Assembly (NCBI GenBank): GCA_020137815.1 | Contig: CM035361.1 | Location: 3,782,001-3,846,000, forward strand | Length of the DNA: 64,000 nt | Direction of reading: 5' to 3' | Source: Hormiphora californensis | Lineage: Eukaryota > Animalia > Ctenophora | Part shown: positions 1 to 64,000 of the stretch, in pieces | Layout: the number at the start of each line of letters is the position of its first letter | Numbering within the stretch: position 1 is the stretch's first letter | The notes under the pieces: generated by a model | Told to the model about the DNA's origin: nothing | What the model saw: the letters and a program-made list of their open reading frames with translations, nothing else | Databases searched by the model: none | Made by a program: the position numbers and the translations under genes

Positions 1-59
1 GGGAGGATACTGGGGGGTGCAGGGGAAACAACCCCCGGTGGCCAGGGCTTTAAATCACT

Positions 60-1095
60 TTGTTAAACCCTTTGATAGTTCAACCGTTTTCCACCCCAAA
101 TAAAAATTTTAAGGGCATACGGCATCCCAAGATGCTATGGGTGTTTTATCCAATGGCTCACACTAACACCAAAGCGCAAATCCTTACAGCTGACGGCGTT
201 ATTTCTTTTTTTGAGATCGTGGCTGGGTTTTTACAAGGGAACATTACCCCTTTTCCCCTTTATCATATGCCCCGGGCTATTTTTACGGGTGCACTCCGTA
301 GGGCACCCGGAGATCGGTTTTTTACTCTGAGAAACCCGGTAAAGGGTTTGGGGAGTTGGGGGGATCCCGATTACGACCTGGCTTTTCCCGGGCGACGTGG
401 CCCTGCTTTGGGAAAACCGGGTTTGGGGGTTAGGGGTTTTACTTTGTGAGGGTTGAAACGGTATGGAAGGGGGTTTGGTGGCTATTAACCAGAAAAAACG
501 GGGGAGCTCAATGGAGAACATCCCAGTCCAGAGCCGGCCCTTTTTAACCCGTTAAAGGACACACCCCTCAAAACAACCCATGACTTCAAATAACCCGGGG
601 GTTTGTGGATCAGAGATTCGAACAAGGACATCAAGAAAACCCGGGAAAAGTAAGGGATGGGTTTGGGCCCGGGCCCCGGCTTAAGAAAATCTGGAAACCC
701 CAATCTTTAAAAACGAAATCAGTGAGGTTTTTTTGTTTTCACTGTCGAAACCGTTCTCCCATACGGATTTTGAGACCTGGGGCCCTCACCAAACAAATGG
801 AAAGAGTTTTAAAAGGGGGCTATACTCTTTTGTTGGAAAGGCACTTCAAAAACCCCGTGGCAACTTTCCCCAAAGACTAATGGCACGGTTTTATTTGGGA
901 TGGAGGGTTAACCCCCTTTTCAGCAAAAAAAGCGGAACGAAACTACGAAATTGCCGGAAAATGCACCAAAGCACTCAAACTGACACTCCACAAAATCCCT
1001 TTTTTGGGGGCCTACTCACGGTCCAAAGTTACCCTGGCAAACCCCCGAAAACCTTTGTGGAGTTCAGGCAAGATAGGGTCTGGGGGAGGGCATGA
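60..1095 (+). mobile_element. Non-LTR retrotransposon (LINE) reverse transcriptase fragment, frameshifted or in low-quality sequence
   Basis: Translation TNTKAQILTADGVISFFEIVAGFLQGN..PF resembles the LINE RT motif B region (GVLQGDTLAPFLF). Downstream fragments such as LKxKxxRFF and WGxTKQMERVLxGxYTxLL resemble LINE RT thumb/C-terminal regions. Many homopolymer indels. Confidence 0.65.
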
Positions 1096-2802
1096 AGGGA
1101 AGCTTAAATTTGGAGGGAACGTTATTTTCGTTGGGGGGGAAAACTTGTTCAAAAAGGGGTTCGGGAATTCCACCCGCCTTAAAATCAAACGAAGTCCAAA
1201 AACCTATTAAGGAAATTTTTCAGTAAAAGCCCATTTAATACCGTTTAAAAGATTCGGGATGGTCATTTTTCCGAAAGATATTTTATTTATCGCATAATTC
1301 CCCATTTAATTTGGGGATTATTATTCCGGGATAAAGATGCAACGGGATTTTTCACCCAAACTCGCGATATTATATCCGCTAAAGAGGGGGGGGGTTATAA
1401 TTGGGGAATTAATTATACTAATTTCGCATCACGTACTCGGTATTTCCGCCTCATTTCTAAATCCATCTTTGCGGTTTATTTTTACCTAATTCTTGATCTG
1501 TCGGCGGTCGACCTGTATACTTTTTCATGTGATAATTAGTTTCTACATACTATAACCCTTTCAATTATAGAGCATATAAAATTTAAAAAGAACCCCCCCT
1601 ATTTTTTAGTATACACCTTTCTGCACCAAAAATTTTTCTGTTTTTGAATTTATTCATTGAAATTCGCTAGGCTTGCTATTATATTTTGAGTAAAGATCGT
1701 TGTATAAATCATGGCAAATATTTAATCGTCTTTATAAGCATTTACCACTGTGAGTTATAGATGTTGTGGCCTAGGCCGCCAGCTTCAAATATTTGTCAAT
1801 GGATATGAAATTGAATAGCTTGGTAGCCCAATTAGCAGTTAGAGAGAGAGAGAGAGAGAGAAAGAAAGGGGGAAAAAGAGAGAGAGGGGAAAAAAAGAGC
1901 GGGGAAAAGTTTAAAAAAAGAGCAAAAACAAAAAAGGGGATGGAGGGGGGGGGGGGGAAAAATTTGGGGAAAGGGTTGGGTGGGGGTTTTTTTCCCCCCC
2001 CCCCCGGGGGTGGGCCTTTTTTTTTAAGGGGGCCCCCTTGTTTCTTTCTGCGCTAATTCTTCTTTGGTTTTTCTCCCAGAAGGGAATTTTATTATCCATT
2101 TAATTTTAAAAAATTTTTTCAAATTTTTTAATACCTTTTTAAAAGCGGATTTAAATTTTTTGAATAAAAGACGTTCAAATTTTTCAGAATAGGAGTTTAT
2201 ATTAACTTTTCCCTTTTCTCTTTTTGGGGTCGGGCCCCTTTTCTCTCATCTCTCTCTCTCTCTCCCCTCCTCTCTCTCCCCTCTCTCCTCTTCCCCTTTT
2301 CTCTCCCCCTTTTTCTCTCTCCCTCTCTCCCCCCTCTCTCTCTTCTCTTCCCCATCTCTTCTTTCTCCTCTCTCTTCTTTCCTCTCTCTTTCCCTTTTTT
2401 TGGGTTGGCATTCCTTGTGGGGCGGGGTTTTTTTTCTTCCTCCTTTAAAATTTCGGTTCTAAGGTCGAAAAAATCGGTCGTTTTCCGGGTTGGGGGGCCC
2501 CCGGGGGGGGATTGGGGTTTTAAAATTAATTTTTGGGGGGTTTTTTTTTTTTTTTAAAAGTTTTGGTTTTTGGGTTTTTGGGTTTTTTTTTTTGGGTTTT
2601 CCCCCTACCAAAAATGAAACCCCCCAAACGGCTGCCCCCCCCGGGGAAAACCCCGGGGCCCCCTTCCCCCCCCTCGTTTGGGGGGTTTTTTTTTTTTAAA
2701 AAAACCCTCATGTTCTTTCGTCCCTCCTCTCTCTAATCATCTGTCTCTCGTCTCTCTCTCTCTCTCGGTCTCGCTCCTCTCTCTCCTCATACTCTCTCTC
2801 TG

Positions 2803-2833
<31 letters not shown>

Positions 2834-3617
2834 GTCTCTCTCTCTCTCTGTCTCTCTCTGTCTCTCTCTGTTTTTCTCTCTCTCTCTCTCTCTCGCTCTC
2901 TCTTTTTGAGTCAAGGTTGGAAATTGCTGTTGGGCGAGAAAATTTATATTTTCTTGCCTCCAAAATATAATATCGAGTTCTAGATTCGATAGTAAATCAA
3001 TGAATTATAATTGTCGATTTTCCGGCTTCCAGGCCCATCTGCAGTGGACCTGTGAAAATTAACTTGACAGCCGTTTCCATTTCTAATTCTGATTCATTAT
3101 AAAATTTGTTGTGAAATATCAAAAGTCATGACGCATACTTCTCTGGTTTAAGAATGAGAATATGATCATATAGTTAAAAGATTTGGTTTTCATACCAACG
3201 ACCTGTTTATATAGCTACATTACAAGAAGCGCGTGACTGCATGTTCTTGAAACAATTAAACAAGAGATACGATAATTTCGGCATTTAACCTCTCTTTCTT
3301 TTCCCTTTTTGTAAATTGGAATACTTTTTTTGCCAGTCGATTCTGACTGGTTGCCAAATAAATAACATGCAGAATGTGTTAGATTTTGCCAGTAATTTAT
3401 TGGATGGAACCCCGGGATGGAAAACGCCACACAGCAGCTCTTGATATAATTGTTGTACAGTCAGCATGTTTCTGTTTGCTCTAGGCGCCGATTCGGCAGC
3501 CAAAAGCACGGATAGTTTACTAATAAAGTTTTCACTGCTTTTTGCAGTTTTAATAAACTCAATTGGCGAAAAGATATCTTTCTGCAGCGTGAAATAACGC
3601 AGCTCTCGTTTTCCGCA

Positions 3618-3893
3618 TTTTATAAAGTTAGATTTTCAAATTTATATTTTATAAAGCTAGATTTTCAAATTTATATTTTATAAAGTTAGATTTTCAAATT
3701 TATATTTTATAAAGTTAGATTTTCAAAGTTATATTTTATAAAGTTAGATTTTCAAATTTATATTTTATAAAGTTAGATTTTCAAATTTATATCTTATAAA
3801 GTTAGATTTTCAAAGTTATATTTTATAAAGTTAGATTTTTAAAGTTATATTTTCAAATTTATATTTTATAAAGTTAGATTTTATAAAGTTAGT
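3618..3893. repeat. AT-rich 29-bp tandem repeat, about 9 copies
   Basis: Unit TATAAAGTTAGATTTTCAAATTTATATTT recurs at 3621, 3650, 3679 and onward. Confidence 0.9.
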
Positions 3894-4600
3894 TACTTCT
3901 CTGAATGTCATTAATTCAAGGAGTGCCATTTGCAAATCGTAATGCAATTCTTCTTAGATCTATATAATGTAGTTGGCGAAGAGCATTATATTTTATTCCA
4001 AACAGACTAATTCTACATGTGCATGATTAAGATTATGCCAAAGAGATCACCGACGCTAATCCCTAATTCTAATCCTAAATTTGTGCTTTTTTGTGTGTTA
4101 TCTATGGATACACCTCGAGTATAATTAGCCCGCTTGTTACTTACCAGAAATCGTCTCCTAATATTGAGATTTGCTATTTTAATACACATTGCAGCTTCAC
4201 GGTGTAATTCCGATTATTACATGTTTTTTTGTGATCATTTTGTGGTTCATTTTTGCTGAGCGGTCAGATTCTTTTTAATTTCAATTGGCCTCGGGTTGTG
4301 AATCCTACGATTAATTCAATTGTATCATGTATCTGGGTATTGTGGTGGATTGACGGATTGTATACTTGTATTCAGTTTGAGGCGGATATGTTATGGCGGA
4401 TGTGTGCGGCACTATCATGTGGCCTGGCAAAATATCATAACTTTATCACAATATCATATTGTTAATCACACACATATATAATATGTCCTTATTATTGTCA
4501 CTTTATGTGTTATGTCACTGCCGGCCTATTGTGTTAGTCATGTTAGTCATGGCAAGTTGTAGCCACGTACTTGATGAATTGATAAACGGTGAGCTGTGAT

Positions 4601-4668
<68 letters not shown>

Positions 4669-5047
4669 CCCCCCCCCCCCGCTTTCGAGATCTGTGATTC
4701 CTCACCGATGGTGATTGAAATTGTTGCCATCTTGTGGTTTCGGATCTTGGTTTATTAATTAGGTATCGCAGGCTTGTCTCGTGGGAGAGTTAGAGGGAGA
4801 TAGGAAGAGAGAGAGAGATAAAGATAGCGATGGAGATGGAGATCAGAGAAAGGAATAAGCTAGCTTTTCGATACATGTGTGTCGTCCGAAAATGAGATGC
4901 CTGCAGCAGTAGCCACGACGGGAACTGACATATCTTGATTGCATATCTCTCTCACGCAGTATTTTCCACTCTTTATTTGCCAGTATAGATCAGTTGGATG
5001 GGTAATATTACTCATGAGGTTGGCATGTCATATTATATGAGGTATAA

Positions 5048-5281
5048 GGGCGGGATCACACCGAGATCTTCGAAGAAATTTCTTCAAAGCACCAAACACA
5101 GTCACACCAAAATGTTTCGTTTGGAGCTTGCGCACGGATGGGTATTGCTAGTTTTTGAATCTGACGACAGTGAAAAGCATACAATAGCCATCCGCGCGCA
5201 AGCACCAAATGAAACATTTTGGTGTGACTGCGTTTGGTGCTTCGAAGAAATTTCTTCGAAGATCTCGGTGTGATCGCGCCC
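5048..5281. mobile_element. Palindromic MITE, PIF/Harbinger-like
   Basis: About 100-bp inverted arms GGGCGGGATCACACCGAGATCTTCGAAG...CTTCGAAGATCTCGGTGTGATCGCGCCC, flanked by TAA (5045-47) and TTA (5282-84). Confidence 0.7.
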
Positions 5282-5302
5282 TTAGTACCAGAGTTAGGCA
5301 GC

Positions 5303-6350
5303 GGATTACGGGGGCCCAGATGTATCGCCCATACCGAGTGCCCGTACCGAGCGCCCGTACCTGACGTTTGCGCATTGAAATTGTGTACTTTAGCGCGTAG
5401 CACGCGCAAAATAACTCCGCGCGGCGTGCGCGCCACACACATTTCTGCTCAGAAAAAAATCGATCAGAAAAAGTTTTTCAAGGTCGACTTTTCACGTTTT
5501 GGCTCATAACTTCTTTTCCTGATAAGATAAAGACTTCAAACCTTCACCATTCGATGGGGCTTAAAATTTCCTTTCCAACGGTACCCAAACGAACTCTGTA
5601 GCTTATCAGGAACCGGAGATATGGTCATTTATCATAATGCCGAAGGGCCCTTACGGGGGTTATTATCATAATTGTTCATATCTCCGGTTCCTGATGAGCT
5701 ACAGAGTTCGTTTGGGTACCGTTGGAAAGGAAATTTCATTCCCCATCGAATGGCGCTAATTTGAAGTCTTTATCGCATCAGAAACAGGAGTTATGGGTCA
5801 AAACGTGAAACACCGATTTTGAAAAATTTCACGATTTTTGGTTCATCACGTTTTGGCCCATAACTCCTGTTTCTGATGCGATAAAGACTTCAAATTAGCG
5901 CCATTCGATGGGGAATGAAATTTCCTTTCCAACGGTACCCAAACGAACTCTGTAGCTCATCAGGAACCGGAGATATGAACAATTATGATAATAACCCCCG
6001 TAAGGGCCCTTCGGCATTATGATAAATGACCATATCTCCGGTTCCTGATAAGCTACAGAGTTCGTTTGGGTACCGTTGGAAAGGAAATTTTAAGCCCCAT
6101 CGAATGGTGAAGGTTTGAAGTCTTTATCTTATCAGGAAGAGAAGTTATGAGCCAAAACGTGAAAAGTCGACCTTGAAAAACTTTTTCTGATCGATTTTTT
6201 TCTGAGCAGAAATGTGTGTGGCGCGCACGCCGCGCGGAGTTATTTTGCGCGTGCTACGCGCTAAAGTACACAATTTCAATGCGCAAACGTCAGGTACGGG
6301 CGCTCGGTACGGGCACTCGGTATGGGCGATACATCTGGCCCCCGTAATCC
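5303..6350. mobile_element. About 1.05-kb foldback element with hairpins nested inside both arms
   Basis: Arms 5303-5808 and 5846-6350 are near-perfect reverse complements. Each arm contains its own ~320-bp imperfect hairpin (5490-5810 and 5846-6165). Confidence 0.8.
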
Positions 6351-6351
6351 C

Positions 6352-6725
6352 CGGTAGGCGGTAAATGTTAACCAGATCTGTGAGAATTTCGCACGTTTTT
6401 CCCCATAACTCAGCCATTTCTTGACCAATTTGCAAAATCTTTGGCTCATTGGAAAGAGGACATTGAGATCTCTCAAATGAGCTCAAGAAAATTAAAATTG
6501 GCGCAAATTGCGCGGCGTGGTGGCGAAAACGCGCGTTTTGCGCCATGACGCCGCGCATTTTGCGCCGATTTTAGTTTTATTGGGCTCATTTAAAAGAGCT
6601 CAATGTCCTCTTTCCAACGCGCCCAAGATTTTGCAAATTGGTCAAGAAATGACTGAGTTATGGACAAAAACGTGGTTTTGCACGTACGTTTTCTCTCAGA
6701 TCTGGTTAACATTTACCGCCTACCG
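6352..6725. repeat. Long imperfect inverted repeat abutting the foldback element
   Basis: CGGTAGGCGGTAAATGTTAACCAGATCTG at 6352 versus CAGATCTGGTTAACATTTACCGCCTACCG ending at 6725. Inner arms also pair. Confidence 0.8.
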
Positions 6726-8550
6726 TAATCCCCCGACTTAACTCTGGTCACTGGCGCCGCAACCCTATCTGAGCGCACTGAGAATCAATGGGGTATGGCG
6801 CCGCCATACAGGGAGGTATAAACTATGGTCACTGGCGCGATATATCAGATGGATTGCTCTCAGCGCATATCTGGGAGAAGCTAGCTGAGTTTATCCGCGG
6901 ATAAACTGGTTTAAATCACGACGACGATCTCAAGCCGAAGGTCTTCACCCAAAATTACCCAAGATTATTCAAAATAACATGAATGTCATGAATGTCATGT
7001 ACCATATTTCTGATGGAACATTTTTCAGATAGTGGTCATTTCAAGACATTATACCCTCTAATATCGTGTCTACCATATCTAGATTGGCACGTGTGTTGGT
7101 TATAGTGTGTGCAGTACATGATCTCAATACCACACCTTAGCGATCTCGGATCTATATTTTATTACGTGTCACAATATGTGAGAGAAGGATATGTGAGTCA
7201 CACATTGATCAGCTTCTCTCTCTCGAGTCTTCGGTATACCAATCCTCTGCTTATATATATATCCACACATATAGTAATGTAATAATCAACATCATTACGA
7301 CCCAATTAGGAGTCAATATATAGCTAGTCTAGACCATGCAATGATTGGGCGGCGGTATATTGGCCAACATGTTATTACATTCCAATATTTCGTATGCTAA
7401 TATATAATCCATGCCAGACTATTCGTAGTCAACATTGTGCATTCGCAGTATAAAATATGTAAAATAAAACATATTCTACAACGGCTCTCTGAGGGAGGTT
7501 AAATTCGAGAGAGAGAGAGAGATCTTAGAGATCATTTTTCTCTGCGTACTGAGTTTTTTAAAGGGTTTTGTTAGTAGGAAATAACATGATTTTTAGTGTA
7601 CCTGATGCAGTTTCCACGTGCTTCAATCACATTTTAGGTTAAATTCAAGAATAATATAGAATGTTTCTATATATCTTGTTCCAATATAGCAGCATGAGCT
7701 CTTTGCAAAGAGCTCATTGATTGGATGAATGAACTTGGTTAGATCACATGTGCAGATCAGAGAGACATCTTTGATTGGTTGTGAGTGGTACAGTAATATG
7801 ACCAATCTAATAATATGATTGGATGGTTCACATTTATGAGATATGGGAATGAAAACAGTATGTTAGCTCGCTGCATGGATCATGTGTTTGATCTTGTGAA
7901 CCCCTCATGCTGTAATGTTTGCCTTGTTCGACCCTGTTCCTGCACCCTGCACGGGAAATCTATAAGAACGCCTCCCTCTTATCTCTCTCTCTCTATCTCA
8001 ATATATTATATACTGCAATTGTAGAAGTGCTGATCCCTTTTATCGTTTATCGTTACCAGCTCCTTGCAGAGCCAGAATTGTGCAGAAACATTTAGTTCTT
8101 TTCTTGTCGATTGACTATAACTTGACTTATAAATGTTACTGTACTCTCAATGCATCTATTATAGCAGTTCTGCCAACATAAGTGTGTTGAGTTCCTTATA
8201 ACAGTGACTTGCAGCTTGCTTGAGCCTCTGATCTCCACCCGCCCCTTCGATGTTAAGGAGGGTTAGAGCATGATTACACTAGTGAAGTGACGCTAGACTA
8301 CTGATGATGATGTGCGACGGGTTTCTTTTGAAAGATTCAAATTGCACGTAAATCCAAGTTTAGAACGAGTTATTTATAGCCGAGATAAGTTTTTATAAAG
8401 GTAATATGCCAACCTTAATTTGTCAACTTAAAACATTACTCTCACTCACATATAGACTCTCGTATAATAATAGTATATAACGATACAGATAGATAGATGA
8501 GCTGCTTGGCACACCTAGTAAATATAAGGAGATAAACAAGATAAACCAAA

Positions 8551-8775
<225 letters not shown>

Positions 8776-11700
8776 GCCACTTACTCATATTATTAGCCTC
8801 TCCCAATATGTTGCTAAACCTAGACAAGTATGATCGGAGCTTACCCTTTTTAACTCTGCTCAAGTACTCATTATGTCCCAATTTAGCACGTTCAAATTAC
8901 ATAACCAATTAAAATGTGATAATATGACTTATATATTTTAAAATGATCCACTTATATAACTTACATAACTTATAAGTGGATCATTTTGAAACATTTAAGT
9001 GCAGTTATAGCTTCCCTAGAATAATATTTGTAGGTTAACTTAGACTCACTGATGTTGGTGCCATTGCCACATTATAATTTTCAATTAAGACAATTAATCT
9101 TCAATTAATTAATAGAGATACGGTATATATATACTCCTGGAATTCCCACAATTTTATATCATCATCTGTCGCACTTGCAGAAGTTTCCAGTATATAATAC
9201 TTATTATTGCACAGATTCATACAGCGTGTCGAAGACCAGATCTTCTGAAGAAGAAGATGTGTTTTTTGTGAGCTTATTATAGGAGGAAATCGATCTGTTT
9301 TATAGCAGCTTGGTTTTTTAATCAAATTGGACTTTACTGGGATGCTCGGGGGAAAGGGTTTTGTCTGGTAAATCTGGGTGCCTGGTATACCGGGGTCCGG
9401 TAATTTAGGGTCCAAGGGTGGATCCTTATCATGGTAAGCCACCCTCTGGGTACCTACACACTTATTTTCATGGCGTCCAACCAATTTAAGGTCATGAACC
9501 CCCCCCCCCCCTTGGTTCGGCTGTATATACTTTTGCATTTTCTGTAGAGATTTTGTATTTTGTCTGCTGATTTCTAAGAAGCCTAGTTTACATCTCCTTG
9601 ATTAAATTGTGTATTATGATTACGTTATACATGGCTCCTAATAGACCATGATTACAGCAGACAGTATACATTTATATAGCCTTTATAAATAGGGTATTAT
9701 CTTCGTGTATCAATTAAATGACTGCAGGTCCTTGGTCGCAGGGCTGCTTTTGAGATGTAGGCTTCAAAAGGATCAATAATTGATGACTAAAGGTCCTTTG
9801 TCCTGCTTTTGATATATTTAATATTTGCTTGATTATTTTAAGACTGTCCTTTCTCTCTCGCTCTTGTTAAAAACCATGTCAATGTTATAATACTTCTAGA
9901 AATTTTATATAACCTTGCGTTTGTTAACCTGCAGGCGCTTATTACATAACATAAAATCTGAGACAACCCATGCGTTATAACTCATTGTCATGAGATTTTT
10001 AAGTGGTCAGATACATGTATAATGACCCATTAACGATTACTATATGCAACGTGCTGTAGTTTTTTAGTTCTCTCTCACCGCATTTTATCTAATTATGGTT
10101 TCTTGATGAAACTAGGCCTGAATTCCGTGATCCAGTTCAAAGCCAATATTTAAATGATCCGGTTAAAGTTAGCGGTTAAAAATTGGTTGGGAATTGCCTT
10201 GACGATGGAGTATACTAAATGAATTCTAGAAACCATTTGAGTATTAGTTGAGTTTTGGCTGTATTAAAATATTCCTAACTCATTCGGAACAATCTAGCTT
10301 CAGCTTTGTCCTAATTATTTATCGTATGTAAACCGCTCTAAAACAGCAGAGATAATACATATATGTATACCCGGCCTTGTGACCTAAATCTGTGACGAAA
10401 ATAATATTCTCGTCACAGATTTAGGGAATCATTAAACCACTTCATAGGCTGTATAAATGATTATTGTGACCCATCATATATGGCTGCATGACTTACTATT
10501 TCGACCTTGATTAATCCGCTATATTTTATAAGCCGGAAGGACGTTATAGCATCAGTAATCATATGACTTATGTCACTAAACGTCATATACATATTATAAT
10601 TCCATGATTTATATAATAAGACTTTATAATTGTAATTTCGCTTTCATTCGAACGTCGAATATCATACAGTACCACTATTTGTATACATATTTTCACTGGG
10701 TGGGGGGGAACAGTCGTGCCTGAACCTCAGTTTCAGGCACGACTGTTTTCCCCCATCATCTTTTCCACTCTTGCCTGCAGTATATTGCGATCCAGTTTAT
10801 CTCCACAGCTTTCAAACAAAATCTTCTTTAAAGCACGATCCCTGCATGTAATGTGGCCGGACCCCGATTTACCGGTCGATGCTCATACAGAAAAGATATT
10901 ACACGGTTAATCGGGCTCCGATCACTGTATATCTTTTATCCCACCCTCTGTTCCTCGTGTGTAATTTTGTTGTGATCCCGGGTGAGAGACCCCGTACTCA
11001 ACAAGTGTATAATTGTGCGGGCAGTGTGTACACCAAATGCTCAATCATTCCCCTCTCTCCCTATATATAATTGTGGTTGTGGTGGTAGCAGATCGTTCGC
11101 TGCAACTGTGTGTCAATCTCAGTTGATGTCATGTAGCAATACAATATTGACATTGTTGCCGAGCCGTCACAATACTGTTCTTTTCCTCGTATGTTTGCTT
11201 TTTATTTGTCTTTTTTGTAGCTTCAAAATTTTAATTAAGTTTTAAATTTATTTAACCTAACCCGGTTTTTATTCCCCATGTATTTACAGCTGAATATACG
11301 AACATATATATTGGAAGTGAATGTCAACTGATACTAATATCTAGCTGGGGCGAGCACTATCTGCAGATGACAATAACTATGGCAGACACTGCTTATCACA
11401 CGGTAACTAATTAGTAATTAGTAATTAACTAGTAATTAATTAGCAGTTAATTAGCAGTTAATTAGTGAATAGTTAGTTATAAAATTTCACAGTTTTTATT
11501 TTACACTTTTCCTCTCAACTTTTTCCATACTCTAACATGCTCTATCATGCTATATACCCTGCTAACTTAAATAATGCGCCAGTGGCGAGAAGTCCCACTA
11601 GCGCGCTCTCAGTAAACAGCCAGTCCAGCGGCAGATTATTTCCCACTGGCAGGTTATTTATTTTTAACTCCTACGTAACATTCAAAGTGTGTGTAAATGA

Positions 11701-12039
11701 TCAGTTCTTACTAAAATACAGAGGGAACACTATGTGCAACACTTACACACTACATTGGAGAGAAAGAAAGGACACATTCCGTCAATTACTCTCTCTTTAT
11801 CTCCCCTTTTGTCTCACTATCTCTTTCTCTGTGTTATTTGTGACATGCCCCTTATCAGGCTATTTCTTTCACTCTCTTTCCTTAGCAACTGCTTAGTAAC
11901 TGTTACCAAACAGTGTACACTCAATTGTGACGTGTTTTTAACTATTTCTCAGTTCTCTTTGTGTGTTTTGATTAGTGTTCTCTCTCTTGTTGGTGTGTAA
12001 TACTTGAAATAAACAACTAAAGCAGGGTATATAACCCAT

Positions 12040-12221
12040 AAACTCTGACCACTGGCACGTTATAGGTTTAAACCCCTCCGCCTCTCCCTCGGCTCCGCCT
12101 CGGGATCGTCGTCGTGATTTAAACCAGTTTATCCGCCAGCGGCGGATAAACTCCAGCTAACTTCTCCCAGCGGCGCGCTGGGAGAAAGTTATCTGAAATA
12201 ACGCGCCAGTGGCCAGAGTTT
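12040..12221. mobile_element. Short dispersed MITE-like element; related inverted partial copy at about 6820-6940
   Basis: Terminal inverted repeats AAACTCTGACCACTGGCACG / CGCGCCAGTGGCCAGAGTTT. Internal GATCGTCGTCGTGATTTAAACCAGTTTATCCGC is present as the reverse complement at about 6896-6930. Confidence 0.65.
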
Positions 12222-12229
12222 ATGCCTCA

Positions 12230-13055
12230 TATAACATGTTCTAACATGCTCTAACATGTTCTAAAATTCTCTAACATGTTCTAACATGATGTGACATGTT
12301 CTAACATGCTCTAAAATGTTATATAACATGCTATAACATTCTCTAACATTCTCTAACATGATATCATATCATGTTAGAACATGTCAAATATTTGACATGT
12401 TCTAACATGATCTAACATGTTCTACAACATGTTCTAGCATGCTCTAACATGTTTTAACATATTCTAACATGTTCTCACATACTCTAACATGTTCTGTAAC
12501 ATGCTCTAACATGTTCTATAACATGCTTGAACATGTTCCAACATGTTCTAACATGTTTTAAAATGCTCTAACATGTTCTAACATGTTCTAACATGCTCTA
12601 AAATGTTATATAACATGCTATAACAAGTTTTAACATTTTCTAACATGCTTTAAGATGTTCTAACATGCTCTGACTGTTCTATAACATGCTATAACATATT
12701 CTAACATGTTCTAACATGCTCTTAGCTCTAATATACTCTAACATGCTCTATAACATGTTCTAACATGCTCTAACATGCTCTAAAATGCTCTAACATACTC
12801 TAACATACTCTAACATGCTCTATAACATGCCCTAACATGCTCTAACATGCCCTAACATGCTCTATAATATATTCTATAAAATGCTATAACATGTTCTAAT
12901 ATACTCTAACATGTTCTCACATGTCCTAACATGCTCTAACATGCCCTAAAATGTTCTATAACATGTTCTATAACATGCTCTAACATGCCCTAAGTCCTAA
13001 CATGTTCCATAACATGATATAACATATGTTTTAACATTCTCTCTAACATGTTCTA
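12230..13055. repeat. Degenerate 10-bp satellite (CTAACATGYT)n
   Basis: Many tens of copies of ctaacatgtt/ctaacatgct with 12-bp variants. Confidence 0.9.
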
Positions 13056-14175
13056 TCTCCAGGTTGGTCATCACGATACCTTCTTATCGAGACCTTCCTT
13101 CAAAGAACACACCAACGGGGGACCTCCCCTTCTTTTGAGTGAGTAACCAACTAATAGTGGCTGACATTTTGGCCAAAATGAGCTCAAAACGCTGACTTTT
13201 TGGCACAAAACTTTCTCGGGCTTCGCTGGCGCTCTGTCCGAAGTACATAATATGAAATTTGCACAAGAAAAATCGAGCAAGGTTTGCTTGCAATAAAGAT
13301 TTCAAGAGACAATATCACTGAAAAGTTGCCCCCCCCCCCCCTCTTGAATAAAATCATTCCACCATCCCTGAGTCTTAAAAGGTTGCTTTGTATTGTATTT
13401 CACCAACTGTTCTGAAGATAATGATGATTCAAGTACACACGCCCACAATAGTGCCTTGATGTAATAAGGTCATTTCCGCTACTCCTTCATGCCATCAATT
13501 ATGCGTATCTGATTAAAAATTTAAAGTGTAAAAAAGTGCAATTATATAGGATATAATTCGTGTAATTATAAAATTAAGATTTCACTCATATATGACCATA
13601 ATTACTTTGCATTTTTTTCTACGATTATCACTGCTGCAGCTCTTGTGCGTGGCTTTTTATTGAGCTTCAGTGAAACCTCGAATTACCGGAATCCTCGGGG
13701 GGGGGGGGGGGGGGGGGGATCAAGGGTGTATTTTGGGGGAAATTGGGATTCTGGCAAATCGAGGAGGTTTAACTGTACGTGGCATTACAATAGGCAATAG
13801 CATACATGTACGTGGCAGCCGAGACAAAAAAGTTGATTTTTATAAGTGGGACAATTAACAAATGAAAACAAATGGTAAAACCACTTGTTTTCATTTGTTT
13901 TTTGCTCTCGGTCCTGGATCGATTGAGCTCTCTCGTGTGAATCGACTACTCACATTAAGTGGGACAATTAGTTTAGTCTAGTTGTCAATTTAAATCTAAG
14001 TCACAGATAATAACATCTGAAGTCACCAAACTGAATAAATCGTGATCGATTTGTAAACAATTTGTTGTTTGAATCACAACAAAAGTAATTTGGTTCGAAC
14101 TTAATTAATTGCGTCCGATCATTGCGGGTCCGATATTGCATTCCCTTCGATTCTATCCATCCTATCGCTGCTCTT

Positions 14176-14207
<32 letters not shown>

Positions 14208-14953
14208 CGACCAAGAGAAGATGAGAGATGCAAAGAGAGAGAAGGAGGATGACTAAGAGAGAGAAAGAGAGAGAGGAGAGAGAGAGAGACGAGAGGACGA
14301 GAGAAGAGAGAGAGAGAAGAGAGAAGAGAGAATAGAGAGAGAGGCTAGCGCGAGCTCTCGCTCTCAGCGGCGCGCGCGCGCTCGTCGCTCGCGCGCTCCG
14401 CGAGCGCGGTCTCGCGCGACGTGCGCGCGTCGCGCGCGAGCGCTGCGCGCCGCGCGCATCGCGCGCGCGAGCGCGCGCGATCGCGTCTCTCGTCTCTCTC
14501 TCGCTCTCGCTCTCGCCTGCTGGAAACCTTAACATTATATCATATATGTTGGGGGAATATTAAATATTTGTGAAAAATGGTTTCATCAGACAACTGTTTA
14601 TATTTTTTTTCACTCAAGTACGAAGTCCGCGGACTAATTGTAAATAAATATCAATAATAGTCGCTCTTATTGCTCAACATACTAATTTTAGTAACATAAA
14701 TATGGGATATTTTAGTATATACACCGACTGTTATCTCCATTAAATTAAATAAGACCTGGTGCTCAAGTTACCTTTAAAGTTTCGGTGAAGATTGTACCCT
14801 GAGATTTAAGGGAATAGCCGTCACTGAAATCTGAGATCTCAGGGTAAAATAGCCGTGCACTGGACCTGAGGTTCAGGCACGACTGTTTTCCCCCATTAGG
14901 ACCAATAATTATACCTAACACTGCTATTCCTCTCACCAGACAACACAGATCTG

Positions 14954-17900
14954 ATGTCTACACCATGTCTATCAGACATAGACAACCGAGTGGCGTCTCA
15001 ACCGTTTGTAGTTGTCGCCCTACCCCCACCACCGCCCCCCGAGGAAAGTGAAGGTACGTCCCTTCCCTCCCTCCCCTCTCTCTAACACCCTCCCTCTCCT
15101 CTCTCTCTCTCAACCGTTTGTATTTGTCGCCCTACCCCCACCACCTCCCCCTGAGGAAAGTGAAGGTACGTCGTGCACCATGGTAACCATGGTAACCATG
15201 GTAACATGCAGAGAGATTACTGACCAGTGTGACACACTGTCCTCGCTTTGAGTGAATCACACGAGATTGAGAAAGTACACAAGAAAGAGTCGGTGTGATG
15301 CATTACTGCATCCCCAATATTGCACCGGCGGTTTAACTGTATCACACATAATACACCCATGTTACCCCCATGTTACCCCCATATTACCCCCCATGTTACT
15401 CCCAATGGGAGTCTCCCATGTTACCCGCATATTACCCCATATTAACCCCATATCACCCCCATATTACCCCCACAATACCCCATATTACCACCATGTTACC
15501 CCCATTGTTATTTTTGTCAGGTTGTTTTGAAGCTTAGTCATCAATTTTACACCCATTTGTGACAGGGAAACACCTCATTATGAATACATAATGCAATAAT
15601 TCTTGTTTTCAGGCTGTTTTGAGGAGCCGCCAGGATGTCTGAGAACACCAAGTCCTCCAGGGAGCGGCAGAGGAGGAGGGGGTCGGAGAAGCAGAAGCAG
15701 GTCTTCTAGGGTATGTGGCGAGGGAGGGAGTGGGTATTCTAGGGTATGTAGCGAGGGAGGGAGGGGGTATTCTAGGGTATGTAGCGAGGGAGGGAGGGGG
15801 TATTCTAGGGTATGTAGCGAGGGAGGGAGGGGGTATTCTAGGGTATGTAGCGAGGGAGGGAGGGGGTATTCTAGGGTATGTAGCGAGGGAGGGAGGGGGT
15901 ATTCTAGGGTATGTAGCGAGGGAGGGAGGGGGTATTCTAGGGTATGTAGCGAGGGAGGGAGGGGGTATTCTAGGGTATGTAGCGAGGGAGGGAGGGGGTA
16001 TTCTAGGGTATGTAGCGAGGGAGGGAGGGGGTATTCTAGGGTATGTAGCGAGGGAGGGAGGGGGTATTCTAGGGTATGTAGCGAGGGAGGGAGGGGGTAT
16101 TCTAGGGTATGTAGCGAGGGAGGGAGGGGGTATTCTAGGGTATGTAGCGAGGGAGGGAGGGGGTATTCTAGGGTATGTAGCGAGGGAGGGAGGGGGTATT
16201 CTAGGGTATGTAGCGAGGGAGGGAGGGGGTATTCTAGGGTATGTAGCGAGGGAGGGAGGGGGTATTCTAGGGTATGTAGCGAGGGAGGGAGGGGGTCTTC
16301 TAGGGTATGTAGCGAGGGAGGGAGGGGGTCTTCTAGGGTATGTAGCGAGGGAGGGAGGGGGTATTCTAGGGTATGTAGCGAGGGAGGGAGGGGGTATTCT
16401 AGGGTATGTAGCGAGGGAGGGAGGGGGTATTCTAGGGTATGTAGCGAGGGAGGGAGGGGGTCTTCTAGGGTATGTAGCGAGGGAGGGAGGGGGTATTCTA
16501 GGGTATGTAGCGAGGGATCAGGGCTATGACTCCAAGTCAGACTGTGTATTAATTGCACCAGACGACTCCAATTAATTAATCGATTAAATAATAACATTAG
16601 TTACTTAATAATATTCCCTCTCTTCAGAGTCGGACCAGTTCAGCGGTGGCAGCGGATGCTAATGAGACGAGGTTCTTCTGCATCATGAAGACAACATGGA
16701 AGGCGTTTTACGTAGCCGCCTGGGTAAATGAATCTATAATTATCCCTGAATGACGAATATTAATCAGTAATTGTCTTGTTTTAGTATAAGTGCGGTTCTA
16801 TAGATCTATTATGATCCTTCTCGATCGATAAACTCCCCTTTTCTCCTTCTAACACCCTCTCCCCTTCTAACACCCTCCTCTTCCCCTCTCTCTGACACCC
16901 TCTCCCCTTTCTCTAACACCCTCTCTCTAACACCCTCCTCTCCTCTCTCTAACACCCTCTCCCCTTCTAACACCCTCTCTCCCTCCCCTCTCTCTCTAAG
17001 GGGGGGGGGCGGCTGAAGTTTTTGAAGTTTGAAGTTTTCCACCCTACTTTTTGAGTTTATCCGATCACCCAACTGTCTGACTTCAAAAACTTCAGCCGCC
17101 CCCCCCCTCTCTCTAACACCCTCTCCCCTTCTAACGACTAACACCCTCTCCCCTTCTAACACCCTCTCTCTGACGCCCTCTCTCTAACACCCTCCCCTCT
17201 CTCTAACACCCTCCCCTCTCTCTAACACCCTCCCCCCTCCCCACTTCTAACACCCACCCTCTAACACCCTCTCTCTAACACCCTGATCTCTCCCTTTATT
17301 CCAGGTTCCCAATTCTAACACCACCCCTCTCCTCTCTCTAACACCCTCCCCTCTCTCTCTAACACCTCTCTAACACCTTCCCCCTCTCTCTAACACCCTC
17401 CCTCCCCTCTCTCTAACACCCTCTCTCTAACACCCCTGTCTCTCTCACAGGTAGCAGCAGCGATCTACTCCTTCCACAACATAACCATCTTCATCGGCCG
17501 GTACTTTGACCGACCCACCACCACCCAAATCACCTCGGTGGCACCTGTAAATGACGTCATAGACTTTCCCACAATCTCAATCTGCAACATGAACAATATT
17601 GAGAAATCCTTCCTCAGACTCAACCCCCTCCTTCACGAAGTTTGGAACCGGATCGAGGATGTCAAGTTGATTAATTGGAAGAATGAGAGTGTCCGAGAGA
17701 TCGGATCTCTCACTTACCCTGATGTTTACAGTAAGAGTTTCAACTGGAAACACGTGGTTGACAGCTGTAAATACGGTGGGTTTAGGGACTGCGAGAATCT
17801 TCCCTATCATGACGATGAGCTGTTTGGGGAGTATGTTGGCTCCGCTGGCAAGTGCTACCTTTTCAACCCCAAAGGTTCCATCTACTCCACCGGCATTGGA

Positions 17901-19521
17901 GAGAATGGGTGTTTCCGGTTCCTGGTTAACACCCACTCCAACGAGTACCTACCCCAGGTGGATGAGATAGGTTATACGGTGGACATCCATCATTTCACGT
18001 TCTTCCAGGGCGGGAATAAGATTGAGATGTCACCGGGGTTCAAGTACAGGGTGGGAATAAAAAAGAGGATCCGAGAGGAGCTCCCGATTGAGGAGGGAGG
18101 GGAATGTGATCCGACCAAGGTGTCAAATAGCTATGGATCATATGACACTGCTACCTGTGAATACGAATGTAGGGACAAGTACATTAATGCAACATGTGGG
18201 TGTGTGATGTCCGCACCACCAAATAATATACATGATTACAAAACGTGTACGATTAGGCAGATGCAGAACTGTGGATGGTTGGCGTACTACAATTTTGTTA
18301 CTCGAGACGAGATTACCCCTCAGGTGAGAAATAAAATGTTAATGAAATGTTAATTAATTAGTTTATTTAATTGATATTTTGTTTAGCCCATTTATTTTTA
18401 CCACCCACCACCGCCCACTTCTCAGCCAAGCTCGTTTCTTCTAAAACCCCCCTCCCGGTACAAGCCCTCTAATTCCTCCCTCCCACAGCACCAACCCTCT
18501 AATTCCTCCCCCCTCCCACAGCACCAACCCTCTAATTCCTCCCTCCCACAGCACCAACCCTCTAATTCCTCCCTCCCACAGCACCAACCCTCTAATTCCT
18601 CCCCCCTCCCACAGCACCAACCCTCTAATTCCTCCCTCCCACAGCACCAACCCTCTAATTCCTCCCTCCCACAGCACCAACCCTCTAATTCCTCCCCCCT
18701 CCCACAGCACCAACCCTCTAATTCCTCCCTCCCACAGCACCAACCGTCTAATTCCTCCCTCCCACAGCACCAACCCCTATTACCCCACCCCTCCCAGCAC
18801 CAACCCTCTAATTCCTCCCCTCCCAGTACAAACCCTCTAATTCCTCCCACCCACAGCACCAACCCTCTAATTCCTCCCTCCCACAGCACCAACCCTCTAA
18901 CACCCCTTCCCCAACCCACAGCACCAAGAGACGGATGATGACGAATACGCCCACGACCTCCTCAACGAGGACGAAGGAGGTAACCCAGACCACCTTGTCG
19001 TTAACGAGAATGAGGTCCACACACGAGCATCCCAACCTCCTGACCCCACGACCCGACCAGAACAACTTGCTACCACAACATGGCCACCCACATCCATGCC
19101 ATTTGTTAGCGCTGATGACAAACTAAACTGTTCATCCTCCTGCCCGGTTCCCTGTCACAAGACATTCTTTGACATCATGGTGTCGACGTCAAAAATCTCA
19201 AAACGCTACGCCACCGCTCTGGCTAAGCAACTCCGCAGCCAGAAGAAAGACTCGAACGCGACAGCAGAGTATATCCTTAAAAACCACGTACTGATGGAGT
19301 TCTACATACAGGACATGTTCACGGAGAAAATAACTAATGTACCAGCATACGGACTATGGCATTTATTGTCCGATATCGGAGGGGTGACTGGACTGTTCCT
19401 TGGAGCCAGCCTGTTTTCCTTTATTGTGTTTTTCAAAAGCTCGGTACTCCGCGTGTATCTGTATATCAGAAACTCTGACGGACCCTGGAATGCGATAAAA
19501 AAGAATTTAAAGAAACCTTGA
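14954..19521 (+). CDS. DEG/ENaC (amiloride-sensitive sodium channel/ASIC superfamily) subunit, 5 coding exons, about 588 aa
   Basis: Exons 14954-15053, 15613-15710, 16628-16723, 17451-18323 and 18922-19521 join in phase with GT-AG introns. Motifs: TM1 (WKAFYVAAWVAAAIYSF..IFIGRYF), FPTISICNMN, GKCYLFN, Cys-rich thumb (CEYEC..TCGC..CPVPC), TM2 LLSDIGGVTGLFLGASLFS containing the GAS filter. The first two exons are less certain. Confidence 0.9.
15701..16515. repeat. 33-bp G-rich minisatellite in ENaC intron 2, about 24 copies
   Basis: Unit TCTAGGGTATGTAGCGAGGGAGGGAGGGGGTAT. The first unit overlaps the exon 2 donor site. Confidence 0.95.
16840..17445. repeat. Pyrimidine-rich (CTCTCTAACACCCT)n minisatellite in ENaC intron 3
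   Basis: Variable-length units containing CTAACACC run up to the exon 4 acceptor. One more unit lies at 15075-15095. Confidence 0.85.
17000..17107. mobile_element. 108-bp MITE with possible 9-bp TSD
   Basis: TIR G(n)CGGCTGAAGTTTTTGAAGT / ACTTCAAAAACTTCAGCCGC(n). TCTCTCTAA flanks both sides (16991-99 and 17108-16), but inside a repeat, so the TSD is weak evidence. Confidence 0.6.
18465..18927. repeat. 30/33-bp minisatellite in ENaC intron 4, about 14 copies
   Basis: Unit CCCACAGCACCAACCCTCTAATTCCTCCCT. The last unit supplies the exon 5 acceptor CCCACAG|CACCAA. Confidence 0.92.
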
Positions 19522-20001
19522 CAGTTTGTCAGACGGTGTCTGAACTCTGAAATTAAATAATTAATTAACTAATTAACTAATTAATTAATTATCGTTATGC
19601 AGAGCTATCAGCGTGGTGTCTGACATATGATTTGGGAGATCGAGTGTTGTAAAGATCTTTGGGGTATCTAGATCTATCGTGTGTGTATATAATAGTGTAC
19701 ACATATTGTTATATGTATCTATGTATGACCAAAGTATAGTTTGAAAATCAAATTCGTTCCAAAAAGTGGCCTTCTTAGTTTATATTAAAGCTTGACGTTT
19801 GATTTTCAAATTGTGGTATCAGCTTGTATTGAACATGAACCTGAACGATCTGTATATTTGCTGACAAGTCGTCCTTTATGTTTTTAATGTATTTCTAACA
19901 AAATATATACGTGTTTTTTATCTTCTTTATTTTTGGAAAAGGCGGGGACAACAGGTCAATGGTTGGGGCAAAATCGCATTTGCTGCTGACGTCCTCTATA
20001 A

Positions 20002-20497
20002 CAGGGTGTCCCACTGTCTTTGCGTGACCTGCGATTTTGGGTCATGACCGGGCTCCATTGAATTAATCAAAACTCACCAAAAAATAGGTCAAAATGGTTC
20101 AAACAAAAACCAGTGTTCTAGAGAATTGTCAGGCGAACATTTTGGTTGCAAGATTGACGTTCCAAGTCTTACCAATCGTCAGATATATCGTCTTAAAGTC
20201 AAAAATACGTGTTCATGAAATCCGCATCATGAAACTTTGCATTTGTGAATTTTTCAAAACGTGAACCCCGGTCTGATTTCATGAACACGTATTTTTGACT
20301 TTAAAACGATATATCTGACGATTGGTAAGACTTGGAAAGTCAATCTTGCAACCAAAATGTTCGCAGCTGACAATTCTCTAGAACACTGGTTTTTGTTAAA
20401 AGCATTTTGAGCTATTTTCCGATGAAATATGATCATTTTAATGGAGCCCGGTCATGACCCAAAATCGCAGGTCACGCAAAGACAGTGGGACACCCTG
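20002..20497. mobile_element. Tc1/mariner-type palindromic MITE (copy A)
   Basis: Long TIRs starting CAGGGTGTCCCACTGTCTTTGCGTGACC and ending GGGACACCCTG|TA. Near-identical copy at 33812-34307. Confidence 0.8.
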
Positions 20498-21299
20498 TAC
20501 TATGTCAGCTAATTAGCGTATAGTACTCGACTGAACGGAATATAGTGATTAACACAGTGTGGCCGCGCGTTTGGTATCTCTCTGTATAGCACGCGTCTCG
20601 GTAATACCGATATAATACCAATTCTTGGTGTTCGGAAGAAATAGCGCTAATTAGCGGTGTTTAGTATAGGAGTCTGGTCTGCCGTCTGGTATTTGGGATA
20701 AGTATTAAGTATTTATCCAGGGCAGGTTTCATTGCTTCCAGGGTCATCTTATTCTTGACCGTTGCTGGTACTGAGTTGAACAGCCCAATAGCGGAGGAAG
20801 TGCAGGCTTTAGGACTGTAACTCACCTGGGCATGTAAATTAGATCTATAGAGGGTCAAAAATACATCACCCCGATATACCGGGCACCCCGATATACCGGG
20901 CAAAATGGCTTCCCTCGAGGATCCCGGTAAATCGGGGTGCGACTGCAGTAGTCCTAGAACTAGAAACTCGATATGATAACAGTCCTGTACCTCTTTTTTT
21001 AAGTGTGTCGCACCAGGCGTCCAGGCACCTGATATGTCTTCAGAAACCAGCTAGAAGCTTTTATATATGTGTGTATGTGTGCAGTACGCCTTATTGTTCT
21101 TCTATGAAACTTCTATTTGAACAAAACATTGTTCAACTGCTCTGATCCTATACATGTATACAGTGGTACAATTTCCAGAATGGGATAATTCGTTTCACTT
21201 CCCATGTGCCATATTCACCATTCTAACATTTTTTTATTGATTTGATAATGGTGCGGAACACGTAAACTTTGGTAGTATGGTAGTTAAGGTCGTGCGCAC

Positions 21300-22545
21300 T
21301 TTTTGGCGCCATTTGGCGCCAAATTGGCGCCAAATTGGCGCCACGTGGCGCCACGTGGCGACTGCGCACTGCCGCCAATTTGGCGCCAAATTGGCGCCAA
21401 GTTGGCGGTTTTTTGGCGCCAAATGGCGCCACGTGGCGCCAATTGGCGCCACGTGGCGATTATAAATCGCCAAGTGTTGGCGGTAATTGGCGGTACCGCC
21501 ACGTGGCGATGCACATTTTTCTGGATAAACTGTGCCCACCGCCAAGTGGCGCCAAATTGGCGCCAAATTGGCGCCAGGTATTTTTTAGTCTTGGCGCCAA
21601 ATTGGCGCCAAATTAGCGCCACTTGGCGAGTGCGAACATTCAGAAGCGTAAATTAACCACATTTTTGTCGCCAACTTAGCGCCAACTTAGCGCCAAATTG
21701 GCGCAAAGTGCCAAACACCGCCAATTTGGCGCCAACTTAGCGCCAAATTGGCGATTGGCTACAAATCGCCAATTTGGCGCTAAGTTGGCGCTAAGTGCCA
21801 AGCACCGCCAATTTGGCGCCAACTTAGCGCCAAATTGGCGATTTGTAGCCAATCGCCAATTTGGCGCTGAGTGCCAAGCACCGCCAAATTAGCGCCAAAT
21901 TGGCGATTGGCTACAAATCGCCAAATTAGCGCCAACAATTTGGCGCTAAGTGCCAAGCACCGCCAATTTGGCGCCAAATTGGCGGTGCTTGGCACTCAGC
22001 GCCAAATTGGCGATTGGCTACAAATCGCCAATTTGGCGCTAAGTTGGCGCCAAATTGGCGGTGCTTGGCACTTAGCGCCAACTTAGCGCCAAATTGGCGA
22101 TTTGTAGCCAATCGCCAATTTGGCGCTAAGTGCCAAGCACCGCCAATTTGGCGCCAACTTAGCGCCAAATTGGGTAGTCCCGCCATGGCGGTAGTCAATC
22201 GCCACATGGCAAAATTTTGGCGCCAAACACGCCATATGGCGGTCGGGAGTGGCGCCACACCACGGGAGTGGTGCCATACATGCTCTGGCGGTACTTGGAT
22301 GGCGGTGGCGTGTGGCGCCATTTGTTGAATATGGCGCCAACTTATGGCGCTAACAAAAAAACCGATTTCTGGAGTGGCGCCACACCACTGGAGTGGCGCC
22401 ACATTTTAAAAACTCTGGCGGTATGCAAGTGGTATGTGTGTGGCGCCAACCGTTGTCGTGGCGGTAGTCAAACGGCGCCACACATTAGCGCCACATTAAT
22501 GGCGCCACATGATAATGGCGCCACATGATCATGTGGCGCCATATG
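21300..22545. repeat. GGCGCC-core palindromic repeat array, ~11-bp units in both orientations
   Basis: Dozens of TTGGCGCCAAA, GTGGCGCCAC and TTAGCGCCAA units with higher-order inverted blocks. Confidence 0.85.
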
Positions 22546-22734
22546 GACATTGCCGAGAATGAGTCCTTCCGTGAGCGAATTTTTTGAAGTTGTCTGTGTC
22601 ACCTACATAAGCCTGTCAAAACGTGTTTCGACATAGAACTCACTAGCGGCAAGCCAATTCCGGTTGTAAATTCTAGGTATAGGCCCCCTGAACATAAAAA
22701 ACCAAAATGTCAGTCTCAATTATTTGGATTACCT

Positions 22735-22958
22735 ACAACTATGGCTCATGCAACTATGGCTCATAAAATCTATGAGCCATAGATGCATGCAACTATGGCT
22801 CATAGATTTTATGAGCCATAGATGCATACAACTATGGCTCATAGAAATGTGATCTGATTAGGTTCTATGAGCCAAAGCTAGTGAGAGTGAGTGACACGTG
22901 AGTGACACGTGAGTGACACGTGAGTGACACGTGAGTGACATGTGAGTGACACGTGAGT
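22735..22958. repeat. CAACTATGGCTCATA inverted/direct repeats followed by an 11-bp tandem (GTGACACGTGA) x6
   Basis: Directly visible. Confidence 0.8.
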
Positions 22959-23101
22959 TTTCGAATCATGTAATATTAAATGAGCACAAATGCAAACGAT
23001 TTACATAATGATAAATCTAATATTACATAATTAAAATTACACTATCAGTTCATCTTGGATATAATGGTAAAAGGGGTCCTTCTTTGGACAGTCATTAGAG
23101 C

Positions 23102-23201
23102 NNNNNNNNNNNNNNNNNNNNNNNNNNNNNNNNNNNNNNNNNNNNNNNNNNNNNNNNNNNNNNNNNNNNNNNNNNNNNNNNNNNNNNNNNNNNNNNNNNN
23201 N
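23102..23201. other. Assembly gap (100 N)
   Basis: N run, followed by about 2 kb of error-rich sequence. Confidence 1.
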
Positions 23202-24374
23202 GTTTTTAATTTTTGGGGAAAAGACTTGGGTGGGTATTAAAAATTCAAATTTTTTTTTGGAAAAAAGAAAACGATTGGGGAACAAGAGAAGAGGAAAAAA
23301 AAATAGGGAAAAAGGGAAGGAGAAAGAAGAAGGGGAAAAGAAAAGAAAAAAAAAATAGAAAAAAAGAGAAGAAGAGGAAAAAGAGGAGAAGGGGATAGAA
23401 GAAGGGGAAAAAAGGGGAAAAGGAGGAAGGGGGTTTGAAAGAGAAGAGGGGGGAAAAAATAAGGGGAGAAAAAGGCCTAACAAAAAAACCCCCTTTTTGA
23501 CCCTTTTCTCTCCCCCCTCTCTTTCTCTCTCTTCTTTCTTTCCTCTCTCCTCTCCTCTTTTTTCTCATTTTTTTCTCTCTCAATTTTCAGTTTATAATTC
23601 ACTAAAAAATTTAAAATTTCCTACAAGGTGGGGACCTGGAACCAAACGTGTTGTCGTCGCGTGGAAACATTTTTTTTAAACACCACATCACGACACCAAA
23701 AGTAGTAAGTCGTTCAAATTTTTTTTCGGAGTAGAATGAGTAAGCCCCAAATAAAGGTTGGACTTGTACATTTACCTTTGTTGTCATTCGGGGACATACT
23801 TTTTACACCAGAACAGAAAAAAAACTTTAAAAGCTGTAGAGCATCACTTCGAGATTAAAGTGGATATTATGCTTATTGGGAAAAAGGGTTAAAATTTGAG
23901 TTTTTTGGACCAAAACTCAATTTTCGAAAAAATTGGGTTATACTTTATCGGAAAGGCAAAATATTACCCCCCCTCCCAGTACCCAAACCCCCTAATTCCT
24001 CCCCCCCCCACAGCACCAGCCCTCTAATTCCCCTCCCACAGCACCAACCTTAATTTCCCCCCCCCACAGCACCACCCTCTAATTCCTCCCCCCACACACC
24101 AACCCTATATTCCTCCCCCTCCCAGTACCAACCCCCTAATTCACCCCACCCCCCCCCCCCTTTTCCCAGCACCAAACCCCCCATTTCCCCCCTCCCAGTA
24201 CAACCTTAATTCCCCTCCCCCTCCCCAAACCCTCAAATCCCCTCCCCCTCCCCCCCCAAACCCCTTTAAATTTCCCCCCTCCCCCCCCCAGCACAACCTC
24301 TAATTCCTCCCCCCCTCCCCCGACCCGCCCCTAATTCCTCCCCCCCCCACCAACCTCTAATCCCCCTCCCCCAG

Positions 24375-24941
24375 CACCAAGAAAGGATGACGACGAAAAC
24401 GCCCACGTTGCTCAACGAAGAGAGGGAGGTAACCCAGACCACCTGTCGTTAACGAAACGAGGCCACACTGGGGCTCCCAACCCCCCGACCCCCACCGCCA
24501 AAAATCGCAACCAAAAACTGGCCTCCCAATCATCCCTTTGTTAGCGTTTTGATGAAAAACTAAACTGTTCATCCCCCTGCCCTGTTCCTTGCCAAAAGAC
24601 TTTTTGAATCATGGGCGACGTCCAAAATCTCAAAAGTTACGCCACCGCTCGGCAAGAACTCCGCAGCCAAAAAAAAAAGACTCAAAAAACGCGACAGCGA
24701 GTATATCCTAAAAACCAGTACGGAGGAGTTTTACATACAGGATATGTTCACGGGAAATAATAATGACCAGAATACGGACTAGGGCTTTTACGTCCGATAT
24801 CGGGGGGGTGACTGGGGTCCTTGGAGCCACCCTTTTTTCCTTTATTGTGTTCTTCAAAAGCTGGGTACCCGCGTGTATCTGATATCAGAAACTCCGACGG
24901 CCCTGGAATGCATAAAAAAAAGAATTTAAAAAAAACCTTGA
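24375..24941 (+). pseudogene. Second, indel-riddled copy of ENaC exon 5 (probably an unpolished allele or paralogue rather than a true pseudogene)
   Basis: Colinear with 18922-19521. Preceded by a degraded intron 4 minisatellite (23965-24374) and followed by the same 3' flank. The differences are mainly homopolymer-type indels next to a gap. Confidence 0.75.
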
Positions 24942-25182
24942 ATTTTGTCAGACGGTGTTGAACTCTAAAATTAAAAAATTTAATTAAAAATTTAAATTAA
25001 TAATATATTTGCGAGCTATCAGCGTGGGTTGAATATGTTTGGGAGATGATGTTGTAAAAGATCTTTGGGGTTCTGATCTAAAAAACCGTGTGTGTAAATA
25101 GGTAAATATTGTTTATAGTATGTATGTATGGCCAAAGTATAGTTTGAAAATCAAATTCTTTCCAAAAAGTGGCCTTCTCAGC

Positions 25183-28100
25183 CCCCAATCAAATATTGGT
25201 CCTATCTATAGTATTAAACTGGCAGCATCCTGACTTGAAATCAGCATAATATTCAGCATTCTCATCTATTTTTCAGCACTTTTCCTGTTAGTCATAAGGA
25301 TCTGCAGTCACCACACTTGCTGAAAATCTCGCTGAAAATCTTGCTGAAAATCATTCATCCTGCTGAAAAAGACATGTGCTGGTAATACATTGGAGGGCGC
25401 GGGTTGACTTTGCGCGTGCTAACCGTAAATCTCGCGCGACCAGTTCAACCAATCTGCTGAAAAATCTGCTGAAAATTGACCAGTTCAACCAATCTGCTGA
25501 AAAACGTGCTGAAAATTGATTCAGCCACAAATGTACCAAATAAACAGTTGTGCAGTCTCTCACACATTCTCCTCTCATTCTTCAGGAAGCCTGTAAAGCC
25601 TGTGATGCTGTGTGCTGCTGCTATAGCCGTTTATGTGTTGATTTCTACTACCGATGATAGAGAATAAACGATTGTGTAGCATTTACGTGAACAGTACTGT
25701 GTACCGTTATATTTAATTGTATTTCTAGCACGTATAATTGATGTTTGATGTGCATCATGTGTATTTCACTAAGAACTATGTGACAGAATGAAAAATGAAC
25801 TGTGAAAAGCTGTGTATTGGTGTTATGTTCAGCAAAAGTTTCATTTGATTTACTTAATCATCCTTGTTTACTCATCTTGTATGAAACCTGGAACCGGGAA
25901 AGGCATGAAGGAGGTACAAATCACAATACTTGTGCTGTGTGTACTGTGTGTATGTACAATGTACTAGCATATGCTGGTTGCTGGATGCTGGTCGAGAATT
26001 TCGCGCGGCGCGCTGCGAAGGTGACTGCTTACGAGTTGGCTTTTTATTGACAAGACTCCTGCGCGCTCGGCTAAACCCACGCACCATGCACCCATGCTAT
26101 ACACGCGTTATTCGTGTACTAAGTACAATGTACATTTTTAAACCTTTTACAAATACAGACGAAATCTTCACCAGGCCGGGTAACGAAGTTAATAAATGAA
26201 TAGAATAAATTAAAATGAAACGAAATACACACAAATACAGTCTATTCTCGGAAGAAAGATGGGGCCTTGCCCCTTTGAGACTGGTCCAGGCTTTTGATGG
26301 TGGAGCTTGTTGTGATCAGCCTGTTTGCTTCGGGGAGGTTGAGATAACCCTCGGTTGGTACATATGTACCTCTACCGCCATCGCGTTCTGGGTTCGCCAG
26401 GCGTCGGGTTACCGTAGAGAGCAGGACGTCAGCATCTCCTCCCATCATCTTGGGCCCATTTCTGGCGATCCACATCTCGTTGTCAAGGTTGGTACTTTCC
26501 TGCTCCATTCCAACGGACAAGAAACGGGAGTTATGATAACGCTCGAGTACGGAGCCAATCGTCTCACAGATGGCCTCAGAGGAAGAGGTAGACACCAAAA
26601 TGTGGACCAGCTCCCTGATCCCCCTGGTCAAAGACACCTTCTCCCTTATCACCTCCTCCGCGGCGCACACAGAAGGGAAAGATGCCAACTGGAGGACCAA
26701 CAGTAGATCTGTGAAGGCCACCAAGGTAACCTCCTCGGGTCGAGATGTCAGTTTCGCCAGACTGGTGAGGGCGTCCTCTATCTCCTCTCTCTCTGGAACT
26801 CGCCTCCCTGGATGGACCTTACAGGCGTACTCGAGGGCCCTGGTGACTACCGCAGCACTCTTGACGAGCTTGATGTGGGGAGTCTTCTTCAGATAATCGT
26901 GCTCAAACTTTGAGAAGGACTCCCCGATCTTCACCATCTCGCCAAGAACCTTGCTGTACTCCGCTAGCTGGCTTTCCCTGGAGTCACGGGCTCCAGACCG
27001 GTTGGCTGGGTAGTCACCCTGAAAGTCCTCGGCTGGATCTTTCATCATCTCGTGGAGGGTTTTGAAAGGGGTCGACCGACCCGGAGTGCACATCTTCATG
27101 GCCTTGAGATCAGCCACCAGCTTCTCCAGCTGATACACGCTTTCACATATCAGGCTGTCCTTCTGAACGGCCAAACTAGCCGGCCTCAGGAACTGGACTA
27201 CACAGGACACAAAACAAAGATCTCTCCTGAACGAGTCCTTTGATATAGCACGTATCAGTCCAGGGGCCTTCTTGTTCGGCTGCTTCCGGGTCAGGAGGGC
27301 ACGGGCATCAGAGCGCTCAGATGAGAGTCCCAGGAGGTCGTTCAGGTCAAATTCCTCCTCCTCCTCTTCTTCTGACTCCGTCATACCATCATACCTCTCC
27401 TTCTTGTAGACGCGCCCTTCCGCTAGCCGCTGGAGGATCCCTTCACCATCTGCAGGGATTGGAGGGGTTAATTAAATTAAAACAAATGGTTGATATCTGA
27501 ATTTTTATGATATTAATAAACTACATTGCACAGTGCAATGTACAATGTACATTGTACATTGAATGTACATTGTACATTGCACATACTTGATACTACATAC
27601 CATCTCGGATCAGATATGGGAGGATTTTGATAAAATCTGCTGTGAGCAAGCAGTCCCAGGCCACGAATTTTATCTCCTTGTGCACTTTTGGTGTTGGAAG
27701 CTGGACGCCGTGCTCCTTTGCCACTTGCAAGTAGACTTCATAAGCAGAAGCCTCTCGTAACAAACTGGACACTAGTCCTACTGTGACAATAACGGAAGCT
27801 ATCCGTTTGAACTTCTTAACAGCGTTCTGCAAAGATTAAATATTTTAGTAATTAGTAACTTATTACCTATTACCTAATACCTATCCTCAAATATCAACCC
27901 TGATTGAGTGTTGGACTTAGAATTCAGATTTCAGATAGAAAAATATTTCCATTTCTCACCTTCCAGATCAGCTCAACAATATGGGCATGGTCCCAAAGTG
28001 TCAACACGGGGTGGTCACGGGGGTTCCTTCCGAATTCCTCAAGGATATGGGAATTGATGAAAACATTTAGAAATGCTCCATCATACACTCCCCCCTTAAA

Positions 28101-31100
28101 GCCCGCCTTCACCATCTCATCAGTCATCCCGATCTTGTGAAGGAGCTTGATGATCGTCTGGGCCAGGCCTTTTCCATCATTGCTGATTGGGACGGGTGCA
28201 CCAATGAAGAATTGATGGGATTTCCCATCAGCCACAAACCGCATAACAACGATCAACCTGTAATTGTAGAGGAACAAGGGTTAGATATTGTAATATGTCT
28301 AGCCGCCTACTTCAAGTTTCAACTGTACTTCATACTTATATCAGTATTCAGTAGTTGCTAGTTAATTTAAACTGACGTTTTCGGTAATTACCTCTTTCTC
28401 TTTTTACTGGTATCTTTATCAGCTGTTAGAGTAAAAGGGGTCGGCCACTCCCCATTCCCGCCCGACATAAATCCAACAAATCGCTGGTGAAGTTCCTTGG
28501 CTATGGCGGCATTCACAACTGTCGGGTAATGGGCGCTATGCCCTTTATCGCCAATTTCGACCCCATACCGCTTCAGCAGGGCAACCTGGTAGATGATAAA
28601 CACACATTTAGGGGAAGTAATTAAGCATACTATATCAACCCTCCTCAATCAGTTTTGTTCATATTAGAGGTATTTCTTATTTCTTACCTGTTCCGGGTAA
28701 ACACTGTATGGAATACAGTGAAGGACGTCAAAGTAAATTTGGGTCACAAGTCGGTGGCGAATAGTGTGACCAAGATCCTTCTTCTTCTCCTCCTTCTCTT
28801 CGTCCTCCTCATGCGTGATCCTAAATTTCCTCCAACTGAATCTCAGGTGGTTTCGGAGATCAGCGGTATGGTTGTTCCAGGTAGGCGACCTCGGCATCCT
28901 TGTCAACCTACCGGATCTTTTGTCGAGTTTCTCGCCGGGTGGTCTAGCGAGTTCGGGGAAAGTGTACCCCTTGCACCAGTGATTCGTCACTTTAGCATGC
29001 CTCTCGCAGTGTGTACACGTGACACGGTTTGTTTCTGTGTCAAGCTGGAAATTGGAATACAAAAGTTAGAACTCTTTTGATTCAATTCGTGGAAACAAAG
29101 TTGAAAGTAAATGATTACAATTCTGACTCCACCGTATACTGTATAGACTATAGATTGTCTAACTTACCGATAGAAAGGGCAGCGCTTTAAGTAGTTCAGA
29201 GCGGCTTTCTGCTGCTGATACCGCGGCCAGCATATCGATCAGGTATCCTGGTAGGTCACTATCATTGTGGCCCTGGTACCGTTTTCCACAATCTACCCCA
29301 GTGGCAGGTTCTCGTTCCTCTACAGTAACTGGGGCCCGGGGGGTGATCACCATATCCTTCAGTTGGTGAACAACTTGTCGTATTTGTGCTGAAAATGGGT
29401 TTATCGTTAATAACGATTCGGTAAATCAGTGAGAGAGATTAAATACAAAACATTAGGCCTCAGATTACAGTTTACACGCCTACACACATGAGTTGACAAT
29501 TGACACCCCATACCCAGTCCCACTCTCTCCAACTTACCAAGGTCATCAGTTAAACCAGTGTGCTGGTTATCCTTGATTTGGTCCACAACACTCCGTATAT
29601 ACACTGCAGAGAGGGTCATTAACTTATAAGGGGATATTACTTCATTTATTGCTGACGAGATGGTACTGTTATAGTGCCATCGAAACATTTGTCCAAATGA
29701 GACGACTTACCTAGATCAGCAGTGACGTCATCTGCTATTTCCTCGGCCTCATAGTCTCGATTGCCCACTTCACTCCCACTATTATATGTCCCACTGAGCT
29801 CACTTTCGTCTGCTTCAAGAGTAATGGAATCGTGTTAGTTATAACTTAAAATTCGTAATAACGATATGATAATAGTACTATTAATTATAACTCTTCATGG
29901 TCAATCAATTGATTTGATTGATTGATTGAACTCTCACGATTTATAAGTTTAAAACCTACCCAGTCCATCAATACAACTCTTTGGTCGTTTACGTTGTTGC
30001 TCCTCCTGGGGTTGCTGCTGTTGCTGATGTTGCTGCTGTTGTTGTTGCTGTTGTTGTTGCTGTTGCTGCTGCTGCTGTTGTTGCTGTTGCTGCTGCTGTT
30101 GTTGCTGGTGTTGCTGTTGCGGTTGTTGCGGTTGTTGTTGCTGTTGTTGCTGCTGTTGTTGCTGTTGCTGTTGTTGCTGTTGTTGCTGATCTATAATGTA
30201 CATATCAAGCTGTGCAGCCGGTTTCATTACTGGAACGTAGTTTCGCTCTATTGAATCCACCGTCGCTCGGGCCTCCCCAGGTTTCCTAGATGGAAGTAAA
30301 TTGTTAGTTGCTACACTTGGTAACTTGGTAGTTAATTGCTTTGAATAAAGTTTGTAGGTATTCCATATTATCTGCTGTAATCGTTAACTTACTGCAATGC
30401 TTGCAAATGCATTTTCGTATGTGTGCCCCGGTTGCGCCAGCTGAAGGCCTTTTTCTTTTTTCCATCATTTATACAAATCCGGCATTCATACGGTCCGGCA
30501 GCTTCTCGTGACAAAACTTTCGGCATGGTTGTTGTTGTTGTTATTGGTGTTGTTGTTGAGGTGTTGACGAATGATAACGATTCGAAATTGATTTGTCGGA
30601 ATAATTCTAATCTAATTTCCGCATACTCTAATTGAATTTCCGCACGCTCCACTTCATATGAAGCACGCGCCGCGCGTGCCACACGTGACAGTGCAAAATG
30701 CTAATTTCTTTGAATTGGTCGTCAAAAGTGAAACTTACATCTTTTTGGTAAAAAGGACATTACTGCATTAGAAGCATCCATTTTCAGTACACTGATATCA
30801 ACGAGACAGCACAAAGTCAAACACGTTAAATGATGAAGTTAAAGGAAGTAAGTCCTCTATCCCTGAAAGGAGGATGTTAATTTGATTTTCACTGTCATTT
30901 TCACTGCCATGCTGTAAATAGCTGGTGATCCATTGTTGCTACCCTCGTAACTAACGCTTTGGTTTACTCCGCAAAATATCACATCTCGATTTTCATTCTC
31001 GAATTACGCGCGCGGTACGAATTACGCGCGCGGTACGTAAGGCGTTTATTTCAAACTAAAACCGCCGCGACGCATCATTCTGCCCGCGCGCCACCAATAT

Positions 31101-31886
31101 TAGCGTGGGAAAAAAATCACATCGGATTTTGAATTCGTAAAACTTGATTTGTCGAATCACGCGCGCGCGGCGCGTGCGGCGTCTATTTCAAACTAAAACC
31201 GCCACGACACATAATTTCCCCCGCGCCACGAATCTTAGCGCGGGACATACTATACATTTAAAATAAAATGTACATTGTACATCGTTGATCGTTCCGTTCA
31301 TTTTTCTAGCATCCGACCTTCCAGTAAAAGTTAAATGGCAGATCTTTAAACTTCAAATAAAAATCATCGAATTATGCATATAATACAGCTATGACGTATA
31401 ACACTTGATCAATCCCGTATAAATAATAAAGTCCGTGTCAGTTGCCGGCGTCAGACGTGTTTCAATACTTGACTTAGCTCTCAACATTCAACAGTCAACA
31501 GTCAACAGTTCATGTTTCAACCTGCAATGGTGGACTTATTAAATGGTTAAAATCGCTCAAAAAAGAGCCCATATGGCCAAAATTTTCCGGGGGCTTCGCC
31601 CCCTGGACCCCTACCAGGGGCTTCGCCCCTGGACCCCACTGGGGGCCTCAGGCGGCCCCCAGACCCCCTCCCCGACCGCAAACATGCTCACTCCGGCGCC
31701 GCTTCGCGGCACCTCCGCTCGCGACAACATGCTCACTCCGGCGCCGCTACGCGGCACCTCCGCTCGCCCTGAATTTCATGTGGTGTGTGAAATTCAGCAT
31801 CCTGAGCATTATTGGCATCCAAAATTCAGCATCCTTCCACTTAAATCAATCCAATTGGTTGGGATTTTTTCAATATTTGATTGGGG
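25183..31886 (-). mobile_element. Full-length 6704-bp DNA transposon, divergent hAT-like
   Basis: Perfect 16-bp TIRs CCCCAATCAAATATTG (25183-25198 and 31871-31886). 8-bp TSD TTCTCAGC (25175-82 and 31887-94). Empty site at about 19772-79 (TTCTTAGT). Subterminal TGCTGAAAA/TTCAGCA repeats at both ends. Confidence 0.92.
26242..30526 (-). CDS. 10-exon hAT-like DDE transposase, about 1042 aa, with N-terminal C2H2-like finger and polyQ tract
   Basis: Exons 30526-30393, 30285-29960, 29809-29711, 29603-29538, 29388-29168, 29044-28688, 28585-28392, 28257-27960, 27826-27601 and 27449-26242 all join in phase with GT-AG introns (3129 nt). Motifs FTLTADKDT (first D), GGVYDGA (second D), WDHAH (CxxH position) and SSSEAICETIGS (E) occur in hAT order. 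Confidence 0.82.
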
Positions 31887-32050
31887 TTCTCAGCTTATAT
31901 TAAAGCTTGACGTTTGATTTTCAAATTGTGGTATCAGCTTGTATTGAACAATAACATGAACATGAACGATCTGTATATTTGCTGACAAGTCGTCCTTTAT
32001 GTTTTTAATGTATTTCTAACAAAATACATACGTGTTTTTTATCTTCTTTA

Positions 32051-33736
32051 CACGCGTCATACACATTTTTATTTGGAATTTCTATCTGGGATTTCTATTT
32101 GGAATTTCTATCTGGAAGAACCGCACGTGCAGATGCGCCGCTCCGCGGCTCAAGTTCACGTGCGAGATTAAAGAGAGAGACGCACATGTTTGTTTGTTTG
32201 TTTGTACTTGCTGCGTCTGGCGAGTGACCTGCCCGAAAGTAGCGGCGGCCGCACCGAGCACGCTTATTAGGCGCCCCAGCACGTCCACCACTCCGCCGTA
32301 GCAAGGCCACCCACCAATCAGTTTATGCAGAGCATGTTACTTCAGACGCTCCAGGAAGACCGTGGTCAACCACTGGCGACGCCGAGCGGCAGGGGTATCA
32401 CACTACTCCTGGCCTAAATCAATTCCTAAGGGTGACATTAAGCTGGAGCAGGTAACGTTTTGCCTTTGAGAGTGTCTTGAGTTAAATTTGGTCTGGAACA
32501 AGGTAACGTTTTGCCGTTGAGAGCGTCTTGATTTGAGTTTGGTCTGGAACAAGGTAACGGTATCCCTTGGAGAGATTCTTGTGTTTGGTTTAGTCTGGAT
32601 CACGGTAACGATTTGCCTTTGAGAGTGCCTTGAGTATAGTTTGGTCTGGAACAAGGTAACGTTTTGCCTTTGAGAGTGTCTTGAGTTGAGTTTGTTCTGC
32701 AACAATGTAGTCTTGGACTTGGTCTGGATCAAGGTAACGTTTTCCATTGTGAGTACGGTCTGTTACAGCGCTAGCTAAATATACTAAGAATACGATTTTA
32801 ATCTCGCAATGGCAACGTTCATGTTTTGGATACAACTGTACATAACAACGGACTGACAAACTTACGACCTTGATGGATGTGATGTGTACCGTGACGTATT
32901 GGTGATGAGATGAGAAGTGTGTCCATTTCCAGTAGAGACAGAGATAAACGAAAACGATCAAACACAAATAAGGGGTAGGACAGATTGTAGGGCTAATGGA
33001 ATGTAAGATGTTCTAGAAGACAAGTCGGGTGGGACAGATAAGAACATTTGTTAATTGTTACACGCGATAAGCGACAAGAAAACGAGCAGGTATTGAGTGC
33101 GTCAGAGATCAGATATTAGAGGTACTGTGTTGAAAGATACAGAAAAGGAGCACCATTTGACAGAATGACTGAACTAGGCGACACGGTTGTGAAGTGATAG
33201 ATTTAGGATTAAAGAGAGACTTAGACGGGTGTATGTCAGTGTAACAGAGCATTCAAAATGAAACAAACATGAAACTGCAAATGTATGAACTGTTTGAGAG
33301 ACGCACATTAACGTTGTACGTTTGTCTCTCACTCTCTCTTGAAAACCCGCACGTGCAGATGCGCCGCGCCGCGGCTCAAATTCACGTGCGTGTTAGGGTC
33401 ACCACACACCAAAGTTAAAATTAAAATTAAAATTTTGATTTTAAACCCGCACACACCAGCGGCCGTTAAAATTTCTCTCCCCCATTCTAAAAGTAACAAT
33501 CTCACGCGCGATTTTAACGGCGTGTTAAAATTTTGTCATCCAACGCGACCGTCAAAATCGTGCGTGAGATCGTTACTTTTAGAATGGGGAGAGAAATTTT
33601 AACGGCCGCTGGTGTGTGCGGGTTTAAAATCAAAATTTTAATTTTAATTTTAACTTTGGTGTGTGGTGACCCTTATACAGATTCTGACAGAAAATTCGAG
33701 GACAAAATTCCATATAAAAATGTGTATGACGGACTG
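32051..33736. mobile_element. Non-autonomous Tc1/mariner-like element, TA target
   Basis: Imperfect ~30-bp TIRs CA..CGTCATACACATTTTTATWTGGAATTT, flanked by TA (32049-50 and 33737-38). Absent from the duplicate at about 19929. Contains a 51-bp tandem repeat (32445-32745) and a 44-bp direct repeat (32121 and 33347). Confidence 0.8.
33396..33672. mobile_element. PIF/Harbinger-type palindromic MITE nested in the previous element
   Basis: About 130-bp TIRs starting GGGTCACCACACACCAAAG. TTA target duplication at 33393-95 and 33673-75. Confidence 0.85.
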
Positions 33737-33811
33737 TAATTTTTGGAAAAGGCGGGGACAACAGGTCAATGGTTGGGGCAAAATCGCATTTGCTGCTGAC
33801 GTCCTCTATAA

Positions 33812-34307
33812 CAGGGTGTCCCACTGTCTTTGCGTGACCTGCGATTTTGGGTCATGACCGGGCTCCATTGAATTAATCAATTAACTCACCAAAAAATAGG
33901 TCAAAATGGTTCAAACAAAAACCAGTGTTCTAGAGAATTGTCAGGCGAACATTTTGGTTGCAAGATTGACGTTCCAAGTCTTACCAATCGTCAGATATAT
34001 CGTCTTAAAGTCAAAAATACGTGTTCATGAAATCCGCATCATGAAACTTTGCATTTGTGAATTTTTCAAAACGTGAACCCCGATCTGATTTCATGAACAC
34101 GTATTTTTGACTTTAAAACGATATATCTGACGATTGGTAAGACTTGGAAAGTCAATCTTGCAACCAAAATGTTTGCCTGACAATTCTCTAGAACACTGGT
34201 TTTTGTTAAAAGCATTTTGAGCTATTTTCCGATGAAATATGATCATTTTAATGGAGCCTGGTCATGACCCAAAATCGCAGGTCACGCAAAGACAGTGGGA
34301 CACCCTG
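33812..34307. mobile_element. Tc1/mariner-type palindromic MITE (copy B, part of the duplicated segment)
   Basis: Same sequence and flanks as 20002-20497. Confidence 0.8.
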
Positions 34308-34348
34308 TACTATGTCAACTAATTAGCGTATAGTACTCGACTGAACGG

Positions 34349-36073
34349 GGCAATTTTGCATTTGCAGGCATCGCACTATAGACGCAGTACCCACGTACTA
34401 TAGACGCATTATAAACGCATTATAAACGCATTATAGACGCATTATAGACACACGCAATATAGACGCAATTTCGTAAGCAGCACTATAGACGCAATATAGA
34501 CGCATTATAACAGCAATATAAACGCATTTTTATAGACGCGACGCAGTATAGCCGCATTATAGGCGCACTACCCACCCCAAAATCACCTTATAGACGCACT
34601 ATAGACGCATTATAGACTGACTATAGCAGCACCATAAACGCTACATAGACCCATATAGACGCATGATAGAAGCATTATAGACGCAAATCGCTTTTTATAG
34701 ACGCCGCGTCTATAAAAAACGTGCTTTTTAAAGAAGCACTTTTGACGTACTCCAGGCTACAGTGCGATATTTGAGGCGCAGTTGGGCGTTTTATAAACGC
34801 ATTTTTGTCGCATATAAAAGGAAGCAGTATAGACGCATTATAGACGCATTATAGCCGCATGTGTGTGAAATCGATAAAGACGCAATATAGACGCAAAATA
34901 AAAAGGAGAGGGAGAGAGAGGCGAGGGAGGGAGGGAGAGGGAAGGAGAGGGAGGGACTGAGGGAGGGGTACAGGGATAGAAACAGACGGATAAAGACCTG
35001 AGACAGAAGGACAGAGTAAGATGGAAAGAGAGTAAGATGGAAAGATAGTGATATATAAGGGACGGAGTGAGACATAAAAAGAGTGAGACAGAAAAAGACA
35101 GAGATGGAAACAAACGGACAGAGACAGACGGACGGACAAACACGCGCTTACTATCTCCCTCTCTGTCTCACTCTCTCTCTCTCCACTCTCCCCCCCCCAT
35201 CTTACTCTGTCCTTCTGTCTCAGGTTTTTATCCGTCTGTTTCTGTCCCTGTACCCCTCCCTCAGTCCCTCCCTCTCCTTCCCTCTCCCTCCCTCCTCTCC
35301 CTCCCTCCTCTCCCTCCCTCCTCTCCCTCCCTCCTCTCCCTCCTCTCCCTCCCTCCCTCCCTCCCTCCCTCCCTCCCTCCCTCCCTCTTACTCTGTCCGT
35401 CTGTCTCAGATCTGTGTCCATCTGTCTCTGTCTGATCTGTCTCTGTATCCCTCCATCTTTCCCTCTCCTTCCCTATCCCTCCCTCCCTCCCTCCCTCTAG
35501 TCTCTCTCCCTCTCCTTCTTATTAATTGCGTCTATATTGCGTCTTTATCGATTTCACGCACATGCGTCTATAATGCGTCTATAATGCGTCTATACTGCTT
35601 CCTTTTATATGCGACAAAAATGCGTTTATAGTTCGCCCAACTGCGCCTCAAATATGGCAGCGTGCGTCTGAGTACGTCTATAGTGCTTCTTAAAAAAGCA
35701 CGTTTTTTATAGACGCGGCGTCTATAAAAAGCGATTTGCGTCTATAATGCTTCTATCATGCGTCTATATGGGTCTATGTAGCGTTTATGGTGCTGCTATA
35801 GTCAGTCTATAATGCGTCTATAGTGCGTCTATAAGGTGATTTTGGGGTGGGTAGTGCGCCTATAATGCGGCTATACTGCGTCGCGTCTATAAAAATGCGT
35901 TTATATTGCTGTTATAATGCGTCTATATTGCGTCTATAGTGCTGCTTACGAAATTGCGTCTATATTGCGTGTGTCTATAATGCGTCTATAATGCGTTTAT
36001 AATGTGTTTATAATGCGTCTATAGTACGTGGGTACTGCGTCTATAGTGCGATGCCCGCAAATGCAAAATTGCC
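34349..36073. mobile_element. Non-autonomous Mutator/Foldback-type element
   Basis: 9-bp TSD ACTGAACGG (34340-48 and 36074-82). About 550-bp TIRs starting GGCAATTTTGCATTTGC and built of TATAGACGCA repeats. Empty site at 20530-38. Confidence 0.9.
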
Positions 36074-36977
36074 ACTGAACGGAATATAGTGATTAACACA
36101 GTGTGGCCGCGCGTTTGGTATCTCTGATCTGTACAGCACGCGTCTCGGTAATATACCAATTCTTGGTGTTCGGAAGAAATAGCGCTAATTAGCGGTGTTT
36201 AGTATAGGAGTCTGGTCTGCCGTCTGGTATTTGGGATAAGTATTAAGTATTTATCCAGGGCAGGTTTCATTGCTTCCAGGGTCATCTTATTCTTGACCGT
36301 TGCTGGTACTGAGTTGAACAGCCCTTAATAGCGGAGGAAGTGCAGGCTTTAGGACTGTAACTCACCTGGGCATGTAAATTAGATCTATAGAGGGTCAAAA
36401 ATACATCACCCCGATATACCGGGCACCCCGATATACCGGGCAAAATGGCTTCCCTCGAGGATCCCGGTAAATCGGGGTGCGACTGCAGTAGTCCTAGAAC
36501 TAGAAACTCGATATGATAACAGTCCTGTACCTCTTTTTTTAAGTGTGTCGCACCAGGCGTCCAGGCACCTGATATGTCTTCAGAAACCAGCTAGAAGCTT
36601 TTATATATGTGTGTATGTGTGCAGTACGCCTTATTGTTCTTCTATGAAACTTCTATTTGAACAAAACATTGTTCAACTGCTCTGATCCTATACATGTATA
36701 CAGTGGTACAATTTCCAGAATGGGATAATTCGTTTCACTTCCCATGTGCCATATTCACCATTCTAACATTTTTTTATTGATTTGATAATGGTGCGGAACA
36801 CGTAAACTTTGGTAATCATTGACTAAGCAATCATCTGTCAGGAGATCAGTTGTCAGCTGAAAGTTGTCAGGCAGACCTTGCTAAAAGTGTTGCAGTGACA
36901 TAGACACCTGGTGCGGGGGGTCGCACACAGGGGGGTCGCGCTTGGTGACATTGACACCTGGCGTGACCCCCCGCACA

Positions 36978-37291
36978 CAGGCGTCGGCTCCGTCCCAAAA
37001 AGGGTCGTTTCTTTCAATTAGGGATGTTGCACGCGATCCACTGGACCGATTTGCATCCGGAGCCGACACCCGGCGCGACTCCCCGCACACCCGGGTGTCG
37101 GCTCCGCCCCAAAAAGGGTCGTTTCTTTCAAGGGATGTTGCACGCGATCCACTGGACCGATTTGCATCCGGAGCCGACACCCGGCGCGACTCCCCGCACA
37201 CCCGGGTGTCGGCTCCGCCCCAAAAAGGGTCGTTTCTTTCAAGGGATGTTGCACGCGATCCACTGGACCGATTTGCATCCGGAGCCGACAC
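36978..37291. repeat. 111-bp tandem repeat (about 2.8 copies) inside a GTGACATAGACACC-bounded element; related 74-bp hairpin at 37914-37985
   Basis: Units start at about 36982, 37095 and 37206. GTGACATAGACACC at 36895 versus GGTGTCTATGTCAC at 37317. Confidence 0.75.
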
Positions 37292-37688
37292 CTAGCACAC
37301 GTCATTGGCCTGACAGGGTGTCTATGTCACCAACTGAAAGTGCAGGTCGCTCTGAGCCACAGTGGCTGTGGAGATTATACTTTACTACTACTTTATTACT
37401 ATTACGAAACACTTATAGTGACACAATTATAGTGACACTATATAAAATCGTATTGGCGCCTACTCAGTGATGTATACTGCAGGAAATTTGGTGAGATTGT
37501 GCCTTGCAAAGTGTGTTTTAGAAGCTTAATAAGCGTCATACTAGTATATTGGGATTATGAAATCACCAAATTGATTGTTGAGTAAATATACAGGGGTAAT
37601 AGTACTTTTATTATTTATCTTATATTTTGTTACATGGTGACAATGATCATATGACTGCAGAGTTGCACTGAAATGACGTATTTGATGT

Positions 37689-37777
<89 letters not shown>

Positions 37778-39952
37778 ATGAACTTCAATTTATTTCACTT
37801 CACGAGGGCCCCATTGCGATATCATTAAAACTTGTAGAGGTTATCCTCCCCACACAAGCAACGGTTCCACAGTACATTGTTCTATTGAACGTCTTCATGA
37901 AGTGTTCTGGATTGGTAACATAGACACCTGGCGCGACCCCCGCACACATGTATGCGGGGGTCGCGCCAGGTGTCTATGTTACCAATGTTTTGGAGTGTTC
38001 TGCACTGGAGCCCCAACATATGTTCTTGTAATGTCTCCCTAGAACATTCCAAGAAGTTCATTAATCTTGTTCCAGGCAATTATGATGTCGTTCATCACAG
38101 CTCGGCGAGAGAGAGAGTGTGAGAAAGAGTTCGTCTCATTAAACTTGAATAACCATTGTAGATGTATATCTTTTTGCTGTACTTGCTATCAATTTCACCT
38201 TCTTTTAGTAGAGCTATATCGGAAGGGGTGAAATTGGAACAATGCTTTCTTTTTCTTCATGTCGTCTGCAGCGGCGAAAACTAAAAAACTGATTGGATCT
38301 TGCAGGATTTGATCGGGTACCGGACAGAAACTCGAACGGACGATAACTCGAACTCGAACTCGAAAATTTCGGACTATAACTCACTTTTGAAAATGTCGAA
38401 TTTAGGTGAGTTACAGTCCGGATCAGGTGACTTTCTGTCCGCCCCACTGTTTAGCACTATTTACGGTGAGTTAGAGTCCGGGCGGACACTAACTCACCTG
38501 TTCGAGTTGTGGGGGCCAAGGTGAGTTTCTGTCCGCTAAAAATGTCGAAATTCGACTTTTTGTCCGCCCTCTAAACTCACAAATTCGGACTACAACTCAC
38601 TTTCGGTAGACAGGGGGAACAAGAGTGACAGGGAAAAGGCGGGAAAATATGTGAGTTTTTGTCCGCTTAAATAGCGAATTTCGATTTTCTGTCCGGACTA
38701 GAACTCACTTCATGTACAGAGAGAAAAGGCGGGAAGACATGGCGGCGTCGTTGGCAGAGAGAGAGAGGCAAAGTTGTAGAGAGATCCTGACAGAGAGAGA
38801 GAGAGGGGAGAAAGGGCGGGCTAGTTCAGTTCTCGTTGTTCACTCATACATTGGTTGAGCTCTGCTTCTCTTTGTCTCTCTAGCTCCCATCTAATCATGG
38901 ATCTCAGATCTCTCATCCAATGAGTCATCGTTCATCACCTGCAGTGGTCTATATCTCCTCTCCAATCTGTTCCCAACCAGCCTAGCTGCAGACTGCAGCT
39001 GCTCTCCTACTCAGTGACTCACCTATCCTTCAGTCTTCACTCGACAATCTATCACACCATTCAAAGAGAAAGAGAGAGGAAGAGAGATGGAGAGACAAAG
39101 AGAGAGGAAGAGATGGAGAGACAAAGAGAGCTGTTCATCACTTGCAGTGGTTTTCTCCTCTCCCAAAATTTTCCCAAACCCGCCAAGTACCCATTTTTCC
39201 CCCGCAATCATCACGCAGAATAAAAGTTTTTGGGGCCTTTCCTTATGAAAAACCTACCCCCCTATGCAAACGATCAAGACTTCTTCTACGATCCCCGGGC
39301 TACAATGGACTCCATCAGTTTGGACTCCTCGTTACCTTCCCGTGAAGGATTTTTTATTTTATAGGGGTTTGAAAAGCAGCAGGGAAGGGAAAAGAGGGGA
39401 AAGAAAAAGAGAGAAGGGGGGAAGGGGAGAAGGAGAGAGAGAGAGAGAGAAAAAGAAGAGAGAGGAAAAGGGGTAGGATGGGAAAGGGGGGGGAAGGGGG
39501 ATTTGAAAAAGGGGGGGATGGGTTTACGTGTATTTCAACCACACAATTGTTTTTCTGTAATAAGGGAAACTGCCAAAAAAAAAAAAAATTTGTTTGAAAA
39601 ATTTTTTTTTGGCCGGACGAAACTCACTGCCATGGGAAAAGAAAATTTTACCAAATTTCGAATTTTTGTAGTTTTAGAAGTGAGTTTCTGTCCGCCAACT
39701 CGAAAAAAATTGAGTTTTTCGCTACCCCACCCAGGCTTTTCCCCGGGCCCGCGACCCCTTGGGGCACTGTCGCGGCCGATAGGGTTGGGTCAAAATTTCA
39801 GTGCGTGGGTTTTGGGGGGATCGTGATTTCACGGCAAATAGTGAGCCCCGCTAAAAATCAGTATTTTGCAACGCCGCGGGGGTTTTTTTCAAAAAACGCA
39901 TTTTCAAAATTTTTAAAAATTTCGCCCGGGGAACTTTTTGCGATTTTTTTGG

Positions 39953-40052
39953 NNNNNNNNNNNNNNNNNNNNNNNNNNNNNNNNNNNNNNNNNNNNNNNN
40001 NNNNNNNNNNNNNNNNNNNNNNNNNNNNNNNNNNNNNNNNNNNNNNNNNNNN
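39953..40052. other. Assembly gap (100 N)
   Basis: N run with degraded flanks on both sides. Confidence 1.
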
Positions 40053-41837
40053 GAAAAAAGTTGGTTTTTAAATTTTCAAAATGTTGGTTTTCCTTTTATT
40101 TAATAATACCAGGGTTAGACATTTAGCGGCCCCCGATTTAGGGGGGAAAAACCCCCTTGCCCTTTTCCCCCGAGCTCCCCGTTTCCCGGGGAAAACCCAG
40201 TGCTGTATACCTCTACCCCCTGTTATGATTCCAAATTAATTTCAACGCATACACAACTTTTGTGTCACAAACTGATTGATCTGATTCCACTACGACTTAC
40301 GAGACATTTAAGGCCTGATCGTTTTGGGATTTAGTTATTTACTTTTTTTTCTACCAAAAGGGGTGTGCTGCAAGGAAAAAATTGCTCAAGCGTTACTGCT
40401 CAACAGCAGATCCGGACCCCGTTTTACGGGACACCCTCGGTCCCTCGGGGGAAAGGTTCTTGTCGACAATTGTCCACTAAATGGGGGGGTGTCCACTAAA
40501 TCGGGGTAAAATAAGGAAATTTTCCAAAGGGGGGGGAAAAAAAAATCCTGCCCTAAATGGGGGTCCACAAAATCGGGGGCCCTAAAAATGGGGGGTCCGA
40601 CTTTTTTACATTGGTCATTTTTTTATTTTTTAAAATTTTCCAAAAGCGCAAAATTTTTGCAAAAAAAAAAAAGAAAAAATTTTTTAGAAAAGTATCCTTC
40701 GTTTTTTGACCTCATATTCGTTAATATAAGATTAATATGTGATCATATGATTAGCTGTGTATAACTTTCAAGGGTTATCAAACCCTTTTGTTCCCAATCG
40801 TTTAAAGCAACTATCTCTCACAACTCAAAACCATACTCACAAATTTTGATCTACTAAAACCATATCTGAATTTCTTCCCCCATAGGGAAGGGAAAGAAAA
40901 ACCCAAAAAAAAAGGGGGCCCCGCGGCAAAAGGGAAAATTTCGCCCCCCCCCGCCCCCTCTTAACCCCCTTCCCCAGCCCCTTTTAAAGCCCCCGGGCCC
41001 GCCACTTCTCCCTTTTTATCTCTCTCTCTTCTCTCCTCCTTTCTCTCTCTCTCCTTTCCCAAATTTGGTTTTTGGGAGGGCGGGCGAACCAGCTGCTCAT
41101 AAAATTTCAAATTTTTATATAGTCTCGACTATAATGGTTTTGAGGGTGAGAAGAGAGAGAGAAAAGATCTTTCTTTTTTTTTAAAAAAAAACCCGCCCTT
41201 TTCCGGGGGTTTTTTTTCAAGGAATTATTTTTGGACCAATTTGCATGCTAAGCAAGTGTGTAAGGGTGTAGGTTTTAAAACAGTGCACGCTAAGTCAAAA
41301 TAGCACAAAAGTTATAACTTTTGGAATTTGACCCAAAAAATTATATTCAAATCCAACAAGAGTGTGCTGAAAAATAATACGAGAGGGGGAAAGAGTTGAA
41401 AAGTTGTATTTTGGTTTGCGCTTTTGATTTCGAAAATAATTTGCAGCTGCTGCACTGTGGAGCTATGATCTTTCCAGCTGCACCTTGTTCTAGTTAATTG
41501 TCATTTGTTCTTTATAAAGATCTATATAAAGATCTTAGTCGAGTTGCAGCTGTTTATATTTCCTTTGATGTTAGAATTACTAGGAGCGGATCATGCATGC
41601 ACTATTAAAATTAGTTGTAACGGTAGTAAGAAAAAACTCATTGTGTACATATAACCTGATCCCTGTTTTAGTATGATCTTCGATCGGAGCTCTAGTGCTT
41701 CTTAGTAAACATGTGCTAGTTGTTAATCCCACATATATTCCTCCACCTTCGTGAATATTTTTATTATTTTTTGCCTGGTCCCAGCTGGGCGTATATTATG
41801 CCTCGACCTAGGTCCTAGTTGAATGCAATGCATACTA

Positions 41838-42050
41838 TGGGGAAAAAGTCGTTCCTGAACCTCAGGTTCAGGTTACGGCTAGTTAGTAGTTATTACCTGA
41901 GACCCGAGGTCGTAGGTCTCTTCTCGGCTATTTTTTTGCAAATTTACCTGAAAAATCAGGGAATAGCCGAGTAGAACCCTGAAGCCTCAGGTCTCAGGGC
42001 TAAATATCCGTGATCACGGCCTAGACCTTAGGCTCAGGAACGACTTTTTT
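41838..42050. mobile_element. MITE family with TIR TGGGGRAAAAMAGTCGTKCCTGAACCTCAG; relatives at 10703-10755, 14790-14895 and 62830-62900
   Basis: The same terminal motif is seen at four loci. The 10703 copy is reduced to two fused TIRs. Confidence 0.65.
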
Positions 42051-42140
42051 TGAAAAATATTTCAAAAGTTTTTCAAAAATTCTTGTTTAATGCATTCTAA
42101 CCCAGCTAATTCCTCCCTATCAGACACTAGCTACAGCAGC

Positions 42141-43283
42141 ATGGCATCGCCCCTGGACAACTCCTCAGACCTACCGACCAACCAACCGGAAATGAGCCCC
42201 TCCTCATTCTCAATTACGACCTATAATAAGCCTACAACTGAGGAGGGGATACGGAACTCTCTCTGGGAATCAGATCTCTATGTCCCTGGCTTCCTAACCC
42301 TCCTCTCTACAACTCCAGCAGTCATAGTTTACATTGTGGTTATCATTGGAGCAAGGAGGGTCTTGGTCAAGAACTTTCTACCCTTCTCTACCGCCCTGAT
42401 TGAACTCCTTCACGGTGGTCTCGTTGGGATACCAGCAGCATTCCAACTGTTAGGTGTTACAACAGGAAGATGTGATAGTGGAGTCATGTACTACAACCAA
42501 GCCCCTTCCTATTTCCTCAACACCTACCTCTTCTACCTCCGACTTCTCCTTGCTGCCGGTCTGAGCGTTGAGAAGCTACTCCGTCAATACCTAGTGTTCA
42601 GTGCTGATATTGTACTGACAAGGAGACGGAAGGTGATGTTAGCACTAGTTACCGCTCTCGTGGTGTTCCTTCTTCGGACACTGCCTGACATTGTAAAGTT
42701 GGAGTTATCCAATGTGGCAGGGGTTACTGCGAGCAATGCCTTGGTGTGCGGGATGTATTTTAGGGATGGGGTTAATCATTGGAGGAATGAATCTTGTAGA
42801 ATCCCCTTCACATGTATGGTGGTTGAATACACAACACACACAGATACACAGAGGTTTGATATCTTCACAACCATCTTCCTGACCGTGTCCTCCTGGGTGG
42901 TTATCGTCGGGACTGAGCTGATTGCAATAGGTCTGGTGATCCGGCAACAGAGTTCTGTCAGAGCGATGATCAAGCATCAGCCTGCACAGATTGAGACGAG
43001 GAGGAGGAGAATGGTATCACGAGCCAAGTATCTGGTTATCAATCTTCTTGTTATCACGGTGTCCTGCCTGCCTTATAGTATTGTTAGTCTGATAAGATAC
43101 GTGAATATGTGGAAGAAGTACGAGCATGAAACTAGCGAGCAGTTAATCCTGTTCACTGCAGTGAGCACGTTCCTCTCCATTCTACCAGGGCCGTGGATCA
43201 ATTTGTTGAGGGTAGCCAAGATAAGGTACGCTCTGAGGCGGAGTCTCAACACCTCATTCCACTCCGGCCGTAACACACAATGA
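42141..43283 (+). CDS. Intronless seven-transmembrane receptor, divergent rhodopsin-like (class A) GPCR, about 380 aa
   Basis: About seven hydrophobic segments. Cys before TM3, GLSVEKL at the DRY position, basic ICL3 (RRRRMVSRAK), SCLPY in TM6 and PGPWINL at the NPxxY position. Likely acceptor at 42122-23 just upstream of ATG 42141. Confidence 0.8.
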   Translation: MASPLDNSSDLPTNQPEMSPSSFSITTYNKPTTEEGIRNSLWESDLYVPGFLTLLSTTPAVIVYIVVIIGARRVLVKNFLPFSTALIELLHGGLVGIPAAFQLLGVTTGRCDSGVMYYNQAPSYFLNTYLFYLRLLLAAGLSVEKLLRQYLVFSADIVLTRRRKVMLALVTALVVFLLRTLPDIVKLELSNVAGVTASNALVCGMYFRDGVNHWRNESCRIPFTCMVVEYTTHTDTQRFDIFTTIFLTVSSWVVIVGTELIAIGLVIRQQSSVRAMIKHQPAQIETRRRRMVSRAKYLVINLLVITVSCLPYSIVSLIRYVNMWKKYEHETSEQLILFTAVSTFLSILPGPWINLLRVAKIRYALRRSLNTSFHSGRNTQ

Positions 43284-44201
43284 ACTGCATGCATGAGGAA
43301 TCGGTAACAATGTGGTATACTGTATACTGTGTAGCTCACAATACACAATTATAAACAATGTGGTATACTGTGTAGCTCACAATACACAATGAAGCATACA
43401 CCGCATGCGGGATGATCATGAGGTCCAGTGTCGAGATGTGACCACGTAACGTCGCCATATGATAGGGAACTAAAAACAATTCCTGGTCCTGGACAATTCT
43501 TATTGAGTTTAGCACAGTATCATTAATTCATGCGAGGACCATGTGTCAGAAAAAACTACAAATGATATTTTGAACTCGAATCTCAAAGCTGGAGGATAGA
43601 GGTTGAACCAATTGAATCAAAACTGGACAAAAGTGCAATTTCTTTTTTCTTTTTAATCTTTAAAATGTTTTTCTTCGTGTTTTAATCAATTTAATTTCTT
43701 GTAGTTGTAAAAAGCTCGTTATCAATTGTTGCTGCACTATAAATCACCATTACAGTATGAGAACACTGTTAGTTAACATTGTTGACACGTCTTTCAGTGA
43801 TAACACTGTTAGTTAACATTGTTAACACGTCTTTCAGTATCATATAAAAATAATCTGGGCCGGCAAGAACGTGAATCTGCACCTGGTTGACGAGGGTCAA
43901 CACATTTAGTGTCGGTTATTGTGGGTCGTAACTATGGGGGCACAAACCCTGCTTGGGCCGTAATTGGGATGCCCTTACCTACGTCCTACTACTTTGGGAT
44001 GCCCGTTCCTACGTCCTACTACTTTGGCGGCTATTGACCCTGTCCGGTTGTCTAGACTGTGTAAAGGGAGGGTTAGAACATAACAAGATCCTGTCTGGTT
44101 GTCTATAATCGTGGCTCGTATGGTTTGTCTGTGACGCATGTCTGTTTGTCTGTCTACCTAGTGTCTGGTTGCCTAGCCTGTGACGCATGTCTGTGTGACT
44201 C

Positions 44202-45118
44202 ATGTCTGTCCAGCATGTCTGGTTGTCTGCCTAGTGTCCCAAGCTATGTCTGCCCAGCATGTCTGGTTGTCTGCCTTGTGTCCCAAGCTATGTCTGATTA
44301 GCATGTCTGGTTGTCTGCCTTGTGTCCCAAGCTATGTCTGCCCAGCATGTCTGGTTGTCTGCCTTGTGTCCCAAGCTATGTCTGCCCAGCATGTCTGGTT
44401 GTCTGCCTTGTGTCCCAAGCTATGTCTGCCCAGCATGTCTGGTTGTCTGCCTTGTGTCCCAAGCTATGTCTGCCTAGCATGTCTGGTTGTCTGCCTTGTG
44501 TCCCAAGCTATGTCTGCCCAGCATGTCTGGTTGTCTGCCTTGTGTCCCAAGCTATGTCTGCCCAGCATGTCTGGTTGTCTGCCTTGTGTCCCAAGCTATG
44601 TCTGCCCAGCATGTCTGGTTGTCTGCCTTGTGTCCCAAGCTATGTCTGCCCAGCATGTCTGGTTGTCTGCCTTGTGTCCCAAGCTATGTCTGCCCAGCAT
44701 GTCTGGTTGTCTGCCTTGTGTCCCAAGCTATGTCTGCCCAGCATGTCTGGTTGTCTGCCTTGTGTCCCAAGCTATGTCTGCCCAGCATGTCTGGTTGTCT
44801 GCCTTGTGTCCCAAGCTATGTCTGCCCAGCATGTCTGGTTGTCTGCCTTGTGTCCCAAGCTATGTCTGCCCAGCATGTCTGGTTGTCTGCCTTGTGTCCC
44901 AAGCTATGTCTGCCCAGCATGTCTGGTTGTCTGCCTTGTGTCCCAAGCTATGTCTGCCCAGCATGTCTGGTTGTCTGCCTTGTGTCCCAAGCTATGTCTG
45001 CCCAGCATGTCTGGTTGTCTGCCTTGTGTCCCAAGCTATGTCTGCCTAGCATGTCTGGTTGTCTGCCTTGTGTCCCAAGCTATGTCTGCCCAGCATGTCT
45101 GGTTGTCTGCCTAGTGTC
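44202..45118. repeat. Homogeneous 44-bp minisatellite, about 20 copies
   Basis: Unit TGTCCCAAGCTATGTCTGCCCAGCATGTCTGGTTGTCTGCCTTG. Confidence 0.95.
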
Positions 45119-45562
45119 TGCCAGCCTAATATGTCTGTTTGTGACACATCGTGTCTGCCTAGTGTGTCTGGCTGTGTAATATATCTGCGCTGAAGACTTT
45201 CACATGTTTCTTCTACTCGCCAACCCCCCCCCTCTCTCTTTGCTGCATCCACCTCTATCACGTTGTGTCTACATCCCTCTTTTTTCCTAGACACACTGTG
45301 TAGACAGAGCTTTATGTTGATGTTCGTTGCATAGTTACCATGGTTACCATAGCTGATGCCTAGTACCAAATAACAGCTCTTGTTAAGATACATTACACGT
45401 GGGCCTAATTAACCCGGGGGCTGATTGTTTATGGGGGCTGCACTGCTGTTATAATATGGGTAGCGGTAAATATATAACACCCGGGTCAAAGGATCTCGCT
45501 CAGCTCACACATTTTTACCATTGGAGTAGAGAGAGAGATAGACGGAGAAAGAGTGAGAGAGA

Positions 45563-45631
<69 letters not shown>

Positions 45632-45874
45632 ACCGTGAAGGGAGACAGAATCATTCGCATAATGGCTAGTTTTTTGTAGCTTGAACAAAATGCTCTATCC
45701 CATGCCTGCAGCTATACACTTCAGCTTCTGTCTTAAAACTAAATGGTTCCACTTCAATGAATATGTTCTCGCTGCATTTGACCGTTCATTTAGATGTGTC
45801 TGAGTGTCTCTAATTATTGCTCATGACTTTCTCAAATTATAGGGGCAGCAGTGCAGCTAGGTCCTACAACGAGG

Positions 45875-48800
45875 ATGTCTCGTGTAGCCAGCCCTGCGTT
45901 CCAGGCACCCCTACCCAATCCTCCACTCAAGGTAAAAAGCACGTTCCTGCAGCCTGTATAAACATGCTTAGTACTCATTGGATTCGAGGGAAGTGGTGCA
46001 TGCGACTTGCACGATTTACTACTTAAACATGTTCTTTTATAGTTGGTGACTGCGTCACCCTTACAACTCGCACGCGTAGCGCGCCAAAACGAAGCCCGTG
46101 TAGCAGAGAGGTGATGGCGCCACCAAGTTCTTTATAGTATAACCTGGGAAATCCCTGCACTTTCTACAGGATACCGCCTGGGTCACTGCCCAATCCAACA
46201 CTTTCTCCCGATGGATGAATGCACAGTTAAGAAGCAGAGGACATGAAGAAGTGGTCACGGATTTACAAATGGACCTGAAAGATGGGACTGTGCTAGCGAA
46301 AGTACTCAACGGCCTGACAGGTAGGATTTTGAGGAAAATATTTTTTCAATTATCACGTAAATGATATTGGTAAAAACGTTCTCGTTTTTTGTTGAAAACC
46401 GTTTTCTCACTACAAACAGCTTATTCAAAGAAACTTGATTAGGGCTGTAACTATTAATTTGACAGGTGAGGTTTTCACGTGACGTCACAGGTAACCATGG
46501 TGATCACATGACAACTATTTGACAGGTGAAGTGGTGCCGGTAAAGCAAGATCCACATGGACAATTTGATATGCTAATTAATGTGGAACAATCTCTCTCCC
46601 TGCTGAGACGATACGGACATCAACTGGTGAGTTATTGAGTAACCGGGGTGAGAGACCACCCCTTTCTCAACAGCCGATGAGGATTAAATTCCGTTTGTAG
46701 AGATAAACTACGTGAAATAGTAGAAGCGTATACCGAATACTGATGATTTATTTCAGTTGATATGATCCTTTGCCTAGTTTAATATTGCCTGAATTCTACG
46801 TAGGTAAATATTGGTGCAGAAGACGTGGTGAAGGGAAATCAGAAACTTGTGCTGGCTGTAGTATGGGCCATCATTCAAGGGTAGGTCAAACACTAGGGGG
46901 CAGCAAGAATATTGGTCCAAGATATCCTCACTTCGCTCGCAAAGTCCGTCCAAGAAAGGGTCCTTACAAGATACCTGACAGTCTCTCTATACCTATTTCT
47001 TTTCATCTCCTTTCTTCCAGACCTATTCCTAATTAGTAATTGTGCCCCTCCCTATTTTTCCATTAGGTTTCAGATAACATACAACCCTTTTGATACTCCC
47101 TCTCCTTCCATCAGGTTCCAGATAACAGATATTGCTATCGATGCCTCCTGTTCCTCCTCTGACAACGAGAACTACCCACCTGAAACACAAAAACGGAAGA
47201 AAATGACGAAGAGGGCTGAAGATAGACGGGATTCAGACCCCCAAACAGGCGAGTAAATGTGGTAGTCGGTGCCGAACCGTGGTTTAGACCGGTCTTCGAT
47301 TTACCTGATTCACCGGCCCCGAGCAGTAGTTGGGAAGGTGTTCAGAGGTGTGACTCTAAACGCAATGCCTAGCCAATTTTCTCGAATATTAACACGATTT
47401 CCCCCTCCACAGAGAGTTCTGACGAGGATGAATCCCCGGTTAGTCCCTACCACCATCCCCCACGACGCCGAAACACTCGTAGGATGTCCGTTATGGACCT
47501 CCAACGAGAGGGAAAATCAACCAAGGATGCCTTTATACAGCTCCTCAACAAAAAGTTGAAGAAAAGAGGAGTTCAAATCTCTAACTTATCATCAGATTGG
47601 AAGGATGGAAAGGTGTTGGTGGAGATGCTAGAAATGAAGATCCCTGGTTTCAAGGCTTCCCTCCCACCTGATCTACCACCTGAGGATCTCATCGGAAAGT
47701 GCCTCACCACAGCGGAGTGCCAGTTAGGGGTCCCAGTGTTTGTAGACCCAGATGACATAGCAGAGGGTTTGTTAGATGATGCCAGCATGATGACATACCT
47801 CTCTGGGTTTTTCAAAAGCACACCAAATCTCAGTAGATCTCGACCATCACTAACGGCGCTAAATGAAGAGAGCGAGTTTGGAAACACTAAAACTACTTGT
47901 ACCACTAATGAGGATGTGTCTGATGAAGATGGATCATCTTCTTCTACCATCTCTACCCCATCAGATGCATCATCATCATCTTCCTCATCATCATCAGATG
48001 ATAATTCATCTTCTTCTTATAGCTCATCGGATCTAGACGATCAAGCTCCAAAGAGTTCAATTATCGGTGGAAAGTCCTCCGAGACGTTCACTATTGCATC
48101 AGATTCTAAGGACTTGGTAACAGAGGGAAGTTGCAAGAAGTCAGAGATCGGATCGTCAGGGCTAAAAAGTGAGAAGACATCATCAGAGATCGGATCATCA
48201 GGGCTAAAAAGTGAAAAGACGGAAGACGTTACGAGTGAGAGGAGTGCTACAAAGGATTTGATAAGCCCTGAAAAAGATGAGTTGAGTTTCGAAAAGAAGG
48301 AGGAGGAGGTCTTAGGAAATGATTCTGAGAATGAAAGAAGCTCCGTGAAGGAATCCAGTCCAGAGATAGAGTCAGAAAAAGAAAGTAGCCCAGAGATAGA
48401 GTCAGAAAAAGAAAGCAGCCCAGAGAAAGAGTCAGAAAAAGAAAGCAGTCCAGAGAATGAGGTTTCCAGCTCAGAATGTGAAGAAGAAGGACCGCTTAGT
48501 GAACCGATATCAGAAATTGATCGCGAATCTAACGAGTCTGATTCTTCTCTCAACCATGAGTCCTCAAGGAGCTCTAACGAGTCTGATTCTTCTCGTAACA
48601 AAAGTAATGTGTCCTCAAGAGGCTCTAAGGTTCGGTCTGCAAGTCTACCTGATAGATCTGGGAACAGCAAATCAAACTCTTCCAAGAGGAGCCGATCATC
48701 CTCATCATCATCTAGTGAAAACTCTAAAGAATCACGTGATGATAGCTCCTCAAAAAGAAACAAAGGCTCGAAGAACTCAAGCATCAACGAGGATGGAGCT

Positions 48801-51800
48801 CAAGTGCATTTAGGCAGTGGATCTTCAAAGAGGCAAAGTTCAAATAGTGAAACGGGGAGGAGATCTTCCCTGAGCTCGCAAGAAGTTGATTCCAACGTTA
48901 AAAGTTCTAATAACATTGGTAAAAAATCAGCCGGCGGAGCACAAAATGTAAACCCAAAAGGTAGCAACGACCAGAAAATATCAAAAGACGCTTCCAGTAG
49001 TAGCTCGTCTTCAAAAGACACCTCCAGCTCCTCTTCGCATCACATGGAAGCTTCATCCTCCCTCCAAACAGACAGCAATAAATCAAGTGGTTTTGAAGGT
49101 CTCTTGGCGGAGGTCACCAAGAGATTCTCCCTCCCAACGTCCACCAAGTTTACCCTAGCTGAAAATGGGAATATGTCATCTGCTGTCAGAGCCTCTCAGG
49201 AGAGAGCTGACTCCTCGGAAAATGTATCAGCCAAAACTGGTTCAACCCACAGCAAAGACACCACGTCCAACAGCAATGAAAGAAACACTTCAAACGATGG
49301 CATGCCCCCTAAAGTTAACCAAGCCAAGGTCCCTCAGAATTTTGTCGTTCTCAAATTTGAAGATGACACATCGAACGAAGCTAATCGAAATCCCAAATCT
49401 CCACAAGAATCAGAGAATGAAAAGAGTGGATCATCCTCATCATCCTCTTCATCCTCTTCCTCCTCTTCCTCTTCAACAAAGTCTTCCTCCCCCAACTCCT
49501 CCCTGCGTTCCGGATCCCTTGGTGTCCTCCCCTCTGATGCCACCACCACAACAAACCACCCCCACACTTATCTAGACAGTCTCAAAACAGCACCTGTCAT
49601 GAGCACCCCCGAGGCACTGGCTCTATTGGATTACGGGACACGGTACTACCGTGATGATCAGGTGACAACGCAGGATAACACTGCTCCGGGGGCTGGTTCA
49701 CCCATCATGGTCAGTGAGATGGTCAGTGAGGTCGTTCAAGACGAGGATGATCAGAGGCTCCAAAGGGAAACGATTTCAGATGAAGATCAAGGGGAGGAAG
49801 GAGGTGTGGACCAGTTGGTCCCCTCGTGGGCTAATGACCCTACAGGGGTAGATCATTTACCCTCATGGGCCAATGATCTTAAAGATCTTCTCGATCAAGG
49901 GTTTGTGGAGATCGAGACTGCTTCAGAGGCTCTCAGCACGGTCAGCCGGGGTCTGAGCAGCGATAGAAAGGAGGATAACAGGAGAGAGTCCTGTGAGAAG
50001 GAAGTTGATGAAAGTCAGATATTATCGAGCGAGGAAGATGAGGATACGATGAGTACCACATCACCGGGATCATCACAACTAACATACTATTCCTCCTCTA
50101 ATGGTGCTCCTTCCCCCCGGGTGGTCCATATTTTGCATGAAGAGAAGGTCAGTGAAGTGGTGCTGACATCACCACTATCAGATGATCCTAACAATAATTC
50201 ATCTTCGAACCCTGCTAACTCATCCCCATCTTCAAACCCTGCTAATTCACACTCCTCCCCCGCTTCAACTGACGATAAATTCTTAGATAAAACTTGGTCC
50301 TATGGGGATCCCATTACCCTCAACAGATTTCAGTCTGAAGCTGATTTGGAAGATTTTAGGAGGCTGGGACTTGATGCCAACCCTCAGTTTATATCTAGCG
50401 AGGAGCTACGGAAGATAAGAGCGAGTTTTGGATCCCAACTCCCCGGGATGTTTCTATACACAGGCCCCTCGGGAAGCAATATAACTGTTCTTAGAGCTAG
50501 CTCAACGAGGTCACTTCACCGTCTGTCAAGGAGCAGGTTTTCATTGTCTTCACAGGTGACAGAACCTGCAGAGCAGGAGTTTCTCCTGGAATTGCAGTGT
50601 GAGAGTGGGACTGAGGAGGATGATGATATTGATGAAGGAGTAAAGAACGTACCGGTGAAGCCACCACGATCTCGTGCTAGTTCAGAAAACAGTAAAAAGA
50701 ATAGTAGACCAACGAATAGTAGACCAAAGTCAGTTGGGGGAATAGAAAACCTGTTGGCGGAGGTAACCAAGAAGTTTTCACTTCCAGAGACAACACAGTT
50801 CACCGTAGCAACGTCTGGCAACCGAGATTCAGCCTTGAAGCCCTTCCAAAGATCTCAGTCAGAAGATGTCAGTGCTGTATCAAACCCTATCAGTGAATCA
50901 GCCGCCCAACTGGAATACGATCTGTTCAGCCCGGGGATGTCAGAGTTTGAGAAAGCAAAGACTGACACTCTCCCCAATTCTTTCTTCGCGGACCCGACCA
51001 GTAAGTTGCTCAGTGGTGAATTCCCAAGTGAGGATGAATCGGGAGAGGATGCAGTGAAGGACCTTAGAACAACAACAACCAGCAGACATAGCTCCAGCAG
51101 AACACGTGATTCAAATAACCTGCATTCGTTTGTGGGGGGTTGCCTGGAAGATCAGAAATCCAACAGTAGAACTAGTGTGAGATTCGATCTTAGCAACGTG
51201 GTAACCACGACAACAGAAGACTCTAACAACAATAATCATGTAGATCTCACTGGAGATAACTTGACGGATGAAAGCGGGGAGGAGTATTTGTTTGGTTATG
51301 CCGAGGGGGATGATTCTAAAGGGTATTCCGAGACTTGTACCTCAACGTCAGCTCCCACAGAGTCAGTGCTATTGGACCTGGTTAATGAAGTTATCAAGGA
51401 CCAGAGACTAATTGTCACTGATTTTACCGAGTCCTGGGTTGATGGGAGGGCTCTTGTGGCCCTTGTCGACAAGAAGATACCTGGGTTTTATCAGTTTCAT
51501 AAACACAGATCCTCCTTCCAATCCGTAGCAGAGAGTTTAGAGGTTGCTAGGATACATCTGGGAGTGCCAACAGATGGTATCAGCCCTTACAATGTCATCA
51601 TCCCAGATGATGTGAAAACCAAGGATTTCCTGATATTCGTAGCTGATTTGTTGGATACGGAGGGGCACCAAGATATCACTAATGTTGATAAATTCGAGTC
51701 GACTGAGGTGCAGCTGGCCAATGAGGTGACTAGCTCCATCAAGACCCCTGATAGCCAGGCGAACCTACTAGATCAGCTCAATGACATCCTCTCTGGTTAC

Positions 51801-54800
51801 AACTTGGAGGTGGATGACTTTGGGAAGAGTTGGAGCAGTGGAGAGGCTCTGTTAGCCCTGACAGACACTTTTGTCCCAGGGGTCTATACTGATGGTATGA
51901 AGCTGAGCCCTGCAGATAGGGTCTTCTTTGGCCTAAAAACTGCCTTCCACTACCTTAATGTACTACCTCTGGTGTCAGCGGAGGAGATAGTGTATTCTCA
52001 TTTCCCTGACCAAACAGCTACCTACCTGCTGCAGTTCATCCCTATATATGAAGAATTGGTGAAACATATGGTCAGTCCACTGAGAAGACCACCCCCGGCT
52101 GCTAAAGTGAAGATTGTCCCACCACCCCGGTACTCCAAGTCTTCAACAACTACCAATAACTCTGAGTCAAGGATATATGACACAGTGGCAAGTAGCTCTG
52201 CAGAGAATCCGCGATCTAAACTCCCACTTCCAATCATCAAGCTAAATGATGAAACAATACGAACTTCACTAACGGTGTCAGAGATGACTGATAACAACGG
52301 AGTAGTTTCCATGGATACCAAAACTCCATCATCTGCCTCGCCACCTACCACAGATGCAGCCCAGGATACTAAAACGAGTGGAATTGGAACTGGAAGTCCC
52401 ACTACCACTGCCGGCCCCGTCAAGAGAGTGAATTCCATCTCAGTGGGAGACAACACGGAAATGAAGTCGCTCATGACACAGCTGATGAAAGTGTGTGAGC
52501 AGTTAGCAATTAACTCTAATTATGCTACAACCAGTACTACCACTGGGTCACCTATCGTGTTTAATATCCCACCACGACCTAGCCCCTCCACCTCTTCCGG
52601 GGAATCTTCACCCGCCCTCCAGAATAACAGAGACAGAAATGAATCGGAAGCTTTTTATAGCATTGCTGACAAGACAATCTTTATAAATTGTGATATACCC
52701 CACTCGACAATCAATAAGATGCTCCGGGCCCTCTACAGCAGGTTTGATGACCCTTCCAAACTAGATATCTACAGCCCAATGTGTTTCCAGGCAGACCGGT
52801 ACGGCTGCTGCAGTGAACCCTTTGTTCAAAACGGCGCTGCTGTCCTCCGGATTAGAGTCAGTAAAGACACTGAGTGCACTCACCCCAAAATGAAGACTGT
52901 GTTGACGGTAGGGAGAGATAAAATGATCCATGATAGGTTTAGGAACTCCTTCCATCTCCGAACGGGAAGTGTTACTTCCGAGGACCACGTGTATGACGTC
53001 ACGTCATCCCCTCTTGTGACGTCATCGCCTCAAATCACCAGACATCATCATCATACTAAGAACTGGTGGGGGACGGTACTAAAACGGCTGCGGAGACCAT
53101 TTAGAACGACTAAAAAGAGGAATAAGAGGCTGGCGAGGGGACGGCATACAGCCACCCAAACCTCTCCAAGAAGCCCTTCCTGGAGATCTCGTAGGTTGTC
53201 AGGACAGTGTTTTAACTTCCAAACTGGGAATAGTAAGGTACAAAGAGTGGCTAGTTTCAAACTGGCAGACACTCCTACTGATCTCACCTCATCTGAACAG
53301 AAGACCTACGGGATCTGGAGGAGGACAAGAGGCGGCCAGGCTAGTCTCTTTCATTCCAAAAGGATAAATCAGACCATCAATCCGTTAGACTGCGGAGTAG
53401 GAAGTGAAAACCAAAGTAGAAGATCAAAAACTCCCGAAACAAGATTTAGCAGAAGGTCCAAAACTTCAGAGGCTAGAAGTAATAAAAGATCAAAAACTCC
53501 AGAACTAGGCCGGAATAATAAACAACTTCCATCTCCATCTCCTCGTTGTCGTGTGGACTCCAAACACTCCCAAACAGTCTGGGATCCCTCCCTTCTTGAC
53601 AGGAAATCATCTTCTTCCATCATCTACCAGAACTGCACCTTCAACACCTACTGCTGTAAGGGTGATCACCATGGTAACACCTGTAAATCAACATGTGGTA
53701 ACCATGGTTACACCTGTAAATCAACATGTGGTAACCATGGTAACACTCAAGATGACGTCATTCAAGTAGTACCTGGTGGTGATAGCACCACGATACCAAG
53801 TCAGATGACCTCAGACGATGCTGACACCCCATATCTCCCTCCCCGCCCCAAGAAATGGAATGCAATGATTTTAGAGTTACGGAACCATTTGAAAGAAGCT
53901 CAAAAGTTGCAGTTTGTGTCCTCTTTTAACTCTGAGACCATTAACCCCGGGTTAACCTCAATACCACGTGACATTAGTTGCCATGGTAACTCACGTGATG
54001 GTAACAACATCCCTTGTTCAGAGACAGATCGATATCTATCATCCCTTCCCAGTGCTCACGTGACATTTGGATCTCCATTTGAGATCAGACTCAGTTCTAT
54101 GTCGACACCCACTAACCTCGTTACTGATGGTGGCAGTGATGAGATCATCGTGACGTCATCGTCTCCTCTAATGACGTCACCACTCAATATGACGTCACCA
54201 CTCAGGTCTGTCTGTCTAACTGACATTGAACGGGAGGTGGACTTTGCTGTGTCTCAGGTGGAGAGTTATAACAGATCCCTGACTCTGCGAGATACTGAAA
54301 CACAGACGATTGTGAATGAATTGGATCAGATGTCGAACAATCAAACCTACAAACACCTTGTTGAGATCAACATCAAGGCAGACACCACACCTGACAACGA
54401 GACAAGCACATCTGGTCGTCATGGCAACGAGACAAGCACATCTGGTCGTCATGACAACAGCACAACGGCGCCTACATCAGATTCATCACCCTCCACCACT
54501 CCTCCTGCAGCTAAAGAGTCATCAACGTCATCATCTCGAGATAATGAGTCGGAGTTTGTCTACACTCTCTCCCAGACAGACAATGTGAACTGTAATACGA
54601 GAGAGGAACACACTACTGGGGTCTCTTCCAAGACAGATAAGGTTGTAAGAAAGGTGCGGAGAAAGAAGGTGAGACAGCATCCTGTGACGACTCCCAGTGA
54701 GAGTGATCCCTCTGGACCTGGTTACCATGGTAACTCAGGACCAATCCAGGGACGGATAGATTCCAATGTTCTGGCAACGATTTTAGGAGAGCAGAAACGA

Positions 54801-54893
54801 ATTGAGAGAAGGGTGAAGAGGTGCAGTGATATTTGTAAAAAGTGTAATAGAAAGAAGAAGAGGGGATCAGGGGTAAAGAGGGAGCACCACTGA
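45875..54893 (+). CDS. Large calponin-homology protein (filamin-type actin-binding domain plus two more CH domains, mostly Ser-rich and disordered), 6 coding exons, about 2666 aa
   Basis: Exons 45875-45931, 46170-46320, 46526-46626, 46804-46880, 47115-47248 and 47413-54893. CH1: WVTAQSNTFSRWMN..DLKDG..LVNIGAEDVVKGNQKLVLAVVWAII. CH2: NLSSDWKDGKVL..SMMTYLSGF. CH3: DFTESWVDGRAL. CH4: DFGKSWSSGEAL. AATAAA at about 55165. Confidence 0.88.
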
Positions 54894-55340
54894 TAACCCG
54901 AAAGTGAAACAAGTTAGATCTAAGTTGATATAACTTATCGTTTCACTCTGTCATTCGGCTCTCGGAGATCCCGCGAGCACTGTTGGTGGGAGGTGAACAA
55001 GTCGTGTGAGCACTGCAATAATAACCATATGAGCCTGATGGCATGAGTGTTTGCTTTGTTTTATAGTGTGTTTTAGTTCACTCTCAAACAATGGAGGGTT
55101 CCATGTGAGCTACTTTTTGTTTTAGTTTTACCGTTTTACATTGTGTTGAGTTTCAACATTCTAAAATAAACTTGTTCTGAGATTTCAATGAAAAATATAG
55201 TTTCAAACAAATCTTCATCTTATCGGGTTTCGCAGCACATTTAAAAACAAATTTTATCACAAAAATTATCTATTTTCGTGTAAGAACAATGTGACATTGT
55301 TCTTACACAAAAATTTTCTGAGAACATCCCCAGCAGCATC

Positions 55341-58300
55341 TCACTTCTTAGAGCTTGTACTGCTACTGCTACTGCTGCTACTACTGCTGCTACTGCTACT
55401 ATTAGAAGAATGATCAGACACCCTTTCAACTAATTTCCCGTCATCACAATTCTCACTCTTTCCACTGATGACTTCACTCTTGTCACTCACAGTCTCTAAT
55501 TTGTCACTGGTTGGAATTACAACTTCTGCTCTGTTCTCATTCTGTTCCCCCTCAACAATTGGAACCGACCCTTCTAGATGGGCATCTATGATCAAAATCT
55601 GTTCTGATTCTGGCACCCCATCTATCACACTCTGTTCTGGTCCTGATACCTCTGCATCTATCAAATCCACCTCTAACTCCGCATCACCTTCTTCCTCCTC
55701 TGCAGCAGGTTTAAAAACCTCAACATTCTTCTTCTGATGGTGATGCATTACAATCACAGGGATCTTTAAACTCGGCTTAACCGTGTGACGTACAATGAAC
55801 AGTTTCTTAATTGTAGTTATTTTCAACATTTTTAACCCCCGTTTCTTCTTTTTTATGACCGGATCAACTGAGTCTGATCGGTTGTCATGGTGACCAACAA
55901 CAATGGACCCTTGACGACCACTTGGTAATAACATGGGATGCTGATCTCGCTTCCCCTCCTCGTCCTCTTCCCCACTTTCCTCACTAAGATGGTCAGATAA
56001 CACAAGGTTATCAAAATTAATTGTGCACTCCCCAAATACACCATCTGAAAATATTCTGTCGTCTTCATCTTCGAACTCAGAAAATGAGTCTTCTGCTGCT
56101 GAACCAATTGATGCGGGAGGTTTAGTTCTGGCTGGTAAAGTAGCTGCAGAATGAACTTTTGTAACTGGTAAAGTTGCTGCAGAATAAACTGTTGTAGGGG
56201 GTGGGGGAGCAACTAACATCTCAGAGGGACGCCGTCTGTTGCCAAGACTACGGAGTCCGTAATCCGCAGGGCGGGTCTTGTGGTGGACTCTCCTGGGGAG
56301 GGAGAGGTACTCCCGAGCCCTCACATTCTTGTACAACACAGTTCTCCGGGAGAGATCATCAAAATCTGGCTCTGGATCAGAGAATCCCAGGTTGTCCTGG
56401 ACACTGACTCGCCGGAGTTTGTGTTTTGGAAGTCGGAGGGAATTGTATAGCACATCAACCGACAGTCGGCGTGAACGATCCTTTCTTGGCTTCTTTTTGT
56501 TACTGGAGTGAGTCCTCTTGGTCGCTTTTCTGTTAAGAGTTCCCTTCTTCTCCACTTGGTCCACTGCAGGCTCGGTCCACTTTACAGCCGATTGTTGATC
56601 AGGTGACGGAGTTTTCTCTTCTTCTTCGGTGGTCGCTATGGTAACCGGTAAACTGTTCCTTTTCTCCTCCTCTCCCATGTCAAGGGACTTTCGCTGGAAG
56701 AACGTTTTCAGCAAACTGGAATGCCGGGACACCTTCTTCATTTTCCTTGCCGGTCTCGGTGGTGGAGTTCTGTTTTGGTTGTCATGGTGACCATGGTTGT
56801 CATGGTGACCATGGTTGTCATGGTGACCATCAGATGACCTCAACTCCTCCACATCTGATGTCTGCTGGTCGGTTGTATCCACGGCGAATGTGGATGTCTC
56901 CTCGATGGATACAGAGTTGTTGTCGCCCCGGTTACCATGGTGATCTTTGAAGCGATTCACATGATGCAGGTCAGTGTGATTTGGTTCAATGTTCTCATAA
57001 TCAGGTCGCGCTGTTTCCGGGAAATGGGATCCTTCGTTTTCTGGGAAATCCATATTATCATAATCATGACTCTTGTCTTCTGATGAGCTGTTTGGTTTCA
57101 GTCCGAGTGATTCAATATCATCATAACTGTGATTTCGCGCGAGAACTGGAGTTTCCGGCTCAGTTGGGGGGTCAATTGAAGGCGGGTGGGGGGAGGTCTC
57201 TGACGCAAAGGATGGTATCCTGGCCCGAACTTTAGGTTTTTCTAGTCGAAGTGATCCCGTACTGTTCTGTCTGGTGATTTTAATTCTCAAACTGTTCTTG
57301 GTGTTTTTCATTCGGGATATCAAACTTCTGCGTTTAGTTTTCCGAGGTTTAGGACTCGGGGCTGCTTCTTCTTCGATCACGATCACTGTTTTGTAAACTT
57401 CCTCTTTTTCCTCTGATTCAACCGAGGGAGGTTCAACTGCTCTCACTACCTCCCCAACTTTCACTACTTCAGTATACACAACGGGGTCTTGTGATCCGTT
57501 CTCAAATCCCGATTCGAGCATATTTCCCAGTCCCTCTAGCGAGTCAGACCCATTTCCCAGTCCCTCTAGCGAGTCAGACCCATTTCCCAGTCCCTCTAGC
57601 GAGTCGGAATCACGTTTAATTCCCTCGAGCGAGTCGGAACCGGTAGAATTTTGTGAGCCATCAGGTGGCGGCAAATTAACAACCGCTGATGAAGAAGACC
57701 GCTTCAATGGGGTGGTCTCTGGAGAGGTAGATCGTGAGGGCATCTCAGCTGGCAAAACATCTAATTGTTCTTCAGGATTGGAAACTTCTTTTTCTAATCT
57801 TGGAGCTGGACCAATAAGTATCCTGGTGGGAGCATTATCAGGTTCAGGGGCCATTGGTGTCTTACCTCCCCCAGGGGTACTGTGGTCATCTTGTGTCCTG
57901 CTGCTGGTAGATCTTGTTTCAGAACTTGTCGAGCTCTCAGACGATGAACTGTCTGATCTGTCCGGGCTTGTTTTGCTATGTGAGTCACTTGTCTTGCTAA
58001 CTGATCCAGAACTACTCGTTTTGCTATGTGACCCTGAACTGGTTTTGCTGTGTGACCCGGAACTTGTTTTGCTATGTGATCCAGTGGAACTCTCGGAACT
58101 ACTTGATTTTGAAGATGAACTGGTGTCATCAGAAACGCTTCCATTAGAGTTACTACTTTTAAAACTCTCACTTTTCTCATCTGTCACATTATTGGTCTCA
58201 GCAATTAACCCTGTTGTCTCTGTAGATCTAACTCCTGTTCTCTGCACAGAACTTCCGCCCTTCCTGATGATATGGACAGTCTCAATAGTTTCCTCAATAA

Positions 58301-58349
58301 TCTCCTCCTCCTCGGAAGCAGAGTAGAAATCTGAAGACTCCGAGGACAT
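55341..58349 (-). CDS. 1002-aa Ser/Glu/Lys-rich, probably disordered protein of unknown function
   Basis: 3-kb uninterrupted ORF from ATG, mostly non-repetitive. Short internal repeats (SSGSHSKT x3, GSDSLEGLGN x3, HHDNHG x3). No domain recognised. Confidence 0.75.
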   Translation of the reverse strand: MSSESSDFYSASEEEEIIEETIETVHIIRKGGSSVQRTGVRSTETTGLIAETNNVTDEKSESFKSSNSNGSVSDDTSSSSKSSSSESSTGSHSKTSSGSHSKTSSGSHSKTSSSGSVSKTSDSHSKTSPDRSDSSSSESSTSSETRSTSSRTQDDHSTPGGGKTPMAPEPDNAPTRILIGPAPRLEKEVSNPEEQLDVLPAEMPSRSTSPETTPLKRSSSSAVVNLPPPDGSQNSTGSDSLEGIKRDSDSLEGLGNGSDSLEGLGNGSDSLEGLGNMLESGFENGSQDPVVYTEVVKVGEVVRAVEPPSVESEEKEEVYKTVIVIEEEAAPSPKPRKTKRRSLISRMKNTKNSLRIKITRQNSTGSLRLEKPKVRARIPSFASETSPHPPSIDPPTEPETPVLARNHSYDDIESLGLKPNSSSEDKSHDYDNMDFPENEGSHFPETARPDYENIEPNHTDLHHVNRFKDHHGNRGDNNSVSIEETSTFAVDTTDQQTSDVEELRSSDGHHDNHGHHDNHGHHDNQNRTPPPRPARKMKKVSRHSSLLKTFFQRKSLDMGEEEKRNSLPVTIATTEEEEKTPSPDQQSAVKWTEPAVDQVEKKGTLNRKATKRTHSSNKKKPRKDRSRRLSVDVLYNSLRLPKHKLRRVSVQDNLGFSDPEPDFDDLSRRTVLYKNVRAREYLSLPRRVHHKTRPADYGLRSLGNRRRPSEMLVAPPPPTTVYSAATLPVTKVHSAATLPARTKPPASIGSAAEDSFSEFEDEDDRIFSDGVFGECTINFDNLVLSDHLSEESGEEDEEGKRDQHPMLLPSGRQGSIVVGHHDNRSDSVDPVIKKKKRGLKMLKITTIKKLFIVRHTVKPSLKIPVIVMHHHQKKNVEVFKPAAEEEEGDAELEVDLIDAEVSGPEQSVIDGVPESEQILIIDAHLEGSVPIVEGEQNENRAEVVIPTSDKLETVSDKSEVISGKSENCDDGKLVERVSDHSSNSSSSSSSSSSSSSSTSSKK

Positions 58350-58596
58350 AGCTTGTCTTTCAGGTAATGCCCTTATTTGGTGGTATATCTGTCACGTTAT
58401 GCCCTTATTTGGTGGTATATCTGTCACGTTATGCCCTTATTTGGTGGTATCTGTCATGTGATCTGGTCATTAAGGACAACTCTGAAATTACAATGCTGCT
58501 CCACAACAAACGAAATAACAACAAAGCACGTGCAACAAGGAACGAAGGTGCAGTTATTACATGATACGCTTGTACTTCAGTGCATTCGGTGTAGCT

Positions 58597-58665
<69 letters not shown>

Positions 58666-58765
58666 GCGAGAATAGATAGTACGAGATAGCGATTCAGAGA
58701 TGCGAGAGCGATATCTCGATATCGGAGCGACAGCTCTCCGATGCTTGCTCTTCTCTCTCTTCTCT

Positions 58766-58805
<40 letters not shown>

Positions 58806-58887
58806 CATCTCTCTTCTCTCTCTCTCTCTCTCTCTCTCTCCTCTCTCTCTCCTCTCTCCTCTCTCTCTCTCTCTCTCCTCTCTCTCT

Positions 58888-58985
<98 letters not shown>

Positions 58986-59331
58986 CTCTCTCTCTCTCTC
59001 TCTCTCTATCGCTCTCTCTACTCTCTCCTCTCCCCCCGCACCCCCATCGTGCTCCGACAAGAGATGGAATGTCCGGCTGTGATTGATGGATTCATATTTC
59101 AAGCCACAGGTGTTTAAGCATTCTTCTTCGAACACAAAAATTTCCCAATTCCCAATTCTCTACATCCATCTCTACATAAACGGCTCTCTCTCCCAGCTCC
59201 CCAAATGGAGCAAGGCTTGTTGAGTTCCATTAGCTCTCTCTTTCTTTCTCTACTGCTGATTCAGTCTGCTCTTTCTCTCTCTCTCTCTCTCTGTTCAAAT
59301 CCTCTCCTCGAGGTATAAACCTGGTTGTGTA

Positions 59332-60404
59332 GGGGAGACTTGGCCATAACGGTATACCATCCTTTTTCCCCATATATCTCCATTTCTACTGGCTCTTCCC
59401 CCTTCATTTTTATTTGGTTGTATTTTTCATTGTTAGATTTATCATTTCCCTGAAATATATCTTCCTACCTACACCCAAAGATGAGCAACGGTACTATCCC
59501 ATTTGGTATAAAATTTATGCAGTGGCTAAAAATTTTGGCGAAACGGGACATACCTTTTTCGGGTCAAACGGGATATCCCATTTAACCGAAGTTACGTGTC
59601 CCATTTTGCCAAAACCACTTTAGTTTGGGAAGAACTTTAATTATATGCCAAGCACGGGGTTATTAATTGGAAGTAAGTATAGAAATATTGTTTAAACATA
59701 AATTATTTGTGTTATGCACAAATGACGTTTTGTTTCCCGGCCGAAAATGGATGTATTATTGATGTCTATGCTTCAAAACTTGGTTTTTTGATGAATTTTG
59801 TGCTATCAAACATTTTTCGGCTGATCCAATGTTAGTTGCCATGGTTTCCTAGGTGGTTGCTATGGTAACAAAACGATCCCAAGCAGTTGCTATGGAAATC
59901 AATAAAGATACTTAGATCTTAGGTCAAACGGGATAGCAAACTTTGGTAAAATAGGATATCCCATTTTAGCAAATTTGGCCCAAATTTGGTAAAATGGGAT
60001 ATCCCATTTTGGACAAGGTGTAAATGTCCCATATAACCCAAACTGAACAACTTAACTATATCAACTATTTAACAAACACTGTAATTTGAGAAAGGTTAAA
60101 AATATTTAAGGGTGCAAGAAAATTATACTGGCTAATATTTCCGCCCAAAAACTGGTAACAATCTACCAAGAGAGCTGTGTAATCGAGCTTAACACAAGAT
60201 CAAATTTTCGACTTAGATAATTCTGTGGGAAACCACTTACACACGACACCATCTATTTGTCAGAAAATGATAATAATCAATGGAAAATGATCCTTGAACA
60301 AAGAGGATCGTATTGTAGTGTTCAGTTTGTGTCTGAACCTTATTATCTTACGTACAGCCCAAGATCCCATTTGGGCACACGGCCCATATTGGCCAAGTCT
60401 CCCC
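59332..60404. mobile_element. Non-autonomous TA-targeting (Tc1/mariner/pogo-like) element
   Basis: TIR GGGGAGACTTGGCCA / TGGCCAAGTCTCCCC with TA on both sides. Paralogous empty site ACCTGTTCTG-TA-CTGATCGTTG at about 62421-62442. Confidence 0.8.
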
Positions 60405-60745
60405 TACTGATCGTTGACTTCCCCCATTAGCAGTTTACCGTGTATAAGGTCCAAATAAGGCACAGCGCTTTTCTGAATCAGCAATTCGAGAATCCAACGC
60501 ACCCAGAATTAACTTTTCGGGAAGTCTGGCACCTGAACCTTGATTTTTTGTCATTTATTATAATCCCCATGCTGAGATTTCCGGAGGTGCAAGGGCTTGG
60601 TCGGCAAACTATAATTTTCATTACTTTTATCTCATTCTAAATTGAATGTTGTGAACCACGGTCTTACCAATTACACTTTGAAAACCTTTTTATCAGTGCA
60701 AAGAACTCAACTGCTACCGCCCTCTTTTACTAAGTGCAGATACCT

Positions 60746-61604
60746 ATGTGTGTTAATACGATACGTCTCCTTCTCTTTGCATTGTGTGGAACAGTTGTTC
60801 TCACTGCAGGTTAGTCAAATAATATTAGATGAATAATTAATGCTTCTTAGTTTATAAAATAGGCGAAAAATTTGGCTCCATTACAACATATTCTCGCTCT
60901 TGCTTCAGTAAACTTTTAGTGGTTCATATAAGTTATACGTAATAGTTATATCATAACTTTTCAGAGTGGACAGCTGTAAATCGGGATGTTCTAATACCAT
61001 GGGACTTGGAGACAACACCCCTCGAGATAAAGACGGACTCTGCACTGGGCAGTGGTAATAGGATCTGGGTGAGGATGTACGACAAGGACAGCAACTATAT
61101 CAGTATTGTAGGTGTGAAGTTCTCCTCCACAATGCAGTATTGGATATACCGTTGCAGCGGCAACTACACACACCTGCCAGTGCAACCCCCGGTGGATGCG
61201 GAGACGATCTGGACGATCGAAAAAACAGAGACCGCCCTTTTCATAACATGTAATGATGTTGAAGTGCTGGACTATCTTTTCACAAACAGTTCAGATGACC
61301 GCTGTGTTCCAACTTTGGGCGGTGATGTCGTGGAGCAGATCGAGTTTAGCAGTACTTATGACACAGCATCTGACTTAATTTTGCAAGGTAAAATATTAAA
61401 TATATAGTGGAAGATCTGATCTACCCGTAATTAAATTAACGGCCCTTAACACCATAACATCACTTTTTATCTTTTTTAGTAATCGTCTCTTAAATTTCAG
61501 ATTGTGATAATGGGGACTCCTGTAACTGGTCAGACCGAACGGATCTATCTCACTTCCTCTCTGCATCACTAGCCATTATCCTGTTTTTCTGGGTGGTGAT
61601 CTGA
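60746..61604 (+). CDS. Small secreted or GPI/TM-anchored protein with an unnamed ~135-aa domain, 3 exons, about 196 aa (paralogue 1)
   Basis: Exons 60746-60809 (signal peptide MCVNTIRLLLFALCGTVVLTA), 60965-61387 (WTAV..IPWDLETTPLEIKTDS..LPVQPP..IWTI..DTASD) and 61501-61604 (hydrophobic C-tail). Both introns are phase 1 GT-AG. Confidence 0.8.
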
Positions 61605-63246
61605 GTGTTAGAAACTGAACATGTTATTTGGCAGTCAGTGGGATCGGAAGTGGGCGGCAACAAAGGAATGTTATTTGAGCTGTACATTATAGAACAATTC
61701 AATCCTGCAAGTGCACATCGGACGTCCATTGGATTTCGAACAACAAAGTTTATCCGATAATGAAAGCTATGCAGTTATTATAAACCTTAGTTCAAAGTTA
61801 ATAAAGTATTTTGTTTTCCATAAAGTATTTTGTTTTCCATCCAATCTGTGTATTAGAAGCAGATAACATCAGCATTTCAAAAACATGTGGGATGTTTCAT
61901 TGAAAACACCCTGTACGTCAATTTTCATCTTCAACTTAGAACTTTTTACTGAACTATTTATTGAGGGTTTATACCAAAACATTTTGGGGTTCTGTAGTTT
62001 TGGTATAAACCCTCAATAAACCCTACATGTAGCACAAAAATAATCCATTTCTGTTTCCACTTTTTTACATCAATCCCTTCATTAATAGAACGGTTCTGAT
62101 CTCTTCCGGCATAGAAAATGAAACAGCCAAACACCTCCTCACGGTTCTGATCTCTTCCGATCCCCCACATGTAGCAAAATCAGCTGTGTCCCATTAGCTC
62201 TCTATCTCTCTTTCTATCTCTCTTTCTATCTCTCTCTCACTCTCTCCCTTTTATCTATAATACCTCCCTCCCCTTCTATCTCAACTGCTGGTTAAGTATC
62301 AGTTTGCTCTCCCTCCTCTCCTTGAGCTAAAGAATGGCTGTTATAGAATGGCTATAGAATAGCTATTATAGAATGGCTATAGAATAGCTATAGATTAGAG
62401 CACATAGAATCCTCTTCTTGACCTGTTCTGTACTGATCGTTGCCTTCTCCCATTGGCTGAAAAGCTGATGAACACATCACCTTTCTCTAGTATTCCATTG
62501 GCTGACACGTTATAGCAATGGTTTTTCTCTTATAATGCCCACGTACTGCTGCAGAACAACAAGCTGAATCTAGCTCTCCCCTGGCCCTGCCTGGATGATC
62601 TTTGTATCTGAGTTCCCTTCCTTTATAAAAACCCTAGCGCTTTAGATGATTCGGTATCTCTACCGCTTTAATCTAGTTGGATAAGGATACGTGTAGATCA
62701 AATGCAGCCTAATATTGTAGCCTAGTATAACACCAAACTAGCTTTGTCGCCGTCCCAGATTCCCAAATGATCGATCAGCTGTTTTAGTTCTCTGAAACTG
62801 TCTCGTGAGTAACACACATACATACGTATTGGGGGAAAACAGTCGTGCCCGAACCTCAGGATCAGGCTACGGCTATTTTCCACTGAGACCTGAGATCTTA
62901 CTGAAATTATTAGGATCGGACCCCGATTTACTGGAATCCCGGCCAGGCCATTTACTGGAATCCACTGTCCAGTTGTTGAGTAAGGGGTGAAATCTGTCCA
63001 GTAGAATTGTGCCATCCTGCGGCACAGTTTATAAAAGGGGGCCGTGACTACCAGACTAGTTGCATTTCCCGCCGTGAAACTGTTGTCCCTCCAGCATATA
63101 TAGCTTGACTGACTTTTATCCCAATATGTCGTTGGTGTGACGTGTATGTATATCACTGGTAGGTATATTGCTCCCTTTCTTATTCTTGGTCATCGTCATA
63201 GTTCTTAACTTAACACACTCTTTTATTAAGTGATATGTGTGTTAAC

Positions 63247-64000
63247 ATGATACGTATCCTTCTCCTTACAGCTGCATTGTGTGGAACAGTTGTTCTCACA
63301 GGTTCGTTACATTGCTTTGGTTGCCGGTTGGTTGGTTGGTATGAGCGGCTGGTGAATTGGGAGCCTTGTTAGAGGCTTTCCTGTTGACCATGAGAGGCTT
63401 CCCTGGTTTGGGATTTGCCGCCGCTGGGGGGGGGGGGGTTAGGTTGCGCACGTGAGTGACTTTCGGGGGGGGGGGGGGGGTGAACTTGCTTACCACCGAG
63501 AGGTCGATTTGCCCTGGGGCGTCTCGGTGGGTTTGAGGTGAGTTAGGGGTTGACCGGGGGCCCCTTTAGGAGAAGAAATGGGGTGGCCCCGGTTTGTAGC
63601 GTGCTTTGATCTAGCTATTCCAGCTTTTTGGTCTCTTTTATAAATTCCTTGAATATCTTTACTGATTTTCCCCAGTTATTTCGGACCGCAGTAATGTGAT
63701 CCTTGTAGCTGGTGCCTTCATTGCTTTGTAAATGCTTTAGTAAACAATTAAATTGTTACTGTTACTTTTCAGGCTGGACAGCTGTAGATTGGCGTGTATC
63801 GCAGAACAGGATGTCCTGGGATCTGGAGGGAACACCTCTCCAGATTATGACCAACAGCGATCAGGATGTCACTGCGGTGACGCTATATGCTGAATACAGC
63901 GAGTATATCAGTTATGTTGCTATTTTGTTGTCCTCACCCACCAAGTATTTAATACAGTTCTGCATGGACGACTACATAGTCCTGCCAGTGCAGCCCCCGG
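63247..64000 (+). CDS. Paralogue 2 of the same family, truncated by the window end
   Basis: Exon 63247-63301 (MIRILLLTAALCGTVVLT) and an exon from 63773 (GWTAVD..SWDLEGTPLQIMTNS..LPVQPP) with the same phase and motifs as paralogue 1. Confidence 0.8.

Follow-up and report, generated by a model that had tools for sequence, protein, structure and literature searches.

The segment between positions 25183 and 31886 (6.7 kb) of the window, by which we mean the whole 64-kb stretch of DNA subjected to sequence analysis here, is very probably a complete DNA transposon, perfect at both ends and carrying an uninterrupted gene of ten exons, the product of which would be a divergent cut-and-paste transposase of the hAT type (i.e., with the Hermes fold). 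The case is built on its ends, the 8-bp duplication that flanks it, an empty counterpart site, an open spliced frame that is under selection, and the conservation of the catalytic motifs in distant relatives. The features of the element, by position in the window, are the following.

19771 to 19778, plus strand: empty counterpart site, from flank alignment
25175 to 25182, plus strand: left copy of the target site duplication (TSD), TTCTCAGC, from flank comparison
25183 to 25198, plus strand: 16-bp terminal inverted repeat (TIR) beginning CCCC, at the 3' end of the transposase gene, from sequence
25241 to 25512, both strands: 10 subterminal TCAGCA/TGCTGA repeats (3 on plus, 7 on minus), from motif count
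26242 to 27449, minus strand: exon 10 (aa 641-1042), predicted helical insertion domain, E932/E936 (26577, 26565), NGP motif and stop
27601 to 27826, minus strand: exon 9 (aa 566-640), K618-F619 at the position of Hermes R318-W319, by motif order
27960 to 28257, minus strand: exon 8 (aa 466-565), D525 as candidate for the second catalytic Asp, and W-D555-x-x-H558
28392 to 28585, minus strand: exon 7 (aa 402-466), D457 as candidate for the first catalytic Asp
28688 to 29044, minus strand: exon 6 (aa 283-401), C292-x2-C295 motif
29168 to 29388, minus strand: exon 5 (aa 209-282), skipping of which breaks the frame
29538 to 29603, minus strand: exon 4 (66 nt), frame-neutral, placed by splice consensus only
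29711 to 29809, minus strand: exon 3 (99 nt), frame-neutral, placed by splice consensus only
29960 to 30285, minus strand: exon 2, glutamine-rich run (about aa 78-142), then RKRPK
30393 to 30526, minus strand: exon 1, ATG and C15-x2-C18...H36-x3-H40
30739 to 30781, minus strand: possible extra upstream exon, with an ATG and a strong donor
31794 to 31831, plus strand: 2 subterminal TCAGCA repeats at the 5' end, from motif count
31871 to 31886, minus strand: 16-bp TIR at the 5' end of the gene, from sequence
31887 to 31894, plus strand: right copy of the TSD, from flank comparison

The termini are as the original prediction had described them. The perfect 16-bp TIRs, CCCCAATCAAATATTG, occur once on each strand, and no third copy was found in the window with up to 3 mismatches allowed. 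Immediately outside them the exact 8-bp TSD reads on both flanks, evidence that comes from a single insertion; the chance expectation for a 16-bp TIR and 8-bp TSD pair within 15 kb is about 5e-6 for this window. The empty site proposed earlier was likewise recovered: the flanks of the element match one contiguous stretch (19464-19778 and 19772-19929) in which the 8-mer is present just once and has 6 of its 8 bases identical and 2 changed. Because the counterpart stretch is contiguous, with just this one 8-mer, the CCCC/GGGG ends belong to the insertion. The counterpart is either a tandem duplicate or the other haplotype, and beyond about 60 bp the left flank resembles error-rich sequence.

Two other delimitations were considered. 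A hAT-like CAAT sits 3 bp inward of the CCCC end, but a canonical CA start at that point was ruled out, since the outer CCC/GGG is absent from the empty site; shortening the TSD to 7 bp, with five Cs at the left end, is compatible with the empty site and was dropped, since the ends would become asymmetric. The empty site lies about 250 bp beyond the stop of an ENaC/DEG channel reading frame. By analogy with known elements, the subterminal TCAGCA repeats are likely to be transposase binding sites (the background of TCAGCA/TGCTGA is 47 in the 64-kb window).

The ten minus-strand exons splice across GT-AG introns into 3129 nt, encoding 1042 aa and a stop with no internal stop, in agreement with the gene model first put forward. 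All nine introns (102-151 bp) carry stops in all three frames, and their GC content is 33% versus 51% in the coding sequence. The motifs singled out at the outset (ADKDT, YDGA, WDHAH, EIKF, and SEAICE) are found at residues 456, 524, 554, 616, and 931. Since exons 3, 4, and 6 can each be removed without creating a stop, the argument from phase gives these three no support; exon 6 is backed by homology, whereas exons 3 and 4 are not, and exons 1 to 5 as a whole lack homology support. Joining the candidate upstream exon (30781-30739) at 30651 keeps the frame and would give 11 exons and 1098 aa. The cysteine-histidine pattern of exon 1 is likely to be a C2H2/BED-like zinc finger, with no Pfam match on it, and the C292-x2-C295 pair, common to the database relatives P0021 and P0022, is likely to form a further zinc module. 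The RKRPK that follows the glutamine-rich run of exon 2 we take to be a putative nuclear localization signal. One presumed RNA run covers only a repeat in intron 9.

Searches with the spliced protein recovered a 697-aa database protein, P0021 (24% identity over 709 columns, E 6e-30), collinear with exons 6 to 10; in a two-sequence search exons 7, 8, 9, and 10 each match it alone and in order (E 2e-7 to 5e-10). No gap falls on junction 6/7 or 7/8 in either P0021 or P0022; for P0021 and P0038, junction 8/9 is also gap-free until a gap of 2 columns opens five residues further along. Against the diverged copies of the element, 25 of 37 coding differences among those listed are silent, where 23% would be expected (p 1e-8; 37 of the 40 listed difference rows, the 3 noncoding rows being excluded), a sequence signature showing that the transposase frame is under selection. 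Judged by the ordered per-exon matches to P0021 and the silent coding differences, the gene is real.

The relatives amount to 20 matches among 1.84 billion representatives, a count from which P0020 (40%, 3086 aa, scattered stretches) was excluded as likely spurious. The family of P0021 includes three more full-length members (96-97% identity), the pattern of a multicopy element, and P0022 is evidence of a wider group with the same motifs. P0040 resembles a fused gene prediction, with a MULE match (aa 1132-1211) outside the homologous part. Word-indexed homologue searches gave 0, 2, and 2 matches; exon 10 had no relative among the viral contigs searched, and a metagenome search with a 20-base end pattern gave one match, with surroundings unlike the element. 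A tree of the C-terminal region is mostly unresolved, its sole grouping being exon 10 with P0002. Two relatives that are about 20-25% identical share the two Asp residues, WDxxH, [K/R]F, ExxxE, and N[G/M]P, and motif changes held in common with such distant relatives are traits of the lineage and not decay. Specifically, D457, D525, E932, and E936 are conserved in P0021 and P0022; DxxH is found in this protein and in 3 of the 3 relatives that span the position; and the basic-aromatic pair is KF here and in P0021, P0038, and P0018, and RF in P0022.

The original prediction had proposed a fold comparison with Hermes, which we ran on P0021, so that the structure discussed here is that of a 24%-identical relative and not of the spliced protein itself. 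Its model has a pLDDT of 57 (under 50 over the RNase H core, residues 150-258, and beyond residue 600). In Foldseek all 8 matches at E<=0.001 are Hermes (best E 2e-5), and with this weak model the P element (6pe2) and RAG reach E 0.15 and 0.14. Hermes is also the only chain with Z>=8 among 48,161 (Z 12.4, rmsd 4.1, 241 aligned), although a Z near 12 can occur by chance in helical proteins; six Hermes entries score Z 10.9-12.4, and the next unrelated row scores 6.1. The model matches the overall fold and the Hermes-type helical insertion domain. The alignments (10-15% identity) start at an offset of +6 (254=260, 256=262, 257=263), which would place D259/H262 of the P0021 model on Hermes C265xxH268; after trimming they end at 605=569 and 605=565, the Hermes Glu being E572 and the one here E932 or E936. 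A second model, of P0022, was too poor for use (pLDDT 35). Two profile searches of PDB sequences did not find Hermes and returned nothing relevant, and no Pfam family scored above cut-off on the transposase region of the spliced protein or of any relative scanned. In the ESM Atlas, 21 of 30 matches of exon 10 carry Dimer_Tnp_hAT alone (PF05699, here a feature similarity and not a Pfam match), and P0021 scores 0.90-0.95 against unnamed, C17orf113, DUF4371, Dimer_Tnp_hAT, and FAM200 clusters; 4 of its 10 best family-bearing matches share a family or clan, which is weak for a family call.

The hAT-related reading advanced earlier is supported by the collinear homologue, the Hermes-only structural match of P0021, the Atlas neighbors, and the spacing of the two Asp residues, which at 68 (D457-D525) equals that of Hermes D180-D248 as given in an excerpt of PMC6027215. 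The element also displays the 8-bp TSD, short TIRs (10-25 bp), and subterminal repeats that excerpts of PMC3942097 and PMC4763223 describe as hAT traits (here 8 bp, 16 bp, and 10 + 2 repeats, respectively). In comparison with Hermes and other hATs (PDB codes 8edg, 4d1q, 8sjd, 6dww, 6dwz, and 2bw3), the protein has the His after the second Asp, a basic-aromatic pair, and a large helical insertion before the Glu, but differs in having DxxH for CxxH (the His being kept), KF for R318-W319, and ExxxET[I/Y]GS around the Glu. Its CCCCA ends fail the hAT consensus (T/C)A(A/G)NG of the same excerpt of PMC6027215, and no Pfam hAT model matches above cut-off. The element is also larger (6.7 kb versus 2.5-5 kb for hATs), and its protein, of 1042 aa with 9 introns, compares with about 640-660 aa for BuT2 and hobo in the sources excerpted. 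The departures emphasized in the original prediction (DxxH, KF, and CCCC) are present. Two of them, DxxH and KF, are less strange than it implied, because within the hAT/P/MuDR/Kolobok/Dada group DxxH is already known to stand in for CxxH (according to an excerpt of PMC3706591) and other aromatic residues can substitute in part for Hermes W319 (PMC5225508). We predict a divergent hAT-type variant and not a new kind of element.

Whether the lineage is novel is a separate matter: with the same mechanism, it may already be cataloged (e.g., as a hAT-n of Repbase/Dfam, near the ZNF862/C17orf113/Tip-like hATs), with only the family being new. This alternative, which bears on novelty and is compatible with the explanation preferred here, strikes us as a serious possibility but not the probable one. 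ZNF862/C17orf113/DUF4371/FAM200 proteins, which are hAT derived (on the Tip and Buster side), lie near P0021 in the ESM Atlas (0.91-0.94) and have a comparable C-x2-C module before the catalytic core. The NGP motif near the C terminus presumably also resembles that of ZNF862-type hATs, and the wider group seen through P0022 would fit a known lineage. Those proteins, however, keep CxxH and RW, and their Pfam models do not match this transposase. Repbase, in an excerpt of PMC4455052, names such families simply hAT-n. Against a cataloged lineage stand the absence of any Pfam match above cut-off, the scarcity of relatives, and the labels, carried by 2 of the 31 cluster members listed and informative in neither. 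We found no description of a WDxxH/KF/CCCC hAT group among the papers that our literature searches listed, and the hAT subgroup names are not present in the supplement of PMC12730594. The hATx-6 element of Hydra, likewise an 8-bp-TSD hAT of an early-branching animal, differs in its construct end, which begins TAGGG, and in its gene block, which reads CxxH (translated by eye from an excerpt of PMC8721813).

About as probable, and likewise short of an even chance, is that a genuine element has lost its mobility, this copy being the last one intact, or a silenced one, in a family that has already done most of its spreading. Read contigs were placed on 25090-29940, which covers the side of exons 3 to 10 and the 3' TIR. 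Run X1 contains contigs identical to this copy alongside contigs about 10% diverged with indels; the interval 25576-26547 has a flat depth of 16 and one identical contig, most other contigs of the family being diverged or carrying indels, and many of the related copies in the reads are damaged by indels in exon 10. The one flat-depth contig and the diverged or indel-bearing majority favor an immobile copy, and the 24 bp of perfect TIR and TSD set only a weak limit on age. On the other side, the 3129-nt frame has no stop or shift, the nine introns have consensus sites, both ends are perfect, the counterpart site is empty, and a second individual (X5) yields a 386-bp contig identical to this copy; the lack of cover on 25576-26547 in X5 proves nothing either way. 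Read depth is high at the 3' end of the element, none of the matches listed has a loose end at the TIR boundary, and relatives are present in a second organism (X6). This copy is likely to be young and still competent, in a family that also has damaged copies and short, high-depth relatives sharing the end. The earlier description of it as recently active derives from its intactness; the element may still be able to move.

It is improbable that the element represents a separate superfamily-level lineage within the hAT/P/MuDR/Kolobok/Dada group, its likeness to Hermes reflecting merely the nearest solved structure. DxxH, KF, the CCCC ends, and ET in place of ER, the latter being the canonical hAT form, all depart from canonical hATs, and there is no sequence-profile link to Hermes. 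Dada and Kolobok are not known to have a solved structure, so a fold search cannot rank them. Dada (Kojima and Jurka 2013, excerpt of PMC3706591) likewise carries DxxH behind its second Asp, has many introns (Dada-U6_DR is split into 11 exons), and encodes a long protein, but it has a 6-7-bp TSD, snRNA/tRNA gene targets, and a C-terminal CCHC finger, whereas this element has an 8-bp TSD, no RNA gene at its site (Rfam gave no match within 18000-37000, and no tRNA was found anywhere in the window), and no C-terminal CCHC finger that we could see. The P element has introns and a C/DxxH-type motif too, but its transposase structure, like that of RAG, scores far below Hermes against the weak P0021 model, and no THAP domain was matched by Pfam here. 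P elements have an 8-bp TSD and ends that begin CA. MuDR/MULE elements have long TIRs and a 9-bp TSD; the MULE domain PF10551 gave no match on the window exons, P0021, or P0022. The 8-bp TSD, the short TIRs, the subterminal repeats, the Asp spacing identical to that of Hermes, and the mostly hAT-related Atlas neighbors argue instead for a hAT affiliation. That the spliced gene is an artefact of splice-site choice, with the TIRs and TSD bounding a dead or noncoding element, has almost no probability left, for although exons 1 to 5 lack homologues and exons 3 and 4 are frame-neutral, collinear homology over exons 6 to 10 and the excess of silent changes largely refute it for those exons.

For the divergent hAT-type transposase that we favor, a mechanism can be proposed by extension of the biochemistry of Hermes and Kat1. 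The zinc modules near the N terminus would recognize the subterminal TCAGCA repeats, the metal ions would be coordinated by D457, D525, and E936 (or E932), and H558 of DxxH and F619 would act as H268 and W319 do in Hermes. On excision, the host DNA on either side would be left with hairpins, and strand transfer of the 3'-OH ends into the target, with an 8-bp stagger, would produce the observed duplication. No new mechanism is introduced, as all structural features are compatible with cut-and-paste transposition by an enzyme of the Hermes fold.

Divergent transposase lineages are rarely represented by elements that are complete and apparently competent, and such elements are needed to define ends, TSD, and chemistry. 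Here a protein family unrecognized by Pfam is tied to a complete transposon, which provides a naturally occurring DxxH/KF version of residues essential in Hermes (H268 and W319). A bolder reading, which we regard as rather unlikely, is that this is an undescribed hAT branch or sister group in which the CCCC ends and the end-positioning residues (DxxH, KF, and ExxxET) changed together, the present copy being complete and still active. If true, this would provide both a gene-transfer tool in the host group and a natural test of how hAT transposases read the terminal bases. An active element might, in any case, be of use for transgenesis or mutagenesis in the host.

The perfect 16-bp terminal inverted repeats (TIRs), exact 8-bp target site duplication (TSD) and empty site of the original prediction were all recovered for the transposon at 25183-31886 (the element). 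The terminal 16-mer, CCCCAATCAAATATTG, maps to 25183 (+) and 31871-31886 (-), with no third copy in the window at ≤3 mismatches; the duplication TTCTCAGC is identical at both flanks; and such TIR-TSD pairs ≤15 kb apart have a chance expectation in this window of ~5 × 10−6. The 300-bp flanks align to one unbroken counterpart stretch (19464-19778 and 19772-19929) containing a single copy of the 8-mer, with two C-to-T differences. This empty site fixes the element boundary, and the CCCC and GGGG thus belong to the insertion. The segment at 18508-21274 is found again, beyond an N gap (23102-23201), at 23968-36814, there with three insertions. The two segments are 98-99% identical over their well-read parts, the sequence left of the element appearing error-rich up to ~60 bp from it; they may represent a duplication or two haplotypes placed one after the other in the assembly.

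A second insertion (34349-36073) is a non-coding foldback: its inverted arms measure 638 bp, its ends read GGCAATTTTGCA, and it is flanked by an exact 9-bp TSD, ACTGAACGG. It is missing from the counterpart segment at ~20530-20538 and resembles a non-autonomous MULE. The inverted ends of the third (~32050-33738), likewise missing there, are imperfect (…GTCATACACATTTTTAT…), and its interior carries tandem as well as inverted repeats. At 5045-6725 and 21300-22200, nested long inverted repeats (arms of 498 bp, 99%) and a palindromic array rich in GGCGCC are probably further non-autonomous elements. The element lies ~250 bp beyond the stop of an ENaC/DEG (Pfam ASC) channel gene (17394-19521 [+] and 24519-24940 [+]), possibly in its 3' UTR; a second, heavily frameshifted copy of its last exon lies upstream of the element, in error-rich-looking sequence. 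Elsewhere we observed open frames of 2506 codons with three calponin-homology stretches (47373-54893 [+]), 1016 codons, Ser/Glu-rich and matching no Pfam model (55341-58391 [-]), and 409 codons in a single exon with a weak, below-cut-off 7tm_1 match (42054-43283 [+]; E = 0.001). Together with the spliceosomal introns, the ENaC/DEG, calponin-homology and 7TM frames point to eukaryotic, probably animal, DNA.

Splicing the ten minus-strand exons in phase gave the predicted 1042 aa followed by one stop.

Exons of the spliced gene model of the element
30526-30393 (-), exon 1
30285-29960 (-), exon 2
29809-29711 (-), exon 3
29603-29538 (-), exon 4
29388-29168 (-), exon 5
29044-28688 (-), exon 6
28585-28392 (-), exon 7
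28257-27960 (-), exon 8
27826-27601 (-), exon 9
27449-26242 (-), exon 10

All nine introns (102-151 bp) are of the GT..AG type, have a GC content of 27-40% versus 42-55% in exons, and bear stops in all three frames. Since skipping exon 3, 4 or 6 singly leaves the frame stop-free, and a candidate 43-nt upstream exon could lengthen the protein by 56 aa, the N-terminal gene model is provisional. Intron 9 contains a palindromic TGTACA(A/T)TG-type repeat (27533-27584) with high depth in 4/4 read runs. At the 5' end of the element, a GC-rich subterminal block (31590-31770) carries a pair of 45-bp direct repeats as well as palindromes of G/C runs and resembles blocks known from many invertebrate DNA transposon ends.

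Pfam recognized none of seven exon peptides. Among 1.84 billion representatives, phmmer recovered 20 matches to exon 10 at E ≤ 0.001. One of these, P0021 (697 aa), aligns to aa 281-953 of the spliced protein (24% identity, 709 columns, E = 6 × 10−30), and exons 7, 8, 9 and 10 each match it singly, in order. It in turn retrieved a second, P0022 (1005 aa, 21%). In the homologous part of the relatives scanned, no Pfam model reached its cut-off, nor did P0022 match any. Four full-length members of the P0021 cluster share 96-97% identity, in keeping with a multicopy element, and the cluster members bear no informative name; the four full-length members of the P0022 cluster are near-identical (99.7-99.9%). 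A joint alignment showed that both full-length relatives keep D457, D525-G, W-D555-x-x-H558, [K/R]-F619, E932, E936, S940 and N971-x-P973 (in P0022: DKG, DGQ, WDPLH, RF, ESVVES and NGP), and all seven alignment rows retain the E, E, S and P of the C-terminus. The predicted DxxH, KF and CCCC are present. Being shared with these relatives, the motif changes relative to canonical hATs are lineage traits; the catalytic Glu of the proposed D/D/E is narrowed to two candidates, E932 and E936. We favor E936, whose column shows no variation in alignment A3 and whose surroundings resemble the S/C-E-R-x-F-S motif.

The fold was assessed on a model of P0021, the 24%-identical relative, built with a 23-sequence alignment (pLDDT 57, pTM 0.46; confident across most of 260-600, <50 at 150-258). 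After D162, it has three strands and then a helix, at low confidence, fitting an RNase H start. Hermes accounts for all eight Foldseek matches at E ≤ 0.001 and for the best 11 rows listed; RAG scored E = 0.14 and the P element E = 0.15. VIA-align against 48,161 chains likewise gave Hermes (Z = 12.4, rmsd 4.1, 241 aligned), the next scoring 6.1; six Hermes entries scored 10.9-12.4, the aligned ranges extending to 234-643 = 250-605. Three structural alignments start with an offset of +6, so that D259 and H262 of P0021 would fall on Hermes 265/268. The predicted hAT relationship is therefore upheld structurally through a relative, although sequence-profile searches did not reach Hermes. In the ESM Atlas, exon 10 recovered hAT dimerisation clusters and P0021 recovered unnamed, C17orf113, DUF4371 and FAM200 clusters, the latter query with a weak family consensus. 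The D457-D525 spacing of 68 equals that of D180-D248 in Hermes (cited section of PMC6027215).

Four read runs from one study, possibly of the source sample, contained 77-85% of sampled words, and read contigs were aligned over 25090-29940. In run X1, contigs of 1537 and 720 bp are identical to this copy and others are ~10% diverged and gapped; in X5 (same organism label, different study), most are diverged, several with exon 10 indels, and one of 386 bp is identical; in X6 (second organism), they are ~90-97% alike. X1 depth near the 3' TIR is >10 times that of the interior and contigs depart from the element past 25260, suggesting short non-autonomous relatives, with depth not equal to copy number. 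Among the 40 differences listed (274 further rows), 37 are exonic; 26 of these occupy third codon positions and 25 are silent versus 23% expected (p = 1 × 10−8). Purifying selection has acted on the frame since its divergence from these copies.

The sequence of the element shows an intact gene and what insertion with an 8-bp stagger leaves behind. By analogy with Hermes, Kat1 and Muta1 (cited sections of PMC4763223 and PMC5225508), zinc modules of the transposase would recognize the TCAGCA repeats near the ends (ten in 25241-25512 and two at the 5' end), the DxxH His would lie in the active site, the aromatic of KF would position flanking DNA (W319 being partly replaceable by other aromatics; PMC5225508), hairpins would remain on the host side after excision, and strand transfer would yield the 8-bp duplication. 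Joint evolution of the CCCC end and the altered residues can only be hypothesized.

By this comparison, the element appears to work like a hAT: it agrees in TSD, TIR size, subterminal repeats and fold (via P0021) but differs in terminal consensus, CxxH, RW and Pfam models. In the cited part of PMC3706591, Dada likewise has DxxH and numerous introns, yet it makes 6-7-bp TSDs and targets RNA genes; no RNA gene was found at the site of the element. hATx-6 has TAGGG ends and CxxH (cited part of PMC8721813), and the TSDs of hAT5, hAT6 and hAT7 are of other lengths (cited parts of PMC12730594 and PMC9004415). BuT2, with five exons, shows that multi-exon hATs are known (cited part of PMC3942097). Literature searches outside Repbase Reports and most subscription papers turned up no account of a CCCC-ended lineage with WDxxH and KF motifs. 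The element is a real, complete transposon of a divergent hAT-type lineage and is probably young. That it represents an undescribed, active hAT branch whose ends and active site changed together is a tentative reading that we consider rather unlikely; the P0022 family is a good target for delimiting the wider lineage.
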